A stretch of 64,000 nt of DNA from Bacillota bacterium (GTDB taxonomy: Bacteria > Bacillota > Clostridia > Christensenellales > CAG-138), in assembly GCA_023390655.1 (NCBI GenBank), contig JAEWCL010000026.1:60763-124762 (forward strand). The letters run 5' to 3'. Both the position numbers and the translations under genes were made by a program. Each line of letters starts with the position of its first letter. The first letter of the stretch is position 1. The notes below the pieces were generated by a model, which saw only the letters and a list, made by a program, of their open reading frames with translations, was not told where the DNA came from and made no database searches. Shown piece by piece: positions 1 through 64,000 of the stretch.

Positions 1-454
1 CCAGCAGCATGGGTAATAGCCCTTTGATGAAATTCTTCATCAGATGCTGGCGGTTGGACATAAACGCGCTCATGTAGATCATCATGCCGAACTTTGCAAC
101 CTCGGAAGGCTGAATGCTCTGCCCGGCGATAGAAAGCCAGCGCTTCCCGCCATTGTATTCGCTGCCAAACAGCAGCACCGCAACGAGCAATATGACGCAG
201 ACAAGCAAAATAGGCGTCTTGAGCTTATCGAGCACGTGGTAATCGACCCTTGTCAGCAGCAGCATTACCGGGATAGCCAGCACAAGATAAATCGCCTGTT
301 TGCGCACATAGTAGAGTGAATCGCCGATTTTTTCCTGCGCGGAGTAATAGCTTGCGGAGAATACCATCACCAAACCGATGGCGCACAACATAAGCACCAC
401 AATCAGGATGCCAAAATCCATGCGTCCTGCCTTTGCTTTTTTGTTGCGTTCCAT
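1..454 (-). CDS. ftsW: FtsW/SpoVE-family SEDS protein, N-terminal part (gene runs off the window start)
   Basis: Absent from the ORF track because it has no stop inside the window. Manual reverse translation from the ATG at 454-452 gives MERNKKAKAGRMDFGILIVVLMLCAIGLVMVFSASYY...SIQPSEVAKFGMMIYMS. It is multi-TM and carries the QPSE(F/V)AK-type motif. It lies directly downstream of murD, as in dcw clusters. Confidence 0.8.
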   Translation of the reverse strand, partial: MERNKKAKAGRMDFGILIVVLMLCAIGLVMVFSASYYSAQEKIGDSLYYVRKQAIYLVLAIPVMLLLTRVDYHVLDKLKTPILLVCVILLVAVLLFGSEYNGGKRWLSIAGQSIQPSEVAKFGMMIYMSAFMSNRQHLMKNFIKGLLPMLL

Positions 455-578
455 ACCCGGTCGGCTTCCTCCCTGCCCTGATACCAATTTAAAATTGGTA
501 TCAACCCCTGCGCCCTGTGGCAATGCCGCCTTTCATCCTATGCGGGCGGACGCCCCAATTATTCCTGTTTCCCCTCGC

Positions 579-1925
579 TCATGCGGGGTAAGCCGCCACG
601 ATCTCCTTAAATACGCGCCCGCGCTGTTCAAAATTTTCAAACATGCCCCAGCTTGCGCACGCCGGGGAAAGCAGCACCGTATCGCCGGGAACGGCAAGCG
701 CCCGCGCCATATTGACCGCCTCTTCAAACCCGCCCGTGCAGTGAAGGATGTTGGAAAAGCCCGCGCGCTTCGCGGTGTCAAGCAGCTTTCCCGCCGTCTG
801 GCCCAGGGCGACAGCGCCCTTCACCCGGCTTTTTATGATCACGGAAAACAGTTCGTCAAACGAGCTATGCTTGTCATACCCCCCCAGCAGCAGCACCGTG
901 GGCCGGTCCATCGCGCAGACCGCCTTGATCGTACTGTCCGGATTGGTGCCCTTGCTGTCGTTGATGTAACGGATGCCGCCGCGCTCGCACACAAACTCAA
1001 TGCGGTGCTCAACGCCCGGGAACGTCATCAGCGTCTCACGGATCACTTCGGGCGCAACATCCCTTGTAAGCGCAATCGCCGCGCACAGCATGGCGTTCTC
1101 CAGATTATGCGCACCGGGAATGCGGATTTCACCCGTCTTACACAGCACGCCCGTTTTACCGCCGAACCGGTAGCGCACTTCCTCTCCCAGGGAATAGACG
1201 CCTTCTGGCACTTCCTCCCTGCGCGAAAAATAAAGCTTGCGCGCAGGAGTCCTATCCGCCATCGCGCGGACAACGGGATCATCATAATTGAGTACCGCAA
1301 AATCATCGGCGGTCTGGTTCTCAAAGATTTTACACTTTGCGGCGATGTAGTTTTCCATCGTCAAAAAGCGGTCCAGATGGTCCTCCGTAATGTTGCAGAC
1401 CGCGGCGGTCTTTGCGTGGAAGAACCTGTTTGCTTCGAGCTGCAGGGCTGCCGTTTCCGCAACGATCACATCCCCGTCCCGCGTTTCAAGCGCACACTGC
1501 GTAATAGGCGTGCCGATGTTGCCCAGCACAAAGGTGTGCCTGCCTGCGTTCTTGAACAGCTCCCCGGTCAGCGCCGTACAGGTCGTTTTTCCATTCGTGC
1601 CGGTGATGCAAAGAAACTCGCCTTTCGCATACCGCCAGCCGAGCTCGATCTCGCTGATGACCTCGATCCCCGCGCCCCGCGCCTTCTTTACAAAGGGCTG
1701 AAACAAGGAGACCCCCGGGCTTACCACCACGAGATCCACGCCCGAAAGATATTCTAGAGGGTCTTTGCCCAGCGCATCGCTGTACTGGACGCCATCAAAC
1801 GCTGTCCCAAGCTCCGGAACTTCCTTGCGCGTATCGTTTAGGATCAGGTGCCACCCCTGGGAAGCAAGCAGCTGTGCACTTGCGATGCCGGAGCGCGCCA
1901 TGCCGACGATCAGTGCGGTTTTCAT
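579..1925 (-). CDS. murD: UDP-N-acetylmuramoylalanine--D-glutamate ligase
   Basis: 448-aa ORF. N-terminal Rossmann segment MKTALIVGMARSGIASAQLL, Mur ligase P-loop GTNGKTT, and dcw context. Confidence 0.9.
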   Translation of the reverse strand: MKTALIVGMARSGIASAQLLASQGWHLILNDTRKEVPELGTAFDGVQYSDALGKDPLEYLSGVDLVVVSPGVSLFQPFVKKARGAGIEVISEIELGWRYAKGEFLCITGTNGKTTCTALTGELFKNAGRHTFVLGNIGTPITQCALETRDGDVIVAETAALQLEANRFFHAKTAAVCNITEDHLDRFLTMENYIAAKCKIFENQTADDFAVLNYDDPVVRAMADRTPARKLYFSRREEVPEGVYSLGEEVRYRFGGKTGVLCKTGEIRIPGAHNLENAMLCAAIALTRDVAPEVIRETLMTFPGVEHRIEFVCERGGIRYINDSKGTNPDSTIKAVCAMDRPTVLLLGGYDKHSSFDELFSVIIKSRVKGAVALGQTAGKLLDTAKRAGFSNILHCTGGFEEAVNMARALAVPGDTVLLSPACASWGMFENFEQRGRVFKEIVAAYPA

Positions 1926-2124
1926 GGTATTCCATCCCCTTCAAACCCAAATTACAAACGTCCCATGGACGATTTTCTTGTTTAAAAAAAGCCGTCCGGG
2001 CGGCAGATGCTTGAGGCAACAGAGCCGCCTCTTTCCCTCAAACATCCGTCAGTCCCTCCGCTACGCCAAGCGCCAACTAAAAACGCAGCATCCCGAGACC
2101 CGCCCAGAACGGCAAACAGTCGAT

Positions 2125-3123
2125 TTACACGTATGCCAAAAGGCAAACAAGGCACAACACCGAAGTCACTATCATATACATCGAAACAATTTTGGTTTCC
2201 GGTATCCCCATTAATTCAAAATGATGATGCAGCGGCGCCATTTTGAACACGCGCTTCTTGCGCAGCTTGTACGAGCCGACCTGCAGCACCACGCTGATGG
2301 CGGAAGCCATGAAACAGCCGCCCATAATGGGAAGCAGCAGCACACCACGGTTGAAAAGCGCCATCATTGTGATGGCCCCACCCAACGCCATGGACCCGGT
2401 ATCCCCCATGAATACCCGCGCGGGGTAGGTGTTGAAGCGCAAGAACCCGAGACACGCCCCCGCGACAGCGGCGGAGAACACCGCCATGCCATTGAGGTTC
2501 GCGCTGTAGCCGATCTGCCCGTTATCGAGCGCCGTGACCGACAGCAGCGTAAAGATCAGCGCCATCGCCACCGCATAAATCATGGTGACGCCCGAAGCCA
2601 GTCCATCCAAACCGTCCGTCAGGTTGACGGCGTTGACCTCGGCGATGATGACGAACATCACAAACGGGATGTACCAGATGCCAAGGTTCCACTCCGTCCC
2701 GGTAAAGGGAATGACGATCGTGGGGCCAAGAAACGGATTATTGTAGGCGGTCAGCGCCACGATGAACGCAAACACCAGCTGCGCGATGATCTTCTGGTAA
2801 GCGCTCAGCCCCAAAGAGCGTTTGCGCTTGACCTTGATAAAATCGTCTAAGAATCCGACAAGTCCGAATGCGAATGTCGTGAGCAGCGAGGGGAGCACAA
2901 ACTCCAGCCCCGCCATGGAAAACGTCAGGGTTCCGGCTAAGATTCCCGCCAATATCACAAGGCCGCCCATCGTAGGGGTGCCGGACTTTACAAGATGGGT
3001 CTGCGGCCCGTCGTCCCGCTCTGTCTGGCCGAATTTGAGCCGCTTGAGCATGGGGATCGCAATTGGCCCCAATATCAGAGTTACTAAAAAACTGAGCAGT
3101 AATGCCAGTATCAGCTGTTGCAT
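2125..3123 (-). CDS. mraY: phospho-N-acetylmuramoyl-pentapeptide transferase
   Basis: 332-aa polytopic membrane ORF with MraY-typical strings (PTMGG, NAVNLTDGLDGLA, MGDTGS, APLHHHFE). Confidence 0.92.
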   Translation of the reverse strand: MQQLILALLLSFLVTLILGPIAIPMLKRLKFGQTERDDGPQTHLVKSGTPTMGGLVILAGILAGTLTFSMAGLEFVLPSLLTTFAFGLVGFLDDFIKVKRKRSLGLSAYQKIIAQLVFAFIVALTAYNNPFLGPTIVIPFTGTEWNLGIWYIPFVMFVIIAEVNAVNLTDGLDGLASGVTMIYAVAMALIFTLLSVTALDNGQIGYSANLNGMAVFSAAVAGACLGFLRFNTYPARVFMGDTGSMALGGAITMMALFNRGVLLLPIMGGCFMASAISVVLQVGSYKLRKKRVFKMAPLHHHFELMGIPETKIVSMYMIVTSVLCLVCLLAYV

Positions 3124-3160
3124 TTGATCCTCCGGTTTGCTTTGGTGCGCACGGCGTTAT

Positions 3161-4603
3161 TCAACGGTCCAATTCTTTAAGCAGCTCCATGACGGCTTCC
3201 TTATCGTCAAAGTGATGCTTTACGCCGTTGATTTCCTGATAGTTTTCATGGCCCTTGCCCGCAACGACGATCACATCGTCTTTTCTTGCGTTTTTGAGCG
3301 CATGCAGGATTGCCTCGCGCCGCTGTTCAATTGTGATGTATGCGCAACCGGATTTCTTGACGCCTTCTTCAATGGCCGCAAGTATCTCAAACGGATCCTC
3401 CGAGCGCGGATTGTCGCTGGTGACGACCAGGCGGTCGGAATACCGTCCCGCAACTTCGCCCATAATGGGACGCTTTGCGCGGTCCCTGTCCCCGCCGCAG
3501 CCAAACACGGTAATGATTCTTCCCTTTGCAAAGCCGCGCACGGTCTTCAATACATTTTCAAGCGCGTCGGGCGTATGCGCATAGTCCACAAATACCGAAA
3601 ACCCGAGGTTGCCGGTATCGAGCGGCTCCAGCCGCCCGGAAACGCTCTGCATGTCCTCAAGGCCGGCCTTGATATGCTCCATGGTTATTCCAAGGCTCAA
3701 TGCAACCGCAACCGCGCCCATTGCGTTAAATACACTGAAGAGACCCGGAATGGGCACGTTGATGCGGGTAATGCCGCCGGGGAACCTGAGGTCAAACTGT
3801 ACGCCGCGTGTGGTGATATCAATCTCGCTCGCGCACACGTCCGCACGCTCACGGATGCCGAATGTCGTGACGGGCAGCGTCGGCCCTTCCATCAGTTTGC
3901 CCGCATAGGGGTCGTCTATATTGATCACACCGTGCCTGCTCTGAAAAAAGAGTTTTTTCTTTGCGGCAAGATAGTTTTCAAATGTCTTGTGGTAGTCAAG
4001 ATGGTCCTGCGTCAGGTTGGTGAATTCCGCCACGTCGAACATCAGGCCGTGGACACGGTTCTGGTCGAGCGAATGGGAGGAGACCTCCATGACGACGATT
4101 TCCACGCCCTCGTCCTTCATTTCCCCAAGGAGGCGGTAAAGGTCCACCGATTCTGGCGTGGTGCGCTCCGTTTCGATGATGCGCGCGCCGATCATATTCC
4201 GGATGGTGCCGATCAGCCCCACCTGTTTTCCGGCATGTTCGGCAATGGCTTTTACCATATACGTGGTCGTCGTCTTACCGTTGGTGCCCGTGATGCCCAC
4301 AAGGCGCATCTCGCGCTCCGGATGCCCGTAGAATTCCGCCGCCATCTCCGCCATGGCGATGCGGGAGTTTTTGACGATCACCTGGGGCACGTCTAACGGC
4401 AGCTCCCGTTCACACAGGATTGCGGAAGCCCCTGCTTCCACAGCCATCGCCGCATATTCATGCCCGTCCGAAAATGTGCCCACGATACAGCAGAAAAGGC
4501 TGCCGGGCTTCACTTTCCTGGAGTCATATTGCAACATGTCAATGTCAATATCCGCCCCAATCAGGCGGTGCTCAAAACTTTGGCATAGTTTTGAAAGCAA
4601 CAT
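3161..4603 (-). CDS. murE: UDP-N-acetylmuramoyl-L-alanyl-D-glutamate--2,6-diaminopimelate ligase
   Basis: 480-aa ORF with Mur ligase P-loop GTNGKTTT. The DNPR motif (VVTSDNPRSEDP) is associated with meso-DAP-specific MurE. Confidence 0.9.
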   Translation of the reverse strand: MLLSKLCQSFEHRLIGADIDIDMLQYDSRKVKPGSLFCCIVGTFSDGHEYAAMAVEAGASAILCERELPLDVPQVIVKNSRIAMAEMAAEFYGHPEREMRLVGITGTNGKTTTTYMVKAIAEHAGKQVGLIGTIRNMIGARIIETERTTPESVDLYRLLGEMKDEGVEIVVMEVSSHSLDQNRVHGLMFDVAEFTNLTQDHLDYHKTFENYLAAKKKLFFQSRHGVINIDDPYAGKLMEGPTLPVTTFGIRERADVCASEIDITTRGVQFDLRFPGGITRINVPIPGLFSVFNAMGAVAVALSLGITMEHIKAGLEDMQSVSGRLEPLDTGNLGFSVFVDYAHTPDALENVLKTVRGFAKGRIITVFGCGGDRDRAKRPIMGEVAGRYSDRLVVTSDNPRSEDPFEILAAIEEGVKKSGCAYITIEQRREAILHALKNARKDDVIVVAGKGHENYQEINGVKHHFDDKEAVMELLKELDR

Positions 4604-4733
4604 TGTCGTTCTCCTTTACCATCCTGCTCATACTTACGGCAGTTAATGTGGGCTTGTGCTATCGCTGTCCAACTTATTCACCGAAAGGCGCATAAGTTTG
4701 GCTGCTGTCAAAACAGCGCGCACAGCCTCACTC

Positions 4734-4763
4734 AGTATACCACAACGATTATTTGCATGTCCA
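4734..4763 (-). promoter_or_regulatory. putative internal sigma-A-type promoter upstream of murE (TGGACA-18-TATACT with TG extension)
   Basis: On the minus strand, TGGACA (4763-4758) is followed by an 18-nt spacer ending in TGG, then TATACT (4739-4734). It sits in the 218-nt gap between the PBP stop and the murE start. Confidence 0.35.
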
Positions 4764-4821
4764 TTTCAAGGGTTTCTTCGCGGTTTTTCGATTCCGAATC
4801 CACTATTTGGCAGGGACGCTC

Positions 4822-6945
4822 TTATTCCTCCACCTGGGAAAACTCTACCGTCACGCTCTGCCCAAAAGCGAGGGTCTCGCCTGCCGCGGGCTTCTGGCGT
4901 ATCGCCTTGCCGCTTTGATCCTCAGGCTCGATGCGAAGCGACAGGCCGATTGCCGTCAGCGCGTCATAGGCCTGGATGCGCGTCATGCCGGAAAGGTCAG
5001 GCACCGTTACAAGATCTTCCGTGCCGCCGTTGTCGGCGTCCTCCGTGGTGTTTTCGGTATAAAGGAGCACGCCGCTGCCCTTTGCAACAACCTCTCCCGC
5101 GTAGGGTACCTGGGAAGTCACCGCGATATTTTCCTCGCCCGCGGTATAATCATAGGCAAGGCCTTTTTCCATCAGGATTGCAGCTGCTTCCTTGGCGGAT
5201 TTACCGACAACATCGGGCACCGTCACAGTTTCCGCCTGCGTGCTCGGCTTGACGCCGTAGTGCATGAGCGTATCCTGCAGCACATCCTTTACAAAGGGCG
5301 CCGCCACGGTGCTCCCGAAGATTACGCCCACCTTGGGTTCGTCAACGAGGATTAGGCACAGGTACTTGGGGTCATCCGCCGGCGCAAAGCCGATAAAGGA
5401 AGCGATGAGGCTGCCCGAGGATACTTTGCCGTCCACATATTTTTGCGCGGTGCCCGTCTTTCCGCCCACGCGGTAGCCGGGAATCTGCGCGTTTCTGCCG
5501 CTGCCTTCCGCCACGACGCTCTCTAAGATAGACCGCACGGTAGCGGAGGTTTCCTCTGAAATCACGCGCCGCACAACGGTCGGCTGGTTCTCCTTGATGA
5601 TTCCGCCATTCGCGCCGATAACCTGCTTGACGATATACGGCTGCATCAGCTCCCCGCCGTTGATGGCGGCTGCCACCGCCGAAGCAAGCTGCATAGGCGT
5701 CACCGCAATGCTCTGCCCAAAGCCGATACGCGCGGTATTGTTTTCCCGGATATATTTTTCATGGATCACGATGCCGCCGCTCTCACCCGTCAGCCCGCTT
5801 TCCGTGGAAGACCCAAAGCCAAATTTATAAATATAATCGTAAAACGTCTCCTTCCCCATTGCGAGCGCCATCGTCATGAACGCGGGGTTGCAGGAGTTTT
5901 GTACGGCCTTTGTCAATGTCTGGTGCCCGTGGCTGTTCTTCCAGCACTTGATGCGCTCGCCGTTGACTTCCTTGAAGCCCGGGCAGTTGAACTCTGTCGA
6001 GGTTGTGATGGCCCCGGAATCGAGCGCCGAAGAAAGCGTTACGATCTTGAATGTGGAGCCGGGCTCATACGCGTCCGTCACCACGCGGTTCTTCACAAGC
6101 GCCTGCAGCGTTTCAAGATCGTTGCGCGGGGGCGCGTTGGGGTCGTAATCGGGCTTTGTGGAAACCGCAAGGATTTCCCCCGTCTGTACGTCGAGCAGAA
6201 TGCCCTGCGCGTTTTTCGCCTTATTGACGGTCAACGCTTCCTGAAGAGCCTTTTCTAAAAACGACTGCACGACGGAATCTGTCGTCAGTACCAGTTTGCA
6301 GCCATTGATCGGCTCGATGTATTCCTGCGTTCCGTAGGGGAGCGGCTTATTGTCGCGGTCGGTTTCGGTAATGAGCCTGCCCGGCTCCCCCGCAAGGTAC
6401 TTGTTGTAGCTTCTTTCCAGACCTTCCTGCCCAACGCCGTCGATGGTGGTAAACCCAAGCGTCTGGGAAAGCATGTTCCCCAAAGGATAATAGCGCTTTG
6501 TATCCACGCTGAACGTGATGCCGCGCAGCTGAAGCGCGATGAGCTGATCGATTTTTTCGCGTTCTACCTGCCGCTTTAAAATAATCTGCTGCTTTTTCGT
6601 ATCGCTTACGCGGGCAAGCGTTACTTCATAATTGAGCTCCAACACTTCAGAAAGCTCAGTCGCTATGCGCTTGCACTCCGTGGGCGGAACCTGTTTGGGG
6701 TTGACCTCCACCTGGTACGCCGTGCCGCTCTGCGCGAGGATTTGACCGTCCCGGTCCATAATCACGCCGCGCTCGGCGGAAAGGCTCGTATCCATCGTCC
6801 ATTGCAGCAACGCCTTTTCCTGCAGCTCCGGTCCCCAGATCACCTGCACATAAAAGAGCCTCCCCAGCAGGGCGAAAAACAAAAGGCCCACCAATATGAG
6901 CATGTGAAACAGTCTCTTCTTGTTTGCGGTATCCGGTGCGCTCAT
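4822..6945 (-). CDS. class B penicillin-binding protein (PBP2B/SpoVD-like transpeptidase) with two C-terminal PASTA repeats
   Basis: 707 aa with an N-terminal TM helix. Active-site motifs are STFK, SCN and KTGT. The C-terminus has two PASTA-like repeats (VTVPDVVGKSAKEAAAILMEKGL and VTVPDLSGMTRIQAYDALTAIGL). Confidence 0.88.
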   Translation of the reverse strand: MSAPDTANKKRLFHMLILVGLLFFALLGRLFYVQVIWGPELQEKALLQWTMDTSLSAERGVIMDRDGQILAQSGTAYQVEVNPKQVPPTECKRIATELSEVLELNYEVTLARVSDTKKQQIILKRQVEREKIDQLIALQLRGITFSVDTKRYYPLGNMLSQTLGFTTIDGVGQEGLERSYNKYLAGEPGRLITETDRDNKPLPYGTQEYIEPINGCKLVLTTDSVVQSFLEKALQEALTVNKAKNAQGILLDVQTGEILAVSTKPDYDPNAPPRNDLETLQALVKNRVVTDAYEPGSTFKIVTLSSALDSGAITTSTEFNCPGFKEVNGERIKCWKNSHGHQTLTKAVQNSCNPAFMTMALAMGKETFYDYIYKFGFGSSTESGLTGESGGIVIHEKYIRENNTARIGFGQSIAVTPMQLASAVAAAINGGELMQPYIVKQVIGANGGIIKENQPTVVRRVISEETSATVRSILESVVAEGSGRNAQIPGYRVGGKTGTAQKYVDGKVSSGSLIASFIGFAPADDPKYLCLILVDEPKVGVIFGSTVAAPFVKDVLQDTLMHYGVKPSTQAETVTVPDVVGKSAKEAAAILMEKGLAYDYTAGEENIAVTSQVPYAGEVVAKGSGVLLYTENTTEDADNGGTEDLVTVPDLSGMTRIQAYDALTAIGLSLRIEPEDQSGKAIRQKPAAGETLAFGQSVTVEFSQVEE

Positions 6946-7008
6946 GCGTGCTCCCCCCGTTCGAGTAAAAGGCCCGCGGCGGTCTCACGCGCGCGGCCTC
7001 CTTGCGCG

Positions 7009-7518
7009 CTACGCCCCTTCCGCAGTCCCATTGTTTGCTTCCGCAGCATTGCCGGCACCGGCAACCGCAGGAAGCGCGTCCCCTACGCGCACATATTGAT
7101 CCGCCTTGGGGTATGTCATATTAAGCCGCGCTGCCGCGTCCTGTACATTCTGTATGCTGACCGCACACTCAAGCTCCACATTGAGCGTACGCACGCGAAG
7201 CTGCGTTTCCTCAATCTTCGTTTTCAGGTCGTTCACCGCAAGATATTCACCTGCAATGCGCGAATAGCGGGATACCACAAACAGACAGGCCGCCGCGACC
7301 GTTGCAATGCCGAACAGCATCGCCGCCCTGCAGCCAATGCTCAACGTGGGACGCTGCTTGGGGCGGGGCGCTTTTTTCGGCTGCGGGGCGGGCGCGTACG
7401 GCTGCTCTACGGGCGCTACCGCAGGCGCATAGGCGTATGCGTTTGCGCCGCGCGTTGGCGAATACACCCGTGATGCCGAATATGCCGCCTGTGTTTGCCT
7501 CTTTCCCGCTACTTCCAT
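7009..7518 (-). CDS. ftsL: FtsL-like cell division protein (single TM plus coiled segment)
   Basis: 169 aa. A Pro/Ala-rich N-terminus precedes one TM (AAMLFGIATVAAACLFVV) and a short heptad region. It lies between rsmH and the PBP gene. Confidence 0.65.
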   Translation of the reverse strand: MEVAGKRQTQAAYSASRVYSPTRGANAYAYAPAVAPVEQPYAPAPQPKKAPRPKQRPTLSIGCRAAMLFGIATVAAACLFVVSRYSRIAGEYLAVNDLKTKIEETQLRVRTLNVELECAVSIQNVQDAAARLNMTYPKADQYVRVGDALPAVAGAGNAAEANNGTAEGA

Positions 7519-7551
7519 GGTATTCCCTTTCCTGTTCGTGCATGCCGCCGA

Positions 7552-8487
7552 TTATCGCTTTTCTATGGCACGTAGCTTGGCGCTGCGCGATCTTGCATTT
7601 TCTTTGAGCTCTTCTTCCCCTGCTACAACCGGTTTCCTTGTCAAAATCCGCACAACAGGTTTCTTATTGCAGGTGCAGATTGGCGCTTTGGGCGGACAGG
7701 TGCATGGGTTTTCGAGCGTTTTAAACGCCTGCTTCGCAATCCTGTCCTCAAGCGAGTGGAAGGTAATCACACAAAGCCTTCCGCCGGGGTTCAAGAGTTC
7801 CACCGCGTCATTGAGGGCTTTCTCAAGCCCTTCAAGCTCTGCGTTCACTTCGATGCGGATGGCCTGGAATGCGCGCCGCGCGGGGTGCTGGCCTTCCCAG
7901 CGGTTTTGGGCCGGGGTCGCCATCCTGACAATCTCCGCAAGCTGGGTGGTGGATGTAATGGGTGCTTTTTGCCGTTCACGCACGATGGCGTTTGCAATGC
8001 GCATTGCATAGCGCTCTTCCCCGTATTCCCGGAGGATCATCGCAATACGCTCGGCCGGGTAGGTGTTGACCACATCGTATGCCGATAAACCTGCCGTTTC
8101 ATCCATGCGCATGTCGAGCGGCGCCTCGTTGTGGTAGGAGAACCCGCGCTCCGGCGCATCGAGCTGGTGTGAGGACACCCCAAGGTCCATCAGGATGCCG
8201 TCCGCTTTTTCAATCCCCTGCTCTTTTAACAGCCGCGTCATGTCAAAGAAATTGCCGCGCAATGCAGAGAATCTGTCCCCAAATGGGGAAAGACGCCTGG
8301 AAGCCTCCGCAATTGCTTCCCCGTCCCGGTCAATGCCAAAGAGCCTGCTTCCGGAAGGGAGTGCTTTGAGCACCGCTTCCGCATGCCCGCCGCCGCCGAG
8401 TGTTCCGTCCACAAATATGCCACCGCGCTCGGGCGCAAGCAGGGAAAGGACTTCTTCCACCATAATGGGCGCGTGGTATTCGCTCAT
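7552..8487 (-). CDS. rsmH: 16S rRNA (cytosine1402-N4)-methyltransferase
   Basis: The ORF track starts at 8574, but I place the start at the ATG at 8487-8485 (MSEYHAPIMVEEV...). That ATG overlaps the mraZ stop as ATGA. SAM motif DGTLGGGGH. Confidence 0.88.
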   Translation of the reverse strand: MSEYHAPIMVEEVLSLLAPERGGIFVDGTLGGGGHAEAVLKALPSGSRLFGIDRDGEAIAEASRRLSPFGDRFSALRGNFFDMTRLLKEQGIEKADGILMDLGVSSHQLDAPERGFSYHNEAPLDMRMDETAGLSAYDVVNTYPAERIAMILREYGEERYAMRIANAIVRERQKAPITSTTQLAEIVRMATPAQNRWEGQHPARRAFQAIRIEVNAELEGLEKALNDAVELLNPGGRLCVITFHSLEDRIAKQAFKTLENPCTCPPKAPICTCNKKPVVRILTRKPVVAGEEELKENARSRSAKLRAIEKR

Positions 8488-8930
8488 ATGCCCATCTCCA
8501 GCAAGCGGCGCAGCGCCGATTGATATTCCGCGCTGATGCCGGTATTGTGTTTCTCCCACGCACCGGGAGACCAAAGTTCAATGCGACCGCCCATACCGAC
8601 GAGCACCGCCTCTTTGTCAAGTTTTGCATATTCCCGAAGCGCGTTCGGGATCAGGATGCGGCCCTGCTTGTCCAGTTCGCACTCGGCCGCGTTTGCAAAC
8701 ATCATACGGCGGAACGCCTGGGCCATAACGTCCGACTCCGGCAGGGTGGAAAAGCGTGTGGCAAACTCTTTCCAGCCCTGTTCCGACATGCCGAACAGGC
8801 AGGTGATGTCGTCCGTACCCAGTATGCCGTGTGTCAATATGATGGATTCTCCAAGATCGCTCCGCCATTTGGCGGGGATAAAGACGCGGCTTTTCGGATC
8901 AATGCCATGAACAGCAGAGCCTATGAGCAT
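8484..8930 (-). CDS. mraZ: transcriptional regulator MraZ
   Basis: 148 aa with duplicated SpoVT/AbrB-like halves (GIDPKSRVFIPAKWR and LDKQGRILIPNALREYA). It is the first gene of the dcw cluster, with an AAGGAGG RBS upstream. Confidence 0.9.
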   Translation of the reverse strand: MLIGSAVHGIDPKSRVFIPAKWRSDLGESIILTHGILGTDDITCLFGMSEQGWKEFATRFSTLPESDVMAQAFRRMMFANAAECELDKQGRILIPNALREYAKLDKEAVLVGMGGRIELWSPGAWEKHNTGISAEYQSALRRLLEMGI

Positions 8931-8972
8931 GTCCAGCCGCCTCCTTTTCGAGCTATTGGAATGGCTTTTACG

Positions 8973-9026
8973 CCACCCTGTATAGTATTATCGTAATTAT
9001 AGCACCACTTCAATACACTTACCACC
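8973..9026 (-). promoter_or_regulatory. putative mraZ/dcw promoter (extended -10 TGCTATAAT) flanked by three GGTGG-type boxes (possible MraZ sites)
   Basis: The minus strand reads AATGGTGGTAAGTGTATTGAAGTGGTGCTATAATTACGATAATACTATACAGGGTGGCG. TATAAT is at 9001-8996 and TG at 9004-9003. GTGG-containing boxes lie at 9026-9021, 9008-9003 and 8977-8973. Confidence 0.4.
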
Positions 9027-9104
9027 ATTTTTATGGTTTTTTTATGCCATTTCCTGCGTATTTAACGCATTTTCCCCACATCTGTCCTTATGCGAAACAA
9101 CGCG

Positions 9105-9146
9105 AAAAAAAAGACGCTCCTGCGCCGGTTAGACGGCGGGAGCATC
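9105..9146 (-). terminator. intrinsic terminator downstream of the metallophosphoesterase gene
   Basis: The minus strand reads GATGCTCCCGCCGTCTAACCGGCGCAGGAGCGTC followed by TTTTTTTT. Confidence 0.7.
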
Positions 9147-9251
9147 GTTTCGTCAAATCATGCGGTTGTTCATAAAATTATTGTCGAATGCTGCAAAAGC
9201 CGTGGCATGCTTTTCAGCGCTTTGGGGCACCGGTGCGCGGCCATTTTGCCT

Positions 9252-9941
9252 CTAGCACTCTAGGAGGAGTTTGGGCGCAAATCCGATGTGATCGGCGGAC
9301 ACGAGCATGTACTCCACGCCGTTTCTCACACCCTCAAACCCGCTGCGGCAGCTCCTGCCATGCAGGTGCCCATACACCGCAAGCCTGATGTTTGCGCGCT
9401 CGAGCGCCTCAGAAAACCCCGAGGGTGTACGGTTTTCATTAAACGGCGGATAGTGCAGCATTGCAATGCGCACGCCCCCCTTGGGCAGCGTTGCGAGGGA
9501 GAGACCCAGGCGCATCACTTCACGCTCATAAATCTTCTGGTCTTCCGGCAAAAAATTCATGCTGCCGGGGCAGGTCCATCCCCTTGTGCCCGCAACGTGG
9601 ACATTCCCAAACGAAGCGCAATCATTTTGAAGCACATGCATGCCCTTGGGCAGCGCCGCGCGCACCTGCGTGACGGAATTCCACCAATAGTCGTGGTTAC
9701 CGCGGATCATCACCTTGGTGCCGGGAAGTGCCGATACAAAGGCCATATCTACAAGCGCGTCCTTTAAATGCATCGCCCAGCTGAAATCCCCGGGCAGCAA
9801 CACAAGGTCTTCCTCCCCAACCAGGGAGCGCCACTCCTCGGCGATGTGCTGCGCATGGTTCTCCCAAGCCGGGCCAAAGATATCCATAGGTTTGTCTACC
9901 GCACCGGACAAATGCAGATCCCCGATTGCAAACACCTTCAT
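9252..9941 (-). CDS. calcineurin-like metallophosphoesterase
   Basis: Motifs GDLH, PGDFSW and GNHDYWW. The start is placed at MKVFAIGDLH (M11 of the track ORF). Confidence 0.75.
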   Translation of the reverse strand: MKVFAIGDLHLSGAVDKPMDIFGPAWENHAQHIAEEWRSLVGEEDLVLLPGDFSWAMHLKDALVDMAFVSALPGTKVMIRGNHDYWWNSVTQVRAALPKGMHVLQNDCASFGNVHVAGTRGWTCPGSMNFLPEDQKIYEREVMRLGLSLATLPKGGVRIAMLHYPPFNENRTPSGFSEALERANIRLAVYGHLHGRSCRSGFEGVRNGVEYMLVSADHIGFAPKLLLEC

Positions 9942-10119
9942 ATGCCTTCTTCTCCTTTGCACTATTCCCAATCGAACGGACAGCAGTTGTCCACGGCTAA
10001 GGAAAATAGTATTTACGACTCCGCTGTGAGAAAATGAATGAACTGCGGATTCGTATGACAGGCGGGAAAGCGCATCGGGGCGCTAATCATCCGACCATGG
10101 CGGTAAGAAAGGACAAGGA

Positions 10120-10536
10120 TCAATCCTCGTCCTCTTCGTCTTCATCGTCATCCCCCTCAATCAGGCTAAGGGGCAGGGTATCGTCTTCGTCCATATCGTC
10201 TTCGCCGAATTCCTTATGCATTTCCTGCAAATCCTCGCTCGGAATATCCGCAGAAATCGGTACGTCGATTTCATCCAGTTGGTTCATGTCCATTGCAATG
10301 GGCGTGGGCTGCTCCATGAGCGTTTCCATCTTTTCACGCCTTCTGCGCTCGCTCAGGCAATACCCGCAAAGCTCCTGCCCCGCAAGGGCGGTATTTTCCC
10401 CGCACTCGATACACAAGTTCTGCAGGTCCTCATTATCGTCCGCTTCGCCCTTCATCTGGCGGCGGCAGACGGCGCAATACTTTTCGTCGTCACGAATGTA
10501 ATTCAACTCGCATTTCGGGCATTTGTGCAGGCCCAT
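10120..10536 (-). CDS. small zinc-ribbon protein with a poly-acidic C-terminal tail, function unknown
   Basis: The start at MGLHKCPKCE is preceded by GGAGG. It has four CxxC pairs (CPKC, CAVC, CIEC, CGYC). The C-terminal ~60 aa are D/E-rich and end in DDDEDEEDED. Confidence 0.6.
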   Translation of the reverse strand: MGLHKCPKCELNYIRDDEKYCAVCRRQMKGEADDNEDLQNLCIECGENTALAGQELCGYCLSERRRREKMETLMEQPTPIAMDMNQLDEIDVPISADIPSEDLQEMHKEFGEDDMDEDDTLPLSLIEGDDDEDEEDED

Positions 10537-10685
10537 GCTTACAATCCTCCATTCCGGTTTACACGCTTGACGCAATCGTGGTTGCGCGTTTTTTTTCGCG
10601 CAACCCCTCTCCGCTTCAAACCCTATCCTATTATGCGAAAGGCAACCCCTTGTGTCAAGCGCTTCCCCTCTCCAAAGTAAAATAT

Positions 10686-11300
10686 TTATGATATATATGC
10701 CGCCTCGGCGTCGGCAAGTACCTGTCCCATCCGAAAAAGCAGCAAATCCCTTCCGGACGCATCCTCTGAAGAGTAGGGAATGGCAGCGGGCGGCGCGCCT
10801 AAGAGCCTTGCCGCCGCGTTTGCGGCCTGCTGGCGCTTGGAGCGCGCAAGCTTATCCGCCTTTGTGGCAACAAGGGTAAACGGTACGCCGTAATAGAGCA
10901 TCCACTGGAACATCTGCCGGTCCTCGGCAGTGGGCGCATGGCGGATGTCGATGAGCAAAAACAGGTGCGTCACCCTTCCGGAGGAAAGGTAGCCTTCCAT
11001 CAGCGCGCCCCAAGCTTCCTTTTGCTCCTTGGGGGCCTTTGCAAATCCGTAGCCAGGCAGGTCCACCAGATAAAACGAGCGGTTGATCAAAAAGAAATTA
11101 ATGAGCCTCGTCTTTCCGGGACTTTGAGACGTCTTTGCAAGCTTATAATTGTTGCACAGGGAATTGATAAGCGAGGATTTCCCCACGTTGGATTTGCCGA
11201 CAATGGCAATTTCCGCCACGCGCTTTTCCGGGTATCCGTTTTCTCCCGCAACGCTCGTGACAAATTCCGCCTGTTTGATGAGGAACTGTTCTTCGCTCAT
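10686..11300 (-). CDS. engB: ribosome biogenesis GTPase YsxC/EngB
   Basis: G1 motif GKSNVGKSSLIN, plus DLPGYG and KADK motifs. It lies immediately after lon, as in Bacillus lonB-lonA-ysxC. The start is uncertain (11300 or 11327). Confidence 0.85.
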   Translation of the reverse strand: MSEEQFLIKQAEFVTSVAGENGYPEKRVAEIAIVGKSNVGKSSLINSLCNNYKLAKTSQSPGKTRLINFFLINRSFYLVDLPGYGFAKAPKEQKEAWGALMEGYLSSGRVTHLFLLIDIRHAPTAEDRQMFQWMLYYGVPFTLVATKADKLARSKRQQAANAAARLLGAPPAAIPYSSEDASGRDLLLFRMGQVLADAEAAYIS

Positions 11301-13684
11301 GCGCGTACCCCCGTCTGATTGTTCCACTCAGGCTGCGCCGCCTGGTACAGCGCGTCTTCCCCTGTGGGCGCTTCCCGCTTTGGCATCCGTTCGAGTGCCG
11401 CATGGAACACTTCATCCAGCGTCTCTACAAATACAAACTCCAGCGCTTTTTTCGCGCTTTCGGGAACTTCTTCAATATCCTTGCGGTTGTCCTTGGGCAG
11501 CATGACGCGCGTAATGCCCGCGCGAAGCGCCGCAAGCGATTTTTCACGTACGCCGCCAATCGGCAGCACCCGCCCGCGAAGGGTGATTTCGCCGGTCATA
11601 GCGATATCCGCCCGGACGGGGATTTTTGCGAGCGCACTCAAAATTGCGGTTGCCATCGTCACGCCCGCGCTCGGTCCGTCCTTTGGCACCGCACCCTGCG
11701 GCACATGCAGGTGGACGTCAAGCTTTAAAAGCTTCTCAGGATCAAGCCCCCACTCTTTTGCATGCGCGCGCACATAGGTCATGGCGGCGCGGCCGGATTC
11801 CTGCATGACTTCCCCCAAGTGCCCCGTCAGCTGGACAGCGCCGCTGCCCGCGGTCACCGCCGCCTCAATGCTGAGCGTTTCCCCGCCGACCGGCGTCCAC
11901 GCAAGGCCGGTCACAACGCCGACCTCATTCCGCTCACGGGTCTCCTCATCACGGTAACGCGGCTGGCCCAGGTATTCTTTGAGCTTTTCCGCACTCATAT
12001 TCACTCGCTTCTGCCCGTTTGCGATCTGGCAGGCCGCCTTGCGGCATACGGCGCCCAGCACGCGTTCGAGTTCACGCACGCCGGATTCCCGCGTATACCC
12101 GCTGATGATGGCTGCAATCTGCCCGTCCGTGATGCGAAGGTTCCCCTTCTTCATCCCGTGCGCCTCCAGCTGGCGGGGCAGCAGGTGGCGTTTTGCGATC
12201 TCAAGCTTTTCTTCCGCGAGATAACTTTCCACATGGATGACCTCCATACGGTCTAGGAGCGGCTTGGGGATATTGTTTTCATCATTCGCCGTCGTCAGCA
12301 GCATCGCCCCGGAAAGATCGTACGGCAGTTCCAGGAAATGATCCCGGAACGCAAAATTCTGTGCGCCATCCAATACCTCAAGCATGGCGGACGCCGGGTC
12401 TCCCCGGTAATCGGACGCCAATTTATCGATTTCATCAAACAACAGTACGGGATTTTTTGCCCCCGCCTGCCGCATGGCGGAAATGATCCTGCCGGGCAAT
12501 GCGCCGATATAGGTGCGCCTGTGGCCGCGGATTTCGGCTTCATCCCGGATGCCGCCAAGGCTCATGCGCACGAATTTGCGCCCCATGGCCTCTGCGATGG
12601 AGGCGACGATGGAGGTCTTGCCTACGCCTGGCGGGCCGACAAAGCACAATATCTGCCCGTTGGGCTTTCCGGTAAGCTTCTGTACGGCAAGGTATTCCAC
12701 AATCCTGTCCTTAACCTTTTCCATGCCGTAATGATTCAGGTCAAGCACCTTTCGCGCGTGAACAAGGTCAAGATCGTCCTTCGTCTGCTCGTTCCATGGG
12801 AGGTCCAGCAGCAGCTCGATATAGCTGCGCGCCATGGGCGTTTCGTGGGACCCAGTGGGCAGGCTTTCAAACCGCACGATTTCTTTTTTAAGCCGCTCCT
12901 CCACAGCGGGAGGATAGCTTTTCTGTTCCATGCGCTTGAAAAACCCTTCGGTTTCGCTTGCACCGTCTTCTCCAAGCTCGCGCCGGATGACGCGCAGCTT
13001 TTCCCTCAGATAGTGCTCTTTCTGTGTCTTTTCAATTTCTTCCTGAAGCTTCGTGTTGATCTCCGCATCAAGGCGTAGCACGCCAAGCTCCTTATAAAGA
13101 AGCGTGGCGAGCAGCATCAGCCGGTTCTCTACATTTGCTTCCTCCAGGATGCGCTGGCGCCGGGAAGCGTCCGTAAGCACCAGTGCCGCTACGGAATCCA
13201 CATACTCGCCCGGTTCCTCAATGGCCTCCATGGCGTTCTTCTGGCTGGACGTCAGCTTTGCGTTGAGCTTTGCGTATTCTTCAAAGCTTTCGTGCACGCG
13301 TCTTCTGAGCGCTTCGACCGCTTCGGGCCTGCCGGGAATATCCGGCCTTTCCTGTACGCTCGCTTCAAAATAGGGGTCTTCGGATGTAATCGCCTTGATA
13401 TCCGCACGGGAAATTCCCGTCAGCAACATATGGATGCCATCCCCCTGGATGCGGAAGACCTGCTTGATCCGCGCGATCGTTCCGGTACCTTCCAGATCGC
13501 TTGGCTCCGGCTCGGCCTCCTGCGCATCCTTCTGCGCGACGAACAGCGCAATGCCGTCCCCGGAAGCGGCGGCCTGGATCGCCAGGAGCGTCTTTTTGCG
13601 CCCTGCGTCGCAGTGCACCACCTCGCCTGGCAGGACGACCATGCCGCGCAGCGGGATTACAGGCAGTGTTTGTAACATATGCAT
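11297..13684 (-). CDS. lon: ATP-dependent protease La (LonA type)
   Basis: 795 aa. It has the Lon N-domain, Walker A GPPGVGKTS, and the protease Ser segment DGPSAGVTMATA. Confidence 0.93.
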   Translation of the reverse strand: MHMLQTLPVIPLRGMVVLPGEVVHCDAGRKKTLLAIQAAASGDGIALFVAQKDAQEAEPEPSDLEGTGTIARIKQVFRIQGDGIHMLLTGISRADIKAITSEDPYFEASVQERPDIPGRPEAVEALRRRVHESFEEYAKLNAKLTSSQKNAMEAIEEPGEYVDSVAALVLTDASRRQRILEEANVENRLMLLATLLYKELGVLRLDAEINTKLQEEIEKTQKEHYLREKLRVIRRELGEDGASETEGFFKRMEQKSYPPAVEERLKKEIVRFESLPTGSHETPMARSYIELLLDLPWNEQTKDDLDLVHARKVLDLNHYGMEKVKDRIVEYLAVQKLTGKPNGQILCFVGPPGVGKTSIVASIAEAMGRKFVRMSLGGIRDEAEIRGHRRTYIGALPGRIISAMRQAGAKNPVLLFDEIDKLASDYRGDPASAMLEVLDGAQNFAFRDHFLELPYDLSGAMLLTTANDENNIPKPLLDRMEVIHVESYLAEEKLEIAKRHLLPRQLEAHGMKKGNLRITDGQIAAIISGYTRESGVRELERVLGAVCRKAACQIANGQKRVNMSAEKLKEYLGQPRYRDEETRERNEVGVVTGLAWTPVGGETLSIEAAVTAGSGAVQLTGHLGEVMQESGRAAMTYVRAHAKEWGLDPEKLLKLDVHLHVPQGAVPKDGPSAGVTMATAILSALAKIPVRADIAMTGEITLRGRVLPIGGVREKSLAALRAGITRVMLPKDNRKDIEEVPESAKKALEFVFVETLDEVFHAALERMPKREAPTGEDALYQAAQPEWNNQTGVRA

Positions 13685-13699
13685 TCACCTCGTGTACAC

Positions 13700-13728
13700 A
13701 TTATAACGGCTACCCAAGGGAATGACAA
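13700..13728 (-). promoter_or_regulatory. putative sigma-A promoter of lon (TTGTCA-17-TATAAT)
   Basis: On the minus strand, TTGTCA (13728-13723) is followed by an exact 17-nt spacer and TATAAT (13705-13700), about 15 nt upstream of the lon ATG region. Confidence 0.5.
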
Positions 13729-13776
13729 GTTGCCCAGCGGAATGGAAAAACCCGCCGGTTGCAGGCAGGAGACCCG

Positions 13777-15513
13777 CTAAATCTCGTGCGCGGAGACCGT
13801 TGCATGCTCTCCGTTAGAGGCGCAGCCGGCAGCGGAGAGCTGCTCTTGCTTCACGGGACGCGCCGGTTCGCGGGATGCAAAGGGCGTTTCCGCCTGCTCC
13901 GGGAACGCGTAGGAAACGGCCTCCCGTATGGTCTCCACCGGGATGACCTCCACCTGAAATTCCGAAAAGCTATCCTCCCAGTTTGCAAGCGGAATCAGCA
14001 CCTGTGTTGCGCCCGCCGCCTGCGCCGCCATAATCTTTTCACGCACGCCGCCTACGGGGCGTACCTCGCCTGAAATCGTCACCTCGCCGGTGGACGCAAG
14101 CGTATGGCACGCGGGCTCTCCTTTATACGCGCTCAAAAGTGCTATAAAGAGCGCCACGCCCGCGCTCGGGCCGTCCACAGGGATACCGCCCGGGATGTTG
14201 AACTGCACATCGAACCTGGATGCATCCGTTTGCGCGTAGCGCGAAAGCGCGATGACCACATTTTCTACAGAGCCGCGGGCCGTGCTTTTGCGCTTGAGCC
14301 TGCGGTCCCTGAAATTGAGTTCTTCTTCCTCCACGATGCCGTTCATCGTGAGCGAACCGCGCCCGCCGGTTGCCTTTGCTGCGGCGCACTCTATTTCAAG
14401 CACCATGCCCTGCCCCGCCCCCGCTACCGCAAGGGCGTTCGCAGTACCCACGCGGGGTCCCTTTGGCATGTGGCATTCCATACGCGGCGTATAGTTGCAG
14501 ATGCGCGCTACCCATTCCACATCCTCCCGCGTGACCAGCGCGCGTTGTTCATCATGCGCGATGCCGCAGGCAAGCTGTACGATGTTGACGACATCCCGCC
14601 CGCTCTGCGCATAGAGTGCGGCGTGATAGAGCGCCTCTTCTCCCAAGCTATAGCCCGCGCGCAATGCCGCGCCCTTGGCGACCTGTTCGAGTTCCTTTTG
14701 CCCAAGGGGTTTAAAGAAAAGCTCCAGGCAGCGGGACCGGAGAGCCGGCGGCATCTCCTCCGGCCTTCTTGTGGTAGCGCCCACCAGCCGGAAGTCCGCA
14801 GGAAGGCCATGCTGAAAAATATCATGAATGTGCTGCGGGATGCTCGCATTGTCCGGTGAGTAATAGGCGCTGTCAAATTTGACATACCGGTCTTCAAGGA
14901 CCTTTAACAGCTTATTCATCTGCATGGGGTGCAGTTCACCGATTTCATCCAAAAATAAAATGCCGCAGTGCGCACGCGTCACAGCGCCCGGCTTGGGCTG
15001 CGGCACGCCCTGCGCGCCCAATGTCCCCGCGCCCTGGTAAATAGGATCGTGCACGGAGCCGATGAGCGGGTCGGCAATCGCGCGCTCATCAAAGCGCACA
15101 CAGGTCGCATCCAGCTCCACAAACGCGGATTCCGCGTTGAACGGAGAATCCGACCGTTTTTTTGCCTCCTCCAGCACAAGGCGCGCCGCGCATGTTTTGC
15201 CGATCCCCGGCGGGCCATAGAGCAGCACATGCTGCGGATTCGGGCCGCACAGCGCGGCTTTGAGCGCGCGGATGCCCTCCTCCTGCCCGATGATGTCCTC
15301 AAAGCGTTCCGGACGCGTCATCTCGGAAAGCGGTATATTGAGCCTGCGCGCGCGCATCCGCGCGAGCCGCTGGAGCTCCTGCACGTTTTGCTTGGGCTTT
15401 ATCATCACAGCCTGCGGCTGCTGGCGCCGCCTGTTGCGCAAATAGATCACCAGGGAAATGCCGCCGATGATCACAAGTTGTATTAAAATGTAAGTTGGCC
15501 AGTCCATATACAT
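13777..15513 (-). CDS. lonB: LonB-type membrane-anchored ATP-dependent protease
   Basis: 578 aa with an N-terminal TM (YILIQLVIIGGISLVIYL), Walker A GPPGIGKT and protease segment DGPSAGVALFIALLSA. It sits upstream of lon as in Bacillus. Confidence 0.8.
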   Translation of the reverse strand: MYMDWPTYILIQLVIIGGISLVIYLRNRRRQQPQAVMIKPKQNVQELQRLARMRARRLNIPLSEMTRPERFEDIIGQEEGIRALKAALCGPNPQHVLLYGPPGIGKTCAARLVLEEAKKRSDSPFNAESAFVELDATCVRFDERAIADPLIGSVHDPIYQGAGTLGAQGVPQPKPGAVTRAHCGILFLDEIGELHPMQMNKLLKVLEDRYVKFDSAYYSPDNASIPQHIHDIFQHGLPADFRLVGATTRRPEEMPPALRSRCLELFFKPLGQKELEQVAKGAALRAGYSLGEEALYHAALYAQSGRDVVNIVQLACGIAHDEQRALVTREDVEWVARICNYTPRMECHMPKGPRVGTANALAVAGAGQGMVLEIECAAAKATGGRGSLTMNGIVEEEELNFRDRRLKRKSTARGSVENVVIALSRYAQTDASRFDVQFNIPGGIPVDGPSAGVALFIALLSAYKGEPACHTLASTGEVTISGEVRPVGGVREKIMAAQAAGATQVLIPLANWEDSFSEFQVEVIPVETIREAVSYAFPEQAETPFASREPARPVKQEQLSAAGCASNGEHATVSAHEI

Positions 15514-15634
15514 ACCTCCGCATATACCAATGAAAAACAGGAACGCCGCGACGATGCATTCATGTATGGAATTGGTATTACGTAGTATGCGCGTGAGGCT
15601 GTGAACTCATGAAATGTGAAAACTGGAAAACCTG

Positions 15635-15667
15635 CAAAAAACAAACGCAGGCAAATTTGCCTGCGTT
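15635..15667 (-). terminator. intrinsic terminator after the ahpF-homolog gene
   Basis: The minus strand reads ACGCAGGCAAATTTGCCTGCGT followed by TTGTTTTTT. Confidence 0.7.
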
Positions 15668-15691
15668 ATGCATAAAAAGCCGTTTTTGTGC

Positions 15692-17311
15692 TTATGCCGA
15701 AATGATCTCCAGCAGTTCCTCAATGCTCTTTTTACCGAATACCAGTTCCTGATCATTGATAACAATGGCGGGTACGCTCAATATGGAATGGCGGCTCTTA
15801 AAGTCCGGATAGCGCGCCACATCGATCATTTCGGCCTCGATGTTCCGGTTTTTGAGCGCCATCAGCTGGGCAGCCGTCACCACGCCCGGGCAGAGCGTGC
15901 ACGAAAGCGTCGCACCGATTTTGATATTGACCGGCTGTTTCACCGCCTTGATCCGTTGCAGCGTTTCCTCGCCGACATCCTGCCCCGGCCCAGCCGCGTT
16001 GTAGAGCGCGAGCACAAAGGAGTTGATTTCATGCCCGCCCGGCACGCCGTGGAACTGTACGCCAAGATAAGCGCCGTCTTCATCGAGCAGGGCAAACGTT
16101 GGGAACAGAGTGGCGTTGACGGCCCGTTCCGCTTCCGGATCCTCCCCTTGCCGGAGAATTTCGATCCCCACGCGGTCCGTCATCCCGGCGAACTCCTGCA
16201 GGAAACTTTCCATTTCCAAACTCAAATCATCCTGTCCTAGAATGGCGCGGATATTCACCCTGCGTTCAAACCGTCCCAGTATGGGGATGAGCTGCTCTTT
16301 GAGCGCTTCGTCAAAGAACGCTTCATGTACATTCGCCGTCTTCGGCTCGTCTTGTTCATGTAGCCCCAGCTGTGCTTTCTTTTCTTCAATGTACCTTTCC
16401 GCAGCGGTTGCGGCAATCGCTCCGTCGGATACAGCGGTCACAAGCTGCCGGAGAATCTTCGGGCGGACATCGCCCGCGGCGTATACGCCCGGGACGTTTG
16501 TCATCATATTGTCGTCGGTGGGGATATAGCCGCCCGCATCCAGTGTGATCTCCTCGCGGTACGGGCCGCTCTGGGGCATATAGCCCACGAACACGAACAC
16601 GCCAAATGTCGTGTCCCCGTCCTTGACATCGTAACGCGACGTCTCCCCGGTCTGGTTGTTGATGAAGCGGGCATACTGCAATACGTTTTCCCCGCCGACC
16701 TCAAGGAGTTCGGTATGGAACCTGACCTCGATCTTCGGGTGGCTGAGGACCTTTTCGCCGATGGTCTTGGAGCATGTAAACTCCGGTTCCCGCGCAATGA
16801 CGATGACTTTTCTTGCGTACCGCGTGAGGAAGATCGCTTCCTCCGCCGCCGCAAACCCCGCACCGATGACAAACACGTCCATACCGCTGAAAAACTCGCC
16901 GTCGCATGTGGCGCAATAGCCGATGCCGCGCCCACGGAAGGTATCCTCCCCGAGAAAGCCGAGCTTCCTTGGCTGTGCGCCCGTTGCGATGATGACGGCA
17001 AGGGCTGAAATCTCCCCTTCCGAGGTGATGATCTTTTTGATATCCCTGCGAAAATCTACGCGTTTCACTTCGGCGAATAAAAATGTCACGCCAAAATTTT
17101 CTGCCTGCTTGCGCATGGTTTCCGATAGCTCCGCACCGGACGTATGGAGGATGCCCGGGTAATTGACGACCTCCGCCGTAATCTTGATCTGCCCGCCGGG
17201 CTTATCCTGATCGATGATCAGCGTTTTGAGCTTAGAGCGTCCTGCGTAAAGTCCGGCAGTCATTCCTGCGCTGCCGGACCCAATGATTACCAAATCATAA
17301 AACTGTTCCAT
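15692..17311 (-). CDS. AhpF-homolog: thioredoxin-reductase-like flavoenzyme with C-terminal AhpF-NTD-like double thioredoxin fold
   Basis: 539 aa. The N-terminal half carries FAD motif IIGSGSAGMTAG and redox centre CATCDG. The C-terminal ~220 aa carry FHGVPGGHEINSFVLAL and a second CxxC (SCTLCPGVV). It lies directly downstream of ahpC. Confidence 0.8.
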   Translation of the reverse strand: MEQFYDLVIIGSGSAGMTAGLYAGRSKLKTLIIDQDKPGGQIKITAEVVNYPGILHTSGAELSETMRKQAENFGVTFLFAEVKRVDFRRDIKKIITSEGEISALAVIIATGAQPRKLGFLGEDTFRGRGIGYCATCDGEFFSGMDVFVIGAGFAAAEEAIFLTRYARKVIVIAREPEFTCSKTIGEKVLSHPKIEVRFHTELLEVGGENVLQYARFINNQTGETSRYDVKDGDTTFGVFVFVGYMPQSGPYREEITLDAGGYIPTDDNMMTNVPGVYAAGDVRPKILRQLVTAVSDGAIAATAAERYIEEKKAQLGLHEQDEPKTANVHEAFFDEALKEQLIPILGRFERRVNIRAILGQDDLSLEMESFLQEFAGMTDRVGIEILRQGEDPEAERAVNATLFPTFALLDEDGAYLGVQFHGVPGGHEINSFVLALYNAAGPGQDVGEETLQRIKAVKQPVNIKIGATLSCTLCPGVVTAAQLMALKNRNIEAEMIDVARYPDFKSRHSILSVPAIVINDQELVFGKKSIEELLEIISA

Positions 17312-17319
17312 ACGCCGCC

Positions 17320-17883
17320 TTACAGCTTCCCCACAAGGTCAAGGCTGGGCTTGAGGGTCTCCGCACCGGGACGCCACTTTGCGGGGCAGACCTCGTCGCC
17401 ATGCTTTGCGACAAACTGCGCCGCCTGCACCTTCCTCAAAAGCTCCGCCGCCTCGCGGCCGATGTTGTTTGCGTTGACTTCATAGGAAACGATCTTGCCC
17501 TTGGGGTCTACCACAAAGCTGCCGCGCAGCGCAAGGCCTTCTTCTTCAATGTAGACTTCAAAGTCCTCCGCGAGCTTCGCGGTGGGGTCTGCAAGCATGG
17601 GATACCGAATCTTTTTAATGGTATCCGAAACATCATGCCATGCCTTGTGGACAAAATGCGTATCCGTGGAAACGGAGTAAACCTCGCACCCGATTTCCTT
17701 GAACTGTTCGTAATGGTCTGCAAGATCCCCAAGCTCCGTGGGGCAGACAAATGTGAAATCCGCAGGGTAAAATACAAATACGGACCATTTGCCTAAAAGG
17801 TCTTCCTTGGATACATCCTTGAACTGCCCGTTCACAAACGCCTTTACGTTAAAATCGCTTACTTCCTTACCAATCAGAGACAT
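17320..17883 (-). CDS. ahpC: peroxiredoxin AhpC (typical 2-Cys)
   Basis: The start is placed at MSLIGKEVSDF (GGAGGG RBS), not the track start at 17994. Peroxidatic segment FYPADFTFVCPTE and resolving segment GDEVCPAKW. Confidence 0.9.
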   Translation of the reverse strand: MSLIGKEVSDFNVKAFVNGQFKDVSKEDLLGKWSVFVFYPADFTFVCPTELGDLADHYEQFKEIGCEVYSVSTDTHFVHKAWHDVSDTIKKIRYPMLADPTAKLAEDFEVYIEEEGLALRGSFVVDPKGKIVSYEVNANNIGREAAELLRKVQAAQFVAKHGDEVCPAKWRPGAETLKPSLDLVGKL

Positions 17884-17920
17884 GATGTTTCCCTCCGTTT
17901 TCTTTTCTCTAGTGTTTATA

Positions 17921-18340
17921 TCAACCTGCGTCCCCTGTGCGTTCCTGCGCATGGGTCCGGCAGGCACTGCACCTGCCATGAAACAGCAACTCATGCGACG
18001 TTACCGTAAATCCCGCCGCCTGAAGCAGCGCTTCATCCATCAGCCTTACCGCATGCTGCGGGACACAGTCTCCCGCGTCAAAAATTTGCCCGCAATCCGA
18101 GCAGATCATGTGGAAATGCTCGTCCGCGTTGCAATCATACCGGTCCGCCTCGCCGGAAAAGGAAAGGCGCCTGATAAGACCTCCCGCCGCCATCTCATTG
18201 AGGTTGCGGTAGACCGTACCCAGACTGATTTTGGGGTACTCCTTGCGGACCCATTCATATACTTCCAAGGCGGTAGGATGATCGAGCTGATGCAGCGCAG
18301 CTTCAATCAGCTTTTTTTGCGCGCTGAATCGTTTGTTCAT
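17921..18340 (-). CDS. perR: Fur-family peroxide-responsive repressor (PerR-like)
   Basis: 139 aa with a winged-helix N-terminus, Cys pairs CSDCG and CSAC, and a position directly upstream of ahpC. Confidence 0.7.
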   Translation of the reverse strand: MNKRFSAQKKLIEAALHQLDHPTALEVYEWVRKEYPKISLGTVYRNLNEMAAGGLIRRLSFSGEADRYDCNADEHFHMICSDCGQIFDAGDCVPQHAVRLMDEALLQAAGFTVTSHELLFHGRCSACRTHAQERTGDAG

Positions 18341-18371
18341 ACATCCGCCTCCTTATCAGTAATGATTCTTG

Positions 18372-18402
18372 TTATTATAATAAACGGATTCCCGGATGTG
18401 AA
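18372..18402 (-). promoter_or_regulatory. putative perR promoter (TTCACA-17-TATAAT) overlapped by a 12-nt perfect palindrome TTATTATAATAA (Per/Fur-box-like)
   Basis: On the minus strand, TTCACA (18402-18397) is followed by a 17-nt spacer and TATAAT (18379-18374). The palindrome at 18372-18383 covers the -10 element. Confidence 0.5.
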
Positions 18403-18454
18403 CCGCCGGGGCGACTCTTTTCTTGAAGGAATCTGTTGCCAACGGCTAATAAGC

Positions 18455-18482
18455 AAAAAAAGAGGCTTCTCGGCCTCTTTCT
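18455..18482 (-). terminator. intrinsic terminator (hairpin AGAGGC/GCCTCT plus T-run on the minus strand)
   Basis: The minus strand reads AGAAAGAGGCCGAGAAGCCTCTTTTTTT. It lies 230 nt downstream of the hydrolase gene stop. Confidence 0.65.
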
Positions 18483-18712
18483 ACTTGTCAAAAAAGTATA
18501 GGATTACGTTGGGGCTCTGCCCCAAATCCCCGCTTAGGACCGTAACGGCCCTAAGAACCAATCCCGGGAACACCTTAAACAGAGCGCCCCCAATGGAGGG
18601 GATTCCCAAGGGATATGTCCCTTGAGTGGGGTCAGGGGCAAAGCCCCTAAAAAAGGTTTATCGACACCCTGGAGGGATCATCAAAGCGCTCTTTCCCCAC
18701 CGATCAAGCACT

Positions 18713-19825
18713 TTATTTCAATAGCTCCAGCACCGCATCCGCGAATGCCTGCGGGGCGTCCAGAAACGGGGTATGCCCGGCGTCGGGAATCAGCCGCATC
18801 TGTTTGTCAGGCGCTTCCACCGTTTTATAATAGTCCTCTACCAGTACGGCAGGGGTAATCCAATCCTGCTCGCCGGAAATATAATAAACCGGCACTTCAT
18901 ATGCGCCCAACCGGTTCGCATCAAACCCGATGCAGTCTCTCAGTAGCGGCTGCTGCAATTTCAAAAAATTTTCCATAGAGCCTCCTGAAGCCAAAAACCA
19001 CCGCATATCCGTCAATGACATCTCCGGCGACGTCAGGCCCAGCCAAATCGTTTGCAGCATGGGCATTTCCCCGGCATAGTGAAAATAGGCCGCCCCGGCA
19101 TGGCGGATATCCATGGTCAGCAAAAACTTTTTAGGGATGTCCGTCGTATTTTGATACTGGGTCAGAAGTGCAGAAATTCCCTGTGCCGTTTCTTCATCCC
19201 CGCCTTCCCGCGCACGGCGGATACCCTCCTCCGCCGCAAACGCGTCACCTTCCATATTAATAACGCACTGGCCCACGCCGATATAGGCCTCTACTTTTTC
19301 CGGATGCTCTTTTATATACATGCTGCCCAGCACCGTTCCCCAGGAATGGCCAAGCACGATGACCTTTTCCTGCCCAAAACGTCCGCGCGCGTAGTCGATG
19401 ATCGCATCGGTATCCGCGAGGATCGCCTCGGTATAAAGCGCTGCGCCCGTCTCCCGGTTTTCATAATAGGTCCTGCCCGAACCGCGCTGGTCAAAGTTCA
19501 CGATGGTATAGTCCCGCTCCAATACGCGCTGGTAATAGGGCGAAAGGAATGTGACGGGACTGCCCGGCCCGCCGTGCAGCACCACAATGACGGGGTTGGA
19601 TTGGTCCTCCCCGCGGATCTGCAAAAATTGGCGGATGCCGTTTAGCGCAACAAATCCGCTTTCCTGTATCCCGTTTGTGGATGTAATCTTTGCTTGTGAC
19701 GCCCGGTATGTGCGGATTGCAACGACAGTCAGCGCAAACAGCACAATCAGCGTACCGAGTACGATACCGATCCACTTGATCGCCGCCGCTATTTTTTTCC
19801 CCCAGAAAGAACGCGTTTTTCCCAT
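18713..19825 (-). CDS. membrane-anchored alpha/beta hydrolase (prolyl aminopeptidase-like, S33-type)
   Basis: 370 aa with an N-terminal TM, an HGGPGS oxyanion segment, NFDQRGSGRT and nucleophile elbow GHSWG. Confidence 0.7.
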   Translation of the reverse strand: MGKTRSFWGKKIAAAIKWIGIVLGTLIVLFALTVVAIRTYRASQAKITSTNGIQESGFVALNGIRQFLQIRGEDQSNPVIVVLHGGPGSPVTFLSPYYQRVLERDYTIVNFDQRGSGRTYYENRETGAALYTEAILADTDAIIDYARGRFGQEKVIVLGHSWGTVLGSMYIKEHPEKVEAYIGVGQCVINMEGDAFAAEEGIRRAREGGDEETAQGISALLTQYQNTTDIPKKFLLTMDIRHAGAAYFHYAGEMPMLQTIWLGLTSPEMSLTDMRWFLASGGSMENFLKLQQPLLRDCIGFDANRLGAYEVPVYYISGEQDWITPAVLVEDYYKTVEAPDKQMRLIPDAGHTPFLDAPQAFADAVLELLK

Positions 19826-19925
19826 AATACAATACCATCCCCGCTATCTTGCAGCAAAACCGGGCCGCCAAGACTTTCATACATACAATATAACATAAAA
19901 AAGTGTGCATCCTGTAAAAAAGCAG

Positions 19926-19951
19926 CAAAAAGGCCGCCCATTCAGGCGGCC
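19926..19951 (-). terminator. intrinsic terminator after the MBL-fold gene
   Basis: The minus strand reads GGCCGCCTGAATGGGCGGCC followed by TTTTT. Confidence 0.65.
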
Positions 19952-19966
19952 CGCATTCGTTCCAAA

Positions 19967-20782
19967 TTAAATTTCGTAAGTCATCATCTCCTGCACGACC
20001 TCCGCTGCGGGGAAGAACTCCTGCGCCTCCTGCTGCACCAGGTCTTCAATGATTCCGCCGCCGCCCCACAGATGGGTGCACAGCAAGCGTCCGACGCCGG
20101 CCTTCTTTGCAATCTGCCCGGCTTCCCGCGCAGTCAGGTGCGGCACAAACTCCGTCGTCTTTTCCCTTGCAAGCAGGCCCGTATCCGCAAGCAGCACCGT
20201 CGCGTTTCTGCACAGAGGCACAAGCTTTTCGTTGTAGCAGGTATCCCCGGTATACACGAGGCGCTTAAGCGGCACATCCTCGCCATAGGCGGGCGGCCTT
20301 GGCGGCTCTTCCTCCAGAATATCCATCGCGTAAGAGGGCACGGGGTGGAGCATATGGTGGAGCGTAACCGTCAATGCGCCAAAGCGCATCTTCATGCCGT
20401 CCTCCATCTTCACCATGTCAAACGTACCCGCGGAGGACAGCAGGCGGAATTCCGTTTCCGGAACCCCAGGCGATACCACATGCAAAGGCGTTGGAACATC
20501 CACACCCTTCTTGGGCAGCATCTGCAGCGCGTAGCGCAGCACCAGCATATCGGACATATGATCGCTGTGCAGGTGGGAAAGCAAAATCGCATCGACCTCG
20601 CTCAGCGGGCAAATGGAAAGCAGCCGGGAAAGCGTACCGCAGCCAAGGTCGATCACCAGTTTTATTTTTTTGTCGCGCGGGCCGTTTTTACCGGGCACAG
20701 CGGGCGCTTCGAGCAAATAGGAAGAGCATGCGCCGTTTGGTGCGGGAAAGGGTCCATATCGGCCAAGCACGGTTAATCTCAT
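19967..20782 (-). CDS. MBL-fold metallo-hydrolase
   Basis: 271 aa with the HxHxDH motif as LSHLHSDHM. Confidence 0.75.
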   Translation of the reverse strand: MRLTVLGRYGPFPAPNGACSSYLLEAPAVPGKNGPRDKKIKLVIDLGCGTLSRLLSICPLSEVDAILLSHLHSDHMSDMLVLRYALQMLPKKGVDVPTPLHVVSPGVPETEFRLLSSAGTFDMVKMEDGMKMRFGALTVTLHHMLHPVPSYAMDILEEEPPRPPAYGEDVPLKRLVYTGDTCYNEKLVPLCRNATVLLADTGLLAREKTTEFVPHLTAREAGQIAKKAGVGRLLCTHLWGGGGIIEDLVQQEAQEFFPAAEVVQEMMTYEI

Positions 20783-20783
20783 G

Positions 20784-21347
20784 TTACTTCAACTGCCTTT
20801 TCGGTGGTGTGTAAAAATCATCCCGGGAACCAAATCCGGCCCCCTGGCGGTAGTTTTTCCCGCCCATCAAAAATAATACGGGCACGGCGATGATGCCGGA
20901 GCCAATCAGCTGCAAAATGTTGAAGGGGAGGCCGATCGCCGCCAGTATATAATCGCCGCGGAAAATCAGATCATAGAAGAAATATCCGCCGATCATGATA
21001 CCGCCCGCCATGCCGACGGACTTGACAAGGTGCAACAGCGTATGCCCGCGCTTGAGATAGGACGCGAATACAAGCGCCATCCCCGCCTTAATGACCAAGC
21101 TTGCAGGCGCGTAGATTGCCTGTCCCACAAAAACGTCGGCAAGCGCGGAACCTAAGCCCGCCGCCAGCGCCGCCCAAGGGCCGCCCAAAAGCGCCACGGC
21201 AATATAGATGCCGATATCGCCCAGCGTCCAATAGCCAGAGGGTTTGTCCTGATGATGGATGTCAAACCGCAACAGGCATGTCAGCAGAATGATCACCAAA
21301 AACAGGATGCCTGTCAGTATCAGCGTTTTGTTGTCCGGCCTTCTCAT
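20784..21347 (-). CDS. ECF-transporter S-component-like membrane protein, substrate unknown
   Basis: 187 aa with about 5-6 TM helices. The segment LGSALADVFVGQAIYAPASLVIKAGMA resembles FolT/ThiT-type S components. Its stop lies 1 nt from the MBL gene start. Confidence 0.55.
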   Translation of the reverse strand: MRRPDNKTLILTGILFLVIILLTCLLRFDIHHQDKPSGYWTLGDIGIYIAVALLGGPWAALAAGLGSALADVFVGQAIYAPASLVIKAGMALVFASYLKRGHTLLHLVKSVGMAGGIMIGGYFFYDLIFRGDYILAAIGLPFNILQLIGSGIIAVPVLFLMGGKNYRQGAGFGSRDDFYTPPKRQLK

Positions 21348-21626
21348 GGTCGCTCCCCCTTACCTTTTCCTCAATAGGTTTTCGCAAAATACATCATTGC
21401 ATACGCAGCAAACACCTTAAGCGATACAAACGGCATGCAGCACTGTGCTTTTTTATTAACCCGTTGCGCATATCGTCAAGCATTCCCGCACGCAGCGTCT
21501 GCCAAACCGCCCATTGGCACAAAATCGTTTCGGATTATCCCACGGATTTCCCGCCGCCAGGCTATATACGAAATATTCGCAAACGTGGTAGACTTTGTAC
21601 GGGCCGCCCTTTCAATGCCGCTACAG

Positions 21627-22448
21627 TTATTCGCGTATGATTTCATCAAGCAGGCTGTCCAGGTCCACATCTCCGTCTTCATCCGCTATGCTCTCGGGTG
21701 CGGAAGAAGAGATTGTGCTCTTTGCCATCACTTCCTCCACCGTCCAGATGCGTTCCTCCGGTTCATCATCGGCAGGCTCCGCAATGGGCGTCGCCTCAGC
21801 TATCGGCGCTTCGCTCTCCATAGGCTGCTCTAACTGTGCTTCTTCCGTCTGCTCACTCTGTTCCACAAACGGCAGATCACGGCCCTGCAACTGGTAGATG
21901 CCGTGCATGAGTTCCTGCGGCGTATGGTAATCCTCAGGCAGATCCGACGCATGGGTCTTGATCAGCGCGGAAAGACCGCGGCCTTCTTCGAGGATTTCGG
22001 GCGTAGTATCCGTAAGCGCTTCTATCGTGCGGGAAAAGCCGTCCGCCTGTGCCTTTGCCTGGCGCGCCGTGTCCAAAAGCGCGGCGTTAAGTGCATGGAG
22101 CCTGCTTTCAAAATCCAGAACGGAGGCTTCCGTCTGCGCAAGCCTCCGGGAAGCTTCGGCCTGCGCCGCTTCCACGATTTCCGCAGCCTTTAATGTGGCC
22201 TCCTGTACAAGCGCGTCCGCCTGCGCCTGTGTCTGCGTCCTGTAAGCGTTCGCTTCGTCCGTGATCCGCTTTGACTGCGCTTCCCCTTCGGATACGCGTT
22301 TTGCGGCGCTTGCCTGCGCATCGGTGAGCGCCTGTACAATCGCGCGCTCCTGCATGCGGTATCCGTCCAATTGCTTGGTAAGTTCCTGCACCTGCGCCTG
22401 CAGACCGGCTACCTGCTGCTCCAGTTCACGCTTTTTGTTCATAGACAC
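21627..22448 (-). CDS. coiled-coil protein with acidic C-terminus (DivIVA-like heptads), function unknown
   Basis: 273 aa. Long Ala/Gln/Glu heptad regions are followed by an acidic tail (ADEDGDVDLDSLLDEIIRE). It starts 33 nt after ruvB. Confidence 0.4.
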   Translation of the reverse strand: MSMNKKRELEQQVAGLQAQVQELTKQLDGYRMQERAIVQALTDAQASAAKRVSEGEAQSKRITDEANAYRTQTQAQADALVQEATLKAAEIVEAAQAEASRRLAQTEASVLDFESRLHALNAALLDTARQAKAQADGFSRTIEALTDTTPEILEEGRGLSALIKTHASDLPEDYHTPQELMHGIYQLQGRDLPFVEQSEQTEEAQLEQPMESEAPIAEATPIAEPADDEPEERIWTVEEVMAKSTISSSAPESIADEDGDVDLDSLLDEIIRE

Positions 22449-22481
22449 ACCCTCCGTTTCATATTGCGACCGCAGTTTGTT

Positions 22482-23519
22482 TTATAATTCCATCCGTGCC
22501 TGCACAACCGTACCCGCGTCGTCCGGCGGCAGCTTGTATCCCATATGTGCATAGGCCGCCGGCATCGCCACGCGTCCGCGCGGCGTACGGGCAAGGAACC
22601 CAAGCTGCAATAAATATGGCTCGTAAACGTCCTCAATGGTCGTTGCGTCTTCCCCGGTCGCCGCCGCGATGGTGTCAAGGCCAACGGGCCTGCCGTTGAA
22701 TTTATCGATCATCGTATCGAGCATGCGCCTGTCCACCGGATCAAGGCCGATCTCGTCGATGCCTAGCATCTTGAGCCCCTGCTGCGCCATTGCAAGCGTG
22801 ATCACGCCGTCGCCCTTCACCTGCGCAAAATCCCGCACCCGCTTTAACAGGCGGTTTGCAATACGCGGTGTGCCACGCGCGCGCGAAGCGATTTCGACAG
22901 CGCCTTCCTCTTCTACATCGATATTGAGGATCTGTGCGCTGCGCGTAATGATATCGCATAAATCCTCGTTGCGGTAGAGCTGGAGCTGCTCCTTGATGCC
23001 AAAGCGATCCCGCAGCGGCGAGGTGAGCATGCCCATGCGCGTGGTGGCCCCAACAAGCGTAAAGTGCGGCAGGTCCAGCCGGATGCTTCTTGCCGAAGGC
23101 CCCTTGCCGATGATGATATCGAGCGCAAAATCCTCCATTGCGGGGTAGAGCACCTCTTCGACCGTCGCGTTGAGACGATGGATTTCATCGATAAAGAGCA
23201 CATCTCCCGCGGCAAGGTTCGTCAAAAGCGCCGCCAAATCCCCTGCGTGGGAAATCGCGGGGCCGGAAGTCACCCTAAGGTTTCCGCCCATCTCGTTTGC
23301 GATAATGGCGGCAAGCGTCGTCTTCCCAAGCCCCGGCGGCCCGTAAAGAAGGGCATGGTCCAAGGGTTCCCCCCTGTCACGCGCGGCCTGGATATAGATG
23401 CGCATGTGCTCCTTGACTTCCCCCTGGCCGATGTATTCATTTAAGAACCGCGGCCTGAGGCTGTATTCTGTTTGCATATCCTCTTCGCGAAGCGAAGAGG
23501 AAAGCAGGCGGTCTTCCAC
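22482..23519 (-). CDS. ruvB: Holliday junction branch migration ATPase RuvB
   Basis: 345 aa with [12 protein letters not shown], Walker [10 protein letters not shown] and Walker B FIDEIH. Confidence 0.93.
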
Positions 23520-23567
23520 TGTTGTCCCCCCGGCGGCATTCGCCGCTATTCTTTATTTCGGTATTTT

Positions 23568-24158
23568 TCAGTTTTTCGCAAGTCTTCTGAGCGCCTGTGT
23601 AATCATTTCTTCAATGCTGTCGGTCGCCTCTACCGCGGCAACCGCACGGGACGCGGACGCGCCGTCATACCCCAGGCTCATCAGCGCCGCAACGGCCTCC
23701 GCCCGGAAATCCGAACCCTGCGCCGCGGTTTGCGGCAGGCCTGCGCCTGCCATTTCCTCCACACCGACTTTTTCTTTTAACTCCAGCAGCACGCGCTGCG
23801 CCGTCTTCTTGCCCATGCCCGGTACGCGGGAAAATGCCGCCGCGTTGTCCGTTACAATTGCCGCCGCAACATCCGACGGCGTAAGGATCGATAATATGGA
23901 AAGCGCGAGCTTGGGGCCTACGCGCGTGACGCCGAGTAACCTTCGGAACATGGCGCGCTCCGCTTCTTCAGAAAACCCATAGAGCGCCATGATGTCTTCC
24001 GCCAGATGCAAATGTGTATACAGCCTTGCCTTATCCCCCGTATGGAGGGTCCCCAGCGTTTTGGCGCTGCAAAAAAGCTCATATCCCACGCCCGCGGCTT
24101 CAAGCACCGCGCGGTCCGCAAAAAGGTCTACAACTTCGCCTCGGATATGTGCGTACAT
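23568..24158 (-). CDS. ruvA: Holliday junction DNA-binding protein RuvA
   Basis: 196 aa with MYAHIRGEV..., HhH motifs (GVGPKLAL, VPGMGKKTAQR), and a position between ruvC and ruvB. Confidence 0.9.
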   Translation of the reverse strand: MYAHIRGEVVDLFADRAVLEAAGVGYELFCSAKTLGTLHTGDKARLYTHLHLAEDIMALYGFSEEAERAMFRRLLGVTRVGPKLALSILSILTPSDVAAAIVTDNAAAFSRVPGMGKKTAQRVLLELKEKVGVEEMAGAGLPQTAAQGSDFRAEAVAALMSLGYDGASASRAVAAVEATDSIEEMITQALRRLAKN

Positions 24159-24209
24159 GCTTCCTCCTCAACCGGCGCTTCCGTATAAAGGGGTTGTCCG
24201 GCGTTTTTT

Positions 24210-24722
24210 CTATTTGATACGGAACTCCTGGGCGGCAGGGCCCATGGTGTTGGCGTGGCAGATGGCCACCGCAAGCGCGTCCGCCGCATCATCCGGCTTT
24301 GGAATTGCCTTCAGGCAAAGAAGCGCGCGTACCATGTGCTGTACCTGCTTTTTGTCCGCATGGCCGTTGCCCGTTACCGCAAGCTTGATCTGCATGGGTG
24401 TATATTCATACAACGGCAGGCCGCTCTGCTGGGCCGCGAGTATCGCAACCCCGCGCCCCGCGCCCACCTGAATGGCCGTCGTTACATTGCGGTAAAAAAA
24501 CAGTTCCTCAAACGCGACCTGGTCGGGCCTAAATGTCGCAACCAGCTGGCGCGTACCAAGGTAAAGCCGCTCCAAGCGCTCTGCAAAGGGCATTTCAGAT
24601 GGCGTTTCGATGACCCCGCAATCGACCGGCTTAAGCGCCGTACCGTGTGTCTCCACCACGCCGTAGCCTAAAATGGCATATCCCGGATCGATGCCCAATA
24701 TCACCAAAATACTTCGCCTCAT
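24210..24722 (-). CDS. ruvC: crossover junction endodeoxyribonuclease RuvC
   Basis: 170 aa with [17 protein letters not shown] and the C-terminal catalytic region [12 protein letters not shown]. Confidence 0.9.
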
Positions 24723-25011
24723 CCGTATATTCGTTCTGTTCTATTGTAACATGAAGTACATAGCCCGTAAATGACGCTTCTGTTAAAAATAGCCCGTTCC
24801 GGAAGCCGCAGTAAGCAATGGATTCACCCGGCGCGCTGGCCCGACGGCCGCTTTTACCCTCTACCGCACTGCAAACGCTTGAAATAGCGGCGCTATTTCT
24901 TCGACTTTGCTTCTTACGGGCCACAAAGCCCTCTCGCTAATCCAGCACCCCGTCTTTCACCAATGCTTGTCCCGAAATATACGCGCCTTGATTGTACGTT
25001 TTCGGCAAAGC

Positions 25012-25020
25012 TGTTATAAT
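25012..25020 (+). promoter_or_regulatory. putative extended -10 promoter (TGTTATAAT) for panT-coaX
   Basis: TG at 25012-25013 and TATAAT at 25015-25020, 37 nt upstream of the panT ATG. No good -35 element was seen. Confidence 0.4.
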
Positions 25021-25056
25021 AGCACAAAAGTATCCCAAGGGGAGGACAATGCGACC

Positions 25057-25644
25057 ATGCAACATATGTCCACAAAAAAGCTGGTGCTCTACGCGCTGTT
25101 CATCGGTTTGATCTTCTTTCTGGGCCTCACACCTTGGGGGTTGATTCCTTTGGGATTCATCAACGTCACGGTGCTGTGTATCCCCACCATTGTCGGGACG
25201 CTGGTGCTGGGGATAAAAGCGGGCTTTTTGTTCGGCTTCTTCTTTGGGACAGCCAGCCTGATGAGCGTACTTGGGCTTTCCATGGTGCCGCCCAGCATGC
25301 TTGCGGGCACGCTGCTCGCGCAGAATCCCCTGTTCGCGGTGCTCATGTGCTATATACCGCGCCTGCTTGTGCCGGCTACAACCTACTTGGTTTACCGCCT
25401 TTTAAACCGGGACGGCAGCCCAAAACGGCTCAGCGCCATACCGGCGGCTGTGGCGGGCTCGCTGACCAACACCATCTGTTATCTCGGCCTGATGCTGCTG
25501 TTCTTCTCGCTTTCCGGCCTTGACTATACGCCTGTGCTGACCATCATCGGCGGAACGGGCATCATCGCAGGGACGACGGAAGCAATCGCCGCCGCCGTGA
25601 TTGCAACCCCCACCGCGATTGCGCTCAACAAACTGGTAAAGTGA
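25057..25644 (+). CDS. panT: ECF-transporter S component, probably pantothenate-specific (PanT)
   Basis: The start at ATG 25057 follows AAGGGGAGGA. The product is a 195-aa multi-TM protein directly upstream of coaX, a common Firmicute pairing. Confidence 0.6.
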   Translation: MQHMSTKKLVLYALFIGLIFFLGLTPWGLIPLGFINVTVLCIPTIVGTLVLGIKAGFLFGFFFGTASLMSVLGLSMVPPSMLAGTLLAQNPLFAVLMCYIPRLLVPATTYLVYRLLNRDGSPKRLSAIPAAVAGSLTNTICYLGLMLLFFSLSGLDYTPVLTIIGGTGIIAGTTEAIAAAVIATPTAIALNKLVK

Positions 25645-25657
25645 GAGTCTTGGAACG

Positions 25658-26422
25658 ATGCTTCTTGCACTTGATATTGGAAATACCAACATTAAAATCG
25701 CCCTGTTTGACGGATTAAACCTGCTGCACTCCTGGCGTGTCGCCGTGGACCGCAAACGTACGGCGGATGAATACGGCGTGCAGATGAGTTCTTTTTTTGC
25801 GCACCTTGGGTTGTCCACAACGGATGTAAACGGCATCATCGTTTCGTCCGTTGTGCCTTCGTTCAACTACACGATCGACCATATGTTCAACATCTATTTC
25901 CCCGGCATTGCGCCCATGCAAGTGCACGCGGGATTGCGCACGGATTTATATTATGAATACGATGCGCCGCAGAAGCTTGGCTCTGACCGTATCTGTAACG
26001 CCGTCGCCGCGAATAGGCTCTATGGCGGTAACTGCATCACGGTGGATTTCGGCACCGCGACCACGTTTAACGTCATGGCCGGGCCGCGGTTTTTGGGCGG
26101 CATGATCTGCCCGGGGTTTAAGGTGAGCACCACGGCACTCATTGAAAACACGGCCATGCTCCCTAAAGTGGAGTTTACAAAACCCAAGCGGGTCATCGGC
26201 ACCAATACGGAGCACTGCCTGCAATCGGGCATTCTCTACGGCTATGTCGGCCTGGTGGAATACCTTGTAAAAAAAGCGCAGCAGGAGCTTGGCGCGGATG
26301 CAAAAGTAATCGGCACCGGCGGTATGGGCGAGCTGATTAACGCAGAATCCGATTGTATCGATGTGCTAAACCCCATCCTTACCCTGCAGGGATTGGCAAT
26401 CATTTATGAAATGAACCGCTGA
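25658..26422 (+). CDS. coaX: type III pantothenate kinase
   Basis: 254 aa with MLLALDIGNTNIKIALF and GTATTF motifs. Confidence 0.9.
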   Translation: MLLALDIGNTNIKIALFDGLNLLHSWRVAVDRKRTADEYGVQMSSFFAHLGLSTTDVNGIIVSSVVPSFNYTIDHMFNIYFPGIAPMQVHAGLRTDLYYEYDAPQKLGSDRICNAVAANRLYGGNCITVDFGTATTFNVMAGPRFLGGMICPGFKVSTTALIENTAMLPKVEFTKPKRVIGTNTEHCLQSGILYGYVGLVEYLVKKAQQELGADAKVIGTGGMGELINAESDCIDVLNPILTLQGLAIIYEMNR

Positions 26423-26475
26423 CCGGTATTTTCCCGGCAAGCGGATTGATAAAACATTTTAAGAGAGGTACAACT

Positions 26476-27780
26476 ATGAAACAGGTCCACGTTGCAATAT
26501 TGGGATTTGGCGTCGTCGGTTCGGGCGTATACAGGCTGCTTACCGAAAATCACTCGGATATCCTGCACCGGGAAGAAATCGATTTTCAGGTGAGGCATGT
26601 CCTCATCAAGGATTTTACCAATGAGCCCAACCTTGCCCTTGCGCCGCGCGAGGTGTTCACCACTTCCCTGGACGAAATCGTCAACGACGCTTCCGTTTCC
26701 ATCGTTGTGGAATGCATGGGCGGCGTGGAGCCCGCACGCACGTTTATCCTCAGCGCGCTCAATGCCGGGAAAACGGTTGTTACCTCCAACAAGGAGGTTA
26801 TCAGCAAGCACTGGTATGCCTTTGAGGAAGCCGCAAGAAACAGCGGCGCGGGCCTCTACATTGAAGCGACCGTAGGCGGTGGCATTCCGCTGCTGCGCAC
26901 CATCACGGATTCTCTCCAGGGCAACAACATCTCAAGCGTCATGGGGATTATCAACGGTACCACAAACTATATCCTCACCAGCATGAGCGAGCAGGGGCGC
27001 GAGTTTGACGAGGTATTAAAGGAAGCGCAGTCTTTGGGCTACGCGGAAGCCAACCCCGTTGCCGATGTGGAAGGATACGACGCAACCTACAAGCTCTCCA
27101 TCCTTTCCTCGCTGTGCTTCCATACGCATATGCCCATCGACGTCATCCACCGCGAGGGCATTACCAACCTGACCAAGGCGGATTTTGACACCGCCCGCCA
27201 GCTCGGCTATGAGATTAAGCTGCTGGCAATCGGCAAAAAAGCGGCGGGCAACCATGTGGAAGTACGCGTGCACCCCACCATGCTTCCTAAAACGCATCCG
27301 CTCGCAGCTATCCGCGGTTCCTTTAACGCCGTATTCATCACCGGCAACGCCGTAGGAGAAGTCATGCTCTATGGCCGTGGCGCAGGGCAGATGCCCACCG
27401 CCTCCGCAGTCGTCGGCGATATGATCTACGCCTGCCACCATACGGATAAGCACCGTTACAACTCCTTCCGCAACATTCCGGATATGGACGCCGATACGCA
27501 CCTTGTAAGGGATTGGGAAAGCGTATATTGTATCCGCACCCGCGTGCTTGATAAACCCGGTGTTTTAAGCTCCATTGCGGGCGCGTTTGCGAACCACGGC
27601 GTCTCCCTCAAATCCGTTCTGCAGCTGGCAGACCCCGAGAAACACGGCGATAAACAGGTGGCCTGGATCACGTTTGTCACCCATAAAGCGCGCGAATTGG
27701 GCGTGCAGGATGCGCTCAAGGAAATCGAAAATATGGACACAACGCAATGCGTGGAGAGCATCATCCGCGTAGAGGAATAA
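26476..27780 (+). CDS. hom: homoserine dehydrogenase with C-terminal ACT domain
   Basis: The start at MKQVHVAILGFGVVGSGV follows an AGAGAGG RBS. It has NKEV and GGGIP segments and an ACT-like C-terminus. Confidence 0.88.
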   Translation: MKQVHVAILGFGVVGSGVYRLLTENHSDILHREEIDFQVRHVLIKDFTNEPNLALAPREVFTTSLDEIVNDASVSIVVECMGGVEPARTFILSALNAGKTVVTSNKEVISKHWYAFEEAARNSGAGLYIEATVGGGIPLLRTITDSLQGNNISSVMGIINGTTNYILTSMSEQGREFDEVLKEAQSLGYAEANPVADVEGYDATYKLSILSSLCFHTHMPIDVIHREGITNLTKADFDTARQLGYEIKLLAIGKKAAGNHVEVRVHPTMLPKTHPLAAIRGSFNAVFITGNAVGEVMLYGRGAGQMPTASAVVGDMIYACHHTDKHRYNSFRNIPDMDADTHLVRDWESVYCIRTRVLDKPGVLSSIAGAFANHGVSLKSVLQLADPEKHGDKQVAWITFVTHKARELGVQDALKEIENMDTTQCVESIIRVEE

Positions 27781-27807
27781 GCGAATTTCCCTATAGCAAA
27801 GGAAACG

Positions 27808-27857
27808 CTGTCCGAAAGCGAAGCTGTTCAGCAATCCGCTTCCGGACAGTTTTTTTG
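27808..27857 (+). terminator. intrinsic terminator after hom
   Basis: CTGTCCGAAAGCG...CGCTTCCGGACAG stem followed by TTTTTTT. Confidence 0.7.
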
Positions 27858-27900
27858 TACCCCGCATCCACAATTTTATAGGATCGGAGCGTAAAAACGC

Positions 27901-29157
27901 TTGCATATCAAAGAACATCTTTCGGTCTACAAAGGCCTTCCCAGGGACATGTACGCCCTGTTTGTTTCCTGCATCGTCAGCCGGATCGGCAGCTTTATCG
28001 TGCCGTTGATGACGCTGATCCTCGTACAGAAGATCGGCCTTTCCAAATCCGACGCAGGGATGTTTTCCACCATCGCGCTCTTAACCCAGGCGCCGTTCGT
28101 CATTTTGGGGGGCAGGCTTGCGGATAAGATCGGCGGCAAGAAGACAATTGTCATATTCAACACGCTTGGAGCCCTCGTTTACTTTGTCTGCGGGTTCCTC
28201 AAGGCAAATATGACGATGGCGGTTTTGCTGGTGGTGGCGTCCAATCTTTATGCCCTTGCCCATCCGGCATTCAATTGCGTGGTGACAAGCGTCACCCCGC
28301 AACACCAGCTCAAAAGCGCGTTCTCCCTGACGTATCTTGGCGTCAATCTCGGCTTTGCCGTGGGCCCCCTCATCAGCGGGCTGCTGTTTTATAAAAACCT
28401 CAACCTACTGTTTTTCCTGGATGGGTTTACGACGCTTGCTTCCACCGCGCTGATCCTGTTTTTTGTGCGCTCTTCGGGTATTCAAGAGGTGCGCTGTACG
28501 GACGGTGCGGCGTTCGATAGGAAACCCATCGGGAATTCCGTAATTTCCTTCCTGCTGCAAAATCCCGTGCTGCTCCTGTTTGCGTTGGGGTTTTTAGTGT
28601 ACAATTTCTGCTACGTCCAGTGGAATTTTCTGTTGCCGCTGCAGATGGTGGAGCTGTTTTCCCAAAATGGCGCAAAGCTTTTCAGTACACTCGTGAGCAT
28701 CAATGCCGTTACCTGCATTGTACTGACACCGTCCCTTACCAGCATGACGCAGAAGCTGCATCCGCTCAAAACCGTTTATATGGGAGGCTTCTTCTACTTT
28801 GCCTCCTTCCTTGCTTTTGGCGTCGCCCAAGGCTTCCTCCACTTTCTCCTTTCCATGGTGCTGATGACAGTCGGGGAAATCCTTATTTCCATCAACACCA
28901 GCAGCTATGTCGCCAACCGGACGCCGCAGCTCTTTATCGGCAGGGTAAATTCCATCATGTTTATGGTCAATGGTTTTGGAACCGCCATAGGCCCCGGCGT
29001 TATGGGAAAAGCGCTTACCCTTGTGGGCTTCCCGCATGTCTGGTTCATCGTTGCGGTTGTGATGCTCCTTGGGGCCGTAGGCATGACGTTTTTGAAGCGC
29101 TTTGACCGGGAGTATCCTATCGCAAACGCACAGCCGCTTCCAATTGAAGAAAAATAG
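27901..29157 (+). CDS. MFS transporter
   Basis: 418 aa with about 12 TM helices and an MFS loop motif GGRLADKIGGKK. The track start is TTG at 27901; an ATG alternative lies at 27949. Confidence 0.75.
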   Translation: MHIKEHLSVYKGLPRDMYALFVSCIVSRIGSFIVPLMTLILVQKIGLSKSDAGMFSTIALLTQAPFVILGGRLADKIGGKKTIVIFNTLGALVYFVCGFLKANMTMAVLLVVASNLYALAHPAFNCVVTSVTPQHQLKSAFSLTYLGVNLGFAVGPLISGLLFYKNLNLLFFLDGFTTLASTALILFFVRSSGIQEVRCTDGAAFDRKPIGNSVISFLLQNPVLLLFALGFLVYNFCYVQWNFLLPLQMVELFSQNGAKLFSTLVSINAVTCIVLTPSLTSMTQKLHPLKTVYMGGFFYFASFLAFGVAQGFLHFLLSMVLMTVGEILISINTSSYVANRTPQLFIGRVNSIMFMVNGFGTAIGPGVMGKALTLVGFPHVWFIVAVVMLLGAVGMTFLKRFDREYPIANAQPLPIEEK

Positions 29158-29164
29158 GCAATAC

Positions 29165-29200
29165 AAAAAACCAGCAGGCGATATGCCTGCTGGTTTTTTC
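29165..29200. terminator. bidirectional intrinsic terminator shared by the MFS gene and the SSB-like gene
   Basis: AAAAAACCAGCAGGCGATATGCCTGCTGGTTTTTT, with A-run and T-run flanks. Confidence 0.8.
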
Positions 29201-29215
29201 ATACCCCCTATCCCT

Positions 29216-29845
29216 TTAAGGTTCCTCCCGTTCGCACTCCACCGTCGCCGCACTGACTTCATAGGTGATCCGCGTGATCATGGCGCCGTCGGGCATGGCT
29301 TTCTGATAGGCGCGGCTCTGTACGCGCCCGGTCACACAAAGCCTATCGCCCACACCGAGCGCGCTCACATACCGCGCGTTTCTCCCCCATGCGATCACGG
29401 GCAGGTAGTCGGATTTGTGGTATGGGCGGTTGACGGCAAGAAGAATATCCGCAATCTCCCGCGAAAACGGCGTGGTCCGGTAAACAGGGGGCTTACAGAT
29501 ATACCCCGTCAGCGCAATTTCATTGATAAACGGCGCATCCTCCGGCTTTTCCAATACACTTCTTGCAAATACGGTCAGCACAAGGCGATTGTTCCCCTCA
29601 CACTGCATATTGTAGGAGCGAAGCTGCCCGGTAATTTCAAGCATTTGCCCGGCTTCGGGCAACACGGGCAGCAGGCGCTCTCCTGCGGTGACGGGCAGAA
29701 CATCCTCCGCCCCGGACAAGCGCGGCACCGCCAGCGGGAACGTATAAAACGCCTCCCCGTACAGGCAATGGCTGAAGCTTGGATCCTGCTGCACAAAGCC
29801 AGAAATGACAACGCGGTTGTTCTCCCGGTTCGCCTCCATATGCAT
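29216..29845 (-). CDS. tandem OB-fold SSB-like protein lacking an acidic tail
   Basis: 209 aa. The second half matches the SSB pattern (NEIALTGYICKPPVYRTTP...LAVNRPYHKSDYLPVIAWGRNARYVSALGVGDRLCVTGRVQSRAYQK). The first half is a divergent OB-like repeat (NRVVISGFVQQDPSFSH...EITGQLRSYN). Confidence 0.55.
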   Translation of the reverse strand: MHMEANRENNRVVISGFVQQDPSFSHCLYGEAFYTFPLAVPRLSGAEDVLPVTAGERLLPVLPEAGQMLEITGQLRSYNMQCEGNNRLVLTVFARSVLEKPEDAPFINEIALTGYICKPPVYRTTPFSREIADILLAVNRPYHKSDYLPVIAWGRNARYVSALGVGDRLCVTGRVQSRAYQKAMPDGAMITRITYEVSAATVECEREEP

Positions 29846-30197
29846 AACCCCTTACGCCTTTTCAATATTCGCCCCCACGCCGGAATGTCGCAGTACGGCT
29901 GGGAGGCGGTCTTTTAGCTGTTTTTTCGTTCCCGATAATCCGCCGGTTCGTTCTGAAAATTTTTCTGCGGACACGCCGCCGGATACTGCAGCTTGCGGTA
30001 TAACGCGCTTGTACGGCGCTGTCCATACCCTGTACAGTCTGGCACACAGTGCTTATGAAACTATTTTTTTTATGTGTATTCAGGTACATGGCCGGGTATG
30101 CGGAACATGTTTTTCAAGAAATCCACACAAACTAGTCTTGTTCTTTGCCAATGAAGAAAAATGGGCTGGAATGACTATCCCTTGGAGGTACGATTGC

Positions 30198-31262
30198 ATG
30201 AAAACGGAACAAGACCGGCGCAAACGCCGCCGTATTCTTTTTTTTATCAGCGCCGTAGTGCTGCTGCTTGCAAGCGCGGGCGCAGTGGAACAATTGCGGG
30301 CATCCATCCGTGACCCGATATCCGCGTTTCAGACGCCTGCGCCGCGCAGCACAAAAGCGCCTCTTTCCCAGGCGGCGGCGCCCGGCACCACGACGCTGCC
30401 CGCAACCATCGGGGAGGTTGGCCTGACCTCTTTGGAGGCGGCAAGCCCTTCCCGCCTGCTGGGAGCGGACACAATCAACATCGTGCTCATGGGCATTGAC
30501 AGCAACGAAGAGCGCGAAGAAAAAGGGCGCGGATATCGGAGCGATACCATCGCCATACTCGTCATCGACGTGGACGAGCCCTCTTGTACGATCCTGAGCA
30601 TCCCGCGCGATACCCGTGTAAAGGTGCGGCGGCTCAACGACGCGGGCAAGGTAAAAAGCACGCAGTACAACAAGATCAACTCCGCGTTCAACTTTGGCGG
30701 AGGGCCGGAAAGCCATGGCCATGAAAATCTGATCTATTCCCTGGAAAAGCTGCTGTTTGATGGGCTCGAGGGAGATTTCCACCTGACGTATTATGCGAGC
30801 ATCGATATGGACGGCATTGCAAGGTTTGCGGATGCGGTGGACGGCGTGCCCATCAAGCTTCCCTATGATATGCCGGGCTTTGGGGACAAGGGCGATACCG
30901 TCGTCTTAAAAGGCGACCAGGCGCAGAGCTTTGTCCGCATGCGCCACGGCATCACCGGCGGCAGCGATCTTGCGCGTGTCAAACGCCAGCAGTCGTTTAT
31001 CCGTGCATTTGCCTCACGCGTCAAATCCATGGGCGCTGTGGAGGCCGTGCCCAGGCTCTGGACATCGCTCAACCAATATGTGCATACCAATATCGGCATC
31101 GGGCAGATGCTGGTGCTCGGCGATCTCTTAAGCCAGCTCGATCTGAATGAGATCAAATTTATCACGCTTCCCGGGCGCTGCAAAACGATCGACAAGCGCA
31201 GCTACTTTGTGCCAAATACAGAAAAAGTGCGCGATCTCGCGCTTTCCCTGTGGGGGGAGTGA
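30198..31262 (+). CDS. LytR-CpsA-Psr (LCP) family cell-wall glycopolymer transferase
   Basis: The start at ATG 30198 follows GGAGG. It has an N-terminal TM and the LCP core INIVLMGIDSNEE...RSDTIAILVIDVDEPSCTILSIPRDT. Confidence 0.8.
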   Translation: MKTEQDRRKRRRILFFISAVVLLLASAGAVEQLRASIRDPISAFQTPAPRSTKAPLSQAAAPGTTTLPATIGEVGLTSLEAASPSRLLGADTINIVLMGIDSNEEREEKGRGYRSDTIAILVIDVDEPSCTILSIPRDTRVKVRRLNDAGKVKSTQYNKINSAFNFGGGPESHGHENLIYSLEKLLFDGLEGDFHLTYYASIDMDGIARFADAVDGVPIKLPYDMPGFGDKGDTVVLKGDQAQSFVRMRHGITGGSDLARVKRQQSFIRAFASRVKSMGAVEAVPRLWTSLNQYVHTNIGIGQMLVLGDLLSQLDLNEIKFITLPGRCKTIDKRSYFVPNTEKVRDLALSLWGE

Positions 31263-31325
31263 GTATCAAAAAAGTAGCCCTTGCTATGCAGGGCCGCCAC
31301 CGCGCCTGACGGCGAATGCATAGCA

Positions 31326-31360
31326 AAACGGTATGGCGTCTGCCATACCGTTTTGTTTTG
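31326..31360. terminator. bidirectional intrinsic terminator
   Basis: AAAACGGTATGGCGTCTGCCATACCGTTTTGTTTT, located between convergent genes. Confidence 0.75.
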
Positions 31361-31366
31361 AGTCTG

Positions 31367-31936
31367 TTATAAGCGGAACTGGCGCATCAATCCGTTCGCC
31401 ATTTCATCCGCCATGGTGTTGGATAGCTCCAACAGCCCTTCAAAACGCGCAATTCCCTCGGCATTGTTTCCCGAATGCACAAATACCGCTTCCTCCTCCG
31501 TCATCTCCAGCTGTTCTTCGAGCAGCGCCTGCCACAGCGCGCCGGTCCAGCTTTCGTTGATGCTTTGCAGGAAAATGGAAAGCTGCTCGGCATTCTGGTA
31601 CCCTTCCTTGCGGATACCCGCGAGGGTTTGCGCATCCTCCTTGCAGACGGCTTCCATCAATCTGGAAGCACACTCGGTCTGCTTTTTCATCAGTTCGCGC
31701 AGCTGTCCCGCCGGGCGTTCCCCATAGAGTGCGGAAAACAGCAAAAAGAAGTCCTCCGGATTCCGATAAAGCCGCCGCGTTACAGCTTCCCTGTCCGGCA
31801 AAGAAAACGCAATGCTAAAAAGCAATGCGCGCATCCAAAGCACATGGTCCAGCCAATACCGGCGGACGGTGTGCAAAAGCTTAATCTGGCTGGGGGTAAT
31901 CCCATCCAGCGGGGTCGTCTTTGATTTCCAGCTCAT
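31367..31936 (-). CDS. conserved helical hypothetical protein
   Basis: 189-aa all-helical ORF. The pattern W..HV.W.R....SIA..LPD.....RL.RNP.DF recalls a Firmicute family I remember as often mis-annotated. No function is assigned. Confidence 0.4.
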   Translation of the reverse strand: MSWKSKTTPLDGITPSQIKLLHTVRRYWLDHVLWMRALLFSIAFSLPDREAVTRRLYRNPEDFFLLFSALYGERPAGQLRELMKKQTECASRLMEAVCKEDAQTLAGIRKEGYQNAEQLSIFLQSINESWTGALWQALLEEQLEMTEEEAVFVHSGNNAEGIARFEGLLELSNTMADEMANGLMRQFRL

Positions 31937-32000
31937 GATGTTATCCTCCGCGGTTACTCCATACTATGCGTAAAGAGCAGCCCTTGCGCGAAGGAACCGA

Positions 32001-33284
32001 TTATTCAAAAGACACGCGCTTCATATATTTTCGCAATGCATATTCCCCATCGTGCGCAGCGCCGCAATAGGCATCGGACATCCGCCCGGCGCGCGTAACG
32101 CGGGTAATGCCCGCACGCGCGAGCAGGTTTGATAATTCCTCCCGTTCATCCTCCGCACACAACAACCCCGCCGTCTGCAAATATCCCCTATGCGGAAACA
32201 GCGTTTCCAGAAGCCGTTCGCGCGGCAGCCGCCTGACCCAGCAGTTGCGAAACTGCATGGACGCCGTCAGCGCATCATCCGTACAATACTGCACGCTTCC
32301 GCCTGTTCCTTCATACAGCCAGCCGCCTTCAAACGTGGTCAACAGCGCCTGGGTGCGTAATTTAAGCGTCAGATGCGCCTGCATCGCCGGATCGATCACG
32401 CGCGGCTCTTGCTTTGCGGCCTGTTCCAGCGCTAAAACAAAGCGCTTCGCGAATTCCTGCGCCTCGCCTTCATCCCCCGTATCCAGAAAAATCCCCTGGC
32501 AGGAGCTGCACAGCAGCTGGTTGGTTCTGCAGATATGCAGCGCCAGCGCATGCAGTTCTTCTTCCGTGCAGTCTTTTGTCACATATGCAAAGCTCAGCTT
32601 GTGCCCCCATTCGATCAGGCGCTTGTTCGGCTTTGCAAGTTTCCGGACTGCGGCTACCGCCGCATCCGATCCCCAGACGACGATCGCATCCGCAATTTCC
32701 GCCATCTCTACAATCAACGCCGTCTCCTCAGACGGATAATCAAACACATACATATACGCCGCAAGTTCGGGCGCAAGGCGGATTAACTCCCGCAGCAGCA
32801 AAACGGATAGGCCGTCCTCTCCCGCGGGCAGTTTTAAGAGATTGATATTCCCCGTGAGCAACCCTTCGATTACCGTAAACGCAGGCAGCGCCTCCATATT
32901 GCCTGCGGCGATATGGAGCAGCACGCCAAGCGGCTTCCAGCCTTCGCGCACCGCTTCCGTCCGGTTCTGCGGCAGATACGTCTCCGGTTCAAGGCAGGCA
33001 GGCCCAAGCTCGCGCTCCAGGCGCCGCTTCAAATATGCGGGATTTAGCATGGCCCTCGCTTCCGCGATCTGCCGCCAGGCCGCCTGCTCGGAAAGCCCCG
33101 CCTGCAGCAGCATGGAAAGATATTGTGCGGGATCCATCGTTTCCCTGAGCCTGGCGCACGCTGTGATGACCAGTTCTGTAAGCGGCTGCGCATGCTTTAA
33201 TGTCTCTGTAACCGTCGCACGTAGCGCTTTGAGCGCTACAAGGCTTTGTTCCCGGTCAACGATTTCCCCAAACAGCAGATTCAT
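32001..33284 (-). CDS. LuxC-like acyl-CoA/acyl-protein reductase (aldehyde-forming)
   Basis: The start at ATG 33284 (MNLLFGEIVD) lies 1 nt after the upstream stop and is preceded by GGGGG. The LuxC-like core is LLHIAAGNMEALPAFTVIEGLLTGNINLLKLP. Cys-containing segment NQLLCSSCQGIFL. Confidence 0.65.
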   Translation of the reverse strand: MNLLFGEIVDREQSLVALKALRATVTETLKHAQPLTELVITACARLRETMDPAQYLSMLLQAGLSEQAAWRQIAEARAMLNPAYLKRRLERELGPACLEPETYLPQNRTEAVREGWKPLGVLLHIAAGNMEALPAFTVIEGLLTGNINLLKLPAGEDGLSVLLLRELIRLAPELAAYMYVFDYPSEETALIVEMAEIADAIVVWGSDAAVAAVRKLAKPNKRLIEWGHKLSFAYVTKDCTEEELHALALHICRTNQLLCSSCQGIFLDTGDEGEAQEFAKRFVLALEQAAKQEPRVIDPAMQAHLTLKLRTQALLTTFEGGWLYEGTGGSVQYCTDDALTASMQFRNCWVRRLPRERLLETLFPHRGYLQTAGLLCAEDEREELSNLLARAGITRVTRAGRMSDAYCGAAHDGEYALRKYMKRVSFE

Positions 33285-33285
33285 A

Positions 33286-34398
33286 TTAGCCCCCGATCGC
33301 CTGCGCAGCGCCCGCCGCGCAGGTCTGGATGCCCCCGGCGTTTGCCCTGCCAAGAAGTTCGAAGTATGGCGCGGTGACGCCGCAGCCGCAGCGCTTTCCT
33401 TCACGCAATACGGCAATATCGTCCGTCATGACGCTCACAAACGGCACGCTTTGCATGATGGGCGTGATAAAACTCAATAATCCGGGTTCGTCATAGCCGA
33501 GGGGTTGAAGCGTCTTGATGTCCCGGATGATGACACGGCTATAGACCGGCACATGGAAATGATGCCGCGCACAGTCACAATAGGCCACCGGATGCTCCGC
33601 GGCGCTGAAAAACTCCTTGCAGGCCGCTTCTTTTATGCCCAGCGTGTCACCGATGCGCGCATACAGCTCTTCTTTTTCCACCCGCTTTCCGGCATGCTGC
33701 TTGAACCCGCCGCCCAGCAGCACGCGGGAATGCCTGTTGAGCCGCAAGCGCATGCCGTTTTCCTTGAGGGATTGCGTCAGCAGCAGCATAAAGTAGGGAA
33801 ACCCCACAAAGCGCACCGGCAGCCCTTGCTTTTCATAGCGCCGCAGCGCGCGGGAAATTCCCTCCAGATTGGGCACGTAGGTTTCTCCCGTATAGTTGAG
33901 CGCATATTCCCGGTGCACGGGCGGCGCAAAATACGTTGCGCCATACGCCGTCTTCACAGCGCCCGTCTCGATCGCAGGCGACGGCTGATAGTTGAGCACG
34001 ATATAATTGGTAGGAAGCGGAGACAGAAGACGGTGGTACGAAAAAACAGAAAGCATCATCCTGAGCCCGTAAGAAAAGCTCATATAATCAATGCCCATGC
34101 GGCTTTTCATGCCCGAAGTGCCGGAGGAGGTGGCGCGTATCAAAAAACGCTTTTCCTCCATGGAGAACAGCGGGCGCGCTTTTAAAAACAGTGTGGGCAG
34201 CACCGGAATGCGAAACAGGTCCTCAACCGTTTGCAGCATCTCCACAGCAAACGCCTCCCGTTCGAGGATGGCGCGGTATTCCGGGCAATTTTCAGAATGA
34301 AAGCGGATGTTCTCCCGAACGGCCTCCACAAACAGAGGATCGGTTCCCGGAACATCATAGGGATTGCGCGTATGAAACAGTTTCCGTGTGCAATGCAT
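33286..34398 (-). CDS. LuxE-like acyl-protein synthetase (adenylate-forming)
   Basis: 370 aa with an adenylation-type motif (TSSGTSGMKS) and overall LuxE/PaaK/F390-synthetase-like layout. It is translationally linked to the LuxC-like gene. Confidence 0.65.
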   Translation of the reverse strand: MHCTRKLFHTRNPYDVPGTDPLFVEAVRENIRFHSENCPEYRAILEREAFAVEMLQTVEDLFRIPVLPTLFLKARPLFSMEEKRFLIRATSSGTSGMKSRMGIDYMSFSYGLRMMLSVFSYHRLLSPLPTNYIVLNYQPSPAIETGAVKTAYGATYFAPPVHREYALNYTGETYVPNLEGISRALRRYEKQGLPVRFVGFPYFMLLLTQSLKENGMRLRLNRHSRVLLGGGFKQHAGKRVEKEELYARIGDTLGIKEAACKEFFSAAEHPVAYCDCARHHFHVPVYSRVIIRDIKTLQPLGYDEPGLLSFITPIMQSVPFVSVMTDDIAVLREGKRCGCGVTAPYFELLGRANAGGIQTCAAGAAQAIGG

Positions 34399-34440
34399 GG
34401 TTGCTCCCCCAATCGATGAATTGCCGCGGCACTTTTTATT

Positions 34441-35217
34441 TTATGAACTGTGTAGCGCTTGCAGCAGCTCCGCAAGCGTTTTTGCGGGCAGCTGCCCGGG
34501 CGCTGAAGCCGCGCCAACCGTACCGAACGTCATCGCCGTGCCGGACACCATTCCTGCGATGCGGCTGATTGCGCCAAGCGCGCCCATGGAAATGGAGATC
34601 ACAGGCGTACCGGCATGATTTTGTGTAAACTCTTCGGAGGCGGACAACAGCGCAATCACGTCGCGCGGGGTATTGGGCATCACGGCAATCTTTACAATAT
34701 CCGCGCCTGCCTGCTGCATGGCGCGCAAACGGTGCAGCAGTTCCTCCTGCGGCGGCGTATGGGTAAACGTGTGGCTGGAAACAACCACCTTCACATTGGA
34801 CGCCCGGAGTTCCCGGATGTGGTGGACGAGCGTATCTCCACCCCTGCCAAATTCCACATCGATCAAACCGGCAAGTCCGCTTTTTGCCGCAGCAAGGTTG
34901 CTGTTCCGGTATGCTTCCATTTGCCCTTCGAACTGCCCGCCCTCGCTTTTTGTGCGGATGGTGAACAGCAGCGGCAGGTTGCCGATTGCCGTGCGCAATG
35001 CGTACAATGCATGCAGCAGGTGCGTCTCTTCCGCAAGCCCTTCAAACCAATCCGCGCGCCATTCCACAGCATCGGCCGGCGAATCTTTGATCAAAGCCGC
35101 CTGTTCGAGCAGCGCGGATTCCGTATGCCCTACAATGGGAACGATGATTTTGGGAATTCCCTCGCCGATTACAACATCATGGACGCGGACACACGTTTTC
35201 ATCAATGTTATCCTCAT
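34441..35217 (-). CDS. aroD: type I 3-dehydroquinate dehydratase
   Basis: 258 aa with IIVPIVG...VEWRADWF and the catalytic Lys region DIVKIAVMP. Confidence 0.85.
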   Translation of the reverse strand: MRITLMKTCVRVHDVVIGEGIPKIIVPIVGHTESALLEQAALIKDSPADAVEWRADWFEGLAEETHLLHALYALRTAIGNLPLLFTIRTKSEGGQFEGQMEAYRNSNLAAAKSGLAGLIDVEFGRGGDTLVHHIRELRASNVKVVVSSHTFTHTPPQEELLHRLRAMQQAGADIVKIAVMPNTPRDVIALLSASEEFTQNHAGTPVISISMGALGAISRIAGMVSGTAMTFGTVGAASAPGQLPAKTLAELLQALHSS

Positions 35218-35346
35218 TAGAAGTCTATTTTGCTGCGCGCATCATACCACGCTTTTGGCGGTTTGTAAACCTTCACGGCTTCAGCAACACATGCACTTAC
35301 AGAATTATGAATCCACCTTTTATGAGATGTTGCCAAAAAAATTACA

Positions 35347-35375
35347 ATGACGAAAAATCGCGAATCGGCTATGAT
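35347..35375 (+). promoter_or_regulatory. weak candidate promoter for the EPS locus (ATGACG-17-TATGAT)
   Basis: ATGACG at 35347-35352, a 17-nt spacer, then TATGAT at 35370-35375. It sits in an AT-rich 260-nt gap and would leave a ~100-nt 5' UTR. Confidence 0.25.
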
Positions 35376-35476
35376 GTTCATATGGAATTATTCGATATAT
35401 ATTGCATACCACTCTAGCATACCAAGCCGCAATTGCTGATGGATTGTGGTTTTCCTATGTCTATGGAGGAGTGTTT

Positions 35477-36799
35477 ATGAAGGAATTGCTTTCACAATTA
35501 ATCCGAGGGAAAGAGAAACTGGCCGTTATCGGGCTTGGGTATGTCGGCCTGCCTTTGGCAAACGCATTTTCAAAAAAACTTTCTGTCATCGGCTTTGATA
35601 CCAACATGCAAAAAATCACAAAATATCTTGCGGGGATTGATCCCACCCGTGAGCTTGGCAATGATGCGGTCAAATCCTCCCCAATCCGGTTCACATCGGA
35701 CGAGGCGGATTTGAGGGCGGCAAAATTTTTTACCGTCGCCGTGCCTACGCCGGTCAATCCTGATAAGACGCCGGACCTTTGCCCTGTTATTCGCGCAAGC
35801 GAACTGGTTGGGCGCGCGCTCCGGCGCGGCTCTGTGGTGGTGTATGAGTCCACCGTATTTCCGGGCGTGACGGAAGACGTCTGCATTCCCATTCTGGAGC
35901 GCGAAAGCGGTATGAAATGCGGGCCGGATTTCAAGGTCGGCTACTCGCCGGAGCGCATGAATCCGGGGGACAAGCTGCACCGCCTGGAAAACACGCGGCG
36001 TATCGTTGCGGGCATCGACTCCGAGGCGCTGCAGATCATCGCAAGCGTATATGAGCTCATCATCGAGGCTGGCGTACATTTGGCGCCGTCCATCAAGGTT
36101 GCGGAAGCCGCAAAGGTAGCGGAAAACAGCCAGCGGGATATCAACATTGCGTTTATGAACGAGCTTGCCATGGCACTTGACCTGATGGGGGTGGATACTA
36201 TGGATGTGCTCGAAGCGATGAACACCAAGTGGAACGCGCTCGGCTTCTCCCCCGGACTTGTGGGCGGGCACTGCATCGGCGTGGATCCGTATTATTTTGT
36301 ATATGAGGCGGAACGCCTTGGCTACCATAGCCAGATCATCCTTTCCGGCCGCAAGGTCAATGATGGGATGGGGGAATTCCTGGCGGATACCGTCATTAAA
36401 AAGCTGGTACTTGCCAACAAGCAGGTCCGGCAGGCAAAAGTGGCTGTGCTGGGCGTTACCTTTAAGGAGAACTGCCCGGATGCGCGCAATTCCCGCGTTA
36501 TCGATATGATCGAGCACCTCAACGAATATGGGATCACGCCCGTTGTCAGCGACCCGATGGCGGACCCTGAGGAGATGCAGCGTGTTTACGGCGTTGCGCT
36601 TGCCCCTATGGAAGAGATACGCGATATGGATTGTGTCGTTATTGCCGTAGCCCATGAGCAGTACAGACGCATGGCCACGGCGCAGGTGGAGGCGTTGTTT
36701 GGCGCATGTCCGCATAATGAATGCATCCTGATCGACGTAAAGAGCATCCTTGACAAGCAGGCCTTTGAAGCGAAGGGCTACAGCTATTGGAGGCTGTAA
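35477..36799 (+). CDS. TviB/WbpO/CapL-type UDP-N-acetylhexosamine 6-dehydrogenase
   Basis: The start at ATG 35477 follows GGAGGA. The product is 440 aa with VIGLGYVGLPLA, VVYESTVFPG, GYSPERMNPGD, KVAEAAKVAENSQRDINIA, the catalytic-Cys segment GLVGGHCIGVDPYY, and FKENCPDARNSR. Confidence 0.8.
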   Translation: MKELLSQLIRGKEKLAVIGLGYVGLPLANAFSKKLSVIGFDTNMQKITKYLAGIDPTRELGNDAVKSSPIRFTSDEADLRAAKFFTVAVPTPVNPDKTPDLCPVIRASELVGRALRRGSVVVYESTVFPGVTEDVCIPILERESGMKCGPDFKVGYSPERMNPGDKLHRLENTRRIVAGIDSEALQIIASVYELIIEAGVHLAPSIKVAEAAKVAENSQRDINIAFMNELAMALDLMGVDTMDVLEAMNTKWNALGFSPGLVGGHCIGVDPYYFVYEAERLGYHSQIILSGRKVNDGMGEFLADTVIKKLVLANKQVRQAKVAVLGVTFKENCPDARNSRVIDMIEHLNEYGITPVVSDPMADPEEMQRVYGVALAPMEEIRDMDCVVIAVAHEQYRRMATAQVEALFGACPHNECILIDVKSILDKQAFEAKGYSYWRL

Positions 36800-36853
36800 C
36801 CTGCGAATCTGCCTTACTACTGGATACAAACAAACGAAACGGGGTGACCCGCA

Positions 36854-39067
36854 ATGATACAGCGCCTTAGCTTACGCATACTCTCCCTTTTCATGCTCGT
36901 TTTCATATTGCTTACGGGTGTCTTTGCGTGTGCAAAGCCGTTAGAACAGACGCCGGTTGAAGATGAGGCTCTCACTGGCGTCATCAGGACGGCCTTAGAA
37001 GGCGCGCAGCAGGCGGAGCTCCTTGACTCCGTGCCTACGCTTCAAAAATCCATTTCGCTTTCCTTCTTAGGCACAGCCGATGAAGCGACGATGGACAGGC
37101 TGCTTGCCCTGTTAGACGCTTATAACGTCCGCGCAACATTTTTCCTCCCCGCGATTTCCGTTGCGGAGCACCCTGCCACCGCTAAAGCAATTGCGGCGGC
37201 AGGGCATAGCCTTGGCAATTATGCGCTCAGCGGCGGAGAAGACCTGTCTCCCCTCTCCATTGAAGATGCCGCGCGCAAGCTTTCCCATGCCCAGAACATC
37301 CTTTCCGGCGTCAATCAGGAGAACCCTTCCCTGTTCGTCACAGGGGGCACACACTATACGCCCGCCGTACTGCAGACCGCCAAGGCCTGTGGCCTTTCCT
37401 ATGCCATGCGCCCCACCGCATACCTGAATTACATGAGTTTCTCCTCGCCGGGTCAGGCACAGATGTTTGCCTCGTTTACGGATTATGGCTCCCTCATTGC
37501 ATTCAAAATTGGCCAGCAGCTTACAGAAGACGAGCTTGCCTATCAGGACGAAGAAGTGATTGAGCCCGCGGAAGACCCTGCGCCCTCTGCGTCCGCAGCG
37601 CCTGCTCCTATCGTATTGCCGGAAGACTCCAATGAACGGATGCTGCTGATTTTAGACTGGCTCTTAAGCGCCTATACAACCAGCGGTTATACGTTTTTAC
37701 AGCCGGAAGAGCTTCTTGCACAGTCTGAAACCAGTTTAGCAAAGGTATTCCTTCCCGAAGACGCGCCCGTTGCGACGCCCGCAAGTGTCATCAAAAACGC
37801 GGCCACCACGCAAAAGGCTGTCTCCCTGACCTTCCAGTCCCTGTGCGAAGATGCCAAAGTGGAGGAGCTGCTTCGCATGCTCAAGGAACGCGCCATCAAG
37901 GCCACGTTCTTTGTCACGGGGGAAGATGCCGTCACACGAAAAGCCCTTATTCAGAAAATTGCACTTGAAGGCCATGAGGTGGAGAGCGGCGGTTTCTTTG
38001 CAAAAAGCCTGAACAGCACCTCTTATACGGAAGCCTGCAAATCCCTGTTTACCAGCATGGCCGCTATCAAAAAGGCTACCGGCAAAGCTCCCGGGTTTTA
38101 CCGCCCGCCGCACGGGGACGTCAATGAAACGCTGCAAAAGGCCGGTAAGGCTGTAGGCCTCACGCCGATCCTCTACAACAAATACCCGCCCATACAGAAG
38201 GAGCAGACCGCGAAGGAAGTGCTTGCGTATTTCTCCAAAGGGTTCCACCGCGGGGATATCATTACGCTGCATATGGATGAATACCGCGATCTGAATGAAA
38301 TTGTAGGCGGTATTGCGGATATCGTATTTGATACCGGTTATGGGTTTGCACCGCTTTCAGAGCTCTACGCCAACCAGTATGAGGTCAAGCCTCTTACAGA
38401 AATCGAGGGCTGGGACAATATCCGCATCAACAAGGATTACGATCCGAACGCCCCTATTAAAGGACGCAGTTTGAGCCGGGTTCCCGTCAAAGGAAAGGTC
38501 ATGTTCCTCACATTTGACGATTGGGGCGGCGATAAGCAGATCACGAGGATTTTGGATACGCTCGACAAGTATGGCGTAAAGGCAAGCTTCTTTTTGCGGG
38601 GCGCAGGGTTAGTCAACAACCCCAACCTTGCGCGCGCCATCTCGGAAGCCGGGCACGATGTATGCAACCATACCTACACGCATTCCATCATCAATACGCT
38701 TACGGCGGACGAACTGCAGGAAGACGTTTTAAAATGCCAGCAGGCGATGACAGAAGCAATCGGCCGCGCGCCGGAGCCGTACTTCAGGCCGCCTACGCTC
38801 ACCTACGACACGCCTACCACCAACGCTGTACTGGCCTGCGGGATGGAATACTCGCTTTTAAGCAATGTCAGCACCCAGGATTATGAGCGGCCCGCGGACA
38901 AGGTCATCTCCTATGCCGTCCAAAATGCCGGCCCGGGCGAAATGGTGGTGCTGCACCTGACGGACAACTCCAGCAGCGCGGACGCCTTATCTACCATTAT
39001 TGAGAAGTTAAGCGCCATGGGATATACGCTTGATAAATTGAGCAACCATCTGCCGAAGCTCCGATAA
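36854..39067 (+). CDS. secreted or lipoprotein polysaccharide deacetylase with three NodB-homology repeats (only the third has an intact catalytic motif set)
   Basis: 737 aa with a signal peptide and Cys26 (GVFAC). Repeat 3 carries TFDDWGG, HTYTH, FRPP and VVLHL. Repeats 1 (SFLGTAD, GNYALS) and 2 (TFQSLCED, HEVESGG, YRPPHG, ITLHM) lack the Asp-Asp / His-His ligands. Confidence 0.75.
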   Translation: MIQRLSLRILSLFMLVFILLTGVFACAKPLEQTPVEDEALTGVIRTALEGAQQAELLDSVPTLQKSISLSFLGTADEATMDRLLALLDAYNVRATFFLPAISVAEHPATAKAIAAAGHSLGNYALSGGEDLSPLSIEDAARKLSHAQNILSGVNQENPSLFVTGGTHYTPAVLQTAKACGLSYAMRPTAYLNYMSFSSPGQAQMFASFTDYGSLIAFKIGQQLTEDELAYQDEEVIEPAEDPAPSASAAPAPIVLPEDSNERMLLILDWLLSAYTTSGYTFLQPEELLAQSETSLAKVFLPEDAPVATPASVIKNAATTQKAVSLTFQSLCEDAKVEELLRMLKERAIKATFFVTGEDAVTRKALIQKIALEGHEVESGGFFAKSLNSTSYTEACKSLFTSMAAIKKATGKAPGFYRPPHGDVNETLQKAGKAVGLTPILYNKYPPIQKEQTAKEVLAYFSKGFHRGDIITLHMDEYRDLNEIVGGIADIVFDTGYGFAPLSELYANQYEVKPLTEIEGWDNIRINKDYDPNAPIKGRSLSRVPVKGKVMFLTFDDWGGDKQITRILDTLDKYGVKASFFLRGAGLVNNPNLARAISEAGHDVCNHTYTHSIINTLTADELQEDVLKCQQAMTEAIGRAPEPYFRPPTLTYDTPTTNAVLACGMEYSLLSNVSTQDYERPADKVISYAVQNAGPGEMVVLHLTDNSSSADALSTIIEKLSAMGYTLDKLSNHLPKLR

Positions 39068-39101
39068 CGGCAGTTTCGGCTGGGCACAGAAGGGAATCGT
39101 T

Positions 39102-40955
39102 TTGAAGAAAACCGCACCGAAGCAGGATGTATTTGCAAAGCCGAAAGCGGACCGCCGCCTGTTCGTGCATGTCCCCGACCCGGAGGGCATACGCGTTGTC
39201 GGCGACCGGCGGCTTCAAACACAAAGCGAAAAAAAGTCCAACAAGGCGACGGCGGGCTATGCGCCCGGCCTGCGTTTTGAGGGCGGTTTTCCTGTAGAAG
39301 CGGTCGTAAAAGGCAAGCATACCTTCCGCCTCCACGGAACATGCGTCGATATTTCCCAAAGCGGCATTCTGATTGCGTTTACTTCTTCTGAGGACGTAGC
39401 GCGCCTCAAGGCCGCGTCTTCTATTGTGCTGCGCTTCCGCATTCCGCCCGGCGTATTGCCCGAAGGCATGGAGTCAAAGGTGAAGATCAAGGCGGACTAT
39501 GTGCGCGATGTTGCGCTAGAAAATGCATATGGCTGCGGGTTCAAGTTCAGCATGCCGCTTGAATCCTATGTGGAGCGCTATAAGGACCGCTCGGCGCTCA
39601 CGATGTCCGCCATCATGCTGTTCTTCGTATCGCTCATCATCGTGCTCATGCGCGCGGAAAGCTTGCTATACTTCCGCTTTAACCAGCTGCTTTATCTCTA
39701 CAGCATTATGGCGGCCGTGTTCCTCTTATCCCGCTATTTCTTTGGCGCGCTCTACAGACCGATGCCCATAGACCCTTCGTTTACGCCGGGTGTGAGTATT
39801 GTTATCCCATGCTTTAATGAAGAGGAATGGATTGCGCGCACCATCCGCTGCTGTGTGGACCAGGATTACCCGGTCGATAAACTCGAGGTCATCGTCGTCA
39901 ACGATTGTTCCACGGACAATTCGGAGATGGAGATCCTCAACATGCTCGCGCGGCTCTATAAAGAATCCTCCCGTTACCTGACAAAGGAGCGCATCAAGTA
40001 CATCAGGCCCAAACAGAACGGCGGCAAACGCGAGGCCCTTGCGCTTGGCGCACGCCACGCGACGCATGAGCTGCTGGTGTTCGTAGACTCGGACAGCTTC
40101 CTCGCGCACGACGCCATCAAAAACCTTGTCCAGCCCTTCCGCGATCCAAAGATCGGCGGGGTTTCGGGCCGTACGGACGTTGCCAACACCTACACCAACG
40201 GCGCTACCAAGATGCAGGCCGTGCGCTATTACATCGCTTTCCGGATTATGAAGGCAGCGGAAGCGTATTTTGACGCCGTCACCTGCCTGTCTGGCCCCCT
40301 GGCCTGCTACCGCAGGGACATTGTGATGGAGCATATGGACGAATGGCTGGGCCAGCAGTTTTTAGGGCAGCGGGCAACGTTTGGCGACGACAGGAGCCTG
40401 ACCAATTTCGTGCTGCGCAAGCACCGCACGGCCTACCAGGATACCGCTATCTGCGCCACCATCGTACCCAATACGCATCAGTCGCTCTTAAAGCAGCAGA
40501 TGCGCTGGAAGCGTTCGTGGCTGCGGGAATCCATCATCGCGGGGCGGTTTATGTGGAAGAAGGAACCATTTATGTCCCTGTTTTTCTACATTGGGCTTTT
40601 GACGCCCGTGCTTGCGCCTGTGGTTGTGGTGTATAATCTCATCTATGTACCCATTGCGTACGGCATTTTCCCGCTGACGTTTATGATGGGCCTGCTGCTG
40701 ATGTCCCTGATGATGAGTTTTGCGCAGCTGTTTTTCCGCAAAAGCTCCATCTGGTTCTACGGCTTTTTGTTCTGCATCTACTATGAGTTTGTGCTCCTCT
40801 GGCAGATGCCCATCGCCTGGTTCACGTTCTGGAAATCCACGTGGGGTACCCGCATGACGCCGGCGGACGTCAAAGCGCAGCAGCGCCGGGAACGGCGTGC
40901 AGGGCGCATGGCCGAAAAAGCGAAAAAGCGCGCGGAAAAGGAGCTGAGCACATGA
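39102..40955 (+). CDS. processive family-2 glycosyltransferase (class I hyaluronan-synthase/NodC-like) with N-terminal PilZ-like domain
   Basis: TTG start at 39102, 617 aa. GT2 core IVIPCFNEE, VVNDCSTD, FVDSDS, SGPLACYRR, GDDRSLTN, QQMRWKRSWLRES, about 6 TM helices, C-terminal WGTR. The N-terminal ~160 aa are beta-rich with DISQSG (DxSxxG). Confidence 0.75.
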   Translation: MKKTAPKQDVFAKPKADRRLFVHVPDPEGIRVVGDRRLQTQSEKKSNKATAGYAPGLRFEGGFPVEAVVKGKHTFRLHGTCVDISQSGILIAFTSSEDVARLKAASSIVLRFRIPPGVLPEGMESKVKIKADYVRDVALENAYGCGFKFSMPLESYVERYKDRSALTMSAIMLFFVSLIIVLMRAESLLYFRFNQLLYLYSIMAAVFLLSRYFFGALYRPMPIDPSFTPGVSIVIPCFNEEEWIARTIRCCVDQDYPVDKLEVIVVNDCSTDNSEMEILNMLARLYKESSRYLTKERIKYIRPKQNGGKREALALGARHATHELLVFVDSDSFLAHDAIKNLVQPFRDPKIGGVSGRTDVANTYTNGATKMQAVRYYIAFRIMKAAEAYFDAVTCLSGPLACYRRDIVMEHMDEWLGQQFLGQRATFGDDRSLTNFVLRKHRTAYQDTAICATIVPNTHQSLLKQQMRWKRSWLRESIIAGRFMWKKEPFMSLFFYIGLLTPVLAPVVVVYNLIYVPIAYGIFPLTFMMGLLLMSLMMSFAQLFFRKSSIWFYGFLFCIYYEFVLLWQMPIAWFTFWKSTWGTRMTPADVKAQQRRERRAGRMAEKAKKRAEKELST

Positions 40956-42814
40956 GCAGGCCAGCCGATCCTTATATAAAGAAGCATAACAGACGCAAGC
41001 GGGTCCGCGCGGTATTCGAATGCGTCATTCTGCTGTTTGCGGCTTTCTTTCTTGTGCGCGCGTTCATGCAGGTCAAACAGTATACGCCCCCCGCTTCCGT
41101 TTCCATGAGTGCGACGACGGCGCCGGGATTTGTGGCACTTTCCTACTTTGGCGTGGAGCGCTACGACAGTTCCGATACGCTCATCAATCTCGATAGGCTC
41201 AAGGCGCATATTTCGGCACTCAAAAATTCCGGCTACATAACGGTCACGGAGCAGGAGATCATCGATTATTACAAGGAAGGCAAGCCGCTTCCCGAACGGG
41301 CACTGTTCCTGATGTTTGAAGACGGCCGCAGGGATACGGCGATTTTTACCCAGGAGGCGCTCGAAGATTACGATTACCGCGCCATGATGTTTTCCTACGC
41401 GGATAAATTTGAAAAGCGGGACAACAAGTTTTTAAACGCACAGGACCTTCTTGCCCTCAAAAAAGGAACCTACTGGGAGCTTGGCGCCAACGGCTACCGG
41501 CTTTCCTACATCAATGTGTTCGACCGGTATGAAAACTACATCGGGCACCTGGATAGCGTACAGTTTACGCTGCTTTCCCAATACCTCCGGCGCAACTATG
41601 ACCATTACCTGATGGACTTTTTGCGCGATGAGGACGGCCTGCCGCAGGAAAGCTACGAGGAGATGCTTACGCGCATCGACGCGGATTATACAAAAATGCG
41701 GGACGTCTACACAAACGGGCTTGGCTACCTGCCCCAGGTTTATAGCCTGATGCACGCGAACTCAAAGGCGGGCTACGGCACGCATGCGCTGACAAGCGCA
41801 GAAAATGAAAAAAATATCCGCGCGCTGTTCACGCTCTGTTTTAACCGCGAGGGGGACAGCCTGAATCAAGCCGATACCCCCGTCTATGATCTGACCCGCA
41901 TGCAGCCGCAGGCGCACTGGCAGACAAACCACCTGTTGATGCGCTTGTGGGACGATACCGGAAACGCGATGGCGTTTGTAGAGGGCGACGCACAGCAGGC
42001 AACTAAGTGGACGCTCCATACGGGCGCTGCGGAGTATCAAAAGAATCGCATCCTCCTGACCACCCTGCCCTCGGGCTCCGGGCGCATTGTAAACAACGCC
42101 GTGCGGGAAGCGGATATAAGCCTAAGTGCAACGCTCAAAGGCAATCTCTATGGCGCGCAGGGCGTTTATCTGCGCGCGGACGAGGCGCTTTCCTCCTACG
42201 TGTATGTCGGCATTCAGGATAAGACCCTGGAAGTCAGCGAGGCTGTCGGCGGGCATGTGACGGTCCTTGCAACGATCGATCTGTTTGACTTCTTCCATGA
42301 AGCAGAGCGCACCGTAGCGGAGGATGAAGCGCAGAGCCTGCTTGCAGCGAAAGACGTTACCGCGCAAAGCCAGCTTGATGCCGCAATTAACGCGAAGCTG
42401 CAGCAGCGCGCACAGGCGCTCACAGGCAATGCCGCAAGCGCCTCCTCTTTCTCTGGCGAAGCCTACCGCCCTGAAACCGATCTTTCGGATTCCGGCTTGT
42501 ACAAGCTGCATGTAACGCTCAAAGGCGACACGCTGGCTGTTGCCATCAACGGCACGACCGTGCTTGGCGGGCAGGCGGTGCATGTGTTATCGCCCGGCGC
42601 TGTGGCGCTCGAGGCCGCCATGTCCCACGGGAATTTCAGCCAGCGCAACCTGTTTGACGATGTGTATGACGGCGTGTTTGAGGATGTGTCGGTGACGAGC
42701 GCGGACGGTGCGCGCGTATTGTATACCAACCGCCTGAGCGAGAAGGAAGCGCTGCTTGCCGATGCCAAACGCATTTGGGAAGACGTGATCAACTGGTTCA
42801 TCAACGTATTTTAA
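40952..42814 (+). CDS. membrane-anchored NodB/PgaB-like protein with C-terminal beta-sandwich-like domain
   Basis: The ATG at 40952 overlaps the synthase stop (ATGA). The product is 620 aa with an N-terminal TM (VILLFAAFFLVRAF). The deacetylase-like segment is ALFLMFEDGRRDT (TFDDG becomes MFEDG). The C-terminal 250 aa are beta-rich. Confidence 0.55.
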   Translation: MSRPADPYIKKHNRRKRVRAVFECVILLFAAFFLVRAFMQVKQYTPPASVSMSATTAPGFVALSYFGVERYDSSDTLINLDRLKAHISALKNSGYITVTEQEIIDYYKEGKPLPERALFLMFEDGRRDTAIFTQEALEDYDYRAMMFSYADKFEKRDNKFLNAQDLLALKKGTYWELGANGYRLSYINVFDRYENYIGHLDSVQFTLLSQYLRRNYDHYLMDFLRDEDGLPQESYEEMLTRIDADYTKMRDVYTNGLGYLPQVYSLMHANSKAGYGTHALTSAENEKNIRALFTLCFNREGDSLNQADTPVYDLTRMQPQAHWQTNHLLMRLWDDTGNAMAFVEGDAQQATKWTLHTGAAEYQKNRILLTTLPSGSGRIVNNAVREADISLSATLKGNLYGAQGVYLRADEALSSYVYVGIQDKTLEVSEAVGGHVTVLATIDLFDFFHEAERTVAEDEAQSLLAAKDVTAQSQLDAAINAKLQQRAQALTGNAASASSFSGEAYRPETDLSDSGLYKLHVTLKGDTLAVAINGTTVLGGQAVHVLSPGAVALEAAMSHGNFSQRNLFDDVYDGVFEDVSVTSADGARVLYTNRLSEKEALLADAKRIWEDVINWFINVF

Positions 42815-42871
42815 CGCAAGGATTGATAAACCCGGAACAAGGATGTACTTCTGATAGAGGGGAACTACTCT

Positions 42872-43987
42872 ATGCATACTGGATACCGCGGGAGTCTGCG
42901 TTTTTTGATTTCCATTTTCATCCTGTCCATGTTATTGCTGGGGTGCACTGCGCCTGAGTTTATAACCCATACCCCAGCGCCCGTACCCGCGCTTTCCCCT
43001 GCGCCGGTGCAGTCTGCGCCCGTTCCGGAGGTTATGCCTGAAGCAGCGCCGCTTCCTCTTTCCGCATGGGGCGTGTATTGGGACAGTGAACCCGCTGTAA
43101 AGGAGCTGGAGATCCTCTCCCCTTCTCTAAACAGCATCAGCGCCTTTTCCATGCTGTTTGACGCGCAGGATGGAATGTACCTGCCGGACCAGACAATTGC
43201 CCTCATTCGGCAGTTGCAAGAATCTTTTGGAGAAACGAAGGAAATTTACCTCACGTTTGTCAATGATATTGCGTTGGAGGACGGCAGCTTTTCCCTCAAG
43301 GACGTCGGCCTGCTCGAGCGGATTTTTGCAAGCGATCAAGCGATGGAGGCGCATATTGCGGATATGGTCGCTCTCACACAGGCTGCCGGGTGCGGCGGCA
43401 TCGAGCTTGACTATGAGGCCGTTAAACGCAACGCTGCGCTCTGGGAGCCGTATGGCCGGTTTATTGAAAAGCTGTATGCCCGCGCAGGCGAGGCAAACTT
43501 AATGTTGCGCGTGGTGCTTGAACCTGCTTCGCTTGGAAAGGTTGCATATCCAAACGGCCCCGCGTATGTGGTGATGTGCTACAACCTCTACGGCTCGCAC
43601 AGCGGCCCCGGCCCCAAGGCGGATGCGGATTTCATCCGCGGGCTCGCGCAAAAAAGCAGCGGCATTTCGAATACTGTGTTCGCCTTTGCCACCGGCGGAT
43701 TTGACTGGGACAAGGTTGAGACTGCCCGGCAATTGACGCAGTCGGAAGCGGAAGCGCTCGCAAAGCGCGTCGGCGCAACGACCGCGCGTGACGCGGCAAG
43801 CGGCGCGATGCAGTTTACCTACAAGGAAAACAATGCCCCGCACACCGTCTGGTATGCGGATGGGGAAACGCTTGCCCTTTGGATGCATACCGCGCGCGAA
43901 GCGGGTATCACGGACTTTGCCCTCTGGCGTACAGGCGGCAATACGGAGGACGCGCTCAAACACGTCCTGGAGGCCGCACAGCCATAG
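42872..43987 (+). CDS. GH18-like (chitinase-fold) lipoprotein
   Basis: 371 aa with lipobox LLLGC and a Pro/Ala linker. The GH18 DxxDxDxE region is present as GCGGIELDYE, with the terminal Glu retained. Confidence 0.6.
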   Translation: MHTGYRGSLRFLISIFILSMLLLGCTAPEFITHTPAPVPALSPAPVQSAPVPEVMPEAAPLPLSAWGVYWDSEPAVKELEILSPSLNSISAFSMLFDAQDGMYLPDQTIALIRQLQESFGETKEIYLTFVNDIALEDGSFSLKDVGLLERIFASDQAMEAHIADMVALTQAAGCGGIELDYEAVKRNAALWEPYGRFIEKLYARAGEANLMLRVVLEPASLGKVAYPNGPAYVVMCYNLYGSHSGPGPKADADFIRGLAQKSSGISNTVFAFATGGFDWDKVETARQLTQSEAEALAKRVGATTARDAASGAMQFTYKENNAPHTVWYADGETLALWMHTAREAGITDFALWRTGGNTEDALKHVLEAAQP

Positions 43988-44276
43988 CGGCATCGCAGCT
44001 TTATAAGGTATTGACGTTTTAAAGTGTAATATTGTTTTTCTGATTCTAGAGAGACTTCGGGTTCCCGTCCATTTCCCAAGAATTTCGTTCTTAAGGGGGC
44101 GCGGGGAGGATAAGCCGAACGCTGCCTGTGGCGGATACAGTGAGGCGGCGTCCCAGTAAGCAAGGGAGCATTAGGAGAGGCTTTGCCGAGACGCAATGCG
44201 ACCATTGCGAACCGTAAGCCCTCCCGCTATTAAATAAAATAAATTACCGTCGCCACCATAGGTGGCGATACCTTGT

Positions 44277-44322
44277 GAAAAAACGCAGGCCGGCTCGTTT
44301 TCGAACCGGCCCACCTTTTTTA
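44277..44322. terminator. bidirectional intrinsic terminator (thrS on minus; EPS locus or intergenic transcript on plus)
   Basis: GAAAAAAC-GCAGGCCGGCTCGTTTTCGAACCGGCCCACC-TTTTTT. Confidence 0.75.
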
Positions 44323-44332
44323 TGTAATTAAT

Positions 44333-46270
44333 TTACGCGTGCACCTTATCCGCAATTTCCTTCTGTATCTTCGTCAGGAACGCCTCGAGCTGCATCGTGC
44401 CAAGGTCTCCCTCGCTGCGCGAGCGCACGGCCACCACGTTCTGTTCGGCTTCCTTGTCGCCGATGATAAGCATATACGGGGTCTTCTGCATCTGCGCCTC
44501 ACGGATTTTATAGCCGATCTTTTCGTTGCGCAGGTCGCACTCCACACGGATACCCGCATCAAGCAGCGTTTGCCGGATGGCGTTGCAGGCGTCGTGGTTG
44601 CGGTCGGTCATCGCCAGCACCTTCACCTGTGTTGGCATCAGCCAGGTAGGAAGCGCGCCGGCGTACTTTTCAATCAGCAGCGCGAGCGTACGTTCATAGC
44701 AGCCGATGGACGTACGGTGGATGACGATGGGATGCTTCTTCTCACCATCGCGGTCGGTATACACCATACCAAAACGCTCCGCAAGCTGGAAGTCGATCTG
44801 TATGGTGATGAGCGTATCCTCCTTGCCGTAGACGTTGCGAATTTGGATATCGAGCTTGGGGCCGTAGAACGCCGCCTCACCGTCCGCTTCCGTGAAGGGG
44901 ACCTCCAGGTCGTTGAGAATGGTGCGCATCATATCCTGCGTCTGTTCCCAGCTTTCCTTGGAGCCGATGTATTTCTCCTTGTCGTTCTCATCCCACTTGG
45001 AGAAGCGGTAGCTCACATCGTTCTCAAAGCCAAGGGTTTTGAGCATGAACTTCGCAAGGTCCAGACAGCCCTTGAATTCTTCTTCCACCTGCTCGGGCAG
45101 CACGGCAAGATGCCCTTCTGAAATGGTGAATTGCCGCACGCGGATCAGCCCGTGCATTTCGCCGGAGGATTCGTTGCGGAACAGCGTGGACGTTTCATTG
45201 AGGCGCATGGGGAGATCGCGGTAGGAACGCGCCCTGTTGAGATACGCCATGAACTGGAACGGGCAGGTCATGGGACGCAGCGCAAAGCACTCCGCCTCTT
45301 CATCATCGGGATCGCCCATGACGAACATGCCGTCCCGGTAATGGTCCCAGTGGCCGGAAATCTTATAGAGATCGGATTTTGCCATCAAGGGCGTCTTTGT
45401 GAGCAGGTAGCCGCGCTTTTGCTCCTCATCCTCCACAAAGCGCTGCAGCAGCTGAATAACGCGCGCGCCCTTCGGGAGCAGGATGGGCAGCCCCTGGCCG
45501 ATCACGTCCACGGTCGTAAACATTTCAAGCTCACGCCCCAGCTTGTTGTGGTCGCGCTTTTTGGCCTCTTCGATCTGCTGGATGTGCGCTTCAAGCTGTT
45601 CTTTTGCGGGAAACGCCGTGGCGTAAATGCGCTGGAGCATCTTGTTCTTCTCGCTGCCGCGCCAGTATGCGCCCGCAAGGGACAGAAGCTTAAAATGCTT
45701 CACCTTCTGGGTGTTGCCAAGATGAGGACCTGCACACAGGTCCATAAACTCACCCTGCTTGTAGAACGAGATCACCGCGTCCTCGGGCAAATCTTCAATG
45801 AGTTCCACCTTATAGGGTTCGTCCTTTTCCCGCATGAGCCGGATGGCCTCATCGCGCGGGAGCTCAAAGCGTTCCACACGCAGGCGTTCCTTCGATATTT
45901 TTGCCATCTCTTTTTCGATGGCTTCAAAATCCTCCAGCGTAAACGGGCGGGGCGTATCAAAATCATAATAGAAGCCGCTGTCAATGGCGGGGCCGATGGC
46001 GAGCTTCGTTTCCGGGAACAGACGCTTGACCGCCTGCGCCATCACATGCGCCGCAGTGTGCCGGAGCGTCCAGCGGCCGCCCTCATCCTCCCATGTGAGC
46101 AGGCGGACGATCGCGTCCTCTACAATGGGCGCAAAGGCGTCCACAAGCTTGCCGTTTACTTCGGCTGCAAGCGCAGCCTTGTAGGCTTCCTCATCCAGAA
46201 TCTTTGCGATATCCAGCGCGCTCACGCCGCTATCAAACGCGTGCACCTTTCCCTGATAGGTAATATTCAT
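44333..46270 (-). CDS. thrS: threonine--tRNA ligase
   Basis: The start at ATG 46270 (MNITYQGKVH) follows AAGGAGA. The product is 645 aa with a TGS domain, class II motifs (FRNESSGEMHGLIRVRQFT) and an anticodon-binding C-terminus. Confidence 0.93.
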   Translation of the reverse strand: MNITYQGKVHAFDSGVSALDIAKILDEEAYKAALAAEVNGKLVDAFAPIVEDAIVRLLTWEDEGGRWTLRHTAAHVMAQAVKRLFPETKLAIGPAIDSGFYYDFDTPRPFTLEDFEAIEKEMAKISKERLRVERFELPRDEAIRLMREKDEPYKVELIEDLPEDAVISFYKQGEFMDLCAGPHLGNTQKVKHFKLLSLAGAYWRGSEKNKMLQRIYATAFPAKEQLEAHIQQIEEAKKRDHNKLGRELEMFTTVDVIGQGLPILLPKGARVIQLLQRFVEDEEQKRGYLLTKTPLMAKSDLYKISGHWDHYRDGMFVMGDPDDEEAECFALRPMTCPFQFMAYLNRARSYRDLPMRLNETSTLFRNESSGEMHGLIRVRQFTISEGHLAVLPEQVEEEFKGCLDLAKFMLKTLGFENDVSYRFSKWDENDKEKYIGSKESWEQTQDMMRTILNDLEVPFTEADGEAAFYGPKLDIQIRNVYGKEDTLITIQIDFQLAERFGMVYTDRDGEKKHPIVIHRTSIGCYERTLALLIEKYAGALPTWLMPTQVKVLAMTDRNHDACNAIRQTLLDAGIRVECDLRNEKIGYKIREAQMQKTPYMLIIGDKEAEQNVVAVRSRSEGDLGTMQLEAFLTKIQKEIADKVHA

Positions 46271-46334
46271 TGTTCTTCCTGGTTCTCCTTTCGCTGTGTG
46301 GCCTGTTTGATAAATAACTGTTGCAGCTTGCTTT

Positions 46335-46571
46335 TTGCATAAAAAAAGCCCCTTGCACTTGCAAGGGACGGGATCACAACGCTCCCGCGGTTCCACCCTA
46401 CTTGTTGTAAAAACCACTCGTCGGCGCGATATCGCACGCTACGCGCTACAGTCAATGGGCTGGTGTTCACGGTTTGCCGCACGCATGCGCTTTCAGCCTA
46501 AGGCGCAATTCTCTTTCGCTGCCGCCGGGGATACTCCCAAAGCCGTTCAAAATCCCACGTCATCCTGCGAT
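46335..46571 (-). promoter_or_regulatory. T-box leader (Thr, ACC specifier) with terminator/antiterminator
   Basis: On the minus strand: an AGAGA-type stem I start (GCGAAAGAGAATTGCG), GTGAACACCAGCC with ACC (plus 46462-46464), the T-box sequence AGTAGGGTGGAACCGCGGGAG (46403-46384), and terminator CCCTTGCAAGTGCAAGGGGCTTTTTTT (46369-46341). Confidence 0.85.
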
Positions 46572-46577
46572 GGTGTT

Positions 46578-46606
46578 ATTATAAAACATGGGCATCAGGC
46601 TGTCAA
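46578..46606 (-). promoter_or_regulatory. consensus sigma-A promoter of the thrS leader (TTGACA-17-TATAAT)
   Basis: On the minus strand, TTGACA (46606-46601) is followed by an exact 17-nt spacer and TATAAT (46583-46578). Confidence 0.7.
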
Positions 46607-46644
46607 CAGCCGCGCGGCGGGCTTTATAAAGGGCATCCAGCCTC

Positions 46645-47325
46645 CTACAGCGTGCCCGGATACGCCTTCCTTGCAGCATCCAGGCATGCCCGCCCAAACA
46701 GCGCCGCAAATTCCGTTTCCGCACGCTCCGTCGCCATTGCGCCCGCATCTCCAAGCTGTACCCGAAGTTCCCCGCCTACGCTGTATAATATGTGGCCGAT
46801 ATGGTAATCAAAGTCTTTTACCGCGCGCTCCCCCAAGTCCGCCTTTTTCCGTCCAATCGACCGTTCCTCCTCTTCGCTGAACGATGTGCCCCATTCAAAC
46901 CGGCAGCATTCCGCGCCGTGGCTTAAGGTGCAGGGTACGGTACAGCGAAGCTCCGGATGAAACCCGCGCGCCAGCGCATCGTCCACCACCTCACAATACA
47001 GCTTTCCATACGCCAGCAGGCCGTATTTCTTCCAGCTGTTGTTCCACGGGCAATCGCGCACAACCGTGACAGCACCCGAAGGTTCCTCTACGAGCGCAGC
47101 TTCCATCTCCCCGGGCTGCGGCCGCCACTCCCCATAAACCTGAAAGGCCGCTGCAGTAAGGCGTTCTCCATCCAGGATTGCGCGCACCGCCATACGCGTA
47201 CCGCGCTCATATGCCATGCGCGTAATCCCTTTCAAGAATGCCTCCCGCCCCGCTTCGCCGCAGGCCTCAATCGCGTGCTTTGCAAGCAGCGCTACAAGCA
47301 CCGCGTGCCGCTCAATGCCGGTCAT
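46645..47325 (-). CDS. L-2-amino-thiazoline-4-carboxylic acid hydrolase-like family protein
   Basis: The ATG at 47325 follows GAGGGGG; the track start at 47340 is GTG. The Cys-rich core is CPWNNSWKKYGLLAYGKLYCEVVDDALARGFHPELRCTVPCTLSHGAECCRFEW. The family assignment is from memory. Confidence 0.45.
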   Translation of the reverse strand: MTGIERHAVLVALLAKHAIEACGEAGREAFLKGITRMAYERGTRMAVRAILDGERLTAAAFQVYGEWRPQPGEMEAALVEEPSGAVTVVRDCPWNNSWKKYGLLAYGKLYCEVVDDALARGFHPELRCTVPCTLSHGAECCRFEWGTSFSEEEERSIGRKKADLGERAVKDFDYHIGHILYSVGGELRVQLGDAGAMATERAETEFAALFGRACLDAARKAYPGTL

Positions 47326-47520
47326 GTTCTTCCCCCTCACTCGTTTCTGTATTCATATATGAAAACAGTACATTATTAGAGTATAGCGCAACTGCGCCGG
47401 AAAGTAAATGGAACGGCTCTTTCCGGGCTAAAATTTTAAAAGTATGGATTTCAACCCTGTTTCTATTGTTATTTGAACGGAAAGACGTAAAATGAAAGAA
47501 GAGTAGCTTATACTAATGGA

Positions 47521-47655
47521 AAACATAAATGCATTCAAAGCGGCGAGGGATTTTCGCGTGGGGCAAGAAGCCGGTGAGGCGTAGCAGCGCTACGTTGAGC
47601 GGAAGGCGACGCCGCCCCGCGCGAAAAGAACCGCCGCGACAATGCATTTATGTTT
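47521..47655. repeat. 135-nt imperfect palindrome (15-bp perfect AT-rich terminal inverted repeats around a GC-rich hairpin core)
   Basis: AAACATAAATGCATT (47521-47535) is the exact reverse complement of AATGCATTTATGTTT (47641-47655). Inner complementary blocks include GCGGCG/CGCCGC, TTTTCGCGTGGGGC/GCCCCGCGCGAAAA and CGTAGC-AGC-GCTACG. Confidence 0.8.
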
Positions 47656-47685
47656 GGAATTCGTATTGAGAAAAGGAGTTTTCCA

Positions 47686-48900
47686 ATGAGAGCATACGAA
47701 CGGTTCCTGAACTATGTCGGCTATGATACCACCTCAGACGAGGCCGCAAGCGAAAGCATCTGCCCCAGCACGGACAAGCAGAAGGTTCTAGGGCGGGCAT
47801 TGGTAGAAGAAATGAAGACGCTGGGCATGGAAGACGTCCACATGGACGAATTCGGCTATGTGTACGGCGTAGTGCCCGCAACCACAAATAAGGAACTTCC
47901 CATCGTCGGCCTGATCGCCCATATGGACACCAGCCCTTCTATGAGCGGCACAAACGTTAAGCCGCGCATCGTTTCTAGCTATGACGGCGGGGACATCGTG
48001 CTTAACGCGGAACAAAACGTGGTGATGCGCCCGAGCCAGTTTCCGCACCTGAAGGATTATACCGGCAACGACCTGATCGTGACCGACGGCACCACACTTT
48101 TGGGTGCTGACGACAAGGCGGGCATTGCGGAAATCCTTACCGCTGTGGAAGAACTGAAAAAGCGGAACATTCCGCACGCGAAAATTCCGGTTGCGTTTAC
48201 GCCGGATGAAGAAATCGGCCGCGGTGCCGATCATTTTGACGTTAAGAAGTTCGGTGCGGAATTCGCGTATACGGTGGACGGCGGCAGGATCGGTGAAATT
48301 GAATACGAAAACTTCAATGCCGCCGCAGCCATGATCACCATCAACGGCGTCAACATCCACCCGGGCGATTCGAAGAACCGCATGAAAAACGCTCTGCTCG
48401 TCGCCATCGAGTTTAACGCCATGCTCCCTCCGCACGAAATTCCCGCCTGCACCGAAGGGTATGAAGGCTTTTACCACCTGCACAATATGTCCGGCGAAGA
48501 AGAGCGCGCCAACTTACATTACATCCTCCGCGACCATGACCGGGCGAAGTTTGAGGCGAGAAAGGCGCGTATAGAAAAAATTGCGGCCTACCTCAACGAA
48601 AAGCACGGCCCCAACACGGTTGTCGTCAATCTTAGGGACAGTTACTACAACATGAAGGAAAAAGTGGAGCCGCACATGTTCCTGATTGAAAACGCCAAAT
48701 CAGCCATGGAAAAAGCCGGCGTCACACCTGAAATCGTGGCGATCCGCGGCGGCACGGACGGCGCGCGCCTTTCCTTTATGGGTCTGCCCTGCCCCAACCT
48801 CTCCACCGGCGGCCACAACTTCCACGGGCGGTTTGAATACATCCCCGTGCAGTCCATGGACCGCATGGTCGAGGTGCTCTTACATATCGTCCACGCATAA
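47686..48900 (+). CDS. pepT: peptidase T (tripeptide aminopeptidase, M20B)
   Basis: The start at MRAYERFLNYV follows AAGGAG. The product is 404 aa with HMDTSP, GADDKAGIAEI and TPDEEIGRGA motifs. Confidence 0.9.
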   Translation: MRAYERFLNYVGYDTTSDEAASESICPSTDKQKVLGRALVEEMKTLGMEDVHMDEFGYVYGVVPATTNKELPIVGLIAHMDTSPSMSGTNVKPRIVSSYDGGDIVLNAEQNVVMRPSQFPHLKDYTGNDLIVTDGTTLLGADDKAGIAEILTAVEELKKRNIPHAKIPVAFTPDEEIGRGADHFDVKKFGAEFAYTVDGGRIGEIEYENFNAAAAMITINGVNIHPGDSKNRMKNALLVAIEFNAMLPPHEIPACTEGYEGFYHLHNMSGEEERANLHYILRDHDRAKFEARKARIEKIAAYLNEKHGPNTVVVNLRDSYYNMKEKVEPHMFLIENAKSAMEKAGVTPEIVAIRGGTDGARLSFMGLPCPNLSTGGHNFHGRFEYIPVQSMDRMVEVLLHIVHA

Positions 48901-48912
48901 AATGCGAACAAC

Positions 48913-48950
48913 AAAAAAACTGCCGCCGGAATGCTCCGGCGGCAGTTTTA
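48913..48950. terminator. bidirectional intrinsic terminator between pepT and the RDD gene
   Basis: AAAAAAACTGCCGCCGGAATGCTCCGGCGGCAGTTTT. Confidence 0.8.
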
Positions 48951-48971
48951 CAGCAGGCACCGGCGTCGCCG

Positions 48972-50084
48972 TCACCCGGCCTTGCGCATTTCAAAGTCCA
49001 TCTGATAAAAATGTTCCTTCCCCTCTTCATCCGCAATCAAAAAGCTGTTCCCGGCTTGTTGGTAGCCCGTATGCTCCACGGCGGTTGCAACGCCTACGCC
49101 TGCGACTGTAAACGAATCGTTTGAAAGCGCATCGTCCAGCCTTTTCAGGAACGCATCCGTCAGGAAAAAGCGTACGCCGTTCATACCCGGCTGCGCGCCA
49201 ATAAACGCGATCGCCGCAATCCGCTTATCGTTCCCAACACCGCCGATCCATTCACCGCTTCTTGCCGTACGCAGCCGCACGCCTACAACAAGGCCGTCCT
49301 GTACGGTCAGCTCGTGGTTAATCGGTTCCGAATCCGGAAAATGCGATACGAGGATGCCCTCACTTTGCTGTTCTTCCCATTCTCCTGTCGGGGTCATGCG
49401 CCATGTGTCCATGCCCGCAAACTGCTTCTTGATATCGTTTACATTTGCGGCATACTGCGCGGGGGTGAGGTCCCCGCGGTGCGGCGGAAGCTGCCCTTCC
49501 AATATGATCAGCACGCCAAGCGCGACAAGCGCCAGCTGCACGCCCGCATATGCCCACGCCCGCCACGGCTTATAAGTCTTCACAGTGTAGGAGAGCTCCT
49601 CGTCCCAAGCCGGCGTTTCCCCGGCCCTGCACTTCTTGTAGCTGCGATAAAAGCACACGAGGCTATAGATGGGAATATCAAAGCCCATCCCCCATTTCAG
49701 CAGCCCCACGGTCCTTGAAAAGGCGTCTCGATATGCAAGCGTTTCCCCTTTCTGCGTACGGAGCCGCAGCCCGAACAGCCATTTCCCCGGCGTAGTCCCC
49801 CATGTGCTAAGGAGGACCGGCTCAAGCACAAGCATCAAGACCATCGTGAAGACGATATTTACAAGGCTTTCCCCGAGGCCGTTGCCGATGTACCAGCGCA
49901 GAACAAGCTTTTCAAGAAGCGCCCATAGGGTACCATAAATCCCCAAATCGAGCATTCTTGCAAAGTACCGGATCCACGGATGCCGCAGCGCCGCCTCTTC
50001 CTGCATATGGTTGACCTGCATTTGTTCCATCTGCTTTTTCGTCCTCCTTTTGACATCCTCTCTATAGAGTGTCCCTCCCCGCAA
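48972..50084 (-). CDS. RDD-family membrane protein with extracytoplasmic C-terminal domain
   Basis: 370 aa with an RDD-like N-terminal region (WIRYFARMLDLGIYG...TTPGKWLFGLRL...AYRDAFSRT) and several TM helices. The start codon is uncertain. Confidence 0.6.
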   Translation of the reverse strand: MRGGTLYREDVKRRTKKQMEQMQVNHMQEEAALRHPWIRYFARMLDLGIYGTLWALLEKLVLRWYIGNGLGESLVNIVFTMVLMLVLEPVLLSTWGTTPGKWLFGLRLRTQKGETLAYRDAFSRTVGLLKWGMGFDIPIYSLVCFYRSYKKCRAGETPAWDEELSYTVKTYKPWRAWAYAGVQLALVALGVLIILEGQLPPHRGDLTPAQYAANVNDIKKQFAGMDTWRMTPTGEWEEQQSEGILVSHFPDSEPINHELTVQDGLVVGVRLRTARSGEWIGGVGNDKRIAAIAFIGAQPGMNGVRFFLTDAFLKRLDDALSNDSFTVAGVGVATAVEHTGYQQAGNSFLIADEEGKEHFYQMDFEMRKAG

Positions 50085-50187
50085 AAGGTTGCAGGCTGCA
50101 AAAAAGAATCATAAAAACCATGCCGTACGGCATGGACAAAAAACATGATATACTGTTGTCCGGTTCAATGACGGAGAGATACTGGAA

Positions 50188-50829
50188 ATGGTACATGTTG
50201 CAGCGGCAATCATCCGCAATCAGAATGGCGGAATTCTGATCTGCCAGCGTGGGTCGGGCGGAAGCTGCGCCCACCTGTGGGAGTTTCCCGGCGGCAAGCG
50301 AGAGCCCGGCGAAACATTCGAAGCGTGCCTTGTGCGCGAATGTATGGGGGAGCTTCAGATTGCGGTTGCGGTTGACCGCCTGTATGAAGAAACGGAATAT
50401 GCGTATCCGGAAAGAACCGTACATGTTTCGTTCTTCCTCGCACATATCCTTGCGGGCGAGCCGCAGTTGAATATCCACGACGCCATACGCTGGGCAAAGC
50501 CCGAAACGCTTCCCGGTTATCGGTTCTGCCCTGCCGATATCCCCATGATCGGGCGGCTTGCTGTAAAAACGACGTTCGGCGCGGAGGCCATTCCCGCAGA
50601 TTCACTCCTTTACAATGCGTTATATCTGGATGGAAAGCATGTCCTCACAGCGTACCGCCATATAGCGGTACGCATCCTGTACGCCGATGTTGTAAAACTC
50701 CGGCGCCAGCTCCTCCACAATAAAATTCAGGAACAGCGTCGCCGCAAGGTTGCCGAGCTCTTCTTCCCGCTCGTTCAAAAAATGGTTTTGAATCCTTGCG
50801 ATCATCTCTTCCTTTTTCTCTTTGGATAA
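50188..50829 (+). CDS. MutT-like Nudix hydrolase with ~80-aa C-terminal read-on
   Basis: The Nudix fold covers the first ~130 aa, with Nudix box GGKREPGETFEACLVRECMGELQI. The ORF has no stop until 50829 and overlaps the convergent gene. Confidence 0.65.
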   Translation: MVHVAAAIIRNQNGGILICQRGSGGSCAHLWEFPGGKREPGETFEACLVRECMGELQIAVAVDRLYEETEYAYPERTVHVSFFLAHILAGEPQLNIHDAIRWAKPETLPGYRFCPADIPMIGRLAVKTTFGAEAIPADSLLYNALYLDGKHVLTAYRHIAVRILYADVVKLRRQLLHNKIQEQRRRKVAELFFPLVQKMVLNPCDHLFLFLFG

Positions 50830-50856
50830 TTTGATCCTGCTTTCGTTCGCCCGCAT
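50620..50856 (-). CDS. DUF2164-like small protein
   Basis: 78 aa. LGNLAATLFLNFIVEELAPEFYNIGVQDA matches my memory of the DUF2164 pattern. Confidence 0.55.
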   Translation of the reverse strand: MRANESRIKLSKEKKEEMIARIQNHFLNEREEELGNLAATLFLNFIVEELAPEFYNIGVQDAYRYMAVRCEDMLSIQI

Positions 50857-50981
50857 GGAGTTACCCTCCCACCGTCTGTTTTTTTGCTATTGTACCACAA
50901 AAGAAAAAGCTTCCGCACCGATACCGACGGATCAATGGAATATCCGCCCCGTATTCCGGGGCGGATGTTCTTAAATGTTAT

Positions 50982-51830
50982 TTACTTACTTACAAAATTC
51001 ATCAGTTCCAGGTTGAATTTGTCCTTTTCATCGTAGAACAGCCCGTGCCCGCTGTCTTCAAACGGGACAAGACGGGAGCCGCGTATCCCCTCGCTCTGCG
51101 CCACCCCAAGCGGAAACAGGCATACCTGATCGTGGACGCCGTGCAAAATAAGCGTAGGCACATTGACCTTTGCAAGATCGGCAAACAGCGTTTCCGCAAG
51201 CCAGGCATAGGAAACCGCAATTGTGGACCAGCTTGCCGCCTGCATGCCAAGGTCCGTTACCCACCGGTTAAACGCTTCGGGTACCGGATGATAGAAGAAC
51301 ATTTTGTTGAAATCCGTAATCATCTGCGGGCGGTCGCTTTGTGTGCTCTTTATGATATCCAGCACCGCCTGCTCCGTAATGCCATAGGGGAAATTGGGCC
51401 GCTGGATGAGGCTTGGCGCGGCAGCCGCGCACAGTACGAGCTTGCTCACCCCGTGATTGTTGTGGCGGGCCATGTAGCGTATGGCCACGGCGCCTGCCGT
51501 GGAATGCCCCAAAAGCGTCAAATCCTTAAGCTTAAGCGCATCGATCACGCAGCGGATATCGTCTGCGGAGCGGTCGTAATTATAGCCGTACGTGGGTTTG
51601 CTGGATTGGCCGAATCCCCGGACGTCCATACCGATGCAGCGGATATCGTTCTTTATGAGTTCATTGTACTGGTATTCAAAAATTCTGTGGTTGATGGGCC
51701 AGCCGTGCATAAAGAGTATCGGATGTTTGCCGGAAGGATTGATGTCGTTGACATACAGCCCCACGCCCGGCTCCGCATTGATCCAGTATTCCACTCTAGC
51801 GCCCTCCCGAAATAGATTGATTCCCCACAA
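50982..51830 (-). CDS. alpha/beta hydrolase (non-haem haloperoxidase/esterase-like)
   Basis: 282 aa with ILFMHGWP, nucleophile elbow GHSTAG and C-terminal His segment SGHGLF. Confidence 0.75.
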   Translation of the reverse strand: MWGINLFREGARVEYWINAEPGVGLYVNDINPSGKHPILFMHGWPINHRIFEYQYNELIKNDIRCIGMDVRGFGQSSKPTYGYNYDRSADDIRCVIDALKLKDLTLLGHSTAGAVAIRYMARHNNHGVSKLVLCAAAAPSLIQRPNFPYGITEQAVLDIIKSTQSDRPQMITDFNKMFFYHPVPEAFNRWVTDLGMQAASWSTIAVSYAWLAETLFADLAKVNVPTLILHGVHDQVCLFPLGVAQSEGIRGSRLVPFEDSGHGLFYDEKDKFNLELMNFVSK

Positions 51831-51942
51831 TATATTCCGGTATTTGTGGTCTATTCTTTATTAAGAAGGCCGCTCAAGCGGGGATTTTTTCTTTTACATG
51901 CTCCATTCTATAGATGCCTGCTGTTCAAACCACTCCTGAAAA

Positions 51943-52464
51943 TTAAAATTTATAAGTGATAACGCGCATGGCGAGTACGCCTAATAATACAATGCATATT
52001 GTCCCAATTAAGGCCAATATATTAAGAATTTTATTTGTTTTTTCTTTGAATATTTTAGAAAATATAAAATAACACGCTATTCCCGCAATACCCCCGAATG
52101 TATTGCCGATAAAATCCGTTATGTCAGCGCCGCCGATTGCAAACAGGAATTGCAATAATTCAAATAATAAACTGACTCCCGCTATTGAAATGGCCTTTTT
52201 CCAAAACGGCCAGTGAGGCTTTATCATGCTCAAATACAGTCCAAAGGGTATAAACACCACAATATTCAGAATAATTTCATTATAATCCAGCCTATTATTT
52301 TTAATAACGGAACCGGCAAAAGGAATTAAATTCAATCCTCTAAAATGCGGTAAATCCTGAAAGGAAACTTGCAGCTTAAATAAAATAATCCAAATTAAAA
52401 TCAAAAAATATACTGTAAATAATCCGAATGTCAATTTAATTTGATTATTTTTTTCTTTTCCCAT
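51943..52464 (-). CDS. VanZ-family membrane protein
   Basis: The start is placed at MGKEKNNQ (AGAGGAA RBS). It has four TM helices and VanZ-like NLIPFAGS and NIVVFIPFGLY segments. The gene is markedly AT-rich. Confidence 0.65.
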   Translation of the reverse strand: MGKEKNNQIKLTFGLFTVYFLILIWIILFKLQVSFQDLPHFRGLNLIPFAGSVIKNNRLDYNEIILNIVVFIPFGLYLSMIKPHWPFWKKAISIAGVSLLFELLQFLFAIGGADITDFIGNTFGGIAGIACYFIFSKIFKEKTNKILNILALIGTICIVLLGVLAMRVITYKF

Positions 52465-52474
52465 GTCTGTTCCT

Positions 52475-53062
52475 CTATTGTTCATCTTCTTTTTTTCTCA
52501 AGCATTTTCCTTTATTAGGGCGATTATCATCCAACAAAAAACCTGCCCACTCCAAATCAAGCGTTTCAATGTTTTCCTGCCAATAGATCAGACGCTGACA
52601 GTAGTCATCAATTTTTCCACGAACCTGCTTCTGATACCCGCTTTCTCCGGACTTGAGCACAATGGCGGTTAGCTCATAGAACGGAAGCCCTAAAGCATGG
52701 GTTTCAACATGCACGGTAGCGCCGGCGTGGCCAATCGCATGGCACAACGCGCCATATACGCGGTCATCGATTTCCTTCGCAACGGCATGTGCGTCCAGGA
52801 TTGCCCGCTTTGCAGCAGGCATCTTGATCTCGCCCCTCGACCAGGCCTCACAAAGCGCCAATGCCGTTCTGGGCCTTCCCTCATATGGGTATTTTTCTTC
52901 AAACTGCATAAGGGGAACTTTCGCGCACTCCAACGCCCACATAACGAGCGTGCGATGCCTTTGCTGTTCTATGAGCAGTTTCAGCCCCTGCAGGCATTCG
53001 CTCTCACGGGAAAACAGCAACGCATTCTTGTTCTTTAATTTCCGATCAACATCAGAAAACAT
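52475..53062 (-). CDS. hypothetical helical protein
   Basis: ORF starting at MFSDVDRKLK. It is all-helical, and I recognise no confident family. Confidence 0.4.
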   Translation of the reverse strand: MFSDVDRKLKNKNALLFSRESECLQGLKLLIEQQRHRTLVMWALECAKVPLMQFEEKYPYEGRPRTALALCEAWSRGEIKMPAAKRAILDAHAVAKEIDDRVYGALCHAIGHAGATVHVETHALGLPFYELTAIVLKSGESGYQKQVRGKIDDYCQRLIYWQENIETLDLEWAGFLLDDNRPNKGKCLRKKEDEQ

Positions 53063-53133
53063 TATAAAGGCCTCCGTGCGCACCAACCCGCAGTTCACCC
53101 CTTCTGGAAATTCTGTTGCTTTCCAAGGCTGCT

Positions 53134-53580
53134 TCAGGCTTTCTCCATCAGTGCCAAATCAGAACGCTGCTTTTTGTTGGGCTTTCGTTTGAGCAACAAC
53201 AGTTTTTCGATATCCGGGAAAAGCGAGGCATCGGTCAATGCAAGCCATAGCCATTTTCCATCATGATACGTTTCCGTTTCATCATACAGGTTTTGAATTG
53301 TTTTGGAATGCGCCTCCCGGTCCGCTTCAAACCGATTGCGTTCCTCCCGGCCCAATACAATCAAAAGGCTGCAGTGTCTTTCCATTGCATAAAACGTACA
53401 GAGCGTCTTTCCACCCCTGCGGTATTTGTATTCGTATACCCAATCTCTGTACCCCTTGTTCCAAAGATGCTCCATCTCATAGTTAGCATCAATCAAATCG
53501 CATAACGCTGTCCACACAGTATACAGAGGCTGCCCGAGTAAGGCGGCCATTGTTTGCGCATTTGGGATGTTCTCTAACAT
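53134..53580 (-). CDS. DUF3788-like protein
   Basis: The ATG at 53580 follows GGAGGTG. The product is 148 aa, and the pattern WNKGYRDWVYEYKYRRGGKTLCTFY...LLIVLGREER recalls DUF3788. Confidence 0.5.
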   Translation of the reverse strand: MLENIPNAQTMAALLGQPLYTVWTALCDLIDANYEMEHLWNKGYRDWVYEYKYRRGGKTLCTFYAMERHCSLLIVLGREERNRFEADREAHSKTIQNLYDETETYHDGKWLWLALTDASLFPDIEKLLLLKRKPNKKQRSDLALMEKA

Positions 53581-53789
53581 GTCCGCACCTCCACAATTCC
53601 TGTTTTGCCTGCTCATGAGACAAGTCCACTCCACATAGTCTAGCATTTCGTCAAATGCAATGTCAAAACTCTTCGATAGTATGTGCCGCGACAACCCGCT
53701 AGCAGAGAAAAGGCGAACGGCACCATGCCGTTCGCCTAACGCTCTCTATGATCTCCCGCCGGATAAACGCGGATTGTGTGTCTGCTGCT

Positions 53790-54683
53790 TTATGCAAGCA
53801 CCTGCATCGCGTGGATGGCGGCCCCGACCACGCCCGCATGCTCGTCGCCGGAGGCGGGCACAAGGGTCAGCGCCTCACGCGGGTTAGGAATGCGCAGATT
53901 TTCCGCGATGCTCTCTTTGAGGTAATCAAGCGGGAACCCTTCCATTTCCACAACGCCGCCGCCGAGGATCACATATGCGGGGTCCAAGATCGTGATTTCG
54001 GTTGCAATGGCAACGGCAAAGGCATACACAACCTGCCGCACATCCGCCGACCCGCCGTGCAGGGAAAACAGTTCCGTAATATGGCAGCCGTAGGCGCTTG
54101 CAAGCCTCTGGAGCACCCTGCCGCAGGCAAGCAGCTCAATACAGCCCTTTTTACCGCAGCCGCAATCCGCGTTTAGCCCCAACACAGGAATATGCCCAAG
54201 CTCACACGCAACGCCGTTGCCTCCCTTATATACGCGCCCGTCGATACACATGGCGTTGCCCAAGCCTGTGCCTAAGAACACGCCGGATATAATCCCGTCC
54301 CTGCTTCGCCCGGAGCGGTTGATCTCATATAGGAGAAGGATGTTGACGTCCTTTTCAATGACAACAGGCAGCTTCAGCCTTGCGCCAAGCGCCTGCACGA
54401 TTGCAAGGTTCTCAAACCCGCGCACCATAGGCGAGGAATACAGCATGGTGCGTTCCTTATCCATCAAAGACGCAAGCGCCATGGAAACGCACAGGATGTT
54501 TTCCCGCCCATATTCCTCCAGCAGCGGTTCGATTACGCCGCTTAAGAACGCGATCTTATCCTCCGCGTCCGAAAGCGCCTGCGTGGGCGTTTTGTGGAAG
54601 CAATGGAGCCGCAGCTGCGTATCCACAATGCCATAGCGCAGATTGGTTCCGCCAATTTCCACACAAACCAAATACTTATCCAA
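53790..54683 (-). CDS. ROK-family sugar kinase
   Basis: 297 aa with ATP motif VEIGGTNLRYG and ROK zinc motif GHIPV...CGCGKKGCIE. Confidence 0.8.
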   Translation of the reverse strand: MDKYLVCVEIGGTNLRYGIVDTQLRLHCFHKTPTQALSDAEDKIAFLSGVIEPLLEEYGRENILCVSMALASLMDKERTMLYSSPMVRGFENLAIVQALGARLKLPVVIEKDVNILLLYEINRSGRSRDGIISGVFLGTGLGNAMCIDGRVYKGGNGVACELGHIPVLGLNADCGCGKKGCIELLACGRVLQRLASAYGCHITELFSLHGGSADVRQVVYAFAVAIATEITILDPAYVILGGGVVEMEGFPLDYLKESIAENLRIPNPREALTLVPASGDEHAGVVGAAIHAMQVLA

Positions 54684-54704
54684 GACCGTTCGCCCTCCCG
54701 GAGG

Positions 54705-55682
54705 TTATGCCTTATTTGCGCTGCCCATCACGTCGATCTTGTGTTTGTAGAGCTCGGCGAGTATGGGGCGGATTTTCAGAGTAAACACGCGGCTGTCGAT
54801 TGCCGCGGGGTTTTCCGCAAGGATCTTGCGGGTAAGCGCCAGGGCGCTGATCCAGCCGTCCGAAGCGATGTTGACCTTGCACACCGCCATCGAAGCCGCG
54901 CGCGATACCTGCTCTTCGGGGATGCCGACCGCTGCGTCAAGCTTGCCGCCATACTGGTTGATCATCTCCACATACTGTGGATCAATGGTGGAAGCGCCGT
55001 GCAGCACGATGGGGAACCCGGGCAAGCGCTTCCCGATATCCGCAAGGATATCATACCTTAGCTCCGGCAGGGAACCATCCGCATTCGGCTTGAGCTTGAC
55101 AAGGCCGTGGCAGGTGCCGATGGAAATCGCCAGGCAGTCCACCCCAGTGCGGTTGACGAATTCTTCTACCATGGAAGGATCGGTATACTGGCTTTCATGG
55201 CTGCCCGCATGCCCCTCTTCTTCCGCACCGGAAAGTACGCCAAGCTCACCCTCCACGGTAACGTCATGCGCGTGCGCATACTCCACCACTTTTTTCGTCA
55301 AAGCGATGTTCTCTTCAAACGGCAATGCGCTGCCGTCGATCATGACAGAGGAAAAGCCGCTTTCCACAGCCGCCACGCATTGCTCATACGTCATGCCATG
55401 GTCAAGGTGGAGCGCAATCGGCACGCTCCTGCCCTCATGCTTTAGCCTGTCCGCGCCGGACTGCGAGATGCGCGCAAGCATCTCATATCCAAGCTGCCGG
55501 TGCAGGTTGGGGGACGCAAGAAGGATTACAGGGGACTGCTTTTCCCCGCATGCGTCCATAATGGCGTTAAACTGCTCGATGGAAACAAAGTTTAAAGCCG
55601 GTACCGCATACCCTTCGCGGTACGCTTTTTCAAACATTGCCCTGGTGTTTTCAAGACCCAGTTCTTTATAATAATACATCAT
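54705..55682 (-). CDS. class II ketose-1,6-bisphosphate aldolase (Fba/GatY/KbaY family)
   Basis: 325 aa with AVPALNF, HLDHG, EGELG and VLHGAS segments. Confidence 0.8.
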   Translation of the reverse strand: MMYYYKELGLENTRAMFEKAYREGYAVPALNFVSIEQFNAIMDACGEKQSPVILLASPNLHRQLGYEMLARISQSGADRLKHEGRSVPIALHLDHGMTYEQCVAAVESGFSSVMIDGSALPFEENIALTKKVVEYAHAHDVTVEGELGVLSGAEEEGHAGSHESQYTDPSMVEEFVNRTGVDCLAISIGTCHGLVKLKPNADGSLPELRYDILADIGKRLPGFPIVLHGASTIDPQYVEMINQYGGKLDAAVGIPEEQVSRAASMAVCKVNIASDGWISALALTRKILAENPAAIDSRVFTLKIRPILAELYKHKIDVMGSANKA

Positions 55683-55709
55683 GTTTGCCTTTCCCGCCCA
55701 TAGAGAGCG

Positions 55710-56906
55710 TCACACCACGTTGAGCCGCAGTTTTGCGTAGCTTGGAAGCTCCCCTACCAGCGGCTCAATATACTCTAAAAAGCTGTCCTCAATAAAGTTC
55801 TGCTCCTTGGTAATGTAGGAAGCAGGCATGGTGCCGTCCACGCTCGCGGCTTTCTCAATATCAATGAGGCTCTCGCGCACGCTATACGGCCTGCTGCTGA
55901 TCCGCTCAAGTGTGACAAGCTTGCCGGTAACGCCGCTTAACGCCTCGCGCACAGCCATTTCGCCAAGCCGAGTCGCCTCCTCTACATCGAGCTTGGACGC
56001 CGTGTGCATGCCGCAGCGCTGCATCAGCCCAAGGTCAATCCCGCGTACTTTGCATGTGAAGCTCTGCAGAAGGATGTGCGTTAAGTACGGCGTAATGCCG
56101 CCCATGTTGAGCGTCGGCTGGTCGGGGCTGTGCAAATTGTATTCAAACAGGTATTTGCCGTGTTCGTCCCTCACGCCCTCGGCGACAACCGCCATACACT
56201 TGCCCTTATGCGCATACACTTCCCCAACGTCCGCAATGAACTTTTCCGGTCGGAACTGCAGCTCCGGCGTATAAATCAGATCCGGCCCGTTGCCCGCCTT
56301 GGCGCAAAGCAGCGTGGAAGCCGCAAGCCAGCCGGTGTTCCTCCCCATCACTTCAATGACGGTGATGAGGCCCGTATCATACACGCGGATGTCATGCGCC
56401 AGCTCCGAAATGGAGATGGCCACATGCCGCGCGGCCGAAGGGAAGCCCGGCGCGTGGTCAATGCCAGCAATGTCATTGTCCACGGTCTTCGGGATTGCAA
56501 CTACCTTGCAGTCATACCCCTGCGCTTCCATATACTTTTGCAGCTTATGGCAGGCACGAAGCGTCCCGTTGCCGCCGTTGTAAAACAAATATCCAACATC
56601 ATGGCGCGCAAAGTTTTCCAGTACGCGCCTGTAATCCGTATCGTCCACGTCCGCATCCTGCATGCGGTAACGGCAGGAACCAAACGCCGAAGAGGGCGTC
56701 TGCGTCAACAATTTGAGTTCCGCCGGGTCCTCTGCATAGACGTCGATCAGTTTGCCGCTTAATAGACCCACCGTGCCATGCAGGGCACTGTATAGCTTGC
56801 CGATTTTATCCCTGTTCTGCATACAGGCGCTGATCACGCCGTATGCGGATGCGTTGATCACCGTGGTAGGGCCGCCGGATTGAATATAAACTGCGTTTTT
56901 CGTCAA
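55710..56906 (-). CDS. PfkA-family phosphofructokinase-like sugar-phosphate 1-kinase
   Basis: 398 aa with QSGGPTTVINAS, GGNGT (in place of canonical GGDGS), PKTVDNDI and MGRNTGW. Confidence 0.75.
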   Translation of the reverse strand: MTKNAVYIQSGGPTTVINASAYGVISACMQNRDKIGKLYSALHGTVGLLSGKLIDVYAEDPAELKLLTQTPSSAFGSCRYRMQDADVDDTDYRRVLENFARHDVGYLFYNGGNGTLRACHKLQKYMEAQGYDCKVVAIPKTVDNDIAGIDHAPGFPSAARHVAISISELAHDIRVYDTGLITVIEVMGRNTGWLAASTLLCAKAGNGPDLIYTPELQFRPEKFIADVGEVYAHKGKCMAVVAEGVRDEHGKYLFEYNLHSPDQPTLNMGGITPYLTHILLQSFTCKVRGIDLGLMQRCGMHTASKLDVEEATRLGEMAVREALSGVTGKLVTLERISSRPYSVRESLIDIEKAASVDGTMPASYITKEQNFIEDSFLEYIEPLVGELPSYAKLRLNVV

Positions 56907-56937
56907 CTACGTTTCCTCCCCAACTGCTCAGACGGCC

Positions 56938-57894
56938 TTAATGCTGGCGCGCGGCACGGTTGGAGCGGATCGCCTCCAGGAAGACGACCAGCAGCACGAG
57001 TACGCCCTGAATGAATTGCTGATAATAGGCGGAAACGCCCACGAGATCCAGCGCATTCGTAATCAGCCCAACGATGATGACGCCAAGGAACGTGCCCATG
57101 ATTTTGCCCTTGCCGCCGAAGGTGACGCTGGTGCCGCCGATAACCGCCGCCATAATGGCCTTCATCTCAAGGTTCGTGCCCACAGTGGAGGGCGCGGAGT
57201 TGGTACGGGAGATGAAGATCAGACCCGCGATGGTCGCAAATACCGAGCAGGCGATGTAGGCAAAGAACAGCACGCGCGTATTCTTGATGCCCGCGACGCG
57301 CGCAGCCTCCGGGTTGCCGCCCACGGCGTAGATGTTGCGCCCCATGATGGTCTTGCTCATAAACAATGCCGCGAGGATATACAGCAGCACAATGAAGATC
57401 GCGGGCAACGGGATGCTGCCAAACACCATGCCCTGGCCGATGACAAGAAAGCCGTCGGGAAGGCCGCTCAAGGTGGTGCCGCGCGAAATGACCGTCTGCA
57501 AGCCGCGGGTCATGTTCATCATGGCGAGGGATGCAATCATCGGCGGGATGCGCATCACGCCCACCGAGAACGCGTTGATGGCGCCGCAGATACCGGCAAT
57601 GCCGAGCGCAACCAGGCACGCAAGCCCCCAGTTGAGGCCGCCTTTCATCAGACTTGCGGATACCCAGACGGAAAACGCCATCACGCCGCCGACGGAAATA
57701 TCGATGCCGCCGGTGATGATAACCATCGTCATGCCGATGGCAGTGATGCCCTGCAGGGAGATGTTCTGCAGGATGTTCATCATGTTTTTCATTTGCAGGA
57801 AATAGGGCGTTGCAAAGGACATGACAACCATGGAGAGCAGAATGATCCCCAGACGCATCCAATCTTCCGCGAAAAATTGCTTTAACGATTTCAT
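56938..57894 (-). CDS. sugar ABC transporter permease (RbsC/AraH type)
   Basis: 318-aa polytopic protein of the typical monosaccharide (CUT2) permease type. Confidence 0.8.
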   Translation of the reverse strand: MKSLKQFFAEDWMRLGIILLSMVVMSFATPYFLQMKNMMNILQNISLQGITAIGMTMVIITGGIDISVGGVMAFSVWVSASLMKGGLNWGLACLVALGIAGICGAINAFSVGVMRIPPMIASLAMMNMTRGLQTVISRGTTLSGLPDGFLVIGQGMVFGSIPLPAIFIVLLYILAALFMSKTIMGRNIYAVGGNPEAARVAGIKNTRVLFFAYIACSVFATIAGLIFISRTNSAPSTVGTNLEMKAIMAAVIGGTSVTFGGKGKIMGTFLGVIIVGLITNALDLVGVSAYYQQFIQGVLVLLVVFLEAIRSNRAARQH

Positions 57895-57928
57895 ATCAGG
57901 ATTCCTCCAAAGTGTTTTAAAAAATGCG

Positions 57929-59422
57929 TCAGCCGATCAGGCTCAGCAGCTCGTTCTTGCTTGTCTCCGAGGTATTGACGGTTGCATATACCTGCCCTTT
58001 TTTGAGGATGATGATCTTGGAGCAGTTTTCCAGCAGCTCCTCAAGCTCCGAAGAGAAGATCAGCACGCTCGTACCCCTGTTTGCAGCCTCTGCGAGTATC
58101 TTGTAAATTTCTGATTTTGCGTAAACATCCACGCCGCGGGTGGGTTCATCCAGCAGGAAGACCTTGGGGTCGGTCGCAAGACACTTTGCAAGCACGACCT
58201 TCTGCTGGTTGCCGCCGGAAAGAGAAACCACCTGCTGTTCAATACCGGACATCTTGACCGTCATTTCCTTCGAGGTTTTCTCTGCAAACGCTTCCTGCCT
58301 GCGTTTATCGATCATGCCAAGGCGCGTGCGCATGGTCTTGATAATGGAAAGCGTGCTGTTTTCCCGGATGGAAAGCAGCGGAATAAATCCTTCGAGCTTG
58401 CGCTCCTCCGTCAAAAGTGCAACCTTGTTTTTGATCATCTGGTCGGGCTTGGGTTTTGCGACTTCTTTGCCAAACAGCTCGATGCTGCCCGAATCAAATG
58501 CATCCAGCCCGAAGATTGCCCGGGCAATTTCCGTCTTGCCCGCGCCTAAAAGCCCGCATACGCCGACGATATCGCCGGCCTGTACGGAGAGGTTGATGTC
58601 CGCAAATTTGTTTTTTCTGGTCAGGTGCTTGAGTTCCAAAGCAACGGGCGCATCCGCAGGCACAGCCGCGCGCTTTTGCGCGCGCGCTTCGATCCTCCGG
58701 CCCATCATGGCCGTCACAAGATCATCCTTTGTATAGCTGCCCGCAATGAACAGGCCGTTGTTGACGCCGTCCTTCAATACCGTCACGCGGTCGGAAAGCT
58801 GTATGACGTCCTCAAGGAAATGGGAAATAAATATGATGGACACGCCCTTTGCCTTAACGCGCTCGATGATGCGGAAGAAGTTTTCCTTCTCCTTTTCATT
58901 GAGTGACGAAGTGGGCTCATCCAGTACGATGACCTTTGCTTCCGTGGTCAGCGTTTTTAAAATTTCGATGATCTGCTTTTCCGCCGTGCGCAGGTTCCTG
59001 ACCGGCGCGTCCGGATCAAGGTCCACCTCCATCATGGCAAGCAGCTTCCTGGCGTTTTCGGAGGTGGCTTTTTTATCATAAAGCCCCAGGCGGTTGACCG
59101 CCCAGTTGCCGATATACATGTTCTCCGCTACCGTCATGTCTACACAGACGTTGAGTTCCTGATGTACAAACGCAAGGCCGAGCTTTTCCGCGTCCTTGGG
59201 ATTTTTGACCTGTACGGGCTTGCCGTCTATTTCAATCACGCCCGATACGGGATGATGAATGCCGTTGAGAATTTTAATGAGCGTGCTTTTGCCTGCGCCG
59301 TTTGCGCCCATGAGCGAGTGCACTTCCCCTTCACGGAGCTCGAAATCGACATGGTTCAATACCATGTTGCCGGAGAAAGACATGACGATGTCATGCATGC
59401 GAACGATAGTTTTTTGACTCAT
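57929..59422 (-). CDS. sugar ABC transporter ATP-binding protein (duplicated ABC, RbsA type)
   Basis: 497 aa with two ABC cassettes (GANGAGKST ... LSGGNQQKV). Confidence 0.85.
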   Translation of the reverse strand: MSQKTIVRMHDIVMSFSGNMVLNHVDFELREGEVHSLMGANGAGKSTLIKILNGIHHPVSGVIEIDGKPVQVKNPKDAEKLGLAFVHQELNVCVDMTVAENMYIGNWAVNRLGLYDKKATSENARKLLAMMEVDLDPDAPVRNLRTAEKQIIEILKTLTTEAKVIVLDEPTSSLNEKEKENFFRIIERVKAKGVSIIFISHFLEDVIQLSDRVTVLKDGVNNGLFIAGSYTKDDLVTAMMGRRIEARAQKRAAVPADAPVALELKHLTRKNKFADINLSVQAGDIVGVCGLLGAGKTEIARAIFGLDAFDSGSIELFGKEVAKPKPDQMIKNKVALLTEERKLEGFIPLLSIRENSTLSIIKTMRTRLGMIDKRRQEAFAEKTSKEMTVKMSGIEQQVVSLSGGNQQKVVLAKCLATDPKVFLLDEPTRGVDVYAKSEIYKILAEAANRGTSVLIFSSELEELLENCSKIIILKKGQVYATVNTSETSKNELLSLIG

Positions 59423-59461
59423 TTCTACACCGCCATACGCATATTTGTGCCGTCAATAGGT

Positions 59462-59500
59462 AAAAAGGGGAGCTCATACTCTTTTGCAATATGAGCCCCC
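59462..59500 (-). terminator. intercistronic hairpin/partial terminator between the binding-protein and ATPase genes
   Basis: The minus strand reads GGGGGCTCATATTGCAAAAGAGTATGAGCTCCCC followed by TTTTT. This is typical of differential expression of SBP genes. Confidence 0.5.
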
Positions 59501-59548
59501 TTCTTCATGCTGGAACCGGGAAATACGCCCGGTCTAAACCCGCAGGGG

Positions 59549-60589
59549 TTACTCCATGGAGTCAGCGCCCCAGAGCTTGCCTTCGGATTTCAATTGTTCA
59601 AAGTTCTCGCCGGTCACAATGTTGCCGGTGATCAGGATGGAAGGTTCGACTTCCTTGCCGTCAAACTTGGCCTTGAGCGCTTCTACAGCGGAAGCCGCCC
59701 ATGCAAAGGGATCGAGGCCATAAGTCGCATCGATGTTGCCCTTGACAGCCTGTCCCAATCCGTAGCCGTCGCCATCCACGGAGTAAACGTTGACATGGCC
59801 TTCCTGTCCAAGGGGAATGAGTTTGCCGTTCTCCTCAAGCGCCGTCATAACAGCGGGGAGGATGTAGTCCGTGCAGGAGAAGATGGCGTTGATGTCCGGG
59901 TTTGCCTGGAGGTAGTTGGTCACAGCGGCAAGCACGACTTCGCTGTCCATTTCGGTAGCGGATTCCGCAACGATGGTGACGTTCGCGGCATCCTTGATGG
60001 CGTTCTTGAAGCCTTCGGTACGATTTACGGTAGCGGAGCTGGAGAGCGGGCCGCCGACGATGAGGACCTTGCCTTCTTTGTCTCCCAAGGTCTTCAAGTA
60101 CATTTCGCCCATCTGCTGACCGATGAGGAGGTTGTCCGCTTCAACGGTCGCAAGGGATGTACCCTTTACCTGACGGTCGATCGCGATAACGGGAACGCCC
60201 GCTTCTTCGCACTGGCCCATGAGGGTGGAGACGGCTTCGCCGTCGATCGGGGTGATGACGATGCCATTGACGCCCTTCACCAGCGCGTTCTCAATCTGGG
60301 AAATCTGGGTCTCAAGATTGTCGTTGGGATCAAGGATTTCCGCTTCCCAGCCGAATTCCGCAGCCTTGGCCTTGAAGCCTTCGCTCGCAGCGGTCCAGAT
60401 GGGGGCGCTTAAGCCCGGGATGGAGTACACAACCTTAACCGCATCACCGGCGGGTACTTCTGCGGGGGTTTCCGTTGCAGGGGTAGCTTCGGGCGCTGCG
60501 GTTTCGCCAACAGGTGCTGCGGGAGCCGCGCATGCGACCGCGCCAAATGCCAGAACGAGGCACAGCAACAGGGCAATGGACTTTTTCAT
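59549..60589 (-). CDS. sugar ABC transporter substrate-binding (lipo)protein (RbsB/PBP type I)
   Basis: 346 aa with a signal peptide carrying Cys (FGAVAC) and a Pro/Ala/Thr linker, followed by a periplasmic-binding fold. Confidence 0.8.
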   Translation of the reverse strand: MKKSIALLLCLVLAFGAVACAAPAAPVGETAAPEATPATETPAEVPAGDAVKVVYSIPGLSAPIWTAASEGFKAKAAEFGWEAEILDPNDNLETQISQIENALVKGVNGIVITPIDGEAVSTLMGQCEEAGVPVIAIDRQVKGTSLATVEADNLLIGQQMGEMYLKTLGDKEGKVLIVGGPLSSSATVNRTEGFKNAIKDAANVTIVAESATEMDSEVVLAAVTNYLQANPDINAIFSCTDYILPAVMTALEENGKLIPLGQEGHVNVYSVDGDGYGLGQAVKGNIDATYGLDPFAWAASAVEALKAKFDGKEVEPSILITGNIVTGENFEQLKSEGKLWGADSME

Positions 60590-60680
60590 ATTCGTTCTCC
60601 TTAAAGATATATTTTTTGCCCATTATCTGGACAAACCTGAAAACAACACTGCGATAACACTGTGACACACAATTCATAAT

Positions 60681-60734
60681 AATGTCATAACATTATCCTG
60701 TTAGAATAATATCATCACGCCCATGTAAAGTCAA
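60681..60734 (-). promoter_or_regulatory. promoter of the ABC-pfk-aldolase-ROK operon (TTGACT-17-TATTAT) with a downstream operator AATGTCATAACATT
   Basis: On the minus strand, TTGACT (60734-60729) is followed by a 17-nt spacer and TATTAT (60711-60706). The palindromic arms AATGT-n4-ACATT lie at 60681-60694. The motif TGTCATAACATTAT recurs at 61699-61712. Confidence 0.6.
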
Positions 60735-60804
60735 TGCATTTTTATCACCCATCATTTTCCCCATGTAGGCATACAAGTGAAGCGTATCCATACGCTTCCT
60801 TCCC

Positions 60805-60839
60805 AAAAGAACAAGGGCGGAACCATTTGGCTCCGCCCT
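60805..60839 (-). terminator. intrinsic terminator after the GntR gene
   Basis: The minus strand reads AGGGCGGAGCCAAATGGTTCCGCCCT followed by TGTTCTTTT. Confidence 0.6.
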
Positions 60840-60931
60840 TTATCTCGGTCAACTGTCAAACGTCTTATGGATGCCACGGCATCCCAGAGGATGGATATTT
60901 GCATGGATAAATACACGCGCTTGTTGGGCCC

Positions 60932-61693
60932 TTACGGCTTTAGGTTCTGTACGTCCAGGTCGGCGCTCAAGTAATACGAATCGCCCCGGTAGTACGCCTG
61001 CAAGTATTCACCCGCCCTGTTGTGCTGGTCATACGACACACGCTCAATATAAATGAGCGGATCGCCCTTTTTGATATCGAGATACCCCGCCAGCTGTGCA
61101 TTGGCGACGATGGCGAATATTTTCTGATGCGCATGCTTCCATACAATGCCGCACTGTTCATTGAGAAACAGGCGCAGCGATGCCTCTGAAAAATCCTGCC
61201 CCAGTACCGCCGGGCAGGCGTCGTGTATCAGGTAGGCGCTCTCCACGCAATGGGGAACATCATTGGCGCAGCGGAGCCGGTTGACATGGATGAGCTTGTC
61301 CCCCTCGTTTAGCCCCAGCGCCGCCGCAATGGTCTTGTTTGCAAGCACGGCTTCGTTTGCAAGCATAGTAGTGGAGGAACGGTATCCGCGCTTTTCCATT
61401 TCATTGGAAAAATGCAGCACCTGGCTTAATGTCTGCTCCAGCTTGGGATTTTGTACATATGTGCCATACCCGCGCCGCTTGACAATCAGCCCTTCATTGG
61501 TAAGCATATCCATCGCCTTGCGGACCGTCACGCGGCTGATGCCATATTTATGGATCAACTCGCTCTCCGTCGGAAGCAATTCGCCCGGCTTGTATTTCCC
61601 TGTTTTGATATCTCGGTAAAGGATATCATACAGCTGAAAATACAGCTGCGTACGGCCGCTAAAATCCAATACTTCTTCCATACCATTCCCCAT
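60932..61693 (-). CDS. GntR-family (HutC/UTRA subfamily) transcriptional regulator
   Basis: 253 aa with an N-terminal wHTH (LPTESELIHKYGISRVTVRKAMDML) and a C-terminal UTRA-like domain. Confidence 0.85.
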   Translation of the reverse strand: MGNGMEEVLDFSGRTQLYFQLYDILYRDIKTGKYKPGELLPTESELIHKYGISRVTVRKAMDMLTNEGLIVKRRGYGTYVQNPKLEQTLSQVLHFSNEMEKRGYRSSTTMLANEAVLANKTIAAALGLNEGDKLIHVNRLRCANDVPHCVESAYLIHDACPAVLGQDFSEASLRLFLNEQCGIVWKHAHQKIFAIVANAQLAGYLDIKKGDPLIYIERVSYDQHNRAGEYLQAYYRGDSYYLSADLDVQNLKP

Positions 61694-61696
61694 CCT

Positions 61697-61739
61697 TTTG
61701 TCATAACATTATGATATATACTTCACTTTGTCTTGTCAA
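61697..61739 (-). promoter_or_regulatory. promoter of the GntR gene (TTGACA-17-TATCAT) overlapped by the same operator motif
   Basis: On the minus strand, TTGACA (61739-61734) is followed by a 17-nt spacer and TATCAT (61716-61711). TGTCATAACATTAT lies at 61699-61712. Confidence 0.6.
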
Positions 61740-61748
61740 CCCCCTTTC

Positions 61749-62339
61749 TTATTCGCACATGGGCCAATCCGATGGCGGACGGAACCCGGTATACGCTTCC
61801 AAGTCCTGATCCCCCGCAATTCCGGTAATCCGCCAGTATCCCGCCTGCTTGTCAAGCGTGAGCACGGCGGAAACCACCGGCCCCGGGCCTGCGGAGCTCT
61901 CTGTGGTAAAAAGCAGATGCCGTATCTGACGTGTTTGCGTGGGAGACTGTATCAGCGCGGTAGTATACGATTGAATCCAGGGGCTTGACACCCCCGTCAC
62001 CCACATGGGCGCGCTTGTTTCAAGCTGCTTTTGGTATTCGCGCTTCAATGCATCGCCCATTACAACGTACTGCTCCGCCGCGCTCCGCTCTTTCAGACCG
62101 TTCGCCCAGATATCCGCAGCCTCCTCGGGCGTGCATGCGCCAATCAATTCCACCGCCCGCAACAGCAGCTCGTTGTGCACTTCATACCGGCTTGGCTCCG
62201 ATGCATACGCAAATATGGATACGTCCTGATACTCCTCCCGCATCGCCGCCTGCCCAAAAAGCAGCAGCAATACGCATGTGCCCAGCCCCGCAAGAAGCGT
62301 CACCCCTGCTTTGATCCGCATATCAAGGCCTTGCCACAT
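61749..62339 (-). CDS. hypothetical membrane-anchored or secreted protein
   Basis: The ATG at 62339 follows GGGAGGGGAG. It has an N-terminal hydrophobic segment (AGVTLLAGLGTCVLLLLF). I recognise no family. Confidence 0.4.
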   Translation of the reverse strand: MWQGLDMRIKAGVTLLAGLGTCVLLLLFGQAAMREEYQDVSIFAYASEPSRYEVHNELLLRAVELIGACTPEEAADIWANGLKERSAAEQYVVMGDALKREYQKQLETSAPMWVTGVSSPWIQSYTTALIQSPTQTRQIRHLLFTTESSAGPGPVVSAVLTLDKQAGYWRITGIAGDQDLEAYTGFRPPSDWPMCE

Positions 62340-62515
62340 AGTCTCCCCTCCCGTCCGTCTTGCCGGTACTTGGCCTATTGTTATGCCCAAGCTGCAAAAA
62401 CATGGCCCAAACCGCAACTATTTTCGGTTTGCCATACTTTTTTATGCTCCGTGGCATACTAAAAGCGCCGGATAAGGTTCCGGAATCTGCATGCGGGAAA
62501 GAGAGTATCAGAAAA

Positions 62516-62791
62516 ATGGCAAAGAAAGTGCTGGTCGCCACCGGTACCTCCATGAACAAACTGAATTTTGCGGTTGAGAGCATCCGAAAGCTCTGCGCGC
62601 AAAAGTCCGTTGATGTGGAAGTGATCGGCGCGAATATTTACGAGGTGGATGTCAATCAGGTAAATCCGGATGTGATCGTAGTGATCGGAAAGCAGGATTT
62701 TACCACGGACAAGCCTGTGATCAGCGGGATGGCGTTTGTCACCAAGATGGGCATCGAAAAGACGGTGGAGGACATTATTGCGGCGCTTTAG
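62516..62791 (+). CDS. PTS EIIB-like small protein lacking the phospho-accepting Cys
   Basis: 91 aa. MAKKVLVATGTSMNKL aligns by eye with the GatB-type xIIVACGxxxATS start, with Ala in place of Cys. No EIIC or EIIA gene lies nearby. Confidence 0.45.
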   Translation: MAKKVLVATGTSMNKLNFAVESIRKLCAQKSVDVEVIGANIYEVDVNQVNPDVIVVIGKQDFTTDKPVISGMAFVTKMGIEKTVEDIIAAL

Positions 62792-62872
62792 GCGATACAG
62801 AAGGGCAGCGAAAAACCCGCGCCTTTTCTCAGAAATCGCTTGCGGAATGGGGCGTTTGCACAGGATAGCAAC

Positions 62873-64000
62873 CTATCTCCCCATGGCGATTTCGCCGTTC
62901 TTATTCGGCTTGTGTAGGTACATGTCTTTGTCGACGATTTGAACAATCTGCTCCAGCGTAAGTTCCATTTCCGGCCGATAAATGAAAATCCCCATACTGG
63001 CGTTCATGTGGTAAGGCTTCTGCCGTGCGCCATTTGAGGCTTTGAACTTCTCACGAATTCTTTGGCACGTCCTGTGCACTTCGGCTTCCTGCGCGTCATA
63101 AAACAGGATCATGAATTCATCCCCGCCATAGCGGAACAGCGTATCATCGGGCTTAAGTTCTTCTTTGATACTGTTGCAAACCTCGATAATAAGGGCGTCC
63201 CCCTCCACATGGCCAAATTGATCGTTCACGGTTTTGAGATCATCTATATCAAAAAATCCAATGGCGAATCCTCTTCCCTTACGCTTGGCGGCTTCAAATC
63301 TCTTCCTTAATAAATCCAAGCCAACGCGCCTGTTCAGCACGCCGGTAAGCATATCTGTGGACGCGTATATTGTTAGCTCATTTTCCATCCGCTTGATCTC
63401 GGCAATGTCTGCTACGGCGCTCAGGATAGACTTTTCGCCAAAATAATCAATCAGCTTGTAATTGACGATCACACGCTTCAACTGCCCCGATAACGTGACC
63501 TGTTCCACAACATAGTCATCAATTTTGTGATCAATCTCGAGCATTTTATAGATGACGCTTAAATCCGACTCATTTTGATATAAAGACTGCAACGTTTCAT
63601 GCGGCTGCCTCCGAATCCCATAAAACAGCATTGCTTTCTGGTTTGCATATTGTATTTTCCCATCTTCAAATCTGGATACTATCAGAGGGAAGGGATTGAT
63701 CTCAAATAGCTTCAGGAAGGTCGATTTGCCTTCCCTAAGCATCTCCGCACTTAAAAAGTTCTTGATATTGTACCGGTAAGCCGTGAAAAACAGTATGATT
63801 GCAAGCACAACTGTAACAGAGGAGTTCAGCTGCCTCACAATCGTCGCATCGTTTTGAAAGCAGGATAGGCCCCACAAAAAAGAAATATGGACAACGCCAT
63901 AGATCGCCACGACCCATTTGGGATACATCGGCACGACCAACGCAACGGCAAGAACGGCCATAATATACACATCCATATTTCCGGTATACCTTTGGCTGTT
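62873..64000 (-). CDS. membrane-associated PAS-GGDEF diguanylate cyclase (N-terminus may extend beyond the window)
   Basis: Intact GGDEF (RYGGDEF) and catalytic context DIDDLKTVND. It has a PAS-like middle segment and N-terminal TM helices. The reading frame stays open from the ATG at 63976 to the window edge. Confidence 0.8.
   Translation of the reverse strand, partial: NSQRYTGNMDVYIMAVLAVALVVPMYPKWVVAIYGVVHISFLWGLSCFQNDATIVRQLNSSVTVVLAIILFFTAYRYNIKNFLSAEMLREGKSTFLKLFEINPFPLIVSRFEDGKIQYANQKAMLFYGIRRQPHETLQSLYQNESDLSVIYKMLEIDHKIDDYVVEQVTLSGQLKRVIVNYKLIDYFGEKSILSAVADIAEIKRMENELTIYASTDMLTGVLNRRVGLDLLRKRFEAAKRKGRGFAIGFFDIDDLKTVNDQFGHVEGDALIIEVCNSIKEELKPDDTLFRYGGDEFMILFYDAQEAEVHRTCQRIREKFKASNGARQKPYHMNASMGIFIYRPEMELTLEQIVQIVDKDMYLHKPNKNGEIAMGR

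Follow-up and report, generated by a model that had tools for sequence, protein, structure and literature searches.

Which polymer could a compact locus of five genes for glycan synthesis and modification make in a clostridial genome, and how would its synthesis be controlled? The locus studied here lies within a window of 64,000 nucleotides, i.e., the whole stretch of DNA that was analysed. An earlier note on this DNA proposed that the gene combination matches no described Gram-positive exopolysaccharide system, and our searches likewise found no described operon matching the locus and no paper or curated family model describing it. We consider it reasonably probable, from sequence and structure models, that the locus encodes a self-contained, c-di-GMP-gated and synthase-dependent exopolysaccharide system, the product of which would be a polymer based on GlcNAc, de-N-acetylated in part and perhaps including a HexNAc-uronate. 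What was observed is the order of the genes, the families of their domains, conserved motifs and synteny; from these we infer all activities, the polymer identity, c-di-GMP binding and a g3-g4 complex.

Layout and conservation of the locus

The genes g1 to g5 (Table 1) are co-directional on the forward strand and are separated by 54 nt, 34 nt, a 4-nt ATGA overlap and 57 nt, in agreement with the packing reported earlier. All sequence strings quoted in that report (GLGYVGLP, GGHCIGVDPYY, FKENCPD, DSD, SGPLACYRR, GDDRSLTN, QQMRWKRSWLRES and WGTR) were recovered in the translations. A Shine-Dalgarno-like sequence is located upstream of every start. An independent gene caller, run on the source metagenome contig, gave identical g3 (617 aa) and g4 (620 aa) products and a g5 of 360 aa that is 11 codons shorter. 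Housekeeping genes in convergent or divergent orientation, namely aroD and thrS, border the five-gene unit on both sides. The hairpin 3' of g5 (gaaaaaac-GCAGGCCGGCTCGTTTTCGAACCGGCCCAC-ctttttta) has a 13-bp stem and T-runs on both strands, and it is probably a bidirectional terminator common to the operon and the convergent thrS. An LCP gene near the locus keeps its position in the closest relatives and is unlinked outside them, and a gene for a GGDEF protein is present on the same contig.

Table 1. Positions in the window of the five genes, their domains and neighbouring features.
Feature	Position	Strand	Description
LCP gene	29805-31262		near the locus
aroD	34441-35217	-	housekeeping neighbour bordering the unit
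g1	35477-36799	+	UDP-N-acetylhexosamine 6-dehydrogenase (TviB/WbpA/WbpO-like), predicted; 440 aa
g2	36854-39067	+	three NodB/CE4 domains; predicted secreted, probably lipoprotein; 737 aa
g2 NodB domain 1, aa 62-183	37037-37402	+	catalytically degenerate
g2 NodB domain 2, aa 317-438	37802-38167	+	catalytically degenerate
g2 NodB domain 3, aa 544-666	38483-38851	+	canonical CE4 de-N-acetylase module
g3	39102-40955	+	TTG start; PilZ-fused processive GT2 synthase, predicted; 617 aa
g3 Arg-rich leader, aa 17-37	39150-39212	+	D17-R18-R19...P25-D26...R31...D35-R36-R37
g3 PilZ beta-barrel, aa ~57-156	39270-39569	+	invariant D83-x-S85-x-x-G88
g4	40952-42814	+	single-pass membrane protein, divergent CE4 fold and CBM66-like part; 620 aa
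g5	42872-43987	+	GH18-family lipoprotein, 371 aa (360 aa if start is 42905)
GC-rich hairpin	44285-44314	.	A-run and T-run at flanks; 3' of g5
thrS	44333-46417	-	housekeeping neighbour bordering the unit, convergent
GGDEF protein gene	62873-63976		intact motif; same contig

Synteny was counted over 49 well-flanked loci. The genes for the NodB protein, the PilZ-GT2 synthase, g4 and the GH18 protein occur all together in 46 of these; taken singly, a NodB gene lies upstream of the synthase in 49/49 loci, g4 is present in 48/49 and g5 in 46/49. A homologue of g1 is found within 10 kb of the core in 24/49 loci, and its presence follows clades. Of the five families envisaged earlier as one conserved neighbourhood, four therefore hold together (deacetylase, PilZ-synthase, g4 and GH18 lipoprotein) and form the conserved unit, whereas the dehydrogenase is an accessory gene outside this core, putatively for precursor supply. 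Dozens of genomes retain the arrangement, which is thus more than a chance grouping, and elsewhere its flanks are unrelated housekeeping genes. Carriers of the four-gene core belong to the Clostridia, Negativicutes and other Firmicutes, and the core is also located on a Paenibacillus megaplasmid. Among the carriers are Megamonas, Selenomonadaceae and Absicoccus, which we take to be non-spore-forming lineages. Only in the diderm Negativicutes do the loci add a gene directly upstream for a TPR protein, the C-terminus of which ends in ...THYF and which carries a probable outer-membrane barrel. The Gram-positive framing of the earlier note is thus too narrow, since the Negativicutes carry the system too, with the TPR/barrel gene added.

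The synthase and its N-terminal region

The g3 product matches the GT2 and Chitin_synth_2 profiles of Pfam. Its best NCBIfam match is NodC (TIGR04242), at 188.6 bits, which falls far short of the 550 needed for an equivalog, and the cut-offs of the PgaC/IcaA (TIGR03937; 118.1 bits, equivalog cut-off 422.3) and BcsA (TIGR03030; 39 bits, cut-off 699) models are not reached. Both by sequence and by fold, the closest PDB matches are hyaluronan synthases (1.7e-36 by sequence, versus 3e-6 for BcsA), and identity amounts to 35% with Bacillus HasA over the catalytic core and to 30% with NodC, in support of the earlier placement of this GT2 near the class I hyaluronan synthases. Several sources label homologues of g3 as 'hyaluronan synthase'. 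To our knowledge, the product of HAS/NodC/CHS-type enzymes is not assignable from sequence. The motifs DSD, SGPL, GDDR, QQMRW (QxxRW) and WGTR are invariant among 26 homologues, and hydrophobic segments (aa 165-183, 196-217, 492-510 and 522-545) flank the catalytic domain. The structure model is poor overall (mean pLDDT 59). The matches and motifs point to a membrane-embedded processive GT2 of the HAS/NodC/chitin-synthase type.

The extra N-terminal domain that had been noticed on the synthase is best read as a PilZ domain. A PilZ match was obtained in 18/18 family members at E<0.01 (best 5.4e-10), the AF2 model has a beta-barrel in this region (pLDDT 81-88), and the (D/N)hSxxG motif reads D83-I-S85-Q-S-G88 and is family-invariant. 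On g3 of the window, PF07238 scores 19.4 bits and stays under its gathering cut-off of 22.5, and it scores 26 bits in homologues that are 83% and 59% identical. This gives the system a candidate c-di-GMP receptor of its own, which was overlooked when the locus was set apart from c-di-GMP systems in the earlier note. A canonical RxxxR motif before the barrel is not recognisable in the g3 family alignment, in which R58 alone is conserved at the usual position. The residues D17R18R19...P25D26...R31xxxD35R36R37 of the Arg-rich leader are invariant over 26 homologues sharing 58-84% identity, and disorder is predicted for this leader (pLDDT <50). The leader is a candidate for a non-canonical c-di-GMP-binding segment that takes the place of RxxxR.

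The extracytoplasmic proteins and the dehydrogenase

At the N-terminus of g2, one hydrophobic segment (aa 9-27) is followed by ...GVFAC, which suggests a secreted protein and probably a lipoprotein. Scored singly, its three Polysacc_deac_1 (PF01522) stretches reach 50, 78 and 103 bits (103.5 for domain 3), each over the Pfam cut-off. When aligned to a solved CE4 enzyme together with domain 3, domain 1 has SFLG for TFDD, NYALSG for NHTYTH and VTG for RPP; domain 2 has TFQS for TFDD and SGGFFA for NHTYTH, and it retains RPP and LxH. The full CE4 motif set (TFDD, HDVCNHTYTH, FRPP and VLH) is found in domain 3, which alone of the three has sequence matches among solved CE4 enzymes (6hm9 at 1.5e-25, SpPgdA and PdaA) and is conserved across 70 related loci. 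All 12 inspected orthologues of g2 have one TFDD-like motif in the C-terminal domain, and a second one occurs only in the orthologue of locus L010 (domain 2). In NCBIfam, g2 is matched best by the models of the sporulation deacetylases PdaB and PdaA, the PdaB score clearing its cut-off only through the summing of three domains. Of the four NodB-like modules counted earlier, the three in g2 match and g4 has a CE4-like fold, but the catalytic motifs are complete only in g2 domain 3.

The overlap of the g4 start with the g3 end has its counterpart in 12 other loci in which g3 and g4 are coupled (<=16 nt or overlap). A profile search gave no Pfam match for g4, and a weak match to the N-terminus of PgaB (TIGR03938) reaches 37.5 bits against a cut-off of 321.9; roughly 205 clusters (50% identity) match g4 at E<=1e-30. 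With the AF2 model (pLDDT 86.8, pTM 0.85), Foldseek retrieved PgaB, IcaB and PplD (TM ~0.75) as well as CBM66 (TM 0.77). The extracytoplasmic parts comprise a divergent CE4 fold (aa ~58-336), a CBM66-like beta-sandwich (aa ~350-595) and a C-terminal amphipathic helix. The earlier description of a membrane-anchored, NodB/PgaB-like protein coupled to the synthase agrees with the anchor, the modelled fold and the ATGA overlap. The stretch FEDGRRDT is invariant in the g4 family, motif 1 reading FEDG; in hhalign comparisons with canonical CE4 enzymes, motif 1 alone aligned and no His-His motif was found. A Phe is aligned with the His of the PgaB WHNV stretch, and the Asp-His-His metal site of PgaB was not found. 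Because CE4 metal ligands are not recognisable, the role of g4 is a guess; it is proposed here to be a synthase partner.

For g5, PF00704 scores 21 bits on the protein of the window, under the gathering cut-off of 29.6, and the family profile matches the solved GH18 proteins YdhD (1.4e-18), 5jh8 and SleL/YaaH. The family motif DGIEIDYE reads GGIELDYE in the window, with D-Y-E invariant; it thus retains the catalytic D-x-E, the essential part of the GH18 consensus DxxDxDxE, and the Cys of the lipobox LLLGC is nearly invariant. The GH18-fold lipoprotein recognised earlier is thereby substantiated, and g5 is proposed to be a polymer-trimming hydrolase. For GH18 catalysis, the sugar at the site of cleavage must bear a 2-acetamido group. 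Profile searches bore out the gene families named in the earlier note, g4 weakly and g5 below threshold for the single protein.

Three UDPG_MGDP_dh domains were found in g1 by Pfam profile search. Its best NCBIfam match is TviB (NF011729), at 427.5 bits with end-to-end coverage and below the equivalog cut-off of 592, compared with ~200 bits for WecC, 121 for TuaD and 22-141 for the Ugd models; g1 also passes the general NDP-sugar dehydrogenase model TIGR03026 (375 bits, cut-off 190). The best PDB relatives (~1e-50) are Cap5O, UDP-ManNAcA dehydrogenase and NDP-GalNAcA dehydrogenase. These scores, and solved relatives that are UDP-HexNAc(A) dehydrogenases, support the TviB/WbpO-like assignment made earlier and speak against an Ugd-like one. 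The acidic HexNAc(A) polymer that had been deduced from it fits the TviB-like gene here; it is not general to the family because the dehydrogenase occurs in just 24/49 loci. With the dehydrogenase absent from half of the loci, the g1 product may be no g3 substrate at all.

Proposed mechanism, related systems and alternative readings

We propose that g3 would use UDP-sugars to polymerise a beta-linked chain containing HexNAc and would move this chain across the membrane via its own channel, with the N-terminal PilZ domain making synthesis c-di-GMP-responsive. Co-produced with g3 and anchored at its side, g4 would take the chain as it emerges on the outside, via its divergent PgaB-like domain and CBM-like beta-sandwich, and thus act as a co-polymerase- or chaperone-like partner. 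Partial de-N-acetylation of the polymer would fall to the single intact CE4 domain of g2, and the two degenerate NodB domains of this protein would probably serve in polymer binding; g5 would trim or release the chain. In this organism and about half of the relatives, g1 would supply UDP-N-acetylhexosaminuronate, most simply UDP-GlcNAcA, so that the product here may be acidic. The composition and synteny of the locus fit synthase-dependent systems of the Bcs, Pga, Pel and Alg type, in which one operon combines a membrane GT2 synthase, a c-di-GMP receptor, enzymes that modify and cleave the polymer and, in diderms, a TPR/porin exporter. The fit is one of composition, the function being putative.

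Class I hyaluronan synthases (streptococcal and Bacillus HasA, Chlorella virus HAS, vertebrate HAS) share with g3 the GT2 core, DxD, GDDR, QxxRW, WGTR and transmembrane segments flanking the catalytic domain, but g3 adds the N-terminal PilZ. Like the locus, has operons encode a nucleotide-sugar dehydrogenase alongside, which here is TviB-type and not Ugd/HasB; HasB is a UDP-glucose 6-dehydrogenase supplying UDP-GlcA. The locus moreover has a CE4 deacetylase together with a GH18 hydrolase and the CE4-like/CBM partner g4. In rhizobial NodC/NodB, a NodC-like GT2 likewise adjoins a NodB-family deacetylase; in the locus, however, the deacetylase is extracytoplasmic and multi-domain, PilZ, g4 and GH18 are extra, and the expected product is a polymer and not a tetra- or pentamer. 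With the PNAG systems (pgaABCD, icaADBC), the locus would have in common a synthase-dependent HexNAc polymer and its partial extracellular de-N-acetylation; g4 is similar in fold to the deacetylase domains of PgaB and IcaB, and the TPR and barrel protein of the diderm relatives parallels PgaA, BcsC and PelB. The pga system is under c-di-GMP control, sensed at the PgaC-PgaD interface, whereas the sensor here would be the fused PilZ. Furthermore, g3 is not PgaC/IcaA-type (118 bits versus cut-off 422), the hydrolase is GH18 and not the GH153 domain of PgaB, and g4 is without recognisable CE4 metal ligands.

A PilZ domain is likewise fused to a processive GT2 in BcsA-BcsB, clostridial CcsZABHI (PMC7710045) and Romboutsia RiGT2 (PMC10374906), and cellulose-type systems also have a membrane-anchored carbohydrate-binding partner beside the synthase and a dedicated hydrolase. 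There, however, PilZ is C-terminal and the modification is O-acetylation, whereas in the locus PilZ is N-terminal, the modification would be de-N-acetylation, the catalytic domain is HAS/NodC-type (BcsA match just 3e-6), and sequence and fold searches detected no relation of g4 to BcsB. The composition of GT2, putative deacetylase and hydrolase recurs in the Gram-positive c-di-GMP-dependent synthase-type operons pssA-E/pssZ of Listeria and ydaJKLMN of Bacillus subtilis (PMC4125290). Curated models detected no sequence-level membership of the locus proteins in these systems, and unlike PssE or YdaK, the candidate receptor here is a PilZ fused to the synthase. PssE and YdaK are separate degenerate GGDEF proteins, and the pss and yda synthases are BcsA-like with a BcsB-like partner. 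The Vi antigen locus tviBCDE contributes the best match of g1 (TviB, 427 bits, under the equivalog cut-off of 592), but profile searches found no TviC epimerase, TviE polymerase or Vex exporter in the operon.

The same machinery could also work with a PilZ domain that is structural or regulatory without sensing c-di-GMP, synthesis then being constitutive or transcriptionally controlled. RiGT2, a clostridial PilZ-GT2 from Romboutsia with canonical motifs, sets a precedent, as in vitro it neither bound c-di-GMP nor depended on it, and its PilZ domain was essential for activity (PMC10374906); the absence of RxxxR from g3 and its Pfam score under the cut-off agree with this. We nevertheless regard it as rather unlikely, in view of the invariant DxSxxG, the GGDEF protein encoded in the genome, and the disordered leader (DRR...R...DRR), which is invariant over distant homologues as expected of a ligand-wrapping segment.

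The other alternatives concern the product. A NodBC-like pathway to short, partly deacetylated chito-oligosaccharides, serving as signals or primers in place of a matrix polymer, is improbable: the g3 score for NodC (189 bits) is its best in NCBIfam but far under 550, and solved HAS enzymes match better; the NodB-family gene is always ahead of the synthase, yet its product is secreted or membrane-anchored, unlike cytoplasmic NodB; and although a GH18 enzyme could cleave the polymer to oligomers, the CBM-like g4 and the diderm TPR/barrel gene fit polymer export. It is decidedly improbable that the locus makes a cell-envelope or spore glycan and no biofilm matrix polymer; such a glycan would be either a polysaccharide of a spore layer or a wall polymer resembling teichuronic acid, which the LCP enzyme encoded nearby would attach. 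The conserved position of the LCP gene speaks for a wall polymer only among the closest relatives, and LCP ligases use undecaprenyl-linked glycans, which the products of synthase-type GT2 enzymes are not. As for the spore, the PdaB and PdaA matches of g2 and the spore GH18 proteins (YdhD, SleL/YaaH) related to g5 have to be set against the summed PdaB score and the presence of the module in presumably non-spore-forming lineages. A true has-type hyaluronan (GlcA-GlcNAc) capsule locus is very improbable. Among solved and annotated proteins, g3 has its closest relatives in the hyaluronan synthases, but identity to HasA is just ~35% in the catalytic core, the linked dehydrogenase is not of the Ugd/HasB type, and neither hasB nor hasC is present in the locus; moreover, we know of no has operon with a deacetylase, GH18 or PilZ, and of no GH18 enzyme that cleaves hyaluronan.

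The c-di-GMP-gated exopolysaccharide system proposed here could tentatively represent an unrecognised family of such synthase-dependent systems that is widespread in monoderm as well as diderm anaerobic Firmicutes and is new in polymer, PilZ leader and synthase partner, although we hold this wider claim to be doubtful. If true, the polymer would be a new bacterial one, namely a chitin- or hyaluronan-like GlcNAc chain that is partly deacetylated and contains GlcNAcA where the TviB-like gene is present. The synthase would have its PilZ domain at the N-terminus, with a nucleotide-binding leader of a non-canonical, double-DRR kind, and the pseudo-deacetylase/CBM protein would be a new kind of synthase partner.

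Gene content and boundaries of the locus

The locus consists of five genes on the forward strand, referred to here as g1 (dehydrogenase), g2 (triple-NodB protein), g3 (glycosyltransferase family 2, GT2, synthase), g4 (PgaB-like partner), and g5 (GH18 lipoprotein). The earlier note had placed five closely spaced ORFs here, and both their coordinates (see the table) and their successive spacings of 54 nt, 34 nt, a 4-nt ATGA overlap (g3/g4), and 57 nt agree exactly; every peptide string quoted from them was found in the translations. A Shine-Dalgarno-like sequence precedes all five starts, and the gene calls of the source metagenome scaffold give the same genes, apart from a g5 start 11 codons further downstream. 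Two reverse-strand genes, aroD and thrS, border the block, and the hairpin 3' of g5 looks like a terminator common to the operon and the convergent thrS. No Rfam family was matched in the whole window at the gathering threshold, and hence no c-di-GMP riboswitch ahead of the operon. Since promoter-like matches occurred at least as often in shuffled sequence, no promoter is named.

Features of the locus and its surroundings; coordinates are those of the window unless another sequence is named
Feature	Coordinates	Strand	Description
g1	35477-36799	+	440 aa
g2	36854-39067	+	737 aa
g3	39102-40955	+	617 aa, TTG start
g4	40952-42814	+	620 aa
g5	42872-43987	+	371 aa
Hairpin	44285-44314		3' of g5; 13 bp, GC-rich; A-run before, T-run after
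GGDEF protein	62873-63976	-	367 aa
LytR-CpsA-Psr (LCP) protein gene	29805-31262	+	~4 kb upstream of the operon
LuxC-like and LuxE-like genes	32001-34398	-	overlapping; between LCP gene and aroD
Low-GC region	52001-54000		GC 46% vs ~55% elsewhere in the window
Short ORFs at the low-GC region	51943-53694	-
Tandem Lon-type protease genes	11297-15513	-	795 aa and 578 aa
Four-gene core, locus L084	NZ_CP045296.1, 261845-269475		Paenibacillus cellulositrophicus megaplasmid (897 kb)
TPR protein, locus L059	L059:2569-5901		Sporomusa malonica, ~1100 aa

Several other features of the window were observed. The LCP gene is syntenic only in the two closest relatives (loci L004 and L005, 57-74% identity) and is therefore probably unrelated to the exopolysaccharide module. 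The neighboring pair encodes an acyl-CoA reductase (LuxC-like, 222 bits) and an acyl-protein synthetase (LuxE-like, 133 bits), an arrangement also found in L004 and L005; such a fatty-aldehyde-type gene pair is unexpected in an anaerobic Firmicute. The low-GC region may be acquired DNA, and the tandem Lon-type genes encode a full Lon and a shorter LonB-like protein (Lon_C plus an AAA/Mg-chelatase-like domain).

Domain assignments of the encoded proteins

The synthase g3 is a GT2 with Chitin_synth_2 similarity, for which the best curated models are NodC (189 bits) and PgaC (118 bits), both far under their cut-offs. By sequence, the solved structures closest to it are Xenopus HAS1 (1.7e-36) and Chlorella virus HAS (2e-34), with BcsA reaching only 3e-6. 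Hyaluronan synthases also lead the Foldseek matches of the AF2 model, so that the HAS/NodC-like GT2 of the earlier reading is borne out by sequence and by fold. Of the named proteins on annotated plasmids, Bacillus HasA (35% identical over aa 147-487) and rhizobial NodC (30%) come nearest, and DSD, SGPL, GDDR, QQMRW, and WGTR are invariant in 26 homologues.

The extra N-terminal domain that had been noticed in the synthase is present, and it is identified here, by Pfam and AF2, as a predicted PilZ domain. The g3 of the window itself scores 19.4 bits, just under the Pfam cut-off of 22.5; homologues that are 83% and 59% identical reach 26 bits, and PilZ was matched in all 18 family members tested (best E-value 5.4e-10). 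Although the full-length AF2 model is poor (pLDDT 59), it contains a confidently predicted beta-barrel at aa 60-150. As no PilZ structure came up when PDB sequences were searched with a profile of the N-terminus (A4), the assignment rests on Pfam and the predicted barrel. Because the full-length model is poor and Foldseek returned GT2 proteins only, these carry no information on how the PilZ domain docks onto the synthase. The second c-di-GMP motif is invariant (D83-x-S85-x-x-G88), but the canonical RxxxR is not recognisable in the family alignment, where R58 alone adjoins the barrel. Upstream of R58 lies a leader that is invariant though predicted to be disordered (D17-R18-R19...P25-D26...R31xxxD35-R36-R37) and that is a candidate for a non-canonical nucleotide-binding segment.

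No Pfam family matched g4, and its only curated match was the N-terminus of PgaB (37 bits). A confident AF2 model from a 37-sequence alignment (pLDDT 86.8, pTM 0.85) comprises, in order, an N-terminal transmembrane helix, a CE4-like domain, a beta-sandwich, and a C-terminal helix; the CE4-like domain superposes on the deacetylase domains of PgaB, IcaB, and PplD (TM ~0.75) and the beta-sandwich on CBM66 (TM 0.77). The PgaB-like character claimed for g4 thus stands at the level of the fold, but a classical metal-dependent deacetylase is unlikely given the motifs. Motif 1 is E-D, not D-D, and was the only part aligned when the family was compared with canonical CE4 by hhalign; no His-His motif was found at the expected distance after it in the family alignment. 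A Phe occupies the position aligned with the His of the PgaB WHNV stretch, the proposed catalytic acid of that enzyme. The family is strongly conserved: the stretches FEDGRRDT, GTNGYR, NHYLMD, LMHSN, NREG, RMQPQ, NHLLMR, and SQRN...DDVYDG are invariant or near-invariant. It has about 205 matching clusters (50% identity) at E<=1e-30. A second family of ~645-700 aa (P0449, P0455, and P0460-P0501 in the list of g4-profile matches) matches only the first ~180 profile positions (E 1e-47 to 1e-85), a stretch comprising the membrane anchor and the N-terminal half of the CE4-like domain, and its architecture is otherwise different.

Each of the three Polysacc_deac_1 domains of g2 is singly above the Pfam cut-off, and only the C-terminal one matches solved CE4 enzymes by sequence. 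When the three were aligned with a solved CE4 enzyme, TFDD, NHTYTH, RPP, and LxH were all kept in the C-terminal domain only; at the TFDD and NHTYTH positions, domain 1 carries SFLG and NYALSG, and domain 2 TFQS and SGGFFA. Seventy related loci also conserve this intact domain, and a TFDD-like motif was present in the C-terminal domain of all 12 orthologues inspected, with a second copy only in domain 2 of locus L010. Of the four NodB-like modules of the earlier note, only one is therefore predicted to be an active deacetylase. Assignment of g2 as a PdaB equivalog was rejected, the cut-off being passed only by summing the three domains. The N-terminus has one hydrophobic segment, with ...GVFAC at its end, where the closest relatives have IVAC or LASC, which suggests that g2 is a lipoprotein in the clade of the window; Clostridium orthologues carry an N-terminal membrane anchor instead.

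On its own, g5 is sub-threshold for GH18, and a profile of its 28-sequence family matches solved GH18 proteins (YdhD at 1.4e-18, 5jh8, SleL/YaaH). The catalytic motif of the family is D-G-I-E-I-D-Y-E with D-Y-E invariant (GGIELDYE in the window copy, where its Glu is Glu182), and the lipobox Cys is near-invariant. The dehydrogenase g1 contains the three UDP-glucose/GDP-mannose dehydrogenase domains. Its best curated match, end to end, is TviB (427 bits), followed by UDP-ManNAc dehydrogenases (~200 bits), TuaD (121), and Ugd (22-141), and solved relatives give the same ranking. The TviB/WbpO-type assignment thus prevails over UDP-glucose dehydrogenases on model scores; since the score lies under the TviB equivalog cut-off of 592, g1 is named a TviB/WbpA/WbpO-like UDP-HexNAc 6-dehydrogenase, not TviB itself.

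Conservation and distribution of the module

One genome was scanned for each species, which yielded 420 relatives of g3; the best 80 were analysed as loci, and gene order was counted in the 49 with at least 6 kb of upstream and at least 5 kb of downstream sequence. A NodB gene lies directly upstream of the synthase in all 49 and g4 directly downstream in 48; g5 is present in 46, and all three accompany the synthase in 46/49. In each of 12 loci inspected, g3 and g4 either overlap or lie at most 16 nt apart. As the genes outside vary by locus and are housekeeping genes, the module is self-contained. A g1 homologue lies within 10 kb in only 24 of the 49 (directly upstream and on the same strand in 22), and its presence follows the clades of the synthase tree: it is found in the clade of the window, Negativicutes, and several Lachnospiraceae and Oscillospiraceae clades, and is missing from the main Clostridium clade. 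The five-gene block is real, but its conserved core comprises four genes (deacetylase, synthase, g4, and GH18 lipoprotein), with the dehydrogenase as an accessory.

Natural carriers of the module include Clostridium butyricum and Sporomusa. The core also occurs on a megaplasmid of a Bacillus-class organism (L084), where the PGAP names are generic: polysaccharide deacetylase family protein (twice), glycosyltransferase family 2 protein, and glycosyl hydrolase family 18 protein. Here, ~1.3 kb with no gene listed separates the deacetylase and synthase genes; the plasmid gene table is incomplete, and the gap may hold a pseudogene or an unlisted gene.

In eight loci, and in no other, a large TPR protein with a conserved C-terminal part of 280-440 aa is encoded directly upstream of the dehydrogenase (L059, with homologous C-terminal parts in L014, L055, L065, L070, L071, L073, and L079). 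All eight lie within one clade of the synthase tree; seven are titled Negativicutes (Sporomusa, Anaerospora, Megamonas, Selenomonadaceae, and others) and one only Bacillota, and the loci lacking the protein all appear to be monoderm. At the C-terminus of the Sporomusa protein, alternating hydrophobic residues lead up to ...THYF, as is typical of outer-membrane barrels, and the protein looks like a PgaA/BcsC/PelB-type outer-membrane exporter, the barrel being proposed solely from composition and this terminus; its C-terminal 441 aa gave no relative among PDB sequences and no Pfam match. The presence of this gene in diderms mirrors PgaA, BcsC, and PelB and so points, indirectly, to polymer export. 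What had been described as a Gram-positive system thus extends to diderm Firmicutes. Overall, the earlier note was largely right, with corrections on the PilZ domain, the single active deacetylase, the four-gene core, and the diderm distribution.

Relation to known systems and proposed function

By sequence, the system resembles several described ones and appears to be a member of none. The curated cut-offs for NodC, PgaC/IcaA, BcsA, TviB, and PgaB were all failed, and membership in has operons, NodBC, Vi antigen, ica/pga, and bcs was rejected. Compared with has operons, the dehydrogenase type differs, and PilZ, CE4, and GH18 are carried here; compared with pga/ica, the synthase type, the hydrolase type, and the would-be c-di-GMP sensing differ. 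Listeria Pss and B. subtilis Yda reportedly use a separate degenerate-GGDEF receptor. Lactobacillus Gts has a degenerate-EAL receptor (PMC6123363), and Bcs, Ccs, and RiGT2 differ in PilZ position, catalytic subfamily, partner protein, and modification chemistry (PMC7710045, PMC10374906). The proteobacterial "bacterial chitin synthases" are unrelated and were acquired from eukaryotes (PMC5122149). The papers on Ccs, RiGT2, Gts, and bacterial CHS concern other systems, and, as the earlier note had supposed, no description of this operon was found in the full-text literature covered; most subscription-journal papers lie outside that coverage, and one may exist there. Public annotations are generic or, by similarity, "hyaluronan synthase", "glycoside hydrolase", or "GH18". 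The locus is apparently a widely distributed, unstudied variant of the synthase-dependent exopolysaccharide theme.

Its composition agrees with the parts list of such a system, and from this domain content we infer what follows as the most likely mechanism. The processive membrane GT2 g3, with its built-in candidate c-di-GMP receptor, would be stoichiometrically coupled to g4 as an extracytoplasmic partner with carbohydrate-binding folds. The polymer would be modified by the one active CE4 domain of g2, whose two degenerate domains are probably polymer-binding, and trimmed by the hydrolase g5; g1 would supply precursor as an option, and diderms would add an outer-membrane exporter. Three features together suggest a partly deacetylated, beta-linked chain containing GlcNAc: GH18 enzymes work by substrate-assisted catalysis, for which the sugar at the cleavage site must carry a 2-acetamido group; CE4 enzymes de-N-acetylate HexNAc; and g3 is a member of the HAS/NodC/chitin-synthase group. 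With g1, UDP-GlcNAcA (or UDP-GalNAcA) may serve as a second substrate, leading to an acidic polymer. As a GGDEF protein with an intact motif (domain 118.8 bits) is encoded on the same contig, the organism probably makes c-di-GMP; no sensor domain was assigned to the N-terminal 200 aa of this protein. A clostridial PilZ-GT2 whose motifs are canonical, RiGT2, showed no c-di-GMP binding or response in vitro (PMC10374906).

The combination of GT2, deacetylase, and hydrolase is an expected theme that recombines known modules. The well-understood synthase-dependent exopolysaccharide systems are a handful, namely, cellulose, PNAG, alginate, Pel, and Listeria Pss, and to our knowledge very little is known about such systems in strict anaerobes (gut and rumen Clostridia, acetogens, and Negativicutes). 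If the proposed reading is true, the module would place a HAS/chitin-synthase-type enzyme under PilZ control and would entail a variant motif for c-di-GMP binding, a CE4 fold put to a new use, and possibly a new acidic HexNAc polymer. Being compact and widespread, it would make matrix formation under c-di-GMP control in anaerobes open to testing.
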